A stretch of 61,919 bases of DNA, counting the filler, from Hausera hauseri (lineage: Eukaryota), in assembly GCA_046269625.1 (NCBI GenBank). It is 12 parts of 12 records of this genome, joined end to end, with 100 filler letters (N's around TTAATTAATTAA, not from the genome) between each part and the next. Parts side by side here need not be neighbours in the genome. Positions count along the whole stretch, not along the records: positions 29,320 to 33,719 come from JBJURY010600000.1; 11 more parts are not named here. The stretch is one strand, 5' to 3'. Positions within the stretch are counted from its first letter, which is position 1; each line of letters starts with the position of its first letter. Both the position numbers and the translations under genes were made by a program. This document shows positions 1-61,919 of this stretch, piece by piece. Under the pieces are notes generated by a model that was not told the DNA's origin, did not search any database, and was given only the letters and a program-made list of their open reading frames with translations.

Positions 1-950
1 GACATCAGCTTCTTCGAAACACGTAGGTTGCATCGATTTTTCGAGTTCGAATCGATCATTAATCGATTTATAATGCTTTCGAATATGACATCGAATTCAT
101 ATTCATCGTATATGATTTCCTACTTGTGTACGCTATTAGATTTATCGATTTCAATGTGCTTCACCTTCAATTTCACCTCAATTGCACAATCAAAGAAGCA
201 CCGTTGAATTACATAGTGTTTTTACATAGTTTTACCATATTAGAAAACCTTGTTTTAATACACCGTGGTGCACTATGCCGCGTCAATTTCGATTTTTTTA
301 TAAATATTGAAACATGGAGAATCGAATAACTTCACTAGATTCTTTGAATACCGGACGCTTGACTAAGTTTTCGAATTCGAATAGCTAAATATTCGACTTT
401 TAAGCTCCATTTTGAATATATGATGTCATACTACAAATCGCCATATATTAATTCCTATCTGTATGTGCTATTATATTTATCTATTTCCACTTCACTGAGC
501 TTAAAATTCACATTTTGCTTAATTCGATTTATTGATTTTATATCTGTATAGTATATTTTCGTGGAACAATTTTAATGGATTTAGGGGTTTTCGGATATTG
601 GAAATTGAATGACATCATCCCAATTTTTCGGAAATTCTAAGTTCAATATTCAGGCAAAAATTTTCGAATTTCGAATATCTGACTCGATATTCGAGATCTC
701 CCTACTCGATTTCCTATCTGTACCCCTCAATGTAATATCAATTTTTGCTTGTTTAGAGCCCAAAAACCTATGGGCATTCTCCATCACCTTCACCTTCGAG
801 TGGATATTATTCAAAAACCACTCGATCGATTTAAATTCTAATTGTACAGTTGTATAGAGAATCGGTTTTGCACTCGACTGCAGCCGGAGCCATATGCTAA
901 TCAACAATATTGGAATTATCGGAAAATTGCTATTATTGATTTTTACCCAA
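1..950. repeat. Degenerate tandem-repeated non-coding sequence (unit about 260-340 bp), rich in TTCGAA/ATCGAT
   Basis: Related motif ttccta(t/c)(c/t)tgt... recurs at about 117, 452 and 711; no consistent open frame. Confidence 0.4.
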
Positions 951-999
951 TTGCACATGTGCAGGTACACTGCACAGTGTACACGTCAATGCGCCTTGA

Positions 1000-1150
1000 T
1001 GTGCACTATCGATTAGCACTTTGTGCTAATCGATTCGATCCATAGTGCAATGTGCAGCGATCGATTTGTGAAATGTGCAAAAATGTGCATAGCAAAGGTG
1101 CCTAACGGCACCGTCTCCATGCACATGTGCCGATCGATAGTATACCGGGT
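1000..1150 (-). repeat. Dispersed palindrome-rich repeat of about 140 bp, copy 1
   Basis: Reverse complement aligns with 6493-6633 (ctatcgatcggcaca.tgcatgg.gacggtgc..ttaggcacc...atcgatcgctgcaca.tgcactat). Confidence 0.75.
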
Positions 1151-1285
1151 GCACTATTGATTAGTATATGTACAGTATCGATTTATCGATACCTCCGGGG
1201 GTAATGGCGAATGCCAATTTTCCTCGTGCTTTTGTTTATAACACAAAACAACTAATTATTATGATTATTTTCATAATCACAATCA

Positions 1286-1739
1286 TTAAACGTAAGTGGT
1301 TTTGTTTAAATCACCTAAACCGGATTCTTTGCGTTAATTTCGTGTTGTTTCATTGACACAAAACAATCCCCATTGTTCCGGTGATATGACATGTAATTCG
1401 GCCTCTTCACATCGAAGAAATACGATTTATGCGATTTCCTTGCCTTTCGAAATATCATGCAATAGTCCGGATTTGTTTCCCAGCAACACCTTAATTTCAC
1501 CACGAAATTCCGAATCAATTACACCGCCAACAACCGTAGGTGCGAGCTTTGCCAGTCCGATTTTCGATATCAGTTGGCAGTAGTAACCGAATCCCAGTCG
1601 TTATGCATTTGATCATGCTGTCTGCAATTGTCGTATTGACATTAGAAAACACATCGTGGCCTGCACTGCCTGTCGTAACACGTCTCGGTACAAAGGCATT
1701 TTCGTCTGTTAAGATAATCTTTACATCATTCATTATCAT
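1286..1739 (-). pseudogene. dut: Trimeric dUTPase (frameshift at about 1560, two internal TAA)
   Basis: All five motifs recovered by manual translation: GSAGHDV, ENR(S)GLA, GGVIDSEFRGEIKV, EIA*IVF (IAQ), RKESGLG. Confidence 0.92.
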
Positions 1740-1824
1740 TATTCTTATACGAATATTAAAATTACACATATCTATACTCATTAATTGAGTTCAAAAAAGA
1801 GAAACAGTAAAACAACAACAACAT

Positions 1825-2444
1825 TTATTGATAATTAAAATGTGCCTTGGCTATACGCCAAATCGGGCTTTTGACACCGTCTTTTTCGCTATATCCTTGC
1901 AATTCAATGTTCAGTTTACACTTTAAATCATCATCAAGCACATTAGACATTTCTCGACTGATAAAATCAAACAATTTAGTTTCTACGACTGGTAAAATGG
2001 CAGATTGCTGTTGTAAGGCCGTTTCGTTCAACGTTAAATCCGTATTTAATTGATGCAAACATCAGTGAGTTTATCAGAATTTTCACCCGACAGCCGTTTT
2101 ACACGATAACTGTACGTGGTTGCCTTCAACGACACCGGATCATTCAACGAAACCTGTACGGGTGTCTATAGAAACTGCATTTTATACTTTCGAAAAAATC
2201 GTTTCGGTAAAAATGTCGGTGTTTGACGAGCCAACGGCTATCATTTTCGTTTGCGTATTCCACTACCAGTCATTCCTACTTGCCGTTTTAGCAACGGTTT
2301 TGCTACTGATTGTTGGACAAGTTCTGTTTTCGGTTCCCGAAGTTCGACATTGTCCTTCTTGCCACTAAACAACCATGACCAATCTGAACTCTCATCTTTT
2401 TCATTGTCACCATTGAATAGTATCGTTTTACTGTCGTCTTCCAT
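1825..2444 (-). pseudogene. Polinton hypothetical protein (probably frameshifted); C-terminus possibly OB-fold/SSB-like
   Basis: ORFs 2241-2519 and 1825-2058; C-terminus CKLNIELQGYSEKDGVKSPIWRI resembles the C-terminus of 14606-14983. Confidence 0.4.
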
Positions 2445-2519
2445 AATAGTAGTAATGTCTGAACGAACGTGAGAGTGGTATTTATAGTTCGTTGTGCACA
2501 GTACATTATTTTGTTTCAC

Positions 2520-2986
2520 TAAAACATTTACGTGGTTTTTAATTTTATTAACAGTCGTTTCATAGTACGTTGTCGAAATACCGAGTATGACAATTTTCCA
2601 CTGCTAAACACATTAACACAAAGTGGCCGAAACAGTGTTAATTTCAATGCGGGAAATAGTTCGGGCTCATAAATACATTCGGTAGCCATTGCTAATTTGT
2701 AGAGATTGATTGACTGATGGAAATCTAACTGAGTCGTTAACGTTATTGATTAAATTTGGTCAATGACAATTCTGAATGGTAGTTACTTACTGTTTTTAGT
2801 TGTGATTGGTTTACGACAACCCATAATGCGGCACTTGCCCGATTGGTGCATGATGTACGTAAAATCCGTTGGACATTTGTGGGCATACTGCCTCGGCTTT
2901 CAATGATTAAATGGTAAATAGTCAATACACTCGGTAACATTTCCTAAGTGGTTAATATTGGTTAACATTATGGAAACAATGTTCAT
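2520..2986 (-). pseudogene. TATA-binding-protein (TBP)-like protein, both core repeats; 3 stops and 1 frameshift
   Basis: Manual translation: MLTNINHLG...KPRQ...YIMHQSGKCRIMGCRK...DQI*SITLT...INLYKL...IYEPELFPALKLTLFRPLCVNVFSSGK/IVILG; matches TBP YEPELFPGL...LIFVSGKVVLTG. Confidence 0.88.
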
Positions 2987-3060
2987 ACTGTAGAAAAATT
3001 TATATGTATATAGCGTGAATATAAACAAAAACATGTGACGAAATGTGTCATATTATTAAG

Positions 3061-3705
3061 ATGAAGCTGCAGAATAATGCAATTTTCCAGATTGTGGGTC
3101 CCAGTGGAAGTGGTAAAACACACTTTGTTTGTAAACGATTGCAAAACTACACTGATGTGTTTCATTCGCCGCGGTTCAATCACATTGACTGGCATCAGGG
3201 TTCCGGTGGTAGTGATGGAGAGTCCGGTCTGACACATCAGAAATTTTGTAAATTAAAATCGATAACGGTAATAGATAGGTTTGATGAGAACTGGTTCGGA
3301 CAATTACACAACGGTGACGTTATTATCATTGACGATTTATTCCAGGAAACCGCGAAATAAACCGACTTCAACAACCTGTTTACGAAGATTAAACGACATC
3401 GTGGTGTGACTGTTATTTTCATTACCCAAAACATGTTCCATCAGGGTGGACAGCATCGAACGCGAAATCTAAACGTACACTATTTGATGTTGTTCAAAAA
3501 TCCTCGTGATCAGACTATCATAGATTATGTTGTACGACAAGCATTTCCTCATAACCGCACCTACTTAATCGACACATACCATGATGCTACGAGCAAGCCA
3601 TGCGGATGTCTGTTTATTGACTTTACACAACAATGTCCAGATGAAATGCGTGTACAAACAGATATTTTCAATCAGAAAGGTGTGTATAACCATAAACAAA
3701 TTTGA
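3061..3705 (+). pseudogene. A32/FtsK-like genome-packaging ATPase (in-frame TAA at 3358-3360)
   Basis: Walker A GPSGSGKT, Walker B VIIIDD, RHRGVTVIFITQN, LFKNPRDQ; ORFs 3043-3360 and 3406-3705 share one frame. Confidence 0.93.
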
Positions 3706-3899
3706 AAATCAACATGATAGTAGTAGTGAAAAATGAAGAATTTCCGAAAAATAATTGTTAAACGTAAACCTACCAAACGGGTGTCCAAAAAGAAACGTGC
3801 ATAAACAGCAGCTGCAAAATGTGAGACTATTGTTAAGCGATTAATCAATTCAGAGCTTCGAACAACAACAGCAGCAGCAGAAATCAATTTGCCGTCAAA

Positions 3900-4239
3900 A
3901 TGGCAACAATTTTAAACAACTACGTCGACGCATCAACATTCACTGATGAAACATGCGTTTCAAACGTAGTAAACCGTACTTTACGATCATTCCCGCAATT
4001 TGTAGTAAACGATTTAATTGAACTTTTGTACAATATCGTTGTGGGTCACGTTAACATTGGTAGCGAAAGCGGAATGTACTAAAGTATCGAAAACGACTCA
4101 TTGGCTTGCTAACGCTCGTAATAAACGACTGAAACGCGATGTCATGTACCAGCAAGACGGCGGATTCCTTGACATAATTCTACCGGTTGTCATGTCATTA
4201 CTGGCCGGTATCATCGGTGACAACAGCAACTGCATATAG
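3900..4239 (+). pseudogene. Polinton virion core protein with C-terminal GG|F amphipathic peptide (frameshifted)
   Basis: YQQDGGFLDIILPVVMSLLAGIIG: xGG|F adenain-type site followed by an amphipathic helix; lies between ATPase and integrase. Confidence 0.6.
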
Positions 4240-4340
4240 TATAAACAAGGAATGTAATTAAGGTGGTATGGGTGCACGATTTTTATAATTTTGTCCCATT
4301 TTATCGAATCTTTCATTCACTTTCCGTTCTAATTGTTGTA

Positions 4341-5405
4341 ATGCAAACAAAAAAGACATCGACAACACCGACAACGATGGAGTATGGTTCGATTTGCGTC
4401 ATCCTGTCGGGTATACAGGCGTCGACAAAGTGAGAGTCAACGACAATCCAAACTGTGGCTCGGAAACAGTTGGCATGCAGCCTGAACAAATCGATAAGAA
4501 AACGATTTCCAACTCGTGCATACCGTGCTGCAGGCGTAAATAATATATGGCAAATGGATCTAATGGAAATTATTCCGTACGCTAGCATTAACGATGGATA
4601 TCGGTACGTGCTGATGTGTATTGATGTGTTTAGTCGTTTTGAACGTGCAGTTGCCGTCAAATCAAAATCCGGTAAAGAAATTGCCGACTTTGTTCACACA
4701 TTAATAAACCAACAACGGAAACAACCAACGCCGAGGCACGTACAAACGAATTTGGGTAAAGAATTCTACAACTCTCATGTCGCATCGGTCCTGAACTGGT
4801 TCGACGTAAACCACTATTCTGTGTTTTCTCAATACAAAAATGCACTCGTTGAATGATCCAATCGAACGCTGCGCAGTCGCCTGTACGAATTCTTTACGAA
4901 GCTAGGCAATAAACGCTGAGTAGATGTACTGCCGGATATTATTCATGCGTACAATCATTCGACACATAGCGACATCAACAGATTACGACCGGTTTATGTA
5001 ACTGATGATTTGGACATGTGGCTTTATCAAAACAGAACACAACGACAACAAGCAACACTTAAGCGTCATTCAAAATATAAAATTGATGATTAGGTTCATA
5101 TTTCAAAGCTGAGTACTACACCATTCATCAAGAATTTCAATCAGAACTGGAGCGATGAGGTTTTTCTTATTTCTGCAATCAACAAAAAGCAAGTACCTGT
5201 TATGTACGTTTTAGAAAATGACAACAATGAGGAAATACGTGGTAAATTCTATGAACAGGTACTGTAAGTGTTTCCTGAGAAACCCGATATATATAGTATT
5301 CAGGAAATTATACGTTCACGAGGCAAAGGTTCGAATAAACAATATCTCGTCAAGTTGCAAGGATACATTACACCAAGTTGGATATTTTCATCGCAAATTG
5401 AATGA
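4341..5405 (+). pseudogene. Polinton rve (retroviral-like) integrase with C-terminal chromodomain
   Basis: WQMDLM, CIDVFSRF, QT(N)LGKEFYN, VE*SNRTL, AYNHSTH, NWSDEVF, GKFYEQ, YLVK.QGY..PSWI; several stops. Confidence 0.93.
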
Positions 5406-5513
5406 GCGTTTATTTAGTACTTGACAGCAATAGGTCATTATAACAGTATGACAACAACAACAATAATACGACTGAACGGTTTGTCATATACTTGGACCAT
5501 CCGCTTGATTTAC
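5402..5513 (+). pseudogene. Start of penton-like minor capsid gene (cut by contig end)
   Basis: ATGA overlap with the integrase stop; MSVYLVLDSNRS matches 36250 (MMSIYLVLDSNRS). Confidence 0.7.
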
Positions 5514-5613
5514 NNNNNNNNNNNNNNNNNNNNNNNNNNNNNNNNNNNNNNNNNNNNTTAATTAATTAANNNNNNNNNNNNNNNNNNNNNNNNNNNNNNN
5601 NNNNNNNNNNNNN
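5514..5613. other. Artificial contig-joining spacer (44 N + TTAATTAATTAA + 44 N); the same spacer is at 9568-9667, 13611-13710, 19758-19857, 24662-24761, 29220-29319, 33720-33819, 37862-37961, 42980-43079, 47700-47799 and 56431-56530
   Basis: 11 identical 100-nt blocks; the 12-mer gives stop codons in all six frames; genes are cut off at the spacers. Confidence 0.98.
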
Positions 5614-5744
5614 GTATACATTAGGTTTTATATTTTTACACCAGCGAGAATCAATGGAAAAAATTTAATGTATTACATGCATCCAAAAGCAATAGAAAGA
5701 AATGTATCTTTTTAGAGTAAAAAATCATCAAAAATGCACAATTC

Positions 5745-5769
5745 GTCTATACTTTTGACTACGACTGTA
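5745..5769. mobile_element. Tc1-like terminal inverted repeat followed by TA
   Basis: Reverse complement TA|CAGTCGTAGTCAAAAGTATAGAC resembles Tc1-type TIRs; partner TIR is not in the contig. Confidence 0.45.
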
Positions 5770-6492
5770 AATATATTTAAGTTTGTGAATTGAAACGCAG
5801 AATTGTACTATTATCCTTTATTTGGTGTCAATATATTTTCAAGATGTATTCGGTTTCACACAGACCTAATAGATTTTGAGAAAGCGTGCATTTCTGCCGT
5901 TCTTATTGCTTTTACCCTGATAGAGGTCAAGGGATGCTGTTGATTGTTATAAATATATACCTACAATCTCGCCATTAAGCAAAATCTTCTGCATTTCGTT
6001 ATATCTTCCTCATTATTATCATAACTTAGCATGTTACACATTTTCATTTATTTTACTTCAAATTGATTGTTACAAATTTAGATTTGAAATATTTCTCAAA
6101 TTTTAAATGATGGAAAAAATCAAATTCATGAAAATATCAGAAACGTTGACTTTATTCAGTGACAGTAACGTTTATTATGCTTCGGTGTGCCATTACACAA
6201 CTCCTGAAATACAACAATAATATTCTGAGTTAAAAATAATTTATTATGTAGGTAAGGACTGTCGGTTTTGAACATTCAACTATGTCTACAGATTTTTACA
6301 TGCATGTACTGCGTGAAAATCGAATTACTGCTGTTAGAAGTGTTTTAGTACTTAACTATTTGATTTTAAGGTTCATTTTACCTTACTGTAGTCAAACTTT
6401 CCTTAAGGGATAGTGAAAAAATATGATTAGATTATAAAACAACAATAATATATCGACACAAATACAATCATATCACTAGACTTAAGTAGGAG

Positions 6493-6633
6493 GTGCACTA
6501 TCGATCGGCACATATGCATGGTGACGGTGCATTTAGGCACCGTTACCCTGTTACTTTTGCACTTTGCACATCGATCGCTGCACAGTGCACTATTTATCAA
6601 ACCGATCGGGGTAAAGTACTAATCGATAGGTGC
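6493..6633 (+). repeat. Dispersed palindrome-rich repeat of about 140 bp, copy 2
   Basis: Matches reverse complement of 1000-1150. Confidence 0.75.
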
Positions 6634-7139
6634 TCCGGTTCATTTAGAAATTAAACACATTCTATTTTCCCCTTGCATATTTCATCTGTCATTCTCTTAA
6701 TTTCAGCTTCTAAATCTATTTTGTAATTCTAAGTATATAAATAATTTAGGAGAACATATTTAAAAAACATACATTGGTTTATTTGTTGAAACGACGTCGT
6801 GCTATTTGCACACCTATATTTCTATCCAACCACCAATATTAAACCAAAATTTAAAAAAAATTTTTACGCGCCAAATTCAAAATTTTAAACCACATCGAAT
6901 CCATAAAATATGCCTGATTGTGTGTGTCAATAAACTGCTTGAGTGTCTCTTATCACCGCCCTACTAATCGTGTGTGAGTGTATCGTTTTTTCTAACCAAT
7001 GACTCATCCCTAACCACATTTTTCCTTCTTTCTCTGTGGGGGCGGGGGTTGACTCCATGTGTTTACATGTGTCTACTAATGCAGATAGGAAGATTGGTAT
7101 TTACGTCAGTGTTTATTGGTCAGATATGAACAAAGTTAG

Positions 7140-8226
7140 TCAGTGCGGTCGCCTTTGGCCTCCATTATGGCGGAAAGCTGCTGCCAGATCGTCTTTGTCG
7201 ATCTTCCTGAATTTCCGCTTGATGGAGCTCTTGAACGCGGCGACAATGGCTTTACAAGTTACGCTTACCTTCGAATGAACGACGCCCCACATGAAATGGT
7301 CAAAAACATTCAGGTTCGGAGAGTTGGAGGGCCAGATGCTTGACTTTAAGAAGAAGGGAATTTTCTCGGCCAGGAAGGCTTGCATCAACTTGGACTCATG
7401 GCAGAGCACAGAGTCCTGAACAAACACGACGTTGTTGAGTCCAAACTTCTTCTCCATCTAGCGAATGAGAGCTGCCTCCAGGATCGAGATATATGCCATC
7501 GTGTTTACCTTTAGGTTTGCCTCAGTGAAAGGGGTAACATCACACTTCCATAAAAGTGGCAGGATTCTCGGTGTGGAACACAGGAGGGATCTCAGGAGAG
7601 TCAATTGCGATGACGCGTGTGTTCTGGCGGTTCACCTCGGCGTCGACAATGAATTTCTTCTAGTTGACAAATACAACGACTTTTAAAGCTCCTTTGTGCT
7701 TCAGGGATGACAGGAGTTTGGGACACCTCTCCTCACGTATAGTCTTCGCATTGGCTGTGAGAACGGGTCGCTTATATCGCACATAGAACTTCATGCACAG
7801 GTCATATTTCACTGTTTTTGCGATGGTCGAGACAGACGCACACCTGTTCTTGGCGAACATCGTCATTGGTGTCAATGGGTTGGCTGCTATCGACATTTTA
7901 AGACTAACACAAACTTGAGAGTTCGTTTGGCATCGACTGAAAGCTTGTGCTACTTGCGCTCGACCTTTCCAATTTCTCTAAAGGCCTTGTACAAGTCGTA
8001 AACAGCTTAGGAGGGAGTTTCATCAGTCTGATGATCTCTGTAGTCAGTGGCCGCGCAGGCTAAAACAACAATAGTGGATCGATGTACCTGTTCCATGAAA
8101 ACGAGTGAACCAATTGAAGAATGTGATAAAGTTTCTGAAAGTAGAAAGACATATGGTTAAACACAAAAAATATTTGGCATAGAATTTAATTCATAAAGTT
8201 CTTCCGGATTTATCTGCGAAGTCCTG
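7140..8226 (-). mobile_element. Degenerate Tc1/mariner-superfamily transposon (maT/DD37D-like transposase)
   Basis: VFVQDSVLCH (QDxAPxH), WPSNSPNLNVFDHFMWG (WPPxSPDLNPxDY); 5' end TA|CAGGACTTCGC at 8228-8216. Confidence 0.8.
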
Positions 8227-8228
8227 TA

Positions 8229-8938
8229 TGAACGGGTTGTTAGTGATGCGGGTGTCGCTCTGATAAATGAACGACATACCAAACTTTCCACGGGAACATT
8301 CCAAGATGGCGCACTACAATGTTGGTTGACGTGTTAGAGTCATCAATGGAACTTTGCAGTATTTCTTCCTCATCCCGACCCGTATACCTGCGTGGGCTGC
8401 CAGTATCAATTTGTCTTCTTTACACGTTTCCAGTTTCAGATATTAGACGCTAGGTAGGTCCAAAGACACTTACATTGGGAATTTGGCGATCAGGGAAACA
8501 ACCTGAATATTCTCTCTGAGCCTTGGTGGCGTTGCCGTCACAAAGCCCGTAGCAATACATGATATCAGCGTATTCCGGATTAGATATGCAGCCATATTCC
8601 TAAAAGAAATAAACAGAGTAAGTAGAAACTAACTATCATCAAAAACGACCAGTCGGGAAGTGTTTGGTATTTTTCTAATTCTAATTTGGTATATCAGGAC
8701 TCAATTAGTTCGGTAAAACTCTAGAAGGGAAAAGTTCCACGTGTGGCCGAAACTATGAGGGCGGCATTCATCTGAAGGGTCACCAAGACAGATGTGAGAA
8801 ATCGGATTCGATTCTGAATAAGAAACCTTGGTAGCCATATTGAGGAAGATTGTTAATAATAAATGAATTTGTACGAATTTGTTATTGTTTTATTTATTTT
8901 CCCAAAACTATAGTTTTGTTAATTATTTAGTACACCCT
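8229..8938 (-). mobile_element. 5' part of a DUF4817-HTH Tc1/mariner-like transposon
   Basis: Not in ORF track: NPEYADIMYCYGLCDGNATKAQREYSGCFPDRQIPN...ETG...DEEEIL...NTST..VRHLG...KVW; AGGGTGT-type end near 8938. Confidence 0.75.
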
Positions 8939-9667
8939 ACTTGATACTATTTGTAGTTAGCTGCCTTAATTATTTTAAGTGCTTGTATTGACATTCATAC
9001 CTTTCGGAATAGCTGACAAGATGGCGATTTTATTCTAATAATTTATACATTAGGAGTAGTAATTATTTGAGCTAGGTAGTGTTTTTATCTCCTAAAGGTG
9101 CAATTTAACTTAAATAAAACATTCGATCAACGAATTTTTTTAAATGTTTGGTATTTTACGAATTCTACTTAATAACAGAGATACATAATGGTGTGAGCTA
9201 CTATATTTTTTTAATTTAACCCATGCAAAAAGCTTTTTAAATTTTGCTTTAAATGGTTAATTCTCGGGTTTTTCGACAAATACCTAAAAATTGAAATTTC
9301 TCGAAAATTACTGGATTTCGGTAGAGCATTTTATGGTTTAATTTGTTGTATTTTAACCCTACTATAACGTCCTGCAAGGAATACGTCGAGTTGTCACTAA
9401 CCCTGTATAAACTGCCGTCATCCGAAACAACCAACCAAAAACTCAGGTCAGAGATTTTACGACATTGTTCTATAACTTAAAGATTTGCAGCAACGATCTT
9501 GGTGACAATTGCCAGAGGTATCCTTGTCTATTTTAACGTTAGTTATTATTATTTGTTGACCCAGTAGNNNNNNNNNNNNNNNNNNNNNNNNNNNNNNNNN
9601 NNNNNNNNNNNTTAATTAATTAANNNNNNNNNNNNNNNNNNNNNNNNNNNNNNNNNNNNNNNNNNNN

Positions 9668-11960
9668 CATTGTTTTGCTTCGGATCAGCATGTCCTGTTT
9701 GAAACTGAGCACATATACCCTCATACAACCTCGACAATCCGTCTGCATTTCCACGATGTTCGCCCGTCCTATATTCTAGTGTAAAATTAAAATCGCATGT
9801 TTTCTAACCACTTCTGAAATTGTGGTGTTATTGCTTTGGTAGCAGTCTTAACATATACCAACGCCTTATGATCTGTTCTACCGTGAAGCGATTGCCATAC
9901 AGATACTGTTTAAAATGCAACATAAACTCGTGTAATGCCAACAGCTCCTTTCTTGTAACGCAGTAACCTTTCTCAAAAGATGAGATTGTTCTAGACTCAT
10001 ATGCTACTATCCTTTCTTCATTTCCTATTTATTGGCTGAGTGCTGCTAGGATTGCGCCAAACGATGCGTCTGTGTCCAAACTAAAATCATTCGATGGGTC
10101 CATGAAGGTTAATACTAGAGCTTCACATAGCTTCAGTTTCAACCGTTTGAAGCTTTCGTCACATTCTTTTGAACAAAGCAACTCTCTACAAGAACTCTTG
10201 CAAGCCTGATGCAACGGCGCCGCAGTGAGCGCGTAATTCTTGATAAACCTCCTGTAATAATTGACCAGACATAAAACACTCTCAATGACCGCATACAGTT
10301 TGGGACTGGACAATTCTGGATCTCTTTTGCTTTTAGTTGATTTGTTGACACTCCATGATTATTAATAGTAAGTCCGAGAAATATCAACTCCGAAACACCA
10401 AATATATTTTTTGGAATTTCCTTTTAGATTTGCATTTTTCAACCTTATCATCACCTATTCTAGTAATTTTCAATATTCCGAAATAGTCTGAGTAAATCAG
10501 CACGTCCTCCAAGTATATGACAACAGTCACAAATAGTAAAACTTCGAACAGTGTAATTATCAGTTGCTCAAAGGTTCCAGGAACCGTTGGGAGGCCAAGT
10601 TGTAGTCGGTTGAAACCATATTGTTGTGATTTCGTGCAAAATGTTGTTTTCTTTTGGGAGTCTTCATCTAATGTGACGTGATCATATGTCTTAACGATGT
10701 GTATACTTGGCAAATTCTTAAACCGCCTACCGCATCAAATAAAATCTGATTTGCCGCATTGCAAAGAAAATTTTCTTTGCTATTTCATTTAACTTCCTAA
10801 AATCCCAACAGATTCGGATTCCTCCGTATTTCTTTTGAGCGACCACTAAAGGCGAATTCTATTAACTTTTGCATTTCTGAATAATATCCGATTTGTCAAG
10901 GTCTTTCAAAAATTCTTCAATTTTATCTTGCAGATATACTAATTGTCTTCTACAATTTAAAAAAATTGGTCTACCCTCTGTTTCGATTCTGTTTTACCAC
11001 ATCCGTAAATGGTAAACCGTAATCATGTTTCATAAGCACCTCATCATAGCATTTTACAACTTTCACTAATTGATCTTCCACGATTTCCGGTTTTTCCATT
11101 CTTGTCATTGCTGCTATCTCTCGTTCGAGATCCACTAACGCCGGTTTTTATTAATTTCACACAAAATGCCTTTAAAATATCTACACCCCAACAGCTTCCG
11201 GTTTGATTGTTCAGTATTATGTACGTCAGCATCCCGCTCCACATTGACTTTTACCTTCCCAAAACAACCATCACTTCAAAAACGCTCCACTCAATATCAA
11301 AGAGCACTTAGTTAGCCTAGGTTGTCCTATCGCCTTCTAAATATTTTTACTGATTACTGACACACTGGCTCCACTATCCAACAACATTTCTATTCCACAC
11401 TTGTTCAATTTCACTTTACTTCACCACCGTCCGTCGTTCCCCACTAACATTGCTGCATCTCTATTTTGTAAATTTTCTACGTCAACTACACAGCAGATTA
11501 TTTCATGTTTAAAGTTTCCTGCATGTCGTCTTCATATAGCACTATTTCATCTCTATGGTCGTCATACATCTTTTCCACACACATCGGATTTACGTGTTGA
11601 AATTTGAACAGTTTCTAAATCCTTGTCCACTTCTCCACATATCAAACATAAGTTGTTTAAACGTCAGTTTCTTCCAACATACCCATGTTTTCCACAGCAA
11701 AACAAGTTCCTTTAGATAGCCCTACCTCTTTCGGCACTGGTAACTGTTTCAAACGGCAGTAGAGAACTTCGTGATATACAGAATGCGTTGGAAGTTGTCC
11801 TCCCATCTGTTATTGAAATGAAATGTGGTTTCTTGTCCTGAGCAATATCAATATTCATCGACCTCTTTTCAAACCTTTCTTTTCTCGAATATTCTGCTCC
11901 ACGGTTGAGTATTTTTATTTTATCATAAATAAAAATTTGTGCATCAACACATTTTGACTT
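9668..11960 (-). mobile_element. pol: Heavily decayed Ty3/Gypsy gag-pol (Zn knuckle, protease, RT, RNase H)
   Basis: CFCCGKHG; MLLDSGASVS; IYLEDVLIYS; NYYRRFIKNYA; LDTDAS; CVTRKELLA; NADGLSR. Confidence 0.9.
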
Positions 11961-12059
11961 ATAATTTTTTCATACACAAAGAAGTGTTTATCTTATTTTA
12001 AAAGTAAACTAAAATCTAACGGTTTAGAATTTTAACTAACGATTATTTCTATAATACAA

Positions 12060-13610
12060 ACATATGATAATGTTGCATTTGTAAGCCAAAGAAGCTGAAC
12101 ATCTTTCGTTTGAATGTTTACTTTACTCGAAAGGAAAATGCTACACCATGCTGGAGGGGAAAAGATAACCAGGATGGAATACATACAAAGTAAAAAGAAG
12201 GTATGGGGATAATCTGTACAGAAGACGGGAATTCGCAAAGGTAGACAAAGAAGAAACAGAATCGGAACAGGAGTCTGTTGCCCCAAAAGGCGGAGCCTCG
12301 ATAGAAGTGGAGCAAATCGGGTCACTACAATAGATTCAGTCTCCCAAAATATAGTAGCAGTATATCAAACAGTATAGACGGATCAAGAAAAAAGGGACAC
12401 GGAGATATGTTGATGGATAAAAGCACACACGGAAAAGTAAGGAAATTTATGAAAACGGCAAATTTCCAGGAAGTATCCTTCAACGGAATGGGGGAAAGTG
12501 GGAACGATACGCAGATCTTCACGCTAGACGAATTGTATATCGAACAAATATCATACATGAAGTTTAATGGACGAGCAGGAATCAAATTAAGGGTACAAGA
12601 CAGATGGAAGATTGCTTATTTGACACACGGAGCCAAGGTAAACATCATAAGCAAAAAGGTCTTGGATAAACTTTCAAACACACACATAGATAAATCAGAT
12701 ACCACACTACGATGCACGAACAATAGCCCCTTACATTGCCTGGGCACTTACAACTGACGTAGAAATCAAGGGTCTAAGGAGACGTGTGACATTTCTGGTA
12801 GTGTCGGAAATATGACCAGAAATAATAGGTGGTGTGGACCTGCAAAAGGCGTTCGGAATAGAACTGGGGTGGAAACGCGGGGAAATGGAAACGTTACAGC
12901 AAGATATATGCAACCTCGAAGCCAAGTTCGGCCGTAAGGTGAGTAACCAAGAATGAATCAATAGGGCGAAGGAAGCTATTCAGGTGAGTGACAACAAAGA
13001 GTTACTCAACATTATACAGAAATACCCAGAAGTATTCATAGCCGACAAGTGGGACATAGGGTGTACATCTCTCATCAAACACCGAATAGACACGACAGGA
13101 GCGCCGATTAATATCAAACCTCAGAGGCAACCAGTAAACCTAGAAAGAAAGATCGACGAGACCATCCGAAACCTATTGGAAAACGCAATTATCAAGCCAT
13201 ATAACTAAGAATGGAATACACCAATGATATGCGTATGGAAGAAAGACAATAACGATGTCAGAATATGCCTGGACTTCAGAAAACTGAATCTTATAACGGA
13301 ACGGCAGGCCTTTACCATGCCTAACGTAATAGAGATATTGGACAGGTTATACGGGACAATGCTTTTCACGTCAATCGACCTAGGGAATGCATACTACCAA
13401 GTCGAGTTAGAGGAAGACTCCAAATTGAAGACGGTGTTTTCAACCAAATTTGGACAGTTCTGTTTCAACAGGATGCCATTCGGCATAGCAGCAGCTCCCG
13501 GCACCTTCCAAGAGCTAATGAATAAAGTACTATGGGATATTGAACAAACAGTGGTATACCTAGATGATATACTAATCTTCTCTAAGACTCTAGAAGAGCA
13601 TTATAGGATA
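12060..13610 (+). mobile_element. pol: Second Ty3/Gypsy gag-pol fragment (protease and RT), head-to-head with the first
   Basis: HRIDTTGAPINIKP; RICLDFRKLN; SIDLGNAYYQV; RMPFGIAAAPGTFQ; YLDDILIFS. Confidence 0.93.
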
Positions 13611-13909
13611 NNNNNNNNNNNNNNNNNNNNNNNNNNNNNNNNNNNNNNNNNNNNTTAATTAATTAANNNNNNNNNNNNNNNNNNNNNNNNNNNNNNNNNN
13701 NNNNNNNNNNCATTGTTTTTTCAAGAATGTCTACATCTTTGTATTGACTATATTTCATGCAAATAAATGTATTTCTGTTTCTTTCTTTCCGTAAATAAGG
13801 TCCGCGACATGTTTAGCCGTATTGGTCCGTTGAATAGTTCAAAAACTATAAATACGAGTAGGTTATAGTAATAATAACAATCATCAAAATAGTTAATCAA
13901 CTAAAGCAA

Positions 13910-14328
13910 TTGCAAAATTTTGATGGATTATCAATTTCAGACTTAGTACGATGGAGGAAAGTATTTAATAGTGAATTGGTAGCGACAGTAGGTGATTTTA
14001 GATTTAAAGAATGTTTACGGTCAATAGCATTAATGAGAGCAGCAAATTGTAGCTCTATAGAAAATTTAATTATTGTGTTAAATCAAATGTCACCGATTGT
14101 ATGACACAAATTACTTTAATATTGTTGAAAAGGTACGCGGTGAATTAACGAACTTGAAAGAGAAAATAATGGAATGTCAGTTTGTATGTACTATGTAAAC
14201 AAAGAAAAGTGGATACGGTATTCTTAATGTGCGGCCATGTCGTTTGTTAAATGTGTTCCACCAAAGTAACCAACCAATGTCCAGAATGTAAATGTGCTAT
14301 AATGGAAATTGTACACATTTATTACTAA
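13910..14328 (+). pseudogene. Coiled-coil + C-terminal C3HC4 RING finger (IAP/Mdm2-type) E3 ligase
   Basis: Manual translation 14170-14328: MECQ.C...VDTVFLMCGHVVC*MCSTKVTNQCPECKCAIMEIVHIYY*. Confidence 0.8.
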
Positions 14329-14440
14329 TGACTTCTTCAATAACGGAACGAAGCAGTTTCATGGACTTCAATGATGTGGAGGTAATTTGTATCATTGTGA
14401 TATGAGACAATACTAACAAAGTAAATATCTATTGTTTACA

Positions 14441-14983
14441 ATGAAAACAAACCGATATGAACAAATTTGCTATAAATATGGATGCAATTTCATTTTACAT
14501 TTGCCCTATTTAAAAAATGTCTTTGGAAAACAATTCAGCAGATGACAGTTCCGCGATTCTCCCAAAATTCCAAGGTACAGCGAATATTCGCTCATAAATT
14601 TCCGGTTGTATAGTGGATACAACTTACATTATCTGCGCAACGCTATTCAATTGCCTTTGACGCAAACGGTCAAAATCAAACCGATGAAATATGGTTTATT
14701 GGTGAAAAAGATCAGCGACTATGATTTGGATACAATGGAAGACACAATTAGAAAAGTTGGCGGTGATTTGATGTTGCGTAACGATATCCGGGACACATCT
14801 CCAATTTTTCTTAAAGGAAATGTGACGAAAATTGTTAGTTCCTATGGCGGAGAAACAGCAGAGGCAACAGTTTTGCCACCGGAAGTAGCTAAAGGCTACC
14901 TGACACTGAAGCTCAAAGGATTCAAAGAAAGGAGCCGCGTCATATCCTCAGTATGGAAAATGGGGAAGTTTACTATGATTTAA
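14441..14983 (+). pseudogene. Polinton hypothetical protein, possibly OB-fold ssDNA-binding protein
   Basis: 125-aa ORF 14606-14983 convergent with pPolB; beta-rich C-terminus GYLTLKLKGFKERSRVISSVWKM, similar to 1825-2058. Confidence 0.4.
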
Positions 14984-15299
14984 CTGACTTACTTTGTGTG
15001 TTTTGTGATTTTAGTTTTTCTCCGATCAATAGATAAATGTATTCGTGTTACGTATTTTGTTTATTCGTACAAGGTTATTGTTTTACTTTTACGTCTATCT
15101 TACTTAAGAATAATAGGTTAAGGAAGTAACCGAAAACAAAACACAAAAGACACTGAACAAAGTACATTATAAACATTGAAATAGAACAATGTATAAAAGA
15201 TAATCATTGTCAATAATTGTCACAATATCCAGACCAGACTGAATTGCCTGTATCTGATCTGATCTGATCTGACACCATCCAACGTGTTTTATTTCAACC

Positions 15300-18200
15300 T
15301 CAAATGTCCATACGCCCAACTCTTATTTCGCTCCACCCACTTTCGTTTATCACTGTTACATGAAAAGCGACTTTCTCACTAATTATTTTATACAGCTGGT
15401 GCGCAATTGATTGGATGATCGTTTGAGATACAATAACCACTGATTGTCCTCCTTCTGCTGCTGCTGCTTCACATATACGGCGATAATCACCGTGGCCGAT
15501 TTCTATCTGTCCCAGCTGAACTCTTTTTGCCCGCATTTTCGGTCCACAGACCTTCAGAAGACTGTAGCACTTTTGGCGTAGGAATATCTATTCCCGTTAC
15601 CGGATACGACCTTAACTTTCATCCTTGAAGCAGCCGATTTTATTGGTGATCGCGCTGCTGTACAACAGATGATCCGGTGGGTAGTTGGACGTGTCCAGTA
15701 ATCCATCTGACTTCATTTGCTGCAACAGCTGTTCGCAATTGACGTTTTCAGCCGCAGGAAAAAACTTTCTGTGTCACCAGCAATTATGTCAATATTGCAG
15801 CCGTCAAACACTTGCCGGTAACGTGCCAAGTCGTGATACTGCAGCTCATACGTCAACAACTTGCTCATGTCCAATACCACTTATTCAGTGTAACTTAGCC
15901 GGTCCAGAACGACTTCTTCCTTGTTTGGCAGCACCGCATCCAATCCATTGGCAATGTACATTGACACCGAAACTGTGCCTTGCTGGTATACGTAACCAGC
16001 GGCTTTTTTGAGTTACATAGGCACATATTGAGCCGCTTTTCCACATTATGCACTGTTTTTCCGTACATGGAATTGTTTTTCAGCTTGTAGTAGTCCTTTT
16101 TGAACTTTATACAAACTGCGGCTCATTTCTCCTAATTTCCATCTATGTACGCCTTGAATATGGGAGCCTGAACAAATCAGATTGCACGATGCAGCTGTGT
16201 GACGCGTACACCGAGCTGCATGTGGAACTGTAGCAGACGCCAAGGGACCACATAATTCAGCTTTAGTTCATGCGTCATGAGCAGTTTCTTCACTTTTGAG
16301 CCTGACGGACACTGATTAAATGGTGCGACCGGTAATTCGTCCAAAACGTCATGCAGCTCATCTGGTATCTGGAGATCGACCTCCATCAGGCCTTCGACTG
16401 AACCTGCCATGTCTGCTCGTGGTAGGTTGATCATTATATCGTCCAGGTCTTGTCTGTCGACTACCCATTCAAATGAATCATACGGCAAGGGTTTTGAAAG
16501 CGCCCAGCCGTACAGGTTATTAATATCAATATAAAGCAATGATGTGATATCGGTAGCACTGATCTGATGTTTGTTGACAAATGTCATGCTGTCGCGAATA
16601 CCAAAAATCAACATTCGGTACATTTCCGGGTCCTGCAGCAGCTCAATGTCTCAATTCAGTGACATTAGATCTGACATCCAACTCATCCCCAGTGTGGAAT
16701 GAAACTGAATGGCTCCAACCTATCTTCCGACAGCGCTTTGGTCCAAAATGCTTCGAACACGTCGCCTAATAAGTACACGTCCAGTTTAAGATACTGGAGC
16801 ATGTAATCCAACATGTTTCTACAGCCCAATTCTCTCCAAGATTCTTCTGCTCTCGGATATTAATCTTCTGCGATACCTGTCCATCGTGGTGGTAATTCCT
16901 CTGCTGTCTGGAGTCGCTCATATGATGTTGCAAAGTCATATGGGAATATGCCTTTGCTGCGTTCAATATGTGCAGTGAACTGCGTCAGTGTTATCGGCAC
17001 ATCTGGTAAGGCATTTACCAGCTTTGCCAATGATTCATTGAGAAATTGCAATGAATCAAGGAAGCGCACTTTGAATTAGTTTACTCGTGTCGACAGCGAT
17101 AGGTATTTCTCCATTGCCGTTGGGATTATGGACAATTCCCAGTGAGGAAAGCCGTTAATGGCCCGTTTGAGAATATGGTGACAGTCATGACCTCGGAAAT
17201 TATGAAAGATCACCGGCAGGAATGGTTGCACTCGCCTTGCTAAATTGCGTGAATTGCACGCTGCTCCAAAGTATCGACCGGTGAAATTGTCATGATCCGG
17301 TACGAGCCGTTCCTGTAAATCAAACGGTATTATTTTTTGTCACAGGTAGCATTCATCGGTGACAGCGAAAAGCAACGGTTGATATTCGTCTGCCAAAATC
17401 AATGCCTTGTTGCAATTGTTGCGATAACACGGCGCGATTTCCGTTTCCACTATGGTTTCCAACTGCTGCAAGAAATCACGTACACAGTTCCAGCCATGGA
17501 AAACGTAATATTGCAGTTGTCCGGCGGCTTCTATTGGTACTAGCAACATACCGACGACGATTGGAACGTGCTTTTGATCGTATGTATTGTGCTGTGGTAG
17601 AATTGCTTCGATATCGGCATACACCACATGTACCGGACTGTCCGTTTTAGGCCAGTAACTGAATCTGAGCTCCTCTTTGACGGGCATGACGTACATTGTT
17701 GTCCCTGATGCGTTTTGCGTGCATAACGTGACATATTTCTCCCATGTTGTTTCAGATCTGAATCCATGCAGACATACAGCACATCATTTGAATCGTATTC
17801 GCTTTTTGATGAAATGGTCATGCTCCATATTCAACAGTCTAGATTTGTCAGTTCCACGTAATGAAATTTTTCGGACTGCTGCAACAGCAACAAATTTACC
17901 GAGCGTCCATTCGGGTTCCGTCTGCGATAAAATATGTCAACATGGGGGTTCTTATAAATTTCTTCGTCTTCCGGTATTTTAATTATTTTGTTCCACCTGA
18001 AAATGTTGACTGACAGCGTCGGATTACACTGTTCAAAAGCCGGAATGGTTTTCAGTTTCATCAGCATCTAGTATTCATCAAATTGAAATTCGGAAAAATA
18101 CTGCCGATACTGATTTGGACGATTTGCATGATATATGTTCACTTCGCTGTACTTCAATACAACCAGAATACTGTACAGAAAACAGTATTCATCATCACTA

Positions 18201-18775
18201 TTTTGTACATTAACTACCGCCAGAGACTGCTTTAGAGATTCAGGTGTCGGTATGAATGACGGTCCAAACAAATACACCATGTCACTCGACTTGCTTATGA
18301 TAAAGCCGAGTGTGACAAATCATATAATTCGCCATCCACTACCCTTTTCGGTATAGTTGGCGATTTTCTCATCTAACTTTTTGTCTACATTGGCAATAAA
18401 ATCTTCCGAATACGGTACGGCTAGATGTGACATGTATCACTGTTTCCTGTCACATTCAACGTTCTCAAATTCTGCAAGTGCGAAATATTGCACTTTGCAG
18501 TTGTTGGGTTTGAATTTCTACATCTCTAATTCCCACCGGCTGCGCACACTGGACGGAACATGCCTCATTTATAGTGTTGTTGTCCCCGACATGTTTACTT
18601 TCACGTCCATGTACGATTTGTTTAGATCGTACTTGACAGTAATGGAAGGTTCCTGCTGTTGCATCTGCTGCTGCTGCTGCTGTTCGGTACTGTTTCGGAT
18701 GTATTCGTCAAGATTTATGGATGCTTTACGTTTCCTGCTTGTTGAGGGGATACTGGTTTTTCTTGTCGCCATCAC
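15300..18775 (-). pseudogene. Protein-primed family B DNA polymerase (pPolB) with endonuclease-VII-like insertion
   Basis: VNVQNSDDEYCFLYSIL; ExoI YADIEA; DHDNFTGRYFGAACNSRNL (EndoVII); FHNFRGHD; RFLDSLQFL; KGIFPYD; YIDINNLYGWALSKPLP; LDTSNYP; GCFKDE; many frameshifts. Confidence 0.95.
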
Positions 18776-19362
18776 TATTTCCTTTCTGAACTGCTAAAAG
18801 TGGTTCAAGTGGTCCTTGTGTTGGTTATAAAATTGTTCATAGTTGATTTCATCAACTATAGAACAATAACCGGGACAAACGTATGCCCGTTTACCGTGCA
18901 CCGTTGTGTGCTATAGTACTGCTCCATTACACTATGGCAACCATCAACGTAATGCACTGTATTACTACAGAATCGCGGATATGTGGGGCAATGCACAATC
19001 ATCAATCAATGCACAAACAGGTCAAGATGATGATTGTGCGTGGCATAAAAGTCTGGGTATGGACAAGGAGCCGAAATACTACCGCATTTGGGCAAAAATA
19101 TGAGTCCGTGCCAATGGAATAATATTTAGCCTTCTGCTAATGGCACTGTTCCTGCTTTACATGTATGCGCGAGACACAATAAATGGGATAATTAGTACAC
19201 TTCTGAATGGGACACAAAATAAAATAAATGTTTTATATTAAGTTATAAATACTATAAATTGAATATGACAACATATTTGTCGGTCTTTAGAAAAAAAAGT
19301 CGCTATATTCCATTATAAACAATTATTCTAAACGCTGCAACAACAATAACGACTAAAATCAC

Positions 19363-19602
19363 ATGAAACAGTACATTGAAAGCGATATTAAGAAATTGAT
19401 TGATGACATTTTGACTGGCCATGTGTTTGATGTTCATGTTTTGTGTGAGCTCGCAGAAACCAGAATAATTAGTTGACGGGAATATATTGAATTAATTGTC
19501 AAATCTCTATTTATACAACGTATCAAAGATGAAATGAAACGAAAACGGCAACAGCAACGATGGATTAACTTCCTCGTTGGACTTGTATTTTCTGTATTGT
19601 AA
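19363..19602 (+). pseudogene. Small hypothetical protein with basic stretch and C-terminal hydrophobic tail (internal TGA)
   Basis: MKQYIESDIKKLIDDIL...IIS*REYIEL...MKRKRQQQRWINFLVGLVFSVL*. Confidence 0.35.
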
Positions 19603-19857
19603 TGAGAAAGTTGACTGACCGTATTTAATTACATTTGTACATATTTTGTTGCATTTGTTTTCGCAAATCAACATAATTTATTTCACACGTCTTTCTTGTT
19701 ACATTTCAGTACAAATACTTGTGCATCGTTACGGGATGACATTACGACATATCCCATNNNNNNNNNNNNNNNNNNNNNNNNNNNNNNNNNNNNNNNNNNN
19801 NTTAATTAATTAANNNNNNNNNNNNNNNNNNNNNNNNNNNNNNNNNNNNNNNNNNNN

Positions 19858-21040
19858 TTTAAATACAACTACTTTTATAGAAACGTCTAAAGTGATTAAT
19901 TATAGTAGATCTATACCGTCTACTATGGGTAATAGTTCTTTAAGTACTTCTGAATCGACCTTCGTCAAATCGACAGTACCGAATAACGTAAAGTCGGTTC
20001 ATTCTTCAATCCTGACATGTGAAAGTGAGCCAACGAAATCAACTAACCATACATTAGTAATACCGTCACATATGGATGATATTTCTTTCAGTTCACCTAT
20101 ATCGTATTTTTCAAAATCGTCTATTACGAGTAATATTGCATCAGCTGAATAATCCGAACGGGCTGACAGTAGTACTCTAACAGAGGTACCAAATGTGTAT
20201 GGAACGTCGACATCTGTACCAAACCAGACACAAAGTATTATATTGAGTAGTATTGCATCAGTTCATCCTTTAACCAAAACCGCTGAAACACGATCTTCTA
20301 ATATTACTAAAGACTGTACATCTACTCCATCAAATCTAATTAACACGTCATCTAGTAGTTCTTTATCGACATCCTCGAAATCGACCATGTCGCATAACCT
20401 TACATCCTTTTGGCCTTCACACTCGTCAAAAATGACTAGCGGTAGTACTCCTACACAGTCTTATGTGAGTAATGGTCCTTTGACTACATTTTTATCGCAT
20501 GTTTCGACACCGTTAAGTCTGGATAACTTCACCTCAATTCAGCCCTCTACAACGCGACTTCAAACGAGATTGTCACTATCGCCTAATAGGAGTTCTCTGA
20601 TATTATCACACGAAAGCTATAACTTTACGCCATCATCTAAACCAAGCCAAACAGTATGGAAGGTACTAAGTATGTTTACAATAGTTCAGTCTTCCAAGAC
20701 GGCTGTTGCGACTGAATTATCGGACATGTTTAACAGTAGTGCTCTCATGAATATACATATTAATAATGGTTCAGCAAGAACCCCTATATCGACCTTGTCC
20801 AAATCGACTGTATTCGATAATATTACAACAACATATGAGGCATATGGATCTCTGAATACATCTATTATGAGCGCCGATACATCAGTACATCCGTCAATCA
20901 CGACTCCTCTTACAGAATCGTCAAAATCTGTTTACGACAGTACATATATAGGTATTGGTTCTACGCGTACATCTGCATTGAATTTCTCTTCATTTATCAA
21001 GTCCTCAGACACAATGCTTCCAACCGAAACTTTAAAATCC
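19858..21040 (+). pseudogene. Ser/Thr-rich mucin-like coding sequence (probable host exon), one in-frame TAA at 20150-20152
   Basis: ORF 19892-20152 and the first 280 aa of 20195-22366 share a frame; internal diverged repeats (STxxKSTxxxN; SVHPxxT). Confidence 0.6.
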
Positions 21041-23250
21041 TGCACTCTGAATTTTGGTGCCAGACCTGCCGGGGCGGAGGTCCCGACCGCCAACCCTGCG
21101 CCGGTCGGTCGGGGGGCACCTTCGATGTCGACCCTAAATCACGCCCCCAGGCACACCACTACCTCCACCTCCATTCTCTTTTTTTATAACAACATTCACA
21201 TATATACCCTCCATACTACACACCCGCATATCCCCATCTTTCAAACCAAACTTTCTTCTATCCTTGGTTCTTCTGACTTCTATCTTAGCCATCACATTAT
21301 TATCATACACCTCAGCGAAACTTTACCTTCCTTTTTAAATCACGCTTGGTTCAACATATATCTCCATATCCGTGGTGGAATGAATTCCCCATCAACTATC
21401 GACACCACGGATACAACCACCATAAAAAAGCCAATACCCATTCTCTACCACTCCAAACCAAACCCTCCACTTTCTTCCATCGATGCAAATCCCCATAAAA
21501 ATCCTACCCATACTCCACACTGCACTGAATACTTCATAGATAATGAAAAGTCCAGTAAAACCTGGCTTTACTTTCATCAACTGTGGTTACAGTCTAATGG
21601 TATCACAGATTCTTTATCTAAAGCCCACAGCCTACTCTATCTTCTCCCAAATTCCATAAAAGCCTCAATACATAACTTGTTAGACATTTTTCAGCACCCC
21701 GACCCTTACACCCAACTATTCGACGCTGTATTAAAACAGACCGAACCTTCCATTGACTCCATAATGCAGCGTTTCTTTAACGAAAATGCAATGGGCACAC
21801 AAAAACCCAGTGACTTCTTACGCACCTCATTAGCACACTTGCGTAATTTTGGAGTAACTAAGGAACATAACCCGGATCTTTTACGCCATTATTTTCTGAA
21901 TGCCCTACTTATCCAAATCCGGGCCCTTCTTACCGTGGTGGAAGACTTCACGCAGCTTGAAAAATTGGCCGAATTGGCCGATAGGACATACGATGTCCTA
22001 CACATAAATTCACAACCAGTAGTTTCAGCAGCAGCTGTTGCTAACGACATAGAAACAACTAACACACCCATAGAACAGCAGCTTAATCAGCTACGAGCTG
22101 AAAATATTGCATTGCAGGCAACTATCAACAACATAAATAATAAATTAAATGAATTGTCTTTGTCCCGACGAGGGGGTTTTGCCGCTTTCCGTACCCGTTC
22201 TACGTCACGAAACCGCTCACCATCGCCTAAGCGTTCGTCGATCTGCTACTACCACAGCAGATTCAACACAAATGCTCAGAAATGCTGCCTGAGTTGCCAA
22301 TTTTATAACCAGAAGTTTTTCTCGGACACCGTTGTTTGCATTTATCACGCGAGATTCAAAAATTAAGCACGTAAATGTATCCCTGGCTGTACCTTCAAAT
22401 CCAACACGAACGAAGGACGTACTGCCTTCATTTCTCACAGTCGTCCCACTTCATCTTTCGAAAAAAATAAACTTCGCCGCCAGAGGTCACGGCAAACTCT
22501 GGCAAAGGCACGCTTTCACATTCTGACCGCCGACACATCTCTTTCGCAGTCTTTACTCTAAAGGCTGCAATCACTGCCCCTTCAACTCAATCTCTAAACT
22601 TCCTTATTGATACAGGGGCCGCAATTTCTCTATTACCGCAAACCTTTCTTACACAAAACTCTCCATTCAAACTTAAGCCTTTATATACTGATTCAGGCCA
22701 GCTGCTGTACATCTCGGGCACAGCTGCATTATCTTTTACCTTGCCTGCTTTCTCTGCGTTTTTCCGCTGGACGTTCACAGTCGCTAACGTCCAGTCGGCA
22801 ATCCTAGAATCTGACTTTCTTTCACATTATAATCTACTGGTTGACTGCAGCCAGCGATGTTTGAGGAAAGGCACCGTTGGCGACATTTCTGGTCATGTAA
22901 ATAGCGTTTCGACTACCGCGCAGTCGACTGTGGGGCGGAAGTCAATCTTAAAAACGTCTGTGAATAATTCGATTTTTTATAATAATTCGAATTTTCATAG
23001 TAATTCAATTCGGAAATTTTTAAACAATAACACTGATATAAGATCGAGATTTGATGTCGATAAGTGTGGTACTGCCACCAACGCTAACTCATTCGACGAA
23101 AATAGCTCAGTCAACACCATTTTCAATTCAACCATCTTACACCAAATACCACTTGACTGCACGTCACATAACCACACACATCGCATCCGCTACTTCTCAA
23201 ACCGTTTCATCACTTTCACCGAATCTCTCACAGCCACCTACAAAATAACT
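21041..23250 (+). mobile_element. gag: Truncated Ty3/Gypsy element: leader, gag (DUF7041-like, two CxxHxxF..A..C...C knuckles) and protease
   Basis: WL...WLQSNGITD..KAH.LL.LLP; KPSDFLR; LAELAD; CYYHSRF..AQKCCLSC and CIYHARF..*ARKCIPGC; FLIDTGAAISLLP; ILESDFLSHYNLLVD. Confidence 0.9.
22462..22503 (+). promoter_or_regulatory. Mutated gag-pol -1 ribosomal frameshift signal
   Basis: A AAA AAT in the gag frame, 7-nt spacer, then GCCG/CGGC and CCAGAG/CTCTGG pairings; pol is in the -1 frame. Confidence 0.6.
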
Positions 23251-24002
23251 AACAATTATCTGTGTTTAATGTTTAATAAAATTGTAAGTCTTTTGTGTTG
23301 TTACTTAGATAGTTATAAAACAACAAATTTTATTAGATTACGAAAAAATCTATTAGATTACAATGTCAGAAATTGGGAAATAGGGGTACCCTTGAGAGGT
23401 CCATTTTTATGTCGAGGGTAAATTTTTCGTGGTGGGACCAATTTTTCTCGAGGGGATTAGTTTTTCGGAGGTCTTTGTTCTAAGGGGTAGGAATAGTAAA
23501 ACCCAACATAGATAACAAAAGTCTTTGTTCTATGGGGGTAGTGGTCTTTGTTTTAGTGGATGGGAATAGTGAAACCATTCTGCGCCAGGTGTTAGGGTTT
23601 ACCGAATACTGCTCGCTGATTAGTCAGTTTCCCGTACCCCCGATGACGTGTGCTCTTCTCATTGGCCAATTAAAAATTACTATATACATTGCTCTATTTC
23701 TATTGGTTGCTCATTCTCATTTTCTACACATATTTTCTATCTAAAATTTAGGTTTAAAAATAGAATATATATAAATAAAATATTAATTATACTACTTACA
23801 ATAATAAGTGTGTAAAGAACAAAGGCACTACGTACCTGGATATTATTACATAAAGACAAATTCCAAGAATTAAGCCTAACAAAGGCACTTAGTCAATAAA
23901 AACACATTTTTAACCTATTTTCATTATTTGAAACTTTTTAAAATAACAACATTCTCTTAAAGTATTTAAATTCATTTTTATACTCATTTAAAAATATTCT
24001 AA

Positions 24003-24320
24003 ATGGCTCCTTTCATAGATTTCACTAAATGGTGGAGACCTCTTATTCAAAAACGTATAGACGACACCACCAAACGAATAAAAGAAATTAAAAATAAGTT
24101 AAAAGAAATAAATTCCCAAATCGAATACTTCGACAACATTCCAACCCATGATTGGTATTTCAGGCGAATGACTTTATTAAATGAACGCCTGGATATACTA
24201 CAGGAAATCTCTGAGGACAAAAATAAGCAAGAAATACTTCTACAATTATGGCCTATCGACATTAATGAAATTGTTGAATATATTTATCGAGATATTTTGT
24301 ACGACTTTTATAATCAATAA
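24003..24320 (+). CDS. Orphan 105-aa coiled-coil protein
   Basis: Uninterrupted ATG-TAA ORF in very AT-rich DNA, AATAAA overlapping the stop; heptad-like IKEIKNKLKEINSQIEYF. Confidence 0.45.
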   Translation: MAPFIDFTKWWRPLIQKRIDDTTKRIKEIKNKLKEINSQIEYFDNIPTHDWYFRRMTLLNERLDILQEISEDKNKQEILLQLWPIDINEIVEYIYRDILYDFYNQ

Positions 24321-24761
24321 ATCTTTGTGTTTATCTTATTAGTTTTAAAAAATTTAGTTCAAAAAAACAGTTCACAAAAAAATTATTTTTATATACACAT
24401 AAATGAGCACAATAATAATAATAATATAATAATAATAATAATAATCTACTTTTATATGCACACACAATACGCGAAACTACCTACAGGCGCAGCTATAGGT
24501 GGGGGCCCAATACTGCTCCCTGATTGAGAAGTATTCCTTACCCACCATGACGTGAGTAGGGGGATGTGAGGACACTGCGTCAAGCCCCCCCCCGGGGAAG
24601 GAAAAATTTTCAGATTGACCAATCCGGGAGCAGAAAATTTTGGATTGACCAATCAGAGTGGNNNNNNNNNNNNNNNNNNNNNNNNNNNNNNNNNNNNNNN
24701 NNNNNTTAATTAATTAANNNNNNNNNNNNNNNNNNNNNNNNNNNNNNNNNNNNNNNNNNNN

Positions 24762-27690
24762 CAGAAAAATGTCTTTTGGGTTGTAGATATTACGACGAAC
24801 GTTTTGCGATGGACAGTCCTATCTGTATTCACCACACAAAATTCCACTCTTTAGCCAGATGGTGTGTTCCGGGATGTAAACATTACAAAAACAACTTCAG
24901 TTTTTCTTCATCTTCTTCTCCTCCTCCTTCTTCTTATTAGTCATCTTCTTTTCCTCCACAATCTTCAAAAAACTAAAAAGGCCGCCAGATGTTACGGCAC
25001 ATTTGGGCATAGGCAATACTGCTCAGTCTTCTGGACGTCTTAACACCGCCTCCGCAGTTTTTCTGTTAAAAGCTGCACTATTCTCTAGCAAAACTCCACA
25101 TATCGATTTTCTCATCGATTCAAGATCTGCCTTTTTACTCCTCCCTTTGTCCTTCGTCCCTACATCAATGGCAGTTTCTTCTCCGCTTTTGACTGCCAGC
25201 GGTCAACCTTTGAGAATCGCAGGTACCACGGAACTGGTTTTTACATTTTCAAACTTACCAGGCAAGTTTGTCCGAAAATTTCACGTGGCCAATGTTAAAT
25301 CGCCAATAATCGTCCCAGATTTTTTGGCCGCACACGATCTGCTAATTGACTGCAAGTATGGCTGTTTGTTACGTAGAGACTCCCTCGTGAACGTTAGCAA
25401 TTGTCTAACAGACAGCTCAACAGGCCAATCGTCTGCGAACTCACACGTGAATTTTGCAAACTGCCCGTCGGTTGATAACGATACATCTAGTATTTTATTT
25501 GTTTTCTCAATTACACCTCAAATATCGACGTCGATTTTAAAACAATCGGTTAAACCGAATGTTGACGGCGGCGATGTCGTTCGTTCTTCGCCAATCACAG
25601 TCACCGCCTCCTCTGATAATAGGCCTCAATCCTTTATATCACTAGATTCCAATCTCAAATCTTACATCATTTTTTCTTGTTCTCGCATACTCAAAAATGA
25701 CTCTAGCTTTAAGCCCCTGTCAACAACTTATTACCACATTGTCACTCAACACCAAAGACCTATCAGACAAAAGGTGAGACCATTATCGCCTCGTAGACGA
25801 AAAGCCGTGGAATTAGAGTTTAACGAACTCGAAAAATATGGTATCATTCGGAGGTCCAAATCACCATGGGCTTCACCACTACATGTAGTAGCAAAAAAGG
25901 ACGGTACTTTTCGACCATATGGCGACTACCGTCTAGTAAACAATCTAACCATCATGGATGCTTCCCATTACCGCTCATAAAAGACATCCTGCACAGTCTT
26001 AACAACACCAATACCTATTTAACAATAGATCCGCACAAAGCCTACCATCAAATTCGCGTTGAACCTGATGACATTCCAAAGACTGCTGTCATCACTCCAT
26101 TTGGCCTTTACGAATACATATTTATGCCATTCGGTTTACGTAACGCAGCCCAAACTTTTCAACGCCACATCGACACCGTTCTCTCAGGCCTTGATTTTGC
26201 TCATCCTTACATTGATGACATATTAGTTGCCTCCAAATCCGTGAAACAACACCATGAACATCTCCGAATTATTTTTCAGATTACATTATAGCAACTTACA
26301 AGTTAATTTCTCCAAGTGCAACTTCTTTCAGAAACGTGTCAAGTTCTTAGGCTACATTATCACTCCTCACGGCCACTCTTCACAACCTGATCGACTACAG
26401 CAATTAAAAAACGTAACACTACCGACGACCACTACAGATATGAGAAGTTTTCTTGGCACACTACATTTCGCCCATAAGTACAAATCGCATTGCTCTGAGC
26501 TTACAGCACCTTTCGCACACCTCTCATCCGGAAAGAAAAGACAGTTAATTCAATGGACTCCCGATTTAGTCACCAAATTCGATCACTTACGTGAAGACCT
26601 AAACACCGTCGAAATACTGGCATACCCAAAACCCGACGCGGAGCTAATACTTACCACCAACGCCTCTACCACAGTTACTGGTGCAATACTACACCAAATT
26701 TCCAACGGCGTCGACGAACCTTTGGAATTTTACTCTCCAAAACTCAAACAAACAGAAAGCCAATATTCTACATTTAATCGTGAGCTACTAGCCATAGTTC
26801 TGGCAGTAAAACATTTCAAGCATCTCCTCGCCCGTCCATTTATCATCCAAACAAATCACAAGCCTCTGCTGCACATCATGTCACTAAAACAGCCATCACC
26901 GGGGCAGGAATGACAGATATCGTACATTTAGTTTTGTCATAAAGTATATTTCAGGTACTGAGAATTTGGTCGCTGATTTCCTGTCACGGTCGATCGGCTC
27001 AATTACGGTTGAACCAATATTTTCTACCGAAATTCTAAAGCTCAACCAGCCGTCTGCCGATATTGTTAGCTCTTTAAATCCTTTGAAATCATTGATGGCA
27101 CTGTGTACGACACATCTAACCCCGATAATAAAAAAATCATTATCGCTCCTTCTTTGCAGAAAGCAGCTTTCCTTCACACATTCACTTCATCATCCAGGCT
27201 CAAAAGCCACGTTTCGCTTGCTCCAACGTCATGTAGTTTGGCCATCAATGTGCACAGATGTACAGGGTTGGGTTAAGGAATGCGTCGCCTGTCAAAAATA
27301 CAAAGTCAACAAACATCTTAAACCGCCGCTTTACCATTTCCCATGTACATCACGTTTTCATACCGTCCATCTTGATCTTGTCGGACCTTTATCTTTCGAC
27401 AACGGGTATCAACATATTCTCACTATGATGGATCGTGCTTCTCGCTGGCCTGAAGCCGTCCCTCTCCGTTCAACAAACACTGATTCAGTAGCAGACGCCT
27501 TCATCAAAATCTGGATCAATCGCTTTGGATCCCCACGGCACATCATAACGGACCAAGATCAGCAGTTCGAGTCAGAAATTTTTAAATCGCGTGTTAAATG
27601 CTTGGAGATATCACATTTCCATACAACACCGTACCATCCGCAAGCAAATGGACTCTTTGAAAGATTCCATTGAACTATGAAAATTTCTTG
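24762..27690 (+). mobile_element. pol: Ty3/Gypsy gag C-terminus and pol (PR, RT, RNase H, integrase), frameshifted
   Basis: CIHHTKF..ARWCVPGC; FLIDS; SPWASPLH; GDYRLVN; MPFGLRNAAQTFQ; YIDD; RELLAI; VADFLSR; HLDLVGPL; YHPQANGLFERFH. Confidence 0.95.
24967..25008 (+). promoter_or_regulatory. gag-pol -1 programmed ribosomal frameshift signal
   Basis: A AAA AAC heptamer directly before the gag TAA; 7-nt spacer; GCCG/CGGC and CCAGATGT/ACATTTGG pairings; pol is open in the -1 frame. Confidence 0.8.
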
Positions 27691-28737
27691 CATTGTTATA
27701 ATTAATTTTGAGCCTAATTTACGACTAATTTTCGCACTTTACAACTTCTCATTTTCGATCTATAATACAAAAAATAATTAAATCATATTTATTATGAACA
27801 AATGAACAGAAAAAGAAGTCAAACAGTTTTAAAAATTAAAGTGTGAAAAATTATGACTTTCTGGGAAATATAAGGTTACTGTTTTTTCATTTTTTTAAAC
27901 AAGATAAGTAATATATAGTATTTAACAACAAATGAACTACCTTTATCACGACTGATCAATACAAATATATAAATTGAAAATATTTTATATTTTGGGGTAT
28001 TTAATAAGAATTATTCACCAGTGTTAAAAATTATGACGACCTGTATACATTGACTAAAAGAGTTTAGTTCGAAGTAAAGATGAAATTGCTAGTTTGTTTT
28101 GAGGTAAAATTTAATTCAAATCTGACTTTTATTTAAAATTGAATTTTATATTTCATCCAATAATATTTAACGAAGAATTAATTTTGAACTTAAAATAGCG
28201 GAAATTTCTGTTTGTCGTACCTACAGTCTTTTAAATTCACATTTACTTTTACTTTTAATTCAGTTCAATTTTATCTTTCTGTATTAGATTTAGAACTATC
28301 TATCTTTATATTATAATTTCTGAAAGTGCAAACTTTTAGAATGAAAACTATATTTATTTTAAAATTATGACATTTATACAGTTGTGTGGAGAAGTCTTGA
28401 GTCATTTATTCACACTTAGCAGACATAACTTCACTTTAGAATATTACACAAAAGTCTGGCTTATTGGAAAAAAAATATAAATGTAGAATGTAACTGTCGT
28501 ATTTGAAATCTTTGTATTAAACATACTTTATTATAAGTATCTCTCTATGTCTAAATGTGATTTTCTTCAATGCTTTCATGACAATAACAAGACAGATCCT
28601 TTTAATTGCGTTGACAATAGTAACAGCACAGATTACTATGAATCTTAAGAAAAACATCAGTTATTAACCAAAAAAAATTCAAAGCTGGGGGCAAAGGTGG
28701 CAGGACATTTACTTCCCCAACGACACATAGTAGTGTC

Positions 28738-29037
28738 TCAACAATAACCCTGGATGAAATGTCTGCTAGAGGTTATAGGTTCCACTCGCATGCATACACA
28801 CCTTGTTCTGTTTCTTGTCTCTCCGGGGTTCAGAATCTCTACGTGGTAAAAGCTTGCTTGACGGTTTTCTGGCAGCTGTACAAAATCAATGCCTGAGATA
28901 AACTGTACACTTGCCAAAGTCAAACCCGCTCCCCAAACTGGAGACAGATGAGGTCTAAGGTAGTTCTGGCCATTAAACTGGCTCCATTCCATCTCATGCA
29001 TGCCAATATCTTCAAAGTCCCATTTCAACTCAAGATT
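28738..29037 (-). CDS. Probable host coding exon, unidentified protein
   Basis: About 100-codon open frame in AT-rich DNA, preceded on the minus strand by a pyrimidine tract and CAG acceptor (ttttttccag). Confidence 0.35.
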   Translation of the reverse strand, partial: NLELKWDFEDIGMHEMEWSQFNGQNYLRPHLSPVWGAGLTLASVQFISGIDFVQLPENRQASFYHVEILNPGETRNRTRCVCMRVEPITSSRHFIQGYC

Positions 29038-29319
29038 CTGGAAAAAACATAGAAGTTAATATTTTTTTAAGAAAAATTCTTACATATTTAAGAAAATAAA
29101 CAAAGTGCACATTATAACAACAAAAAAAAAGGCTGAAATGCATTAAAGAGAATTAAACAACCTAAAAGAAGAAAATATCACAAATTAACATTGCAATGTC
29201 GAGAAATTTCCAGTTTTTCNNNNNNNNNNNNNNNNNNNNNNNNNNNNNNNNNNNNNNNNNNNNTTAATTAATTAANNNNNNNNNNNNNNNNNNNNNNNNN
29301 NNNNNNNNNNNNNNNNNNN

Positions 29320-31108
29320 ATCAGTACTGACTGAGCCATTGAGGGGAAGCATCCTAACATAATTTGCCAAGTACAACCACGTACTTTCTTTATACTTCAA
29401 GCGGATCCTATTTGTATTAATATGACCAGTATAGTATAAATTATAACTTATATACCAAAAACTCCAGATGTAACTTGACCAAAAATAAGGAATTTACTCC
29501 AAAAGTCGTAAAGAATCTTTCTGGCTGTTCTTTCTAGATGATCAACTGGCAGCAACATTCCGTAGTTAGGCACACCGTCTGGTCCTTTAGTAACAGTATA
29601 CACAAATTTTTTAATAACTTTTCTCCGATATTCTGAAATAATACTTGCTTTCTTACCGCCTCTAAGTCGGTTAATGAATAAAGTCCACTAGTAGGGAGTT
29701 ACCTGTTTACTTTAAATTTCATAGCTATATCTAACGGTAATAATCCAATGGTTTGAGGAATGTTCGTCGTAGCCGGTGGACGTGTCTTAATCCATCGTCC
29801 GTCATTAAGCTTAAAAGTTGGATAAAAATCTTTGTAGCATAGTGCAAAAGTGATTTCGGTAGGTAATAACAATTTTCGTGTAATCGGGTCTACATACCCA
29901 TATTTGTCTATATTTTTATCTTTGTTCCGCACCATCAGTTCATTCGTACAATTTGCTGTTGGGGATGTTACTGGTGTTACTTCTATGGGCGGACATCGAT
30001 ATACATGAAGTATTTCTCCCTGTACCCTACCAAATATTCCGTGGTGATAACCCATAATCAAAGCGATATATTCGGGAAATTGCCTAGCTAATATCAAGTC
30101 ATGTTGGTTCAGTTTCTGAGCAATTTTACCATCATGTTATACAACTCGATAAAATGCATTTTCGTAGTATAATAGATATAATCTATCTTTTTATTCGTAT
30201 ATAAATACCATTTTATAACTTCAGTTGGTAGCTTTCAAGTATTCACTAGTGTTTCTTTTGTTACAAACAAGTCTTCATAAGATGTTGAATATACCGCGTT
30301 TGATCCACAAGTGGATACTGCTCCCTTGCGTGTTAATACTATTCCATCTTTATCGTTGGATGACATCAATACTTTCAGGGAAGTGGTTTGTTTTAGAGTT
30401 CGTGGGGTAGGTAGACTTATGTTATGGTTGTGTTCTGGTTCCTGGTATTCATCATCATAGTACAGATCGCCTTGTATTTCATACATAGATACTTGTTTCA
30501 GGAAAGCTAATGGACATATCATAATCGTCTTTTCCCAAACTAAAGTAGATTCTCCCAACATGCATACCCCATCAGAATACGTACAGGATGGTCAACATTT
30601 TTCCTGTAATCGCATCTAAGTTTACTTTGTATTCTTTTAGAGTGACAGTATAATCTTCTATTTGCACTACGGAGGATTCCTTTTGACCATTTATCATCAC
30701 CTTTTCCCCTTCGCAACCTCCTCCATACCCAAGCCATATTTTTCCAGCTGTAACTATTCGTGAGTGAACTCGTTTTCCTATACCTGCTTGTACTGGTTGT
30801 TTTAGTCCTACGTGAATTGAATCTACAGCCTTTCTACAAATTGCAGCAATTATTGTTACAGGTTTGGGTAATCCTGGTGGGATAATCACTGAATTCCATG
30901 AATTATGACCACAATTGTAAGCGAATGTTACTTTATTAACTTGGCATTCCTTTACTTGAACTTGTTGATAACTGATTCTCTGATACAAATTGTAATTGTA
31001 AGGACCCTCTTTTTTCACTGATATTGGATTCGCGTTCTGACACTTAAATATATCCATTAACAAAAGTCTGTCTGTTATTTCTGGTTGGGAACAATCATAA
31101 GCTTCCAA
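29320..31108 (-). pseudogene. env: Chuvirus-like class III viral fusion glycoprotein (Env-like); frameshifted, cut at contig end
   Basis: KA|LEAYDC, ECQV...YNCGHNSW, CTYSDGVC.LGESTLVW...CP, CG..VYST, LYTNKKIDY, GEILHVYRC, CTNEL.V, YVDPITR, C-terminal FWSKFLIFGQVTSGVFGI TM region. Confidence 0.88.
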
Positions 31109-31756
31109 TGCTTTGGTCGTTTTCAAGCTGCTCACGGCTATTAAGTATAATAGTAAATGAATGATTTGCACTACCCAATCTGAGATGTTGGTATCCTTGG
31201 GGTATATTAGTGTAGTTGGATCGAATCTCTTGAGAATTTCATCCCAACCACCATGTTTAGTTACCCAATCTTTTGTCAACTTGTCCATATGGTAAGCTAA
31301 TTCCTTTACCGTGTGATGTAGTTTAGCATCAATTTCCGTTTGATTTTTAAAACTAACCACTATACATCCTAGTGCCATCAATAATCGATTCTGATTACAA
31401 TATTTTAATAACCGTGTCAGTGCTTTATTTAAACCTCCTTTCATTTCATATTTATGTAATAACCTCGTGATTTGTGATGAAAATTTTCTGGCAGTTTCTA
31501 TTATGGACTGTAACGGAAATGTTGTAATAGCTGGTATTTGCTTAAGTTGTTATGGGTTTGTTTTCTTAATTAATTGCTCCAGAAGTTCATGAGTTGTCAA
31601 TGTCACTTCTGTTATATTTGTGTTATTCTGATTTGATGTACCCGGCATTGGATTTTGTGTTGGTTCATTTTCATCATCACTGATGGTGAATCGTTGTAAA
31701 TTGTCATATAATATATCTTCTAATGTTTCCCGTTGTTCCCTGCGTTTTCGTGACAA
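31109..31756 (-). pseudogene. Bcl-2-like domain plus hydrophobic signal/anchor, in frame with the glycoprotein (one TAA at 31550-31552)
   Basis: BH1-like LLKYCNQNRLLMALG, BH2 DWVTKHGGWDEI, BH3-like LQSIIETARKF; TM/signal VVQIIHLLLYLIAVSSL. Confidence 0.7.
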
Positions 31757-31804
31757 GGGTCTTTTCTTTCTTTGCCTTTCTGGTTTTTCTTCCTCTTCGG
31801 GTTT

Positions 31805-33280
31805 TTATTTATCACCACTTACTGGGTTAAATTCGCACTTCCGCGGTCTTCCTTCTTTTTTCTTGATACCTATTGCCATAGTAATCTGATAGGTCTTTCC
31901 AGTAGGTAGTCCATAGTCCACAACATAATCATTATCAACGGCCAATCTACCATAAACATCAGTTTTTGCTATTATATTGGTTTCAAAATCTAATTCATCT
32001 AGTACCTTTCTTCGAAGATCCAAAAATTTAGTAAACATTCCTGCTGTAACTTCAATTACTTGTTCTCGCTTGTTGATTTCAATTTCTATATTTATAATAT
32101 ATGGTTGCTTTCTTCTAAGTTTCCGTTTTAAATCTCTTCCTAGCGTCTTTAATAATTTTCTTGCGGCTAAAAAACAAAATATATTATCCTTTGTTAGTGG
32201 AATAAGTAATGATGCGTATTCTATTCGATTAATTAATGGTAGTGTTTCATATTGTCGTAAAGCGTCCCATACCTCATAGGGTGCTGAATCAGTCATTTGT
32301 AATTTGGCTTCAATTGTATTGATTGTTGATTCCAGAAGTTCATCGTATACTATGGAACCTGGTAAAATATTCATTTCTGGAACAAACTCTTGATTTTCAG
32401 TCGGAAGTTGGAAAGTGTCTGACGGAGATATAAGTTCATAATCTAAGACTTCAAACATTTCATCTTCGTCTATTATTATTTGGAGTTCCTTCTGGGATGT
32501 ACTCGGTTGCATTGTGTCTCGAATATTTTCAAATAATGTTGGTTGTTGTGGTGGAGCCGTTGGTTGGATGAATGGTGCGACAAACCTATCGTCATACGGA
32601 TCTATCCATTCTCCAGTTGGTCTAATTCTGACAGGTTTTTGTGAATATTTATCAGCATCTATATCTGGATATCTTTGAGTTATTGGTTCAATTACCGGGA
32701 TTGCTCTAGCTTTTCCAGTTTTCTCTAATTCTCCTATTGTTGGAAAAGCTATTCGTAACATCTTTCGGCTTTCTTGTATCCATGGTACATTATATTCCAC
32801 TCGCACTGTTTTTAGATATTCATTTAAGCATCTTTGTGCCATTATTTCCGAATAATGGCCATTATATAGGTCCAAACATTTGTAGTTCCTGTTTGTCTGT
32901 TCAAAGTCATAGACAGCGGTTAGATTTTCTGGATTTATGTTCATTGTATTTAACAGTTCCGGTAATCGACGTCCAACAATTATTTTTCCTAGTAAATATC
33001 TATTTATAAATTCACTTACCGATTCTTGTCGTTGTGGATTGAACCGTCTGCTATATTCCGTATACTTAGTAGTATCCGGTATGTTTGGACATACATCAAT
33101 ATTGAAGATTGTTTTTCCTTCCAGATTCTTGGCAGTGACCTGAGTAAGTCCTTTTTGGTTCCCTCTAGTTATGCATCTGACAGTAACAATTATTTCTCTG
33201 TCTTGTATCGTAGGTTTATCCACAGTTAACACGGGTGTTTCCTTAAGCAAGTGTATTAAATATACCGGGTAATTATCCAA
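31805..33280 (-). CDS. 491-aa polyprotein segment: inactive DEDDh (ISG20/REX4-like) exonuclease fold, acidic linker, ubiquitin-like domain
   Basis: IIVTVRCIT...QVTAKNLEGKTIFNIDVCP...LLGKIIVGRRL...GHYSEIMA; INIEIE...IEV...LDLRRKV...YGRLAVDNDYVVDYGLPTGKTYQITM; same frame as the Bcl-2/Env ORFs. Confidence 0.6.
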   Translation of the reverse strand: MDNYPVYLIHLLKETPVLTVDKPTIQDREIIVTVRCITRGNQKGLTQVTAKNLEGKTIFNIDVCPNIPDTTKYTEYSRRFNPQRQESVSEFINRYLLGKIIVGRRLPELLNTMNINPENLTAVYDFEQTNRNYKCLDLYNGHYSEIMAQRCLNEYLKTVRVEYNVPWIQESRKMLRIAFPTIGELEKTGKARAIPVIEPITQRYPDIDADKYSQKPVRIRPTGEWIDPYDDRFVAPFIQPTAPPQQPTLFENIRDTMQPSTSQKELQIIIDEDEMFEVLDYELISPSDTFQLPTENQEFVPEMNILPGSIVYDELLESTINTIEAKLQMTDSAPYEVWDALRQYETLPLINRIEYASLLIPLTKDNIFCFLAARKLLKTLGRDLKRKLRRKQPYIINIEIEINKREQVIEVTAGMFTKFLDLRRKVLDELDFETNIIAKTDVYGRLAVDNDYVVDYGLPTGKTYQITMAIGIKKKEGRPRKCEFNPVSGDK

Positions 33281-33719
33281 AGGTTGAATGTGATAGTCTC
33301 ATTTATAAGGATATTTAAGAAGTATCTTTGTTTCTTTGAAACTATTACCGTTTTATTATTAATTTGCAATCGAACTTCTCCCTGATTGGTAATTATAGCA
33401 CATGGTGGATCCTTTCTTTTGATTCGAATTTCAGCCCTTTTACTGTAGATCTTATCAATACCTCCCATGCAAATCGATCCTTGTTCAGCGATATCCGCAA
33501 ACCCTATTCTATCAGTTTTCTTGTCTTCAAACAGTTTATCCCATTTCTGAACAATACTTATGTCCATGTGCTGTAATACTGCTTCTGGAATTAAGGTAGT
33601 ATTACATGTTATTTCATATAAGGATTATCCATCGTTCTTATGCAAAGGTCTACTTGGAAAAATGAAGTATGGAGATCCTTGACGGTTAAGTTTAATCTGA
33701 TACTCTTGTCGTAAATTAT
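33256..33719 (-). pseudogene. Upstream continuation of the same polyprotein (frameshifted, unknown domain)
   Basis: ORF 33256-33567 overlaps the 491-aa ORF; its frame continues, with one stop, to the contig end. Confidence 0.45.
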
Positions 33720-34029
33720 NNNNNNNNNNNNNNNNNNNNNNNNNNNNNNNNNNNNNNNNNNNNTTAATTAATTAANNNNNNNNNNNNNNNNNNNNNNNNN
33801 NNNNNNNNNNNNNNNNNNNATTAAACAAGATATTTTAGAAGTATTCTAATACTGTATCAACCAATTCTAAAGTACATTCATATAATTATACAATGAAAAT
33901 TAGGAACATATTTCAATCACCATGAGCATAAATTATCAATAACTGTCTAAATAGACTGTGGGAAAGAATACAACAGAGGATTAAAATCATCACTTAAATA
34001 TTAGGTCGAAATTTATTGATTTTTTAGAT

Positions 34030-34560
34030 TTCTGGTTACGAAATCACAAATATTGAGATTCGTGTATTGCCGCGTCATTATTCGAGAAAGAATTTGGATA
34101 GAGGTTCCAAAGCAATTTTCGACATTGAAGGTAAAGGTACAGTGGCATTGCGAAATGGACAGAGATTGTCCCAGCGTTTTAGTGAAGGCTATTTTGATCT
34201 TGAAGACAGGCCACGTTCCGGATGACCAACTGTTTTGGACGAAGGAGATTTGCAAGCAGTTTTGGATGTTGAGCCGTCATCAAGAACATGCGAATCGGCT
34301 GAAGAACTTGGTGTCGATCAGCAGACAGTTTGGAATCATCTGAAGCAACTTAACTTTTTCCACAAAAGGCCACTACAAGATCCACACGAGTTGACCGAAA
34401 TGCTAGCCGCTAAACGAATGGAAATTTGCGGCAAGTGCTCAATGATCCCTGGGATGACAGTTTTTGGAAACGAACTGTGACATCAGGCGAGAAGTGGGTC
34501 TACCTAGTCAATTATGATCGAAGAAAGTGTTTCGTCCCAAAAGGTCAAACTCCTTATCCA
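34030..34560 (+). pseudogene. Mariner (Mos1-like) transposase N-terminal fragment
   Basis: EDRPRSG*P; EELGVDQQTVWNHLKQL; DPHELT (WVPHEL); RTVTSGEKWV (TGDEKW). Confidence 0.85.
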
Positions 34561-35199
34561 ATAATTTCGAACTTCCAAAAAATTAAAATCATAAATATGG
34601 ATGCCTTAATAAGTACGATTTAATTTCCTACAATGATTGATTACATACATGAAATAAGAAATAAGAAAATATCCGTTCAAAACGTTGTAAATTCTTCATT
34701 TGGCATATATTAATACATCATTTTGCATCTGTTATTGTACAAAATTTTCCATTGGTAACAGAGCGCGGTTCTCTCTTCACTGTGATGGAGGAAACCGAAC
34801 CATAGACTCTGAGGTGCTGTCCTAAGGTGGAAAATTAGGGAAGTCCATATACGATAAGCTTGCGGAAGTTTGAATAAGTTTTATTCCTTCCAATTGCGAA
34901 GGAACAATAACAATTTTTCAGAGTTACCAAACTAAAGCGTAGAATTTCATCAAAATTTGCGTGAATATGAAAATATTGTTTCCGTTTAACAAGGAACCGA
35001 ACTTTACTGTCTGTGAGGAGGAATTTAAACGAATATCAATGTTTAAATTCAATTCAAAGTTAAATCAATAAACAGCCAATATAAATTCAGGAAATTCAAA
35101 AAAGGATGAAAAGAAGAATCATTTAATGAGTGAATGAGTTAATTGTTATACCAACTTTTATAATAAATTTCTAATGAATAATTCAGTCTTACAATCAGC

Positions 35200-36253
35200 G
35201 AATGACGTTGAGGTCAGAATGGTAGATACGCGATCTACTAACACCGTCGATTATACTTGCGTCGAAAAACTGACAAAGACTGTCAAACAGACTCGGCAAT
35301 AGACTCAACGTTGGTTCGGGAAACAGTTAGCATACAGCCTAAACAAAGCGATAAAAAGGCCGTTTCCAAGTCGTGCTTCCAACCATGCTTTAGGTGTAAA
35401 TAATGTGCGGCAAATAGATCTGATGGAAATGATTCCGTACGCCAGCATCAACGATGGGTATCGGTATGTACTGACATGTATTGATGTATTTAGTCGTTTT
35501 GCACGTTCAATTACCGTTAAATCTAAGTCCGGTAGAGATTGCCGACGCTGTTCACGGATTAATTGAACAACAACAACCATGGAAACATGTACAAACGGAT
35601 TTAGGTAAAGAATTTTACAACACCCGTGTCGCATTGGTTTTGAGGCGGTTCGGTGTAAACCACTACTCACTGTTTTCCCAATACAAGGCTGCACTCGTTG
35701 AACAAGTTAATCGAAGTTTACGGAGCTGACTGAACAAATTCTTTACCAAGCATAGCAACAAACGCTGGGTAGATGTACTACCGGATATTATCCATTTATA
35801 CAATCATTTGATACATCCTGGCATCAATGGATTACGGCCGGTGGATGTAATCGATGCTTTGGACATATGGCTTTACCAAAACCGAACATGACGACGACGA
35901 CGACGACCAATTAAACGTCCCAAGTATAAAATCGATGATTACGTACGTATTTCAAAGCTGAGAACGACACCATTCATGAAGAATTTCAATCAGAACTGGA
36001 GAGATGAGGTTTTCCGAATTTCAGCAATCAACGGAAAAGAAACACTGTTATGTACGTTTTAGAAGATGAAAATAGTGACGAAATACGTGGCAAATTTAAC
36101 GAACAGGAACTGCAAGTACTACCGGAAAATCCTGATGTGTATCGTATTCAGGAAATTCTACGTTCAAGCGACAAAGATTCTAATAAACATTATCTCGTCA
36201 AGTGGCACGGATACACTGCACCGAGTTGGATATTTGCACCGCAGATTGAATGA
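35200..36253 (+). pseudogene. Polinton rve integrase with chromodomain, copy 2
   Basis: QIDLMEM, CIDVFSRF, QTDLGKEFYN, KRWVDVLPDII, YLVKWHGY..PSWI. Confidence 0.92.
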
Positions 36254-36587
36254 TGAGCATTTATTTGGTACTTGATAGTAACAGATCATTATCACAAGAT
36301 TATCAGAACATGACAACAACAGCAATATCGTTGAACAATTTACTATGGCGTTGGACCAGCCGCTCGATTTACGCCAGGAAGCCTAGGAAGTGGCTTTGGT
36401 GGAATCGGACACGTACAAAACACCGGGCAAAATTGATCACGTAAATATCATTCGGCCCATGTATTTATCGTTGTCTCACAATGTTGTGTACAGTATTTCC
36501 GTGTATATAGCAGACGAATTTTGGAAACCCATTAAAATTCTGTTTAGAGCCAAGACACATTTGATGCTACATTTTCGTCGTCGATAA
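36250..36587 (+). pseudogene. Short penton-like (single jelly-roll) minor capsid paralog 1
   Basis: IYLVLDSN...F...LDQPLDL....EVALVE...RPMYLSL....YSISVYIADEF.KPI...THLMLHFRRR. Confidence 0.7.
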
Positions 36588-36635
36588 TAAACAAACTGCG
36601 TCAACACTATCAACATCATCATCATCATCGGGATC

Positions 36636-37660
36636 ATAAGTATTTACATGGTGTTGCCGAGCAACAGTTGTCCGACGACTCATCCGTACAATTCAGCCAG
36701 TGAATACGTTGTAGACTGGAACAATCCTTTAGATTTATCTGGAAAAAAGGAGGTTGCACTGACAGAATTTAACTTTCCCTAGGCACCGGGGACATTGAAA
36801 GGTAGTATGAAAAGAACGTGCAACAAGACTGTTACTGAAACCAAAACACATTCGTGTACTCTGACACTTACTAACAATAAAAGAACAGTTGGAGAATCTC
36901 ATATTTGCACGACCAGTAAAAATTACGATTCATACGGCGAGATCGGTGTTTTTATTTTAGGGGGAACTTACATTTCGTGTCAAATTTTGAATTTACTTTC
37001 ACCTTTGAATGCTCTGATATGGATTGAACAATATAGAGTACAAAGGTAAAGATATTAAAAGTAAATATGCAGTTGCTCGAAGATTAAGTCCCGTACATTA
37101 CCAGACAACGGTGAAATTTACCAATACAGTACAAAGAGTGTCAACATCATACGTATCGATTGGAGACTATATCTATTGTGAATCTGTAGCACATCTCTGA
37201 CAACACTTTTCAAATCAAAAGTACAAGATATTTAAAGTTTCAATGTCGACTGGCTAAGCATATTGTCAACATTTCATTGGACAAAACTTTGTCCATGGTA
37301 TTCAGTTTTGAAAAATATCGGTTTGAGGCGAATACGAAGACGGTACATGTTGCAATACTTAAACCCAAACTGAAAACTGCATAAAGTCAAATGTACATTC
37401 AGGTAAACGTCACCGAACCCATTTTGGTGGATGAAGTACGTGTACCGCTACTCCGTGCAATTTATCCGGAAAGCAGCAAGTATACTGCTGGCGACAATGT
37501 CACTGTCAAGATCGACAATCCAATGGACCTACCTGTCGCAACTACATCTATAAACAATGTTGAGGTTAATATCAGATGTGACGCGGTCTACTTTATTGAA
37601 TTTCCGTACGGTACCACAACCAGTCTAACTCTTCATTTACGTCGAAACCAACATAATTGA
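36636..37660 (+). pseudogene. Penton-like minor capsid paralog 2 with central insertion
   Basis: IYMVLPSNS.P..HP.NSASEY.V....PLDLSG..EVALTEF; C-terminal VPLLRAI...NPM.LPV...INNVEVNIR...SLTLHLRR. Confidence 0.85.
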
Positions 37661-37861
37661 TTCTGAAATCGTTTCCATTTACAGTAAACCCCAGCATAGC
37701 CGTGAACTGCCGTCTTTCGCTGGTAAAGAGTATGGCTCTGGATGGTTGCGTACATTGACACGTTTAGCATTTCCGGTGTTGAAGCGTATTGGAGCTGTGG
37801 CAGCAAAAACAGCACAGGACGTACTATATGAAAACAAATCGATTTTACCATCATTGAAGGA
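37653..37861 (+). pseudogene. Polinton amphipathic core protein, N-terminal part
   Basis: EYGSGWLRTLTRLAFPVLKRIGAVAAKTAQDVL; not in ORF track. Confidence 0.75.
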
Positions 37862-38939
37862 NNNNNNNNNNNNNNNNNNNNNNNNNNNNNNNNNNNNNNN
37901 NNNNNTTAATTAATTAANNNNNNNNNNNNNNNNNNNNNNNNNNNNNNNNNNNNNNNNNNNNGACGTAACTGATAAATAGACGAATACATTGTACTTTGAC
38001 ATAACGTGAATGACAAACTGGTGATCCGACTTGACTAAAATATTGCTTGGTAAACGAACCATATATTTGTGTGTTATGGGGAAAATTGAAGAATTGCAGA
38101 TTGATGTAACATTTTGAATGTCATGGTGCATACATCTTTTTCATATTATTAATCATCATAAAATTTTGTACTTGTAGAATCTGTTAAACTTTGACTAGCA
38201 GTAGGTACTATTACTTAATATTACAAGATGTGTTTCAATATCAAATACGATTGGGCGGTGCAATTCCTGTAAAAATAGCCACATGAGTTGTCGTTGTTCA
38301 CATATAATTGTTGTCCTTGTTATGATAATAGGTAGAAGTTTCAGCTCGTTACGACGTTCAAAAATTCTTTCCAAATCGGTTTTCTATATAATTTCCTCAC
38401 CTATCGTGCTATAAAGAACATTTCACTAAAAATTTTGGGTGACCCACCCATGGTGGGAAAAGCGTTTCGTTTGTTGGACATCAGCCCGACTCACAAATCG
38501 GTATAGCTCGACGAGACGAGCAAAAGTTTATAGCGCCGGTAAGTCCTCTAATGTACGGGTGAGTAGCTAGAAAACGAAAAAGAAAAACAGGAAATGCATC
38601 ACCAGAAATGCCGCACACATTTACGGCGCACTAATACAATGGGCATACGTCAAATCGATGTCGGCGAGTCGAACGAACACACTTTCAACGTTGTTTGAAC
38701 ATGGGAACATGGGGAAAAATCAATGGGCAAAATTCAAACTCTAAAAATTTCCCATTGCTCAAGTCCAACGGCGACGGAAATTCAATAAGCACATAGCCCG
38801 TTACGAGAGGCACATTTCATATTATAAGCGCCTCACAATTAGACGATTGCTAGTTGGTGAAAAATAACGCGAAAAGGCGTTGTTAAAATCTAAAGTTTTA
38901 TTTTGTGTTTGTTGTGTCGTGTCGTGTCGTACAATAATG

Positions 38940-39979
38940 GAAATGGAAATTTTCAAAATCATCAGCAACAAATCCATCAATGTGACATTGTTGATGTTTT
39001 TGTTGAGCAAACCCATGCTGCGCACAATGGATTAGACTCAAAGTCATGTTTGTACGTCTCAAAGAAATCCGCATTCCGACCCAAACTGATGTAATTTACA
39101 TTGCTGTGAGTAAACGTTTCCAAATCGGTCGTATAACTGCTCGTTTGTTGAACAGTCGTTTGAAATATAACAAGCACAAATTTCGACAATCGCCTGTCGC
39201 CAAACAGTGCGTCATTGTAAAACGTTGTTGAACTTTTTGGAATGGTGCAAAAGACGAATTCTGTGCCTTGTATGGGGTAACATTCATTTTGTGTTTCCAG
39301 GCTCAATCAATGTCCCATGAGCACAGATGGTTTTACCTTTACACGACGTACGTATAATAGTGCTCGGTAATTTTCAGTATGCGTTTGAGACTTGCAACGG
39401 CAGTTTTCAAACAAAAGATACTGTCGCTGCGTTTTGGCCGAATCATGGCCTTAACACCAGCAGTAGGTATTTCGGCTGATCGAAAAAGTCAAAATACAGC
39501 GACCCACACATTGTAAGTGCTTTTGATTCTGCCACTCATGCCTGACGGTTTGATGCAGTGGCGTCATATCCGATGGTTTACGTCAAATGAGTGGTTTTCG
39601 TGTCTGAACTGTAATTCAGAGCCGTTTCAATGAGTACTTTGATACTGTATAGACTGGTCCTGCCTTCGATTTTGACGCTGTTTAGAGTCAGTGAAGCCTC
39701 CTGGAACAGTGTGAGGAAAAGGTAATTGGTTGGTGTGACAGTGTCTGTTGCAGCGAAAACCGTTGATGCATCCATTTTAACAATGACTTTTACATATAGT
39801 AACGTATCGTTCAAATCCAGGTATTCATTGTCCGATGCCATAATGTTAAATTGAATGTCAATGTTATCATCCGTTGAAACCGAATCAACGAGGTAGATTT
39901 CTGCAAATGCCGCATTGTCAATAACAACTTGTGGCGCGCCTTTGTCAAATATACACAATTCAGATTTCGCAGATGCCAT
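38940..39979 (-). pseudogene. Polinton major capsid protein (double jelly-roll), frameshifted and truncated
   Basis: AKSELCIF...PQVVI...EIY...IQFNI..SDNEYLDLNDTLLYVKV...NYLFLTLF...IETALNYS; DALFGDRRLSKFVLV..F.HSNV. Confidence 0.9.
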
Positions 39980-39980
39980 A

Positions 39981-40352
39981 TCAATCGAAAATCGTACGAT
40001 GACGTTTGTTTATAGTTGACAAGCTAGCTAATCTACCACCACGTTTTTGTTTTCTCATCATCTTCAGGCCACTGCCAGCGAATTGTTTTTTGATCGATTC
40101 AACGACTCCCGGTGCAGCGCTTTTTATTTTCGACAAGGCGTGTCCCTACAGTGATGGTAAAATCGATTTGTTTTCATATAGTGCGTCCTGTGCCATTTTT
40201 GCTGCCACGGCACCGATGCGCTTCAACACCGGAAATGCTAAACGTGGCAATGTACGCAACCACCCAAACCCATATTGTTTACCAACGAAATACGACAGTT
40301 CTACGCCCTTCTGGGATTTACTGTAAATGGAAACGATTTCAGAATCAATTAT
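39981..40352 (-). pseudogene. Polinton amphipathic core protein (full length, one stop)
   Basis: QYGFGWLRTLPRLAFPVLKRIGAVAAK.AQD.L...FAGSGLK..RKQKRGG...TIFD*; abuts the MCP start. Confidence 0.8.
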
Positions 40353-40738
40353 ATTGTTGTTGTTGTTGGATTTGACGGAAATGAAGAGTTAGACTGATTG
40401 TGGTACAGTACGGAAATTCAATAAGGTAGCCCGCGTCATATCGGATATTCTCTTCAACACTGTTTATAGATGTAGATGCCACAGGTAGGTACATTGGATT
40501 ATTGAGCTTGACAGTGACATTGTCACCTGCAGTATACTTGCTGCTTTCCGGATAAATTGCTCGCAGTAGCGGTACACGTACTCCACCAACCAAAATTGGT
40601 TTGGTGACGTACACGTAAATGTACATTTGATTTAGCCCCTTTTCAGTTTGGGTTTGAGTGTTGCAACATTTGCCACCTCCGCCGCTGTCTTTGTATATGA
40701 TGTCTCTAACCGCTGTTTTTTAAAACCAAATACCATAG
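40345..40738 (-). pseudogene. Penton-like minor capsid C-terminal part, interrupted by a Gypsy LTR
   Basis: Close match to 37293-37660; homology stops exactly at the LTR end (40739). Confidence 0.88.
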
Positions 40739-41173
40739 TGTGGTGCCGCCGTTGCGGGCGCCGCCACCACTGACGACAAGAGTTATTTGTAGCCTGATTA
40801 CGTAATCTAGAAAGTTTTTTTCATTTAGCCCCATCATACATTTATACTCTTGCACTAGCTCAATTTTTCAGTTGCTTATTCATCTACGGGTATAAACTAG
40901 TGCGTAATACTCGAAATAGGTTCAGCTTAAGTTTTCAGTTCAATGACAAAAAAATTAATTAATCAATTTCACTTAACAATATGAAATATTTTACTTGCTT
41001 TAAACTATTTGTCGAATTGCAAAAGTTTATGACAAATTTAACCGTTGCAGTTTCTAATTGTGCTCGGGTGACATCATTCCGTAATTTCACATTTAACAAA
41101 AAAAATAAAAAATAGTTTCAGTAATTTCAGACTTGTCGTCAGTGGTGGCGGCGCCCGCAACGGCGGAACCACA
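40739..41173 (-). repeat. 3' LTR (435 bp, TGTGG...CCACA) with 42-bp terminal inverted repeats
   Basis: Preceded on the minus strand by PPT GGGGGGGG-TAA (41184-41174); 40739-40780 vs 41132-41173 differ at one base. Confidence 0.82.
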
Positions 41174-42979
41174 TTACCCCCCCCGGTGGCAAAAAATGGC
41201 ACTATAGTAGACAGCGAGAATATGAACAGTAAATCGCAAAAGGAAATAGGTTTTCTGTTCTAATCGATTTTTATGTGTACTAGGCGTTGTACTTTGTCGA
41301 GATATTGCTCTCTACTGTACTTACTGAAAATAACTGCGTGTTCTGTTTTTCTGTGGTGTGTTTATTTGCTGAGATGTACGTAGGGGTGAAAGTTTTGTCG
41401 TATTTTGGGTTAATCGTTTGGTATTATTTTGGTTGGGGGAAGTGAGATTTGTGACAAACGATTAATTGAGGAAGAAATGGATGAAGAAGGTAATTAGTGT
41501 GAAATGGAAAATGACGAGTGAGGAGTATAAAATGGAGAATGTGAAGTAGAGTTGCAGATGAGAGAAGGGGAGTAGGAATTGGGACGAGAGAAGCAGAAAG
41601 TGATGAATGTGAAGTGGTGGATGGAACGTTAGCTGTGGAAGATGAGATGTGAGAGGTAACAGGTAAAGAAGTGGAAGTAGGGGTGGAAACATTAGAAAGA
41701 AAAGTGGGAATTGGGCCAGGAGGTAGTTGATGATTTGTTGATTTAGCAGGGAACGGAGTAGAAAAAAAAGAATCGAGAAAAGTGCCAGTGGAATTGGGGT
41801 TGTTTTATGTATCCTTAGGAGAGTCATCTACGAAAAAGGCAGGTTTTAGATAGGTGATGTGAACAGTTTGTTCTTCACCGCTTTTGAGAATTGTAGCTGT
41901 GTGAGACGATAAAGAAAGAAGTTTGAATAGCCCAACGTATTGTGGTTAAAAACTACCAGGTGAAGGATTTCGAAGCCAGACAAACTTGGCGGTATACAAA
42001 TCATTTGGTATATTTGATATGTTAATATTTACTATTTTGCAAAATAAGTCTTTGTTTAGTGTTACGAAGTGATCTTGGGTATTTCGTATCATTTCGTCTG
42101 CTGGTGTATCGTCCAGATCCCTTAACTCAAAAAGTGCTCGAATTGGTGTTCCAAACAATGCTTCAGCTGGTGCACAACCTGTGGTGGTGGATGGTGTGTT
42201 TCGCCAGCCAAGCAAGACAAGAGGTAGAAGAGCTGTCCAATTGCTGTGTGATTCAGGTAGGATTTTAAGTGAGATTTTCATTGTGCGGTGGAATCTTTTT
42301 AGTAAACCGTTCGCTTGGGGATGATATAGAGAGGTGTTTATGTGTTTAATTCCCAAACGATTGACTAAGGACTTAAAGAAATTTGACTCGAATTGTGTAC
42401 CTTGGTCCGTGATTATAAAGCGAGGGCAGACAAATCTGCTGATCCACGTTTTGATAAAGACCTCAGCGATAGTATCTGTGTTGGTGGAACGTAATGGAAC
42501 GGCTTCTGGCCATCAAAAAGAAGGGTTCATCATGGTGAGTATGAATTGATGACCGTTGTCTGGACGAAGAGGGCCGACTAGGTCTATATGAACGGATTTA
42601 AAACGCGACGTACAGGGGTAGTTATATAATGGTGGCTTTAGATGCTTGTGAGTTTTGAATTTTTGACATGTCGCGCATTCCTTAATCCAAGCCTGTACGT
42701 CTGATAAGCCTGTACGTCTGGCATCCGGATAACGAAGAGAATGTACGTTATGAAGTGCAGTTTTCTGCAAAGTTGGAGGCAAAATTGGTTTGTGATTACC
42801 GGGTTTAGAGGTGTCAGAGGCTATTCCGTCGATGATTTGGAGCCATTTAAAAGACTTAAGAATTTCCTGTACTGGTACATTTTGCTGAAACACTGCTTTT
42901 GAGAAAATGGGAGTGACTCCAATGATATTAACTGATCTCGACAAAAAATCGGCAACCAAATTGTCAGTGCCTGAAATAT
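40739..42979 (-). mobile_element. 3' half of a Ty3/Gypsy element (integrase, 3' UTR, PPT, LTR), same family as contigs E and F
   Basis: VADFLSR, CATCQKFK.HKHLKPPLY, HIDLVGPL, TDQGTQFES, YHPQANGLLKRFHR, PTVHIT..KPAF. Confidence 0.93.
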
Positions 42980-44560
42980 NNNNNNNNNNNNNNNNNNNNN
43001 NNNNNNNNNNNNNNNNNNNNNNNTTAATTAATTAANNNNNNNNNNNNNNNNNNNNNNNNNNNNNNNNNNNNNNNNNNNNGCCCGAAGAGATACTCCGGCG
43101 TGCTGAGGAGAATTGGAGGGCACGGGAACCTTATCTACGACATATGAAGCAGTTTGTTGGTGACAAGGACATGATATTCAGTCAGATTTTTCGCATATGG
43201 CAGAAATTGGCGGATACCTATGCACTGTATACCAACAGTCCACGCCAAATGCAGTTTGTGGATTATTTTGTCCAAAGCTACCAGATGATGGTGGAATACG
43301 TTCCCATGTGGCAATTGGCGGATCAGATTTGCTTTTAGCAACATTTCAATGTAACTAATTCCGATGGTCTCGTTCATTCTCCTACGGAAATGGTTAACCC
43401 ATATGGTATGTGTACTACTAACATTCATTAAAAACGATTTAATTGTTGTTGTACGAAACAATGGAATATAAATGTTCGATTCAGACATGACTTTGCAGCA
43501 TACCTGGTTATTATAGCCAGACAGGTGTGGTTCGACCAAATACTAGGTTACAGAAAAATTAAAATGATCCTTATAGTCAGATAGGTAGGGAAATGTGATT
43601 GTCCAAAACTGGGTTAAAAAATTTTTTTCAAATGTTTGTTATAATCAGATAGATGGGAAAATGCAGGTGTCCGAAACTGGATCATTCCCATTTTTTTCCG
43701 ATTCAAAGCATTGCGGTGAGTCCGAATCATGAGAAATAATATGACCTTTTCATTAATGTGAGCTTCACAATATTTCTGTTCCACATTTAGTAGTAGTACA
43801 CATTATTAGTTTGTAGGCAGACGGTCTCAGGTGTCACTACCAACACCTCCTTGTGATTAGTAGTAATACTCAATTATGAGCTCATGGTAATTTGTGCGTT
43901 CGGTTTTAAGCGTGGTCGTCGTCGTCTTCGTCATCGTACAAAATAAAATTCACAATTTTTACAAAAAACGAACGCATTTACAACGATAATTATTTTGACT
44001 TTTTATCAGTGCGTTTTTCCATTTTATTTTTCACCCAAATCCGTTAATCTGATCGTGAGGCAGTTATAATGTGAAAATTTTCCCAACTTATGGGCAATGT
44101 ATGAAACTCATTTCCATCACCGGCAAACTTGAACATTTGAAAATTTTACCCGACGGAAATTTTTCCAACCGGTTTTCCCCATGTTCCCTAGGTCGGACGA
44201 CGACGAAACCGTGTCCATTCGACTTGCCAGCATCAATTTTACCTCTGTACAAAATGTCGGTATACCAGCAACATGTGTTGCATTGCCAGTTGCACATTGC
44301 CCGTTTTTCTTCTTCCGCCTTCTCTGTCGCCGGGTTACATTTTTCCGCTTCGCGGCGCCATTAACTTTTGTTTTTCTTTTCCGGCTGGACCAATTGGTCT
44401 TGGTTCAAAGTCCATTGGCCGCCCTTCTTCTTACACTGAGGGGAGTCTCCGACCATCAGATATCTAATGCTCAGAATTGCGAGATAAAAGGGGAAAAACT
44501 GGTTTTTAGCTCGATCTGAGCACTTTTGGGAGCTGGTTATGAGATGGACACTTCTACCTA

Positions 44561-45880
44561 CTATTGTTGTATGGGAATGTTGAGAATATTATAACATCCC
44601 TGTATCGGATGTAATATTGCTTCAAAGTCACAATAAATGACTATTGGTCCTCGGAGCATTATTTCATACTCTTTAAACATTATGTAATTCTTCTTTGGAA
44701 AATAAACTCCTAAGCACTCCTTTTCATTGCAGTACAGTTTATGTACTTTTATTTTCATTTGATCTGTATCATCGTGGAAATGTGTCAAGCAACTTTTACA
44801 CACTTTAATATTTCGATGGTGATTGCATACTTGTTTTGAGACCAGTCGTGAAAGGCTTTTGATCCATAATGCAAGTCCCTATGATCTGGTTTTTCACTTT
44901 CGCATACTTTGAGTGGATAAATTTTCAGCGAATTATCGGTGACAAATATATTGATTGAAATTGAATTGATTTTCTCAAATTTCTCAATATGATGAAGTAA
45001 TGGTGGAAAGCTGATAGATGAGAAATCGTAACCATGCTGAAGATCTCTGTATAATTCCGCCCTTTGAGCATTCCGATTTATAAATTTTGATAAAATTGCA
45101 TATTTGAAACAAAATTGATCACTATTCTTAAAATTAATGCATGCCTTTTTATTTTCAATCCAGTCAAGTAGCTTAATTTAAGAACTTCCTTACCATTGAG
45201 AATATTTATCTATCCGAATGATTAAATTTTAAGGACTGAAAGTGTCCAAGCGCTGTTTTTTCTGACTTTCTTCTGTTTCATGTATAAAGTGTCTGAACTC
45301 TTTATCCAAAAATGCAGTAATATTATTTTGTTCCAAAACTGGTTAACTTTTTGTTTTTTAAATGCCCTTTTTGCTTCCTAACCATCCATGTCTGTATATA
45401 TGGCGTCTAATATTAAATGAACTTTTATAAAATTCCACTACCTCAGATTGTCTTCCAATATTCCTATTGATTCATTTAAAATGGAATCCAGGAAATCCTG
45501 CAGTATTATTTTATCCTGTTGCAGGTAGTACAAATTTTCGCATCCTGCTTTTAAAAGCAGCGCCATCCGGATGTCTGTGCCTTCTTTGTTTAACTGCTCC
45601 TGTCAAAGTGACACTAGTTCGCTTTCGGCCTCTTCCTGTTTGTACTGCTGAACTGGTTGATAGTCCATTGTCACTGTTCCGTCTGAATAAATTCCTTGTC
45701 ATCTGCAATGCATCTTTTGGTTCATAAAAATCGCCTTTTTCTTGTTTTTGTAGAAAGCCAATGCTGCTTGAAAAATCTGAATAAGAAACTTCTGAGACAG
45801 TTTCACATAATAATTAGATCCACAAAATGTAATCCCATAATATTTTTCCATTGTCCTGTGTCAATTTCCTTCATTATGCA
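44561..45880 (-). pseudogene. Second, divergent Polinton pPolB N-terminal half (up to ExoI)
   Basis: KKACINFKNSDQFCFKYAIL; FEKINSISINIF; WIKSLSRLV; CKSCLTHF...H..YC; PIVIYCDFEAIL; no obvious nucleotide similarity to the contig D pPolB. Confidence 0.88.
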
Positions 45881-46718
45881 CTTTGGAAGTGCAGTATTTG
45901 TAAAGTTGACATTTCTAAAAAATTCGTTTAAAAATCACAATTGTGCAAAACTAAATTTACATTTGACATTGTTAAGTTTGTAAGGCAAATTCGGATTGAT
46001 ATGAAGTTATATATAGGCAGTGTTTAGTATGTCCATTTATCATTCTCATTAACCAATGTAATTATGTAATTGTATTCCACAAGTACATACCTATAAATGG
46101 TTATGCAATATGGTTATGAAACATTATTACATACATACATATATGAAAATAATCTGATTACAAACAAATTTATTATTACATAAAACAAAAATTAATAAAG
46201 CATACGTTAAATTAAATTTTTGTAATTACATAAAGTTTAGCATACATAGAGACAAAAGGGTATATATGTCGATGTTTTCAATATTTATCTCTTTTCAGAA
46301 ACAATATATTCAGGATGAACACTACACAGGACATGCTAATACAAGTCGCAATGGATTGCGAACGAAGAAGGGATAATCAGCAACCTGATCATCAACATTC
46401 AAGTAACAGAATAGATATGGATCAATAGATCAATACGCAATGGTGCAGGAAGTTCATAAGGATCAAATTGAAGAACTTAGAGATGAACTGTTCGTGATAC
46501 AGTCAGATGATGATTTCCCGTTTGATACGAGTTCTACAGAAAGCAGTTAGAAAGGAAGAAGCTGGAAGAAGACGATCAAAAATTCAAGAAAATTGACGAA
46601 GAAATAAAGAAGATTCAAACCCAATAAAGAAGCCTATTTAACAAAACGTCGTCGTGGTAAATTGTAGGAAGCGGTAAAAGACTCTATCTGCACGAAGGAG
46701 CGTAATCAAATTACAGAT

Positions 46719-46946
46719 ATGAAATATGAGAAATGGAATATGGATGCCGAGAAGCGAGAGAAGCGCGTGATTTTGAAATTTAAGCATATCGAAGCTGAAA
46801 ATTTCAAAATAAACGATCCCAAGTTTGTTATTCCTCACATTAAGAAAAGATTCGAAGTTCATGTGAAGGAAAAACAAACGAAAGAATCAGAAGACATCCC
46901 CACTCTGAAAGAGAAGCTGGCTGAAAATCAAAGTCATATAGCTTAG
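46719..46946 (+). pseudogene. Hypothetical charged protein fragment divergent from pPolB (probably a Polinton accessory gene)
   Basis: Lys/Glu-rich ORF within coding-like decayed sequence 46310-46950. Confidence 0.3.
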
Positions 46947-48419
46947 GCTTAAAGAGAGATAAATTAAATAAAGATATATCAGGAAGGGCTCAAAAGTAAA
47001 ATACATGAACAAGGCATGAAGATAATATCCATGCATAAGGAAAGCGGTAAAAATTTTCCAACCTGCTGCACAGTCGGAAGACTTTGGTCATCCAGTAATG
47101 GAAGACAAGGAGGTGCAAGTTTGTGGTGGTAACATAGCAAATGTTTACAACAACTGTACCTAAAACTACTACATTTAAACTTGTGTTGAAGAAATACCAA
47201 GATATCAAAAAGAAAGAAAAAAGCAAAAAAAGCCAAAAAAACCAAAACCAAAGAAACAATAAAAACAAAAAAGGAAGAAAAACCACCCTTTCGCCCACAT
47301 AATAATTACAGAATAATGTGTATGTTGTGTAATGAACTCGCAAACATTCACACATATACACACATGCGCACTCAAATTTTCTATATGGTATATATGTATA
47401 AGATTTCACATATATACCACAATTCAAGAGGATGGAAAGTAGAAACCTGTACACTTTAATCCTGACAGACTTTTTATCACTGTGCGTTCGCTCAATTATT
47501 TTAATCTTTTCAATGCCGGACTCCATGCCATTCAGTGAAAATGATTATATTCACTTCACCAAATTCGAATGGGATAGGGATAGGGAAATATAATTTGTTG
47601 AATGGACTTCAGTGAATAACAAGTTTTAATTAAATGCCAACGGAATCATTACATTGGTTTACGTCATACAAATAAATCAGTTGCTATATTAGCAGAATAN
47701 NNNNNNNNNNNNNNNNNNNNNNNNNNNNNNNNNNNNNNNNNNNTTAATTAATTAANNNNNNNNNNNNNNNNNNNNNNNNNNNNNNNNNNNNNNNNNNNNA
47801 AAAAAAAAAAAAAAAAAAACCTACCGATTGTCGGATTTGCCGGAGCCGAAATGTGGTCCGTTCCTATCAGAAATTGGGAAATCGCGATCATATAAATAAA
47901 ATGGGAACTAACCGGCACCGTATTTTACCGGTACCGGTTAATTGTCCCATTATATCCCACAAAATATTTCTTTCAATGTGTTACTGTGGTGATTGGTTAA
48001 TTATGAGAACCAGGCCAGCTGATTTCACAGTTCTTTACGAGTGATCAAAAGTTTCACAGAGCTTTATTTGGAAAATGTTCCGCAGTTCTTCCCTTAATGG
48101 TGCTGTGTGCTCTTGAAAGTGAATTGTCAGTTAAGTTAGAACGATAGACAGACAATGAGAAAGACAAAAGATTTGATAGAGAGACACATAATCTTTATAT
48201 ATATATAAATGGTGCGGCTATTGATACGCTTATTTATTTAATTGTTCGCACTTGTCGTTATCTCATGTTTCTTCTTTTTTCTGATTTTCAGTTTTATTAT
48301 TCGTCTGTTTCGCGTCATAGTTTCCTTCATTCCGCTTAGAGAATGACTTAGTGAGTCACATGACCTTTCAGATAAGGGCCTCGGTTATTTACTGTTATGG
48401 CATATTTAACGATTAATAT

Positions 48420-48754
48420 GGGACGCTGATACTTGAGATCCTTTCGCGATCTCATCAGGGCCAGGAACCAAAACATACTGGCCAAGACCTTTCAACACTT
48501 CCACGCAGGGCGTCATGGAAATAGAAGCGATTCTGGCCAACGTTGGAAGACGCCCATGGTCGCCAATTGAGAGACGGGTCACTTCTAGGAGGCCAAGCAT
48601 TGCACTAAAGCCTGGAGGACCCAGGTCCACCCTACTAGACTCCACTGGGGCAGCAGGAATGCTCAACACAACTACTCCTGAGTCCTTCTTAGGCCTAGAG
48701 AGCTTTTCAGGGCTCATCCAGAAGAGCTGACACTCAGCGATGAGGAGATCAAAC
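48420..48754. mobile_element. 335-bp GC-richer insertion flanked by a 12-bp direct repeat
   Basis: AACGATTAATAT at 48408-48419 and 48755-48766. Confidence 0.65.
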
Positions 48755-48999
48755 AACGATTAATATATGTATACGATTTGTTATTGTTATGTTCTCATTT
48801 GTGTTTTATTTGTTGGTTAGTTTTATGTCAGACCAACGTTGTTGTAGTCCGAACAGTCTCATGTTTGGACCAATCCCCTCATTTCAGTGTGTATTCCAGC
48901 ACACAGTGTGTGACACTTCCAGTTCTCTGTTGTTTAATGAATGCTCTTCTGCTCCCTGTATGATGCTCACGTCTGGAAGCAACATGTTCCACACTAAAT

Positions 49000-49700
49000 T
49001 TCTGAGACCATCGAAGCAAACGGAAATACTTGCAGATAAAACATGGCGTTGGGCAGAGGGAAAAAAGCGGCAGAATTCATAACATCAACATCACGCCAAG
49101 CTTCTGCATTCGGGATAATACTTTGAGTCCAATATATCATTTGAATCTTCCGTCTGGCCTGTCCTTGTAACAGCGTTCAGGATGTCGAATTGCTCGCCAG
49201 CTTGTTACCGTAACCGTGCTTGCCAGTCTGTCTGCACGTTCATTTTCCTTGACTCTCGCATGTCCCGGTACGAAAACGAAAGTCACTTCTTTGCAGCCTT
49301 GACCTCCTTCACGGACTCCAGCCACATCCTACTTAAACAGCCCGTTCTGGCCTTATTAGTCATGTTCATTTAGTCGCTGAGAAAATAGACATTCTGCATC
49401 CCTGGCAAGGCCATTGCCTAGATCACAGACATGATTTCCAAAGTCAAGGCCACACGTGGTCACGGCAAAAGCACCGCTGTTCCCCATAACACCCCACCCC
49501 TCACACATTTTTCTTTGTCGTTCGCTCAGACATTGAGATCAATCTCTCTCACAAATGCGGCGGTCTGTCTTAGCCTTTCCCTGTCGCCGTATAGCTTCTC
49601 ATGTAGTGAGGTGGGGGTTGACCATATCATCTGCCTCGTTGTCACTAAGCTGTGAAATCAATGTACAACACAGATGACGAACCAGCGATCAATCTCTGTA
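49000..49700 (-). mobile_element. Degenerate non-LTR retrotransposon RNase H region (I/R1/Nimb-type)
   Basis: FVFVPGHARVKENERADRLA (WxPGHxGxxGNExADxLA). Confidence 0.75.
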
Positions 49701-50371
49701 CGTAGATTACAGTATGACTTGACCAAAAACTGATCAGAACCTACACTCCGAGTCTCCGCAGCCATTAATGTTTCCTGTCTGCGTTTTTCTGTCTTGTGTG
49801 ATAATGACTGGGTGGATGTACTCATGCCATGCCATCGTTTTTTCTTTATGAAGTGGGTATTCTTTGCCAGCAGAGATACGAATGTATTCTCTCTGCCTCT
49901 GTACCTTTACATACGGTACACGGGTTGCCAGCCAATCAGACCATCATTATTTTCCTTTTACGACAGGCAGATGGAAGCTGTGTGCCTACTTTTCTTGTTA
50001 TATCCCGAGGTCGAATTGCGTACACTTGATTCTGTAACCCATGGTTTGAAAGTCAAGTAGGAATAACACAGAGCTGCTTGCTTTGTCCCGTGTACGTCCA
50101 AAAATGAAATACATAGCTTCATTTTAGACTTTTCTAGTCTCAGTTCGCGTTAGGTGAATACCTGGAATTGTGAGAGCGTATTCGTATTCCGTTACCGGGA
50201 TGCGCCACGAGAAAGTACCGAGAGGTCTTGGCCAGTTTGTTGACGAATATAACGAAAGGATGTGTCTTCGAATCCATTGGTGGTCAGTAAAATGTTTATT
50301 TTTACGAGGGTCAGTGCCTAGCATTTAGCAACAATTCTGATCCGTCGCGCAACAGTTCTAATCCGATTTGT

Positions 50372-51091
50372 TTGTCAGCTTTGTTTACCTCTACCACCAC
50401 ACCAGTTTTGCTCCCGGGATCCATGGAGGTCTGCTCGGGTAGGGAGAATCAGTTGCTCCTCGCCGCGGTCGGCAACTACGCCGGCTACCTGGCCAGGAAG
50501 GTCCAGGCCAACTCCTCTGTGGCCGAGTGCTGCAAGCAGGAGCTTGCCCAGCAGGAGGAGATGGAGATTGCCGTGGAGTTTGAGAGGGGCGACTCGCCCT
50601 CTGTGATGTTCGACGCCCTGGTCGAGCTGGTCGACAGGGGAGAGCTGGAGATGGGCCGGGCGGTCCTGAAGCGGCCATCTCTCCCCATGGCCCACATGGT
50701 GTCCTTCGGGATGTCGATGTGGGACTCCCTGATGTGCAGGGAGGATAAGAAGGAGCGCAGGGTGAGGTTCCTCTCCCTTGCCATGCGCCACAGGGACGGG
50801 TTCAGGCAGCTGCTGGAGTTCCTGGCGACCTCAGACCCGACCCTGCAGGGGTACAGGTGCCAGGAGGGGCACAGGCTGGCCAATACCATCTTGCCGCACA
50901 TCAGCAGGTCCCTCTTCAACTGTTTTGGTGCTATTTTCTCCAACGACGTGACTTCAGAAGCGAGGAAGAATAAGGCCTTTGAGCAGCCGACCGGCAGGAA
51001 GAGGAGCAGTGTCGAGGAGGGCAGGAATGAGACGGCGAGGGACAGGAACTTGTACAAGTCTAGGAAGCTGACCGGGACCCACAAGTCATAG
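50372..51091 (+). pseudogene. C-terminal part of a P-element/THAP9-like transposase, GC-rich
   Basis: NYAGYLARKV....CC..L...LVDRGEL....LKRPSL resembles the YxAGYxxxK...CxxC...GgLxxPS tail of P-like transposases; basic C-terminus. Confidence 0.55.
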
Positions 51092-51549
51092 GCCAACAAA
51101 ATGCAAATTTGGCTTTTGTTGAGTAAAATTAAGATGTTTCTGCATGCTTTCCTCAAGTATTAACTTTCTGATATGAAAATTGAGTGATTTATTAGCTGTT
51201 AAAAACTTACGTCAAAATTGCACTAAATAAAAAAAAGTACATGTAGCCATTTCGAGCAAAAACTTATATGATATGTTAAATATTGCTATTGATCCTGAAA
51301 ATAAAGGTGATTATCTCTGCATTAGGTGATTTTTGTGCATCTAGCGTAAAATCTGAGGATTTTAGAGCCATTTTAACTTTTGTTGTACTTATATTAAAAA
51401 AATAATTAATTGTGATATTATTAGAGAACGACTTTGAATTTTTTGATGCCGCTACTCATGGAGACTCATATATGCCTAAGGGAGGTGCCTGTTTTGGTTT
51501 TAGGTCGCTAGCTGCTTTCGTTTTGAAAATATCTAAATTTTAAATTTTT

Positions 51550-54500
51550 GCAAATCGGCCCCCTACGGATTGGCCCCGCGCCCCGTTCCCCGTCAACTAA
51601 TAGTGAAGTCTGTGGATAAAGCAACACACATGGGACGGAACATGAATAAATCACCGGCATCAAAAAGCGTATTTGAAAAATACCTACAGCATATGCGAAG
51701 TGGGCTGGACACCCAGGCCACACATTTATTTCAGAGTTATGTTTGTTTTATAAATTGTCTCATTATTTACGAGTATCTTTATCCGTATCAAAATATTTCA
51801 AGTTATTTTTGGGAAATATTCTGATTTTGGGTTATCATTTTTTCAGAGTCTCTATCTGTAACAGACTATGGAGAAAGGAAGTCAAAAGAAAAGAAAAGGA
51901 GGTGCTGAAAAAGAGCGTGATCGAAAGAGGAAAAAGTTGGAAGAGAGTGCATCACAGTGCAGAAACCTTTTGGATCTGTTTAAAAATACCAATGTTGTAT
52001 CTGTAGACATCAGTGAAGATGATAAGGACATTGGTTTGGAAAGTGGACCTTCAGGAGTTAATGTAGTGACAATCGATTCATTCGCAGCTGAGTCGGCAGA
52101 TGACCATGTGGCGGAAAAAGCCTCTGAAGTAGTGCAAAATGTTGACCAGGAAAAGGTGTTTTCAGCTATAAAAGATGGTGCATCTGAAATTACAGAGGGA
52201 ATCTCAGTTGTCTACTTCAAGAAACCAAGAAACTTCAAAGAAAGTTTATTGTTTTGGAATTACCATCCAAATCAGAAAACTGAAAATCAAGTTGTCAAAA
52301 GGTCTTTTTTTCGAAAAGATGGCACAAACAGATGGTGGTTGTCTTACAACAAGGAAAATCATTCGCTTCATTGTTCAGTATGCATAGCGTTTTTGAGCAC
52401 ATCAGAAAATTCTACGTTTATCAAAGGATTAACTGACTGGCGCCATGTGCATACTCGGGTTGAAGAACACGAACGCTCTTCCTGTCATTTGAAATGTTCT
52501 ACGGCTTATTTAGTAGAACAAAAGAAGTCCAGCATTTCTCATTTGCTTGCACGTAGCCATCATGATGAAATTGGAAAAAGACGACAAGTGATGGAAAGAG
52601 TTGTGGATGTTGTTAAACTCATTGGCAAGAGAGGACTCAGTTACAGAGGAAGCAAAGAGGAGGCAGCATACACGCTTGAAAATGATGAGATCGACCATGG
52701 AACATTCCTGGAAGTTATGAAACTACTTGGGAAGTACGATTCTTGTACAGCTGATCATCTCTCCCAAGTTGTTAAAAAAAGCAAAAAGTCACACGATGAA
52801 AAAGCAAAAGGTTCACGAGGTCGAGGCGCTTTGATAACTTTACTATCGAAATCTACAGTAAACTCTGTAATCACAGTTATCCGGGATAAGATACGTCAGT
52901 GGATTTCTGCAGAAATTACAGACATGTTTTCTGTTGAAATTGATACCACTCAAGACATTTCAACGCAAGACCAGTGCTCTGTTATTGTACGTTATGTTGA
53001 TAGCTCTGGTGATATCCAAGAAAGGTTGGTAAGCGTAGTGAAATGTGATGAATCTTCTGGTGAAGCTTTCGTGCAACTTGTTTCTGAAGTAATGTCAACA
53101 CTCAAACTTGACCTACGTAACTGCATCGGAAATTCGACTGACGGTGCAGCAAACATGCAAGGTCGTTACAAAGGCTTCAGTACTCTACTATCAAAGGAGA
53201 CTTCAAATCACTTACATGTTTGGTGCCACGCACATGTGTTAAATTTGGTTGTGACTGAAGCTACAAGTGTTGTGGTGACTACTTCATCATTGTTCTCACT
53301 ACTTAATGACATAGGAGTATTTTTTCGAGAATCGCATCAGCGAATGAACTTGTGGATTCAGCACTCTTCTACTGTAAAACGAATCGGGATGATTGGAGAT
53401 ACCAGATGGTGGTCAAAGGATGCCGCTTTAAAAAAGGTTTTTGGTTCGTTCAATAATCCAAATGGAGCACTTTTCAAAGAAATCATTATAACTCTTAATG
53501 CCATTAAAAACAAAGATGAGATACGTGCAAACGTTAAAGCCATGGCACATGGGTACATTGAGAGTCTCCTGAAGTTCGAAACGGTTCTCACTGGTGAAAT
53601 ATATCTGCGGATATTTTCTTACACCACACCGCTTTCAAAGTATCTGCAAACTGACTGTGCACAACATGGTGGATCACTTGCTTGGTAATATGCAGAAGAT
53701 GCGAGAAGATTTCCAAGCTTGTCATGATGCAGCTGAAAAGTTTGCTCAATGGGCAAATGATCAACTGAATGAAACTGACACAGATCTCATCATGGAAGAG
53801 ACCCTTCCTATAAGACGACAAAAACGGCGCAAATGCATGGCTGCAGAACTATCTGTTGATGAGGCTACATCAGCCTCTACTCCATTTGATAAGTATCGGA
53901 TTGAAGTATACACCCGTATAGTGGACACTATAGTGAGCAGCATTGAACAACGATTTGACAGATCATCAAGCTCAACATTGTACGCTGATTTGTCACTCCT
54001 TCATCCACGAAACTTTGGAGAAGTCCCACCGGCATCATCAATGGAAGACCTTCACAAATATTTGCAAAGATTTAATGAGGATGCAACGACAGAAGAACTA
54101 CGCACAGAACTTCGAAACTTTATGGAACAGTGGCCAACACTGAAGCAATCGGTGGTGGATGTTTATCCGGCACAGAATGACAATCACGATGACAATGATT
54201 TAGGAAGTGCTATGCCTTCTACATGTGATTCGTGTAAAGCCTGTCCTCTTTGCTGCTACAAGGTCCTCCTCAAGTTAAAAATCTTCACTGATGCCTACAG
54301 AAACATTGGGCTTGCATACAAGTTTCTTCTAACTTTGCCCGTGTCGCAAGTAGCGTGTGAACGTTCTTTCTCTGCTTTGAAAAGAATCAAAAGCCGCTTA
54401 CGAAGTACAATGACGCAAGAACATCTTGAAGCTTTCATGCTGATGTCTGTTGAAAAAAAACATTCTTTCAAAAATTGACAATAAGGACATAATCGATGGT

Positions 54501-55053
54501 GTTGCTGCCAGCAGTGAACAGCGCAAAAACTTACTCTCTTAAGTCGATATTACATTTGCGAGCTTTCTCTATTTCTCTTAAGTTTTTATGATTTTATTTT
54601 ACATTCAGAATCCTTTATTGAATAAACGCTAGTCGTTGTTGAGAATTAACTGACTGAATTCGAGAGAGGAAACTCGCAAAAGGTAAAACCGTCTGAAAAT
54701 GTTCTTGGTACAATGAAAATAAAGCATTTATTTTCAATAACACATATTTTTTCTTTCATATTTTCTTTGCTGATTATGCGAAACAAGATTCACTACTTTG
54801 TTAAAACGAACTTGAGGGGATCAGGCAAAACCGCGCGTTTATTACATCCAATGCGTTTAAGACCTTACTAAGTTATACTTCTAAGCGTAAGTTAAGAAGT
54901 AGCACATGAAAAGTCCCTTATGTCCGCAATATTGTCATATATAGGATATATCCTAGGATTTGTAAGACGAGTTGCTACCGTAGGCCTATTTTAGTGAGAA
55001 GGGCCGCTCTGTAAATAATGCCCGGGCCGCTTTAAAGCTCCAGTCCGCCCCTG
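51550..55053 (+). mobile_element. hAT DNA transposon; right end intact, left TIR not recognisable
   Basis: Right end CCAGTCCGCCCCTG (reverse complement CAGGGGCGGACTGG) with subterminal GGGCCGCT repeats. Confidence 0.75.
51868..54541 (+). pseudogene. hAT (ZMYM1-like) transposase; frameshifts at about 53655 and 54460
   Basis: TTF Zn finger (WLSY...CSVC...HERSSCH), DTTQD, DGAANMQG, CHAHVLNL, TRW, dimerisation domain LPVSQVACERSFSALKRIKSRLRSTM. Confidence 0.95.
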
Positions 55054-55226
55054 GGTATGGCCTGTTCGGAGTCGGAATATAGTTTACCTATTCTTTTCTG
55101 TTCAGTTGGTGGAAGCCGTCATTTTTGGTGTCCTCTAGATGATCTTTCTTCAACTTTCCTCTGGATTTGCTCCTAATTATTTCTTTGCCTCTCAATCGGA
55201 TTTGAAACTAGCTACTTTTATATATA

Positions 55227-55290
55227 TGACTCAGTGGTTAGGACACTCCCCTCGGAATCCGAAGATAAGCAATTCGAATACGGCACAAGA
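55227..55290 (+). mobile_element. tRNA-derived SINE head (degenerate)
   Basis: A-box-like TGACTCAGTGG and B-box-like ATTCGAATAC about 35 nt apart; no cloverleaf acceptor stem. Confidence 0.45.
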
Positions 55291-57169
55291 TCCCACTCAC
55301 GATGGACTCGCCATCTGTTGTAATTTTAGTGGGGCCATTGAAACGTTGTCATCTCTTCCTGACGGTCATAAGCACCACAAGGTATGTGGGTCACATTTTA
55401 AGTTTCTTCTATACATGGGCCCCTGACAGGAAACTATTTTTAAGTGACTCAATTTGTTCAAGAGTAATTCGTAACGTGCCTTGCAACGCGCATCCGCCTC
55501 GCTTTACAATAATTTATAATCGTTCAGTTTCTAATTTGGAAATATTATTTCTTGTATGGGAAATACATTATTATATGCGCTTTTGAGTGTAAGGTCTGGT
55601 CTCAAATGATAGTGTGGGCTATAGTATGAGTATGTTTTGTTTGTTTTCGTTCCGGCATGTCCACTCCGTGAACTGCGTGTTCCCGAGGTACTAGACAAGG
55701 CACGAAGCTTCCCTCTGGGGGTCCAGCCCATGCTTTTCATGTCGGTTTGAGTGCGCCTGAGACTTGGCATCGAAAATTGCCATATAGTGCGGACGTCTCT
55801 AGCACAGTCTAAGCTTTACTCACCGAACCATCGTCTGAACCTTGGCATTTCAATAAAATAGGGACAACCAATAGGAGCGGCCAACGGACATCTCTTACTG
55901 CTCGAGTGCAGAAAGAGTCGGCAGAGCCCTATCTGTTCCAAGCAGGGATCACCAACATCCTGTGATTGGACTCCGTGAAGGTAGGGTTGCCTTGCTGTCA
56001 CACCTAGTTTGAGTATAACGGCTGATCCCAAATGTCACGGGGGACTATAGGGTCGGGGGTCAGCTTGTAATTATCAGACAGAGAACCAATGTTATTCCGA
56101 GAATGCATGCATGTAATCATCCGCCACGTCCACACAGGACACAAAGGTAACTGGTATCTGGCACACAAAATATAGGAAAAATATATAACTCTGTAATGTG
56201 TTTCCTGTCTTGCAATGCTATAGTTCTGACAGCGTAGGCGTACAAATAAACAAACTTTATTTTCAATAGTGTGAAAATTTGGCACGTAGGCCCGCCTTAC
56301 ATTCTGCCTTTCCTGTCTCACAAAACAATTATCGTGCTCATTACAATTAGAATTATAAGCTACAAAAAGAATGCATGTCATGAGCATAATCTGTTACACA
56401 ATCTATTACACAATCTATTAATTATACTAGNNNNNNNNNNNNNNNNNNNNNNNNNNNNNNNNNNNNNNNNNNNNTTAATTAATTAANNNNNNNNNNNNNN
56501 NNNNNNNNNNNNNNNNNNNNNNNNNNNNNNAAGAAAAATAAAAACGTCATTTACCGATTGCATTTCAAGTTTCATCTTTAGGTGACGAATCTCTCTGTCT
56601 TTCACCGCAATTACAAAACTTTCTACAGCACCACCAGATTTACACACAGGGAAATTCTGTTCCTGTGGATGCTTGTGTGCAGCTGTGTGAGATAATTCCT
56701 GATGTGTTGACAACTTGTGTGATGAATGCTGACAATCTTCCAGACTTCCCACCTGCTGATGCTCCAACTGACCACCACTGTGTCTCTGTTCTCTCTTCCG
56801 ATCCTGAAGCTCAAGTTGGAGTTTCTCTAGATACGCCTATCAAATACATGTTATAAACCAATGGGTTTCAATATTTTTCATAGTACATTAGTATGATGGT
56901 AACGCTGAAATTTCAAAACACACTCTCACTTTTTAAGAACATATTTTATCAGAAAGCAAACAATGACCCTACTGATAAATGATGTTCATGGTAAAATGTG
57001 TGGCATGACAAACAACTGCTTTTGGGAACAATTTAAAATAAATTGTTTGCACACAAAGGAAGATGATTACAAATTTGGGATTTAGCTGAGAGAAAATCAA
57101 ATCAACTACTACCACTACAGTATATCTTCTAACATCAGCTGCACCCTCAACAATCCTTCTTAGGGTTAT

Positions 57170-57350
57170 CTTCTTCTTCTTCATTCAGTTTCGTATGCTC
57201 AGTGTCTAGACAAGGTGGGTTGCCTCTATGAATCTGGTCATCAGCAGGCGATCCTCATAGCTTCCCCACAGCTTTTCTTTCATGCTTTTTTGTTCTGGCG
57301 TCCTTGGTCTTTAGGAGAGAAGAACATTCCAGGGGTCAGTCTGTGACCCT
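57170..57350 (-). mobile_element. 3' end of a LINE with a (GAA)n tail
   Basis: KLWGSYEDRLLMTRFIEATHLV* followed by a short UTR and GAAGAAGAAGAAG. Confidence 0.65.
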
Positions 57351-60300
57351 ACAGAACAGACGAGAAGATTTTAGCAGGAGTGTTACAAAAATAAAAAGCG
57401 AGGTGTAACCGGCACCGAACGTTCTTCAAGCGCAGCGGCTGCAAACTTTCAGGGTCTCAGCTTCTCACCTCAGGGATGCATTAATTAAGTCGTCATGCTG
57501 ACATCTGAATGGAAGACGCGACGTCGACTCCTACACTTTCTTTTCATCTGTGCACTGAGAAGCCTGGGGCTGCTGACATTTAATCAGCCCAAAGAACAAC
57601 GCTCATGTGGACTCGTCAAAAGTCTGAGAAAGTTAGGATGAAACTTTTTGGGTTTTAGTCAGAAACCAAGCAGACGGTTGAGGCTCTTCATTAGGGGTGT
57701 CAATGCAAAAGCACTGTTGCATCTTTAGAATTAGTTCAATAAAAATCAAATCTCATTATACAGAAATACAATGTGCAAATACATCATAGAACTCGAACAG
57801 AAACTGTGAGTGACTGCTTTCAGACCAAGTTTGCAAAAAAACTACACATTGTTATGTGGGAGAAACTGGGACACAATGATGCATATCTGGTTTAACAAAT
57901 TATAATTTATTCATAATTAAACATAATAACAGAATATAATATATATAATGGAGCCAGAGTTCTTAATTAAATCTTAGATATAGGCATAAATTTCATTTTC
58001 CTAACATTTTACATCTTAGTAACATAAATTCAAAGTGTCTTTGTTTTCTGCTGGCATACCATCAACAATTCAGGATTTAATATCAAATACCTGTCATTTT
58101 ATTCCTGGTTCCCTTCGCTTTATTCGTGCAACAGAGGGCGGGATAGCTGAGGCATTCTAGGCACTATGTTCCAGCACTTCTTGGATATCATTTTTTGTAG
58201 GAAGATATCAATGTCCACCAATTCTTTCAATTGGTTGTTTCACGCAGCCTGGTTGATATGGGAACGGTGGTCGGACTCTTCGTTACGGTCTGAGGTTCAA
58301 TGGAATAAAATATATACCTTCATATTTATATCTTTACTATCGTTGACAATTCGTTCGACAAGTCCATGAGATCAGATTATTTATTCGTAAGGAAGCTATT
58401 TCCAACCTTCATATTGCGTGGTCTTTTTAGAAGTATCTTCTCTTACAAGACTATCTCTTCTCTTTTTCACTTTTTCGCACACTACTTGTTTCTCATATCA
58501 TTCTTTTTTATGTGGGTGTTTCTCCCTTTTTTATTACTCCAAAGCAACCAACCTGAAATTACGTAGGGCGGTCCTCTGGTGAAGGGTTCCAAAAGTTACG
58601 TCCCCCGGACTTTCTCATTTGGCCTCTGGATCCTTAACAGTCTTTTAGCTCCGACCCCCATTGCATATTTAATGTAGGGTCATGAGGTCAGTCCGCCCTG
58701 GTAGACTTATTGTCTCTGCTGGTCAAATCTCGACCAGGTGGTCATCCCTTCTCTGCTGCACATTAACGGCCACACTCAAAAGGTCTGCAAATTGCCCCTC
58801 ATAAATTTTGTGTGCCTATAGTGTCAAACTCTCATAGTTTTCGCTTTCGTCCTCGTAAATCTGTTGTCATCCTCATTCCACTATCTTGCACTTTTATCAA
58901 GCTTTCCCTTTTCTTCTCCTTTTTTGGTATGTGTAATTATGCCTCGTAAATAGCACACCCTGTCCTCTGTTGCAACGTGGGAGACATTTTCTTAGTCCCC
59001 AATTAAATATTGACATTTCTCATCCCCTCTTATACAAATTGCATATGGACTAAATGTCGTATCACGACATTATCCCGGGAGACAACGAAAAGAAAGACAC
59101 CCTGTACATCTAAATGACATATCATACATCATATCAATACATAGATAAACAAATAACACACTGGCAGAACAAAATGAATACCTTACTGGTACCCCTGGCT
59201 CCCAATATGAACTGCAGATGTTACAAACATACGAGTCATCACCCACACCGGTGACTCGCAATTTTTACGAGGAAAAAAAAATATAATAACCTACAATACA
59301 TATTATATAATACCAATACATCCTCTGAAACATACCACTTTACAAGTACAATTTTTCACGTTATATCTTTACACCAAAATAAGCAATTCAAAATACAATT
59401 ATTGACCCTTGTTTACATAGCATAGTATATTTATATCTAAATCATGTTATATCTTAATATTTACAATAATACTTAAACCTCATTGAATGATTCCCGTAGA
59501 GCAACTTTCGTATTAAAACAGAAACTATTCTGCAATACGCGCTTTCAACTTAAATTATTGAATTGTCACACATATCTATATCTACATTTAAATCAATATT
59601 ACCCATTAGAATATTACATCTTAGAAACAGCAAGTACATATTTCTGTCATATTTATGTATTTACAACATTAGCACCTGATTTATTATTCAACAATTATTG
59701 TTTATTTTACTGCGACATTTTATCCTCAATATAAAATTTCTTCATGTAAATAAAATACTTCTCCCAATAATTTATATTTCATATATTTGCTCGAATCAAT
59801 TTGTACGAATACATTTGTTTTATTAATGCATCGCAATGCAATGTGTGGGAATCTTATCGGTCACTTGTGGTGAAGAATGAATCCGAACAAAATCCCCTAT
59901 AACTCCGTTCCTTTTAACTGTCCTGACTGCGTGGATGCGATAAGATCTGTAAAGCAGAACTTTTTCTCACCCAATAATTACTTCTTTTTAACTGTCCTCT
60001 CGCACTTATAACCAATAGTTAACGACCTGTACAAACGATCATTAGCGAGCGGGCTTCGGACCCCTCGCTGACTCAATATTCGTTCCCCCTGAATGAATGA
60101 ATTGACGGGCAGTGGAAAGAACACGTGCTACAGATCTAGCCGTCCTTTGAAGGTAAGTTCGCTTTAAAATTCCATGACATCTTATTTACTTTCATTATTT
60201 TTAAATCCCAACTTCATGAGTCGTTTATATTAATACCCTTTTATTTAGTATTTCTTTTCAGGTTGCCTGAAATAATTTCCTGCCTGTCCTTGTGAACCAT

Positions 60301-61919
60301 GAAACGTCATCGCCATGTTTGGAATTGCGGCAAGACTTCTCCCCATTGAAGAAAAATGCCACGCTCATTTTCGTTGCGCTCGATCCTAATTACACATAAT
60401 TATTCATACGCGTATTTAGAAGCACTAGTTCTTTAGTAATAATTTGATTAATTACAGATATATATTACATAAGAATTTTATTTCGTAAAATAGCGACTGT
60501 CTTTTAGCCATCAGGCTGAGTCTCTTTTTTTTTTTTTTTTTTGCATTACTTGCAAGTAACCTTAACTGAATTACACCCTTGATAATCGATTGAATTTTTT
60601 CATCATCTGCCTTTCTCTGCATATTTGCGAACAATAATTTTTTATTTACAATTTTGGGTTATACTGATTATTCTCTTTGGGCTGAGCCTTTGAAATGTCG
60701 ATTTTTGAACTTTTCTGTATCGACGAATTTAAAATATACACCTTATTTATTTATTTATTTCTCCTAATCACTTCTTTTTTCAGTTGCTGAACTTCCCTCG
60801 TAGCTATTTACCTCGTAATTATCACCTGACTTTTCTTTTTTCAGAATCCCAAGTTCTAGGCATCGCTCCCATCGTAAATTATTTGTGGAAGCTGAGTATA
60901 CCAGATCCCCCGACAGGAAGAAAGAAATTTTTTTACGACACTTTTACGAACCTGGCCAAAATGGAAAATTAAAGCCGGCCTGCTGAGCAGCAATTTTCAT
61001 CAATTACGCCGGTAAGTCACTCACTATACGTGAAAGCTCCTTTTTACGTGCATTCGAAACTTTTCGTTACTTTTTAATACTATGCCCCATATTTTCTCTT
61101 CTTTTTGTTTTTTATTATTAGTTTACAGAAATAATGCTGACTTCTGCTTGGTAATATATTTTAATTATATACTTGTACCATTCTTTTGTTCTACCCTCGT
61201 AACATTGTTTAAGTCTGAACTTATAACTTGAGTCGCCCTATAAACATAAATATTCTGCATAATTCGTGCAGTTAAAATATAAATTAACTTTTGTGCTATT
61301 AACTTTTTAAAATAAGCATCAAATACATGTTTGAGATAATATAACATTTATGATACATTTATGTACAAGTTTCATTGGTATTTTGACATCATCTTGTGCT
61401 ACCAAAGTTAGCTGTTCTTTGAATACTATATTCCTACCACGCTAATTACAAAGCATAGGTAAATTTTAAACATCCTTGATTTATTTACACTTGAATTTCT
61501 TTAACGGGCATTGTTTATCTTGAATCCTGATACGTTATCGCTACCTAAAGTATCTCTCGATAACTGGTAATATGTTCATTTTATTTTATTTTATTTATTT
61601 ATAATACCATCTAAATTATAGCATATTAAATAATACTCATAATAAATCTTACTAATAATATTTACACCATAATCACACTAAAATAACTCTATGAAGTACT
61701 TATTTGAAACTTTAGATTCTTATATCTCAACATACACTACAAAATTTTCATCCCTACTATTTACAGTTATCGATATCTCAATTCGATACCCCTTTCGAAT
61801 TTTTTATATATATATCTTTTAATCTGAATAAATCCTATGATAACAATTAATATTTATATCATAAATTTTCTGGGAATCGCAATTATTTACAATAAATTTT
61901 CTCGGTACTTTGCCAGTCT

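Follow-up and report, generated by a model that had tools for sequence, protein, structure and literature searches.

A probable Bcl-2-fold domain joined in frame to a chuvirus-like envelope glycoprotein in a decayed, high-copy repeat of Hausera hauseri

A 4.4-kb contig of H. hauseri (29320–33719, minus strand) carries along its whole length the remains of one polyprotein, in which a helical domain that probably has a Bcl-2 fold is followed in the same reading frame by a chuvirus-like class III envelope glycoprotein (Env). We favour, with some reservation, the interpretation that a retroelement gene present in many copies, likely of Ty3/gypsy type and Burro-like, has decayed in this contig, and that its polyprotein joins a probable Bcl-2-fold domain to Env via one helix predicted to serve first as a signal and then as an anchor. 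Within this interpretation, the open frame in a relative, the family of the Env, the place of the helix, the selection on the frame and the high copy number are observations. The DNA analysed (the window, 61,919 nucleotides including filler) is made up of 12 small contigs and 100-base N spacers, and adjacency across the spacers is not genomic. Those flanking the contig described here lie at 29220–29319, containing TTAATTAATTAA, and at 33720–33819.

The initial annotation had placed two open stretches, 31550–31756 and 30572–31444, in one frame separated by a single TAA (31550–31552), and this is indeed the case on the minus strand. The limits it gave to the protein had to be revised. Between 33337 and 30590 the frame spans 916 codons and is interrupted by three stops. 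Position 31756, proposed as the protein start, is an internal TTG from which the frame is open further upstream, and the envelope gene does not stop at the proposed 30572 but continues, in different frames, as far as 29320, where the contig ends. An intact relative with the same fusion exists: P0001, one among 1,761 candidates, is a protein of 1,963 amino acids encoded by a single open frame on an ENA contig of 7,573 bases, and it keeps the helical domain and the glycoprotein in one ORF. P0001 is 73% identical to the window ORF and colinear with the whole contig, which aligns by tblastn to residues 483–1957 as five frame pieces of 54–68% identity and is a decayed internal piece of one polyprotein gene belonging to a high-copy repeat family. 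P0001 opens with a low-complexity segment of 310 residues (Asn-, Arg-, Ser- and Asp-rich), followed by approximately 885 residues without library match, the helical domain (residues 1196–1325, hence preceded by about 1,195 residues), a hydrophobic helix, the LEAYDC motif at 1363, a 543-residue ectodomain, a membrane helix (1911–1929) and a short tail. It ends 34 residues past the Env anchor, and the window contig stops at the same place. The low-complexity segment, residues 1–310, is also Tyr-rich, has RS- and RD-type repeats and is perhaps RNA-binding; it is absent from the window contig. Two in-frame TAA stops, at 31805–31807 and, after the first helix of the helical domain, at 31550–31552, fall where P0001 is open, which argues that the element was built with this fusion and that decay has since interrupted it. 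All full-sequence comparisons are made with this one relative: word-index protein searches returned P0001 or nothing, and scans of viral and metagenome contigs confirmed no relatives there. Two repeat proteins, P0002 and P0003, returned together with P0001 by a HMMER scan of 1.84 billion representatives, were dropped as spurious.

The stretch was found in two public runs, with matches to 15,623 contigs of X1 and 1,943 contigs of X2, mostly 80–95% alike, and 30 of 30 bins were covered; X2 held a 0.11 share of the words, yet all bins were covered. None of the runs listed as containing the stretch was an RNA run, from which nothing follows for expression. Summed depth in X1 and X2 is not a copy count, and, as the window itself may derive from one of the two runs, they do not amount to independent proof. 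The variants between copies are concentrated at third codon positions. Among 40 of 78 variants listed for 31040–31545, 28 fell on the third codon position, 9 on the first and 3 on the second (P 2e-6 for the third position, with one third expected), and in the covered part of the helical domain 19 of the 28 variants listed were at third positions (P 2e-4). Over 31040–31545 no indel was present among the copies at a share of at least 20%. Moreover, one X1 contig runs without a gap from 31264 to 31063, crossing the BH2-type motif, the hydrophobic helix and LEAYDC. Together with the one open frame of P0001, this indicates that the in-frame fusion reported initially is ancestral and not an accident of decay. 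Identity to P0001 is highest in the helix and its flanks (32/36, 89%) and in the helical domain (99/130, 76%), lower in Env (384/590, 65%), and lowest in two linkers (54/152, 36%, and 36/77, 47%), the second being a poorly conserved charged linker at 31609–31840. On this sequence evidence the fused frame is under selection, and the repeat, a very abundant one, is likely a virus-like jumping gene.

The glycoprotein had been recognized correctly. The Pfam family PF24664 (Monjiviricetes_fusion) matched the window ORF with an E-value of 4.9e-17, a second window piece with 8.2e-12 and P0001 with 1.9e-63, the last covering residues 1345–1952 and profile positions 5–591 of 653 (215 bits). The chuvirus-like class III (gB-type) Env occupies 29336–31108 on the minus strand and is broken by frameshifts near 30590, 30130 and 29640 as well as by stops. 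The ectodomain, which in P0001 contains 14 Cys and 4 sequons, has a hydrophobic helix on either side, one in the signal position before it, with cleavage predicted, and the anchor after it. In the contig the C-terminal membrane helix lies near 29480–29420 (minus strand), and Env is truncated by the contig end.

The domain preceding Env is all-helical, has approximately 130 residues (31219–31606, minus strand), and was named Bcl-2 in the initial annotation ahead of any search. All motifs quoted there are present on the minus strand: LQSIIETARKF at 31513–31481 as BH3-like, LLKYCNQNRLLMALG at 31411–31367 as BH1-like, DWVTKHGGWDEI at 31270–31235 as BH2, the hydrophobic helix at 31177–31124, and LEAYDC from 31108. 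The BH2 assignment was borne out by alignment of DWVTKHGGWDEI to the BH2 of A1, Bfl-1 and BOK; the pattern W[ILVF]xxxGGW, composed after the site was seen, has a single occurrence across the six window frames and is absent from all 200 block shuffles. The segment at the BH1 position is there, but it is degenerate: the BH1 core consensus is NWGR, which is absent from P0001 and missing here too, QNR standing in its place in both sequences with, by eye, only the Arg position kept. The BH3-like sequence is likewise present, although as a Bcl-2 element it receives no search support save a non-significant full-length Foldseek alignment.

Three libraries returned Bcl-2 proteins for this domain. TIGR00865 was the sole NCBIfam family for both domain-holding queries (2 of the 4 proteins queried hold the domain), with E-values of 0.053 and 0.0069 and 13.5 and 16.4 bits against a cut-off of 283. 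PF00452 was the fourth of six Pfam families matched (E 0.054, 14.5 bits against a cut-off of 31.4); its match begins just behind the BH1-position segment, covering profile positions 54–100 of 100, and was not found by Pfam in the window's own stretch. When the PDB was searched with a two-sequence profile, 5 of the 10 matches at E≤10 were A1, Bfl-1 or BOK (best E 0.016), with a designed thioredoxin outranking A1 at the top. Foldseek, run with a fold model of pLDDT 43 that did not include the helix before the stop, placed A1, Bfl-1 and BAX at ranks 1, 3 and 5 over 129–163 columns, with no match at E≤0.001 and a best TM of 0.31; the ESM Atlas gave no usable match. Because the Bcl-2 matches of the three libraries all rest on the same approximately 45 residues, in the BH1–BH2 half, they are not independent. 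The proposed Bcl-2 identity has weak matches that recur in three libraries in its favour, but no curated cut-off was reached and these matches give the N-terminal half no support. The domain could instead be a Death fold or an unrelated bundle whose BH2-like motif is a coincidence beside an ordinary signal peptide. We consider this improbable. PF00531 (Death) was matched in both sequences with E-values of 0.021–0.028, no weaker than the Bcl-2 matches, the p100 death domain (PDB 2d96) appeared at E 0.18–1.9, and the fold search produced no significant match; however, the Death matches span only about 40 residues and their location varies, whereas the Bcl-2 matches of the three libraries coincide, the BH2-type motif was absent from all the shuffles, and there is published precedent for BCL2 ahead of Env.

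Like A1/Bfl-1, BOK and BAX (PF00452, TIGR00865), the domain is all-helical, has a BH2 motif and is followed by a membrane helix about 25 residues on; unlike them, it lacks NWGR, scores far under the cut-offs and lies within a polyprotein. Whether such a domain would be anti-apoptotic is, judged from its sequence, close to an even question that leans slightly towards yes. Some poxviral Bcl-2-fold proteins act as immune-signalling inhibitors or scaffolds. A role of this kind here, as a scaffold, an immune-signalling inhibitor or a matrix-like membrane tether for particle assembly, is unlikely though worth weighing: the BH1 core is missing in both sequences, the N-terminal half is without Bcl-2 support, and the neighbouring domains resemble, by eye, degenerate enzymes. 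On the other hand, the BH2 motif and its distance from the membrane helix match those of tail-anchored Bcl-2 proteins, and the accessible part of PMC13465017, citing Lee 2026, reports that Burro1 guards cells from apoptosis and aids planarian stem cell survival, though through its IAP region.

The helix joining the two domains (31124–31177, minus strand) is hydrophobic, has 18 residues and lies 25–26 residues after GGW, at the position of a Bcl-2 tail anchor; it also occupies the position of an Env signal. In P0001 hydrophobic peaks occur only at 1337–1357, with a KD19 peak of 1.78, and at 1911–1929. The PF24664 match begins in both sequences at profile position 5, within the helix and 18 residues ahead of LEAYDC, which suggests that the helix stands where a signal sequence is expected. 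Immediately downstream, KTTKA and the L of LEAYDC (31108–31123, minus strand) form a predicted signal-peptidase site that is the same in both natural sequences, and its Thr at −3 and Ala at −1 fit the signal-peptidase rule. The helix is moderately hydrophobic and contains Gln and His. Its flanking charges (−2 before, −1 or 0 after) do not favour the orientation required, which would have to be imposed by the long, folded N-terminal part. That the helix serves as both signal and anchor is plausible on these features. We found no paper in which a Bcl-2 tail anchor is said to double as the signal of an Env, although the primary Burro papers may describe the junction.

If the helix is used in this way, the first approximately 1,340 residues would be synthesized in the cytosol and the helix would then enter the ER membrane with its C-terminal side luminal. 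Signal peptidase would cleave between KTTKA and LEAYDC, and the 543-residue ectodomain would be translocated and anchored by the helix corresponding to P0001 residues 1911–1929. The upstream product would remain at the ER on its cytosolic side, its Bcl-2-like domain beside the membrane, one per envelope molecule, and there this domain would damp a death or stress response in the cell that produces the protein. The initial annotation had envisaged a membrane-anchored cytosolic viral Bcl-2. A small free protein of this kind is not supported, as cleavage by signal peptidase and nothing else would yield an upstream product of about 1,360 residues, whose membrane end would be the Bcl-2-like domain; speculatively, this product may be cut again, for example at the ubiquitin-like part described below. 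The hepatitis C virus (HCV) core-E1 junction provides a precedent for the proposed cut-and-anchor mechanism, as far as the accessible part of PMC5402940 describes it: a cytosolic protein ends in the envelope signal peptide and is anchored to the ER by the same peptide after the signal peptidase cut. The proteins and the virus are unrelated to those considered here, and in HCV the core is released by a further SPP cleavage.

Upstream of the helical domain the same minus-strand frame contains a 497-aa open stretch (31808–33298), in which we recognize, by eye only, a degenerate DEDDh-exonuclease-like part (approximately 33200–32800), a linker, a helical bundle and a ubiquitin-like segment. Over 33714–32764 (minus strand; P0001 approximately 390–800) we see, again by eye and as leads only, an oxygenase-like stretch flanked on both sides by degenerate stretches that resemble a DEDDh exonuclease. 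None of the DEDDh-like, oxygenase-like or ubiquitin-like names received a significant library match, and the fold model of the upstream part is of low confidence (pLDDT 35). Its best-predicted part is the small helical bundle (32344–32108, minus strand; pLDDT 55–66), which is 60% identical to P0001. The ubiquitin-like segment (31843–32092, minus strand, 84 residues) is 75% identical to P0001 (63/84) and sits where Burro has its Ubi2/SUMO-like motif; it has no Pfam or PDB match, and the model pLDDT is under 40 there.

The claim that no Env of this architecture had been described, the main novelty put forward initially, falls with the published order of the planarian element Burro/GYPSM1, in which Ubi2/SUMO-like, BCL2-like, Env and protease parts are reported in one frame, with BCL2 followed by Env (Arkhipova and Yushenova 2019, PMC6431247). 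As here, where the Bcl-2 identity is likely, a BCL2-like motif immediately precedes Env within a single frame of a long polyprotein, and copies number in the thousands, decayed ones carrying stops and frameshifts. The two differ in size, P0001 having 1,963 residues and Burro about 4,900–5,100, and in layout: P0001 apparently ends after Env, without the in-frame protease-RT-RNase H-integrase of Burro, has no Gag, BIR, MATH or ankyrin match, and begins with its 310 Asn/Arg/Ser/Asp-rich residues. The Burro Env has matches to mononegavirus fusion glycoproteins and is called homologous to gypsy Env (PMC6431247), whereas the Env described here matches PF24664. Burro is an LTR-bounded element of over 25 kb in a planarian; the contig analysed here has 4.4 kb. 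Likened from Burro's description and not from its sequence, the fusion works like the BCL2-Env part of Burro.

Other retroelements are described with a similar Env. HSV/gB-type errantiviruses of Platyhelminthes, Nematoda and Bryozoa, according to the accessible portion of PMC13524379, have the order GAG-ENV-POL and a chuvirus-like class III Env with the ectodomain bounded, as here, by a signal peptide or second membrane helix; the main text contains "Bcl" 0 times and does not name Burro, and in our sequences no pol is linked to Env. The BEL/Pao element Anakin (PMC7642597, cited in PMC12440569) has likewise captured a chuvirus-like glycoprotein, but its hosts are mosquitoes and the accessible text mentions no Bcl-2-like part.

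In a different reading the repeat is not an autonomous LTR retrotransposon. It would then be either a cargo gene that is non-autonomous or what is left, endogenous and amplified, of some unknown virus (RNA or DNA) with the glycoprotein at the end of its polyprotein. Indeed, no Gag, protease, RT, integrase or LTR linked to the fusion gene was found in P0001 or the 4.4-kb contig. In P0001 there was no Pfam match to Gag, protease, RT or integrase and no CCHC pattern, and its 1,195 upstream residues, the 5′ end of which may be incomplete, showed no Gag with CCHC knuckles, BIR, MATH or ankyrin; such a reading would also agree with the end of P0001 34 residues past the Env anchor and with the viral and metagenome contigs being without a relative. 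However, the thousands of diverged copies and the third-position bias fit repeated amplification of a coding element, the Gag-Env-Pol order is known in flatworm elements (accessible part of PMC13524379), and, as the P0001 contig has just 7,573 bases, further genes may lie outside it. We regard this different reading as highly improbable and keep a Ty3/gypsy-type, Burro-like element as the likely one.

The small contigs joined in the window are unrelated to one another, so retroelement ORFs on the others are not attributable to the fusion element. They include decayed Ty3/gypsy-type pol pieces at 24880–27673 (plus strand) and 41946–43031 (minus strand), with protease, RT, RNase H and integrase, and, at 20153–23421 (plus strand), a 737-aa ORF with about 320 Ser/Thr-rich residues before a gag-like part (DUF7041, E 0.041), behind which lies a protease ORF of retroviral type. 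Elsewhere we observed a hAT transposase in two frames at 51862–54478 (plus strand; DUF4371 E 8e-14, Dimer_Tnp_hAT E 3e-9), a dispersed repeat on two contigs (4522–5405 and 35382–36253, 77–87%), inverted arms of about 480 bases that are 88% alike and about 2.3 kb apart (37384–37860 and 40145–40633), perhaps of a DNA transposon, and a 266-aa ORF without significant Pfam match in the most GC-rich kilobase (54%; 50291–51091, plus strand).

Among the papers searched, none puts the BCL2-like motif of such elements to the test or accounts for its place next to Env. The locus described here offers a concrete and testable reason for this adjacency: a single helix would serve as both anchor and signal, and the predicted cut site next to it is conserved. 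A relationship to Burro would make the element another decayed copy of a known design. It is also possible, if doubtful, that it represents a lineage of enveloped retroelements separate from the described Burro, either independent of it or deeply diverged, in which the signal peptide of the class III fusogen would have been replaced by a captured Bcl-2 tail anchor, so that each envelope would be born with an apoptosis inhibitor anchored in the ER; counting Burro too, the arrangement would then be a recurrent or very old cassette of invertebrate endogenous retroviruses. Should the element not be Burro, the Bcl-2-Env cassette would extend to a second lineage, and this would bear on the question whether invertebrate LTR elements act as real viruses that manage the death of their host cells.

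What the first reader, a model, noticed from the sequence alone, without database searches (positions are those of the whole stretch)
29320..33719. Whole contig reads as one decayed multi-domain viral polyprotein (DEDDh-like, Ubl, NLS, Bcl-2, signal, class III G) from an unidentified carrier
Seen: ORFs 31805-33280, 31550-31756 and 30572-31444 are all in the same minus frame (offsets 1524 and 312 nt). They are separated only by single TAA codons in otherwise coding-like sequence (GDK*KPEEEEKPERQRKKR; TNP*QLKQ). Coding continues to both contig ends with no introns, giving well over 1400 codons. No RT, integrase, pPolB or RdRp is on the contig. Inference: an endogenous enveloped element that carries several captured host-type immune/cell-death domains in its env ORF.
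Basis: partly seen in the sequence, partly recalled or inferred. Interest (0 to 1): 0.85.

Follow-up and report, generated by a model that had tools for sequence, protein, structure and literature searches.

The report
Decayed Burro-like enveloped retrotransposon polyprotein
This 4.4-kb piece is a broken copy of one long gene from a likely much-repeated, virus-like jumping element of an animal, whose relatives encode a capsid, several likely host-derived modules and a membrane-fusion protein in a single chain; the layout is already published for flatworm "Burro" elements, and only two likely inactive RNA-trimming domains look new.

Summary
The three ORFs share a frame, and 4381 of 4400 bases align collinearly with one uninterrupted 1963-aa homologue, P0001. 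The copy is more decayed than reported: 8 stops and 4 frameshifts. The carrier is identifiable. P0002 (63% identical to P0001) joins a Ty3/gypsy-type Gag in frame to the same region with no pol between. P0003 shares the glycoprotein and the helical/Ubl module and carries PR-RT-RH-IN downstream of the glycoprotein. So this is most likely the middle of a gag-[accessory]-env-pol Ty3/gypsy polyprotein. The Ubl-BCL2-Env order is published for planarian Burro elements (PMC6431247), and GAG-ENV-POL gB-type elements are published for flatworms, bryozoans and nematodes (PMC13524379). I did not find two features in print: two ISG20-like domains lacking catalytic acids, and an R/N/S/D-rich tract where Burro has CCHC knuckles. 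The Bcl-2, Ubl and DEDDh calls rest on motifs and sub-threshold hits. Pol is not shown for this family itself. The scan found similar planarian elements on other DNA (e1-8073080, e1-8146890).

The parts
29320..33719 (-). Whole contig: decayed internal fragment of one polyprotein gene (8 in-frame stops, 4 frameshifts)
   Evidence: 4381 of 4400 bases in HSPs collinear with P0001 483-1957
33212..33714 (-). Unassigned region between the two DEDDh-like domains; broken by stops at 33627 and 33301 and a frameshift near 33335. The first DEDDh-like domain, the R/N/S/D-rich tract and Gag lie beyond the contig end in P0001/P0002
   Evidence: 54% identity to P0001; no Pfam hit for 33334-33624 at E<=10; a weak PBECR1 hit (E 0.065) for the longer ORF 33259-33624
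32786..33199 (-). Second DEDDh/ISG20-like domain, likely catalytically dead
   Evidence: Atlas feature hits RNase_T PF00929, best three 0.79-0.80, weak; Foldseek rank 2 human ISG20, prob 0.91, E 0.1, on a pLDDT-36 model of the homologue; motif view; 60% identity to P0001
32348..32746 (-). Poorly conserved Pro/acidic linker
   Evidence: 36% identity to P0001
32123..32347 (-). Small helical domain, unassigned; part of a module shared with P0003
   Evidence: pLDDT 69-84 over model residues 1-60; no fold match; module alignment z 8.2
31859..32110 (-). Ubiquitin-like segment (label by pattern and analogy; no significant database hit)
   Evidence: 76% identity to P0001; homologous segment in P0003; no relevant Pfam hit at E<=10
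31727..31870 (-). Basic/acidic tract (NLS-like, untested); TAA at 31805-31807
   Evidence: sequence; 55% identity to P0001
31214..31600 (-). Bcl-2-like helical segment with a BH2-like W-x4-GGW motif; TAA at 31550-31552
   Evidence: 4 of 5 PDB hits are Bcl-2-related protein A1/BFL-1, E 0.17-1.5; 76% identity to P0001; Pfam gave only Death, E 0.026
31109..31189 (-). Hydrophobic segment: likely internal signal sequence of the glycoprotein and tail anchor of the Bcl-2-like part
   Evidence: hydropathy peak at P0001 1336 and P0003 401; 85% identity
29520..31108 (-). Chuvirus/gB-type (class III) glycoprotein ectodomain; frameshifts near 30590, 30130, 29640; stops at 30237, 29701
   Evidence: PF24664; 14 of 14 ectodomain cysteines of P0001 shared with P0003, 13 of these kept in the window
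29415..29507 (-). C-terminal membrane anchor of the glycoprotein; stop at 29450
   Evidence: hydropathy peak at P0001 1904 and P0003 964; mapping
29320..29414 (-). Start of the post-membrane tail, running off the contig; stop at 29399. In P0003 the chain continues from here into protease, RT, RNase H and integrase
   Evidence: P0003 908-1020 aligns to 29657-29322; P0003 domains

Best explanation
The contig is a dead, broken copy of the middle of one long polyprotein gene that likely belongs to a multi-copy, Burro-like Ty3/gypsy LTR retrotransposon (errantivirus) with the gene order gag - accessory modules - env - pol. Shown: collinearity with intact P0001; Gag in frame upstream in P0002; pol downstream of the same glycoprotein in P0003. 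Inferred working of an intact element: one mRNA gives one chain. Gag (coiled coil, capsid, R/N/S/D-rich tract likely standing in for a zinc-knuckle nucleocapsid), two likely inactive ISG20-like domains, a helical/Ubl module and a Bcl-2-like domain stay in the cytosol. The hydrophobic segment behind the Bcl-2-like part would both anchor it in the ER membrane and act as internal signal, so that signal peptidase frees the glycoprotein into the lumen. The glycoprotein's own anchor would return the chain to the cytosol, where protease, RT, RNase H and integrase follow and the element's protease would cut the cytosolic parts. Particles would bud with the class III fusogen and move between cells. The Bcl-2-like part would most likely delay death of the producing cell, and the dead nucleases would bind or shield element RNA (both untested). 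The stops and frameshifts here are decay, not regulation.
For: P0001: 53% identity over 100% of the 497-aa ORF, E 7e-165, one ORF across all window breaks. P0002: Retrotrans_gag at 393-482 (E 8e-4, below the curated cut-off), in frame with a region 56-63% identical to P0001, no pol domain between. P0003: PF24664 at 407-1044, then aspartyl proteases, RVT_1 1909-2067, RNase H, integrase in one 3036-aa ORF. It is tied to this family by the glycoprotein (30% over 624 aa, E 4e-87, 14 of 14 cysteines) and by the helical/Ubl module (z 8.2, 0 of 1000 shuffles). Burro: Gag, Ubi2/SUMO-like, BCL-2, Env, PR in one frame (PMC6431247 section 7). GAG-ENV-POL gB-type elements in Nematoda, Bryozoa, Platyhelminthes (PMC13524379). 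Multi-copy: 14066 and 1757 contigs of two runs lie on all 30 bins, mostly 90-95% alike, changes mainly transitions. At the stop at 29701 other copies read differently (6393 of 6400 summed depth in X1, 208 of 208 in X2). The Ubl-like and Bcl-2-like segments are better conserved (76%) than the ectodomain (66%) and the linker (36%), as expected if they were under selection.
Against: No sequence of this family shows pol or LTRs: P0001 ends about two codons beyond the point where the contig ends, P0002 ends early. P0003 is distant, has no Gag in its ORF and no Bcl-2-like part (z 0.9, 173 of 1000 shuffles). No accessory domain reached significance: Pfam none; Bcl-2 E 0.17 at best, outranked by an unrelated designed protein; Atlas gave nothing named for the Bcl-2-like part; both models were poor (pLDDT 39.8 and 36.0) and Foldseek gave no E<=0.001. 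The Gag hit is below Pfam's cut-off. Host identity was not tested.
Confidence: 0.72

Rival explanations
1. A non-autonomous gag-env element: the ORF ends just after the glycoprotein anchor, and the element borrows pol from a helper (or pol follows in another frame or behind a stop).
For: P0001 and the window contig end within about two codons of each other. No protein holding both this family's accessory region and pol was found among proteins of 1079-3436 aa or 871-2485 aa, or among 1.84 billion representatives (2 hits).
Against: Contigs are short (7573 and 6828 bp). P0001's ORF leaves 1681 bp of its contig, about the length of the missing Gag part, so it may simply run off its contig (not checked). 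A full gag-env-pol chain would exceed the lengths searched. P0003 continues in frame into pol at this point.
Confidence: 0.2
2. An integrated chuvirus/negative-strand virus segment, a BEL/Pao Anakin-type element or a Polinton-like virus that carries these domains.
For: The glycoprotein family PF24664 is named after Monjiviricetes. Chuviral glycoproteins sit in Pao elements (PMC7642597 passages).
Against: In-frame Retrotrans_gag with no CCHC knuckle and no pol between Gag and glycoprotein. The closest long protein with this glycoprotein has gypsy-order pol behind it. No relative in viral contigs.
Confidence: 0.04
3. Separate genes, or programmed stop read-through at the two TAAs.
For: The two TAAs fall near domain borders; their state in other copies of the family was not seen.
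Against: P0001 has residues opposite all 8 stops; six further stops and four frameshifts are scattered through the same chain; first Met at residues 119, 53 and 36 of the three ORFs; one stop is private to this copy.
Confidence: 0.04

Closest known systems
Burro/GYPSM1 giant gypsy-like LTR retrotransposons of planarians (Arkhipova & Yushenova 2019, PMC6431247; passages and section 7 read; Grohme 2018 seen only as cited there)
   Same: One polyprotein with Gag, accessory modules, Ubi2/SUMO-like, BCL-2, then an Env resembling mononegaviral fusion proteins, in frame before PR; many copies; decayed fragments with stops and frameshifts are described for Dugesia japonica.
   Different: Burro Gag has 2-3 CCHC knuckles; P0002 has none and an R/N/S/D-rich tract instead. 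Burro lists AIR1, Smc, MATH, BIR, ankyrin or midasin; here the interval holds two DEDDh-like domains, which that section does not list. No Burro sequence was available, so homology to Burro itself was not tested.
GAG-ENV-POL HSV/gB-type errantiviruses of Platyhelminthes, Bryozoa, Nematoda (Chary & Hayashi 2026, PMC13524379; abstract, part 1 of 2 of sections 5 and 6, section 22, passages, rows of supplement 1)
   Same: gB/chuviral-type ectodomain flanked by a signal or TM and a TM; Gag before Env; pol behind Env in P0003.
   Different: Main text has 0 hits for bcl, exonuclease, ubiquitin. The paper's sequences were not compared; supplements 2, 3, 5 and 6 were not read.
Juno/Vesta LTR elements of bdelloid rotifers with DEDDy ORF3 (PMC5408684; passages)
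   Same: LTR retrotransposons carrying a DEDD-family exonuclease.
   Different: There a separate ORF3 with intact catalytic residues, DEDDy type, in place of env; here two ISG20-like domains with the acids lost, inside the Gag-Env chain.
Anakin (BEL/Pao with chuviral glycoprotein; PMC7642597; passages)
   Same: Same glycoprotein family in an LTR element.
   Different: Pao backbone with GAG-PR-RT-RH-INT; here Gag leads through accessory domains to the glycoprotein without pol.

Membership tests
Burro elements | Env in frame between gag and pol in one polyprotein | tested here: inconclusive
   Gag-to-Env in frame by overlap of P0002 and P0001; Env-to-Pol in frame only in the distant P0003
Burro elements | Ubi2/SUMO-like then BCL-2-like directly before Env | tested here: inconclusive
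   Order fits, but Bcl-2 best E 0.17, Ubl without a hit, model unusable
Burro elements | retrotrans_gag followed by 2-3 CCHC knuckles | tested here: not met
   No C-x2-C-x3-5-H-x3-5-C in P0002 or P0001, and no cysteine in P0002 between residues 441 and 991
Burro elements | AIR1, Smc, MATH, BIR, ankyrin or midasin-like modules | tested here: not met
   None in P0001 or P0002 at E<=1; only weak coiled-coil-type hits before the capsid domain
Burro elements | Giant size (over 30 kb, ORF about 4900-5100 aa), planarian host | not testable with these tools
   No genome held for the window; no flanking loci found
GAG-ENV-POL gB-type errantiviruses (Ty3/gypsy) | gB/chuviral-type ectodomain between a signal/TM and a TM | tested here: met
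   PF24664, two hydrophobic segments, 14 shared cysteines
GAG-ENV-POL gB-type errantiviruses (Ty3/gypsy) | Gag upstream of Env | tested here: met
   P0002 Retrotrans_gag 393-482 (E 8e-4) in frame with the region shared with the window
GAG-ENV-POL gB-type errantiviruses (Ty3/gypsy) | Ty3/gypsy pol (PR-RT-RH-IN) downstream of Env | tested here: inconclusive
   Present in P0003 only; off the contig here; no RT tree built
GAG-ENV-POL gB-type errantiviruses (Ty3/gypsy) | Flanking LTRs and tRNA primer-binding site | not testable with these tools
   Contig is coding from end to end
Anakin (BEL/Pao) | Pao backbone GAG-PR-RT-RH-INT with the glycoprotein | tested here: not met
   No pol domain between Gag and glycoprotein in P0002/P0001
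Active DEDDh exonuclease (ISG20/REX type) | Acidic residues of ExoI, II and III plus His (motif recalled, not from a call) | tested here: not met
   By eye, both domains lack the ExoI and ExoII aspartates and the ExoIII aspartate; domain 2 keeps a His

The most novel reading that the evidence does not exclude
A high-copy animal retroelement lineage that makes capsid, two dead ISG20-like nuclease domains, a Ubl module, a membrane-anchored Bcl-2 mimic and a class III fusogen as one signal-peptidase-processed chain, has replaced its zinc-knuckle nucleocapsid by an arginine-rich tract, and has no pol of its own: an enveloped satellite element specialised in host modulation and cell-to-cell spread that borrows reverse transcription from a helper.
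Probability: 0.15. Interest if true: 0.65.

Novelty: new variant of a known kind. Interest (0 to 1): 0.35.

Why it matters
The architecture is known, so the main value is annotation: such fragments should not be read as chuvirus insertions or as an unknown carrier. It adds a variant in which the cargo between Gag and Env is a pair of likely inactive ISG20-like domains, with the Ubl-like and Bcl-2-like modules better conserved than the envelope itself. That supports the idea that these elements behave like complex viruses with exchangeable host-modulating accessories, and it names small natural domains in which the untested 'Burro meddles with apoptosis and ubiquitination' idea could be tested.

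Tried and rejected
No genome is held for the window. Related loci: none in viral contigs or in two metagenome scans, so no flanks, LTRs or pol for this family. HMMER over 1.84 billion representatives with the 713-aa non-glycoprotein part gave 2 hits, P0001 and P0002. AlphaFold on 2- and 4-row alignments gave poor models; Foldseek gave no E<=0.001 in PDB or BFVD; no VIA-align result was obtained. PDB sequence searches gave no significant hit. Atlas: weak RNase_T lead, nothing for the Bcl-2-like part. Troyka (PMC12440569, parts 1-3 of 5 read) rejected: no Troyka encodes an envelope. Sacco et al. 2022 (nematode elements) is not held and is known here only as cited in PMC13524379. PMC11410931 (passages) adds nothing. 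Pol fragments on other contigs of the window are only 28-39% identical to P0003 pol and cannot be tied to this family. No RNA holder listed. Rfam: 0 matches in the window. Summed contig depth is not a copy number and is used only as a sign of many copies.
Full report
Observation. The window is a string of contigs with N spacers, and 29320-33719 is one 4400-bp contig. On the minus strand, ORFs of 497, 84 and 325 codons share a frame and are parted by single TAA codons at 31807 and 31552. Two stops in 908 codons is far from chance (2000 shuffles: mean 69, minimum 43). The 325-aa ORF and two downstream pieces hit PF24664, a viral fusion glycoprotein family (E 5e-17, 8e-12, 0.015; 3 of 7 ORFs scanned).

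An intact homologue settles the one-protein question. Searching the 497-aa ORF among longer proteins gave 2 hits of 6730 candidates: P0001 (1963 aa, 53% identity over the whole query) and P0002 (1339 aa). tblastn of P0001 covers 4381 of 4400 bases in order, in five pieces, so the window copy has four frameshifts (near 33335, 30590, 30130, 29640) and 8 stops, each opposite a residue of P0001. The first Met of the three ORFs lies 119, 53 and 36 residues in, which does not fit separate genes.

It is a repeat family. Two public runs hold the stretch in part. 14066 and 1757 of their contigs lie across all 30 bins, most 90-95% alike, with transitions dominating. The tool warns that summed depth is no copy number; I take it only as a sign of many diverged copies. 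One stop (29701) appears among the 40 of 689 difference rows shown, and there nearly all other copies read differently (6393 of 6400; 208 of 208). The state of the two TAAs within the family remains open. The other contigs are rich in RT, RNase H, integrase and hAT fragments (11 of 58 ORFs with Pfam hits, all mobile-element type), as in a repeat-rich eukaryote. Earlier AI notes on the same assembly call the host a probable flatworm; I did not test this.

The carrier. P0002 begins with a coiled-coil region and a Retrotrans_gag domain (393-482, E 8e-4, under the curated cut-off). It continues through a tract rich in R, N, S and D without any CCHC knuckle into the region shared with P0001 (56% over 780 columns) and with the window (59-66%). 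No protease motif or pol domain lies between Gag and the glycoprotein. Searching the glycoprotein part among proteins of 1079-3436 aa gave, besides P0001, only P0003 (2 of 7408 candidates). P0003 is a 3036-aa ORF with the glycoprotein at 407-1044, then aspartyl proteases, C2H2 fingers, RT, RNase H and integrase. It shares all 14 ectodomain cysteines with P0001 and also the helical/Ubl-like module in front of the glycoprotein (z 8.2, 0 of 1000 shuffles), but not the Bcl-2-like segment (z 0.9). The window contig ends at the point matching P0003 residue 1020, so pol would lie off the left end and Gag off the right end. Against this: no sequence of the family itself shows pol, and P0001 stops about two codons past the same point, which is unexplained.

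Accessory domains. Evidence is suggestive, not significant. DEDDh-like: the Atlas's best three feature hits are RNase_T clusters at 0.79-0.80, a level that shuffled proteins reach a third of the time. A poor model (pLDDT 36) of the homologue shows two repeats of a beta-beta-beta-alpha-beta-alpha-beta-alpha pattern; its Foldseek rank 2 is human ISG20 (prob 0.91, E 0.1), with EXD2 and RNase D lower, among many irrelevant rows. The two repeats resemble each other (z 9.7 in P0002, z 3.6 in P0001; hhalign 64%). Against the recalled DEDDh motif, the catalytic aspartates are missing in both, so they are likely dead. Bcl-2-like: 4 of 5 PDB hits are A1/BFL-1 (E 0.17-1.5), centred on the BH2-like motif, while the top hit is an unrelated designed protein. 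Pfam gave only Death at E 0.026, and the Atlas nothing named. Ubl: no database hit; the label rests on pattern and on the Burro analogy. The Ubl-like and Bcl-2-like segments are 76% identical between window and P0001, against 66% for the ectodomain and 36% for the linker.

How it likely works (inferred). There are two hydrophobic segments: one directly after the Bcl-2-like part, one at the end of the glycoprotein. This gives cytosol - membrane - lumen - membrane - cytosol. The first segment would serve as tail anchor of the Bcl-2-like part and as internal signal; signal peptidase would free the fusogen; Gag, the accessories and Pol would stay cytosolic and be cut by the element's protease. Likely roles: cell-to-cell spread by the fusogen, delay of cell death by the Bcl-2-like part, RNA binding by the dead nucleases and the basic tract. 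None is tested. This copy is dead.

What is known. PMC6431247 (section 7 read whole) describes planarian Burro elements as one polyprotein with Gag, Ubi2/SUMO-like, BCL-2, then Env resembling mononegaviral fusion proteins, in frame before the protease, and mentions decayed fragments in Dugesia japonica. PMC13524379 (parts listed under Closest known systems) reports GAG-ENV-POL gB-type elements in Nematoda, Bryozoa and Platyhelminthes. DEDDy exonucleases in LTR elements are known from rotifers as a separate, intact ORF3 (PMC5408684 passages). It works like a Burro element, but fails two Burro features as published (CCHC knuckles; AIR1/Smc/MATH-type cargo), so I file it as a Burro-like GAG-ENV-POL errantivirus, not as Burro. 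A tandem of inactive ISG20-like domains between Gag and Env was not found in four literature searches (open-access library only; supplements of PMC13524379 mostly unread and Repbase not available). The scan's earlier notes e1-8073080 and e1-8146890 describe planarian elements of this layout on other DNA, the second with an exonuclease; a sequence look-up found no look-alike.

Verdict. Real feature, carrier identified with fair confidence (0.72), layout published; a new variant by its cargo. Interest 0.35.

Noticed in passing
P0003 (homologue, not in the window): One ORF with three aspartyl-protease domains (motifs at 1126, 1611, 2761), C2H2 fingers between the first two, and a second Ubl-like segment at the C-terminus behind the integrase (hhalign 32% to the N-terminal one); unusual for Ty3/gypsy.
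   Followed up: partly
window 29320 and the end of P0001: The contig and the P0001 ORF end within about two codons of the same point just behind the glycoprotein anchor; coincidence, an assembly break at a repeat border, or the true end of a gag-env ORF.
   Followed up: partly
window 51862-54475 (+): Fairly intact hAT transposase in two ORFs (DUF4371, Dimer_Tnp_hAT).
   Followed up: no
window 24880-27670 (+), 41949-42977 (-), 10032-10734 (-), 13209-13610 (+), 4434-4853 (+): Decayed RT, RNase H and integrase pieces of other LTR elements.
   Followed up: no
window 20153-23418 (+): 737-aa Ser/Thr-rich ORF followed by a 316-aa ORF with an aspartyl-protease-like DTG motif, no Pfam hit; likely a divergent gag-pro.
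   Followed up: no
window 16180-16650 (-): 157-aa ORF that by eye recalls a Polinton-type DNA polymerase B fragment (recalled; no Pfam hit).
   Followed up: no
window 34000-34623 (+): Broken pieces that by eye recall a mariner transposase (recalled).
   Followed up: no
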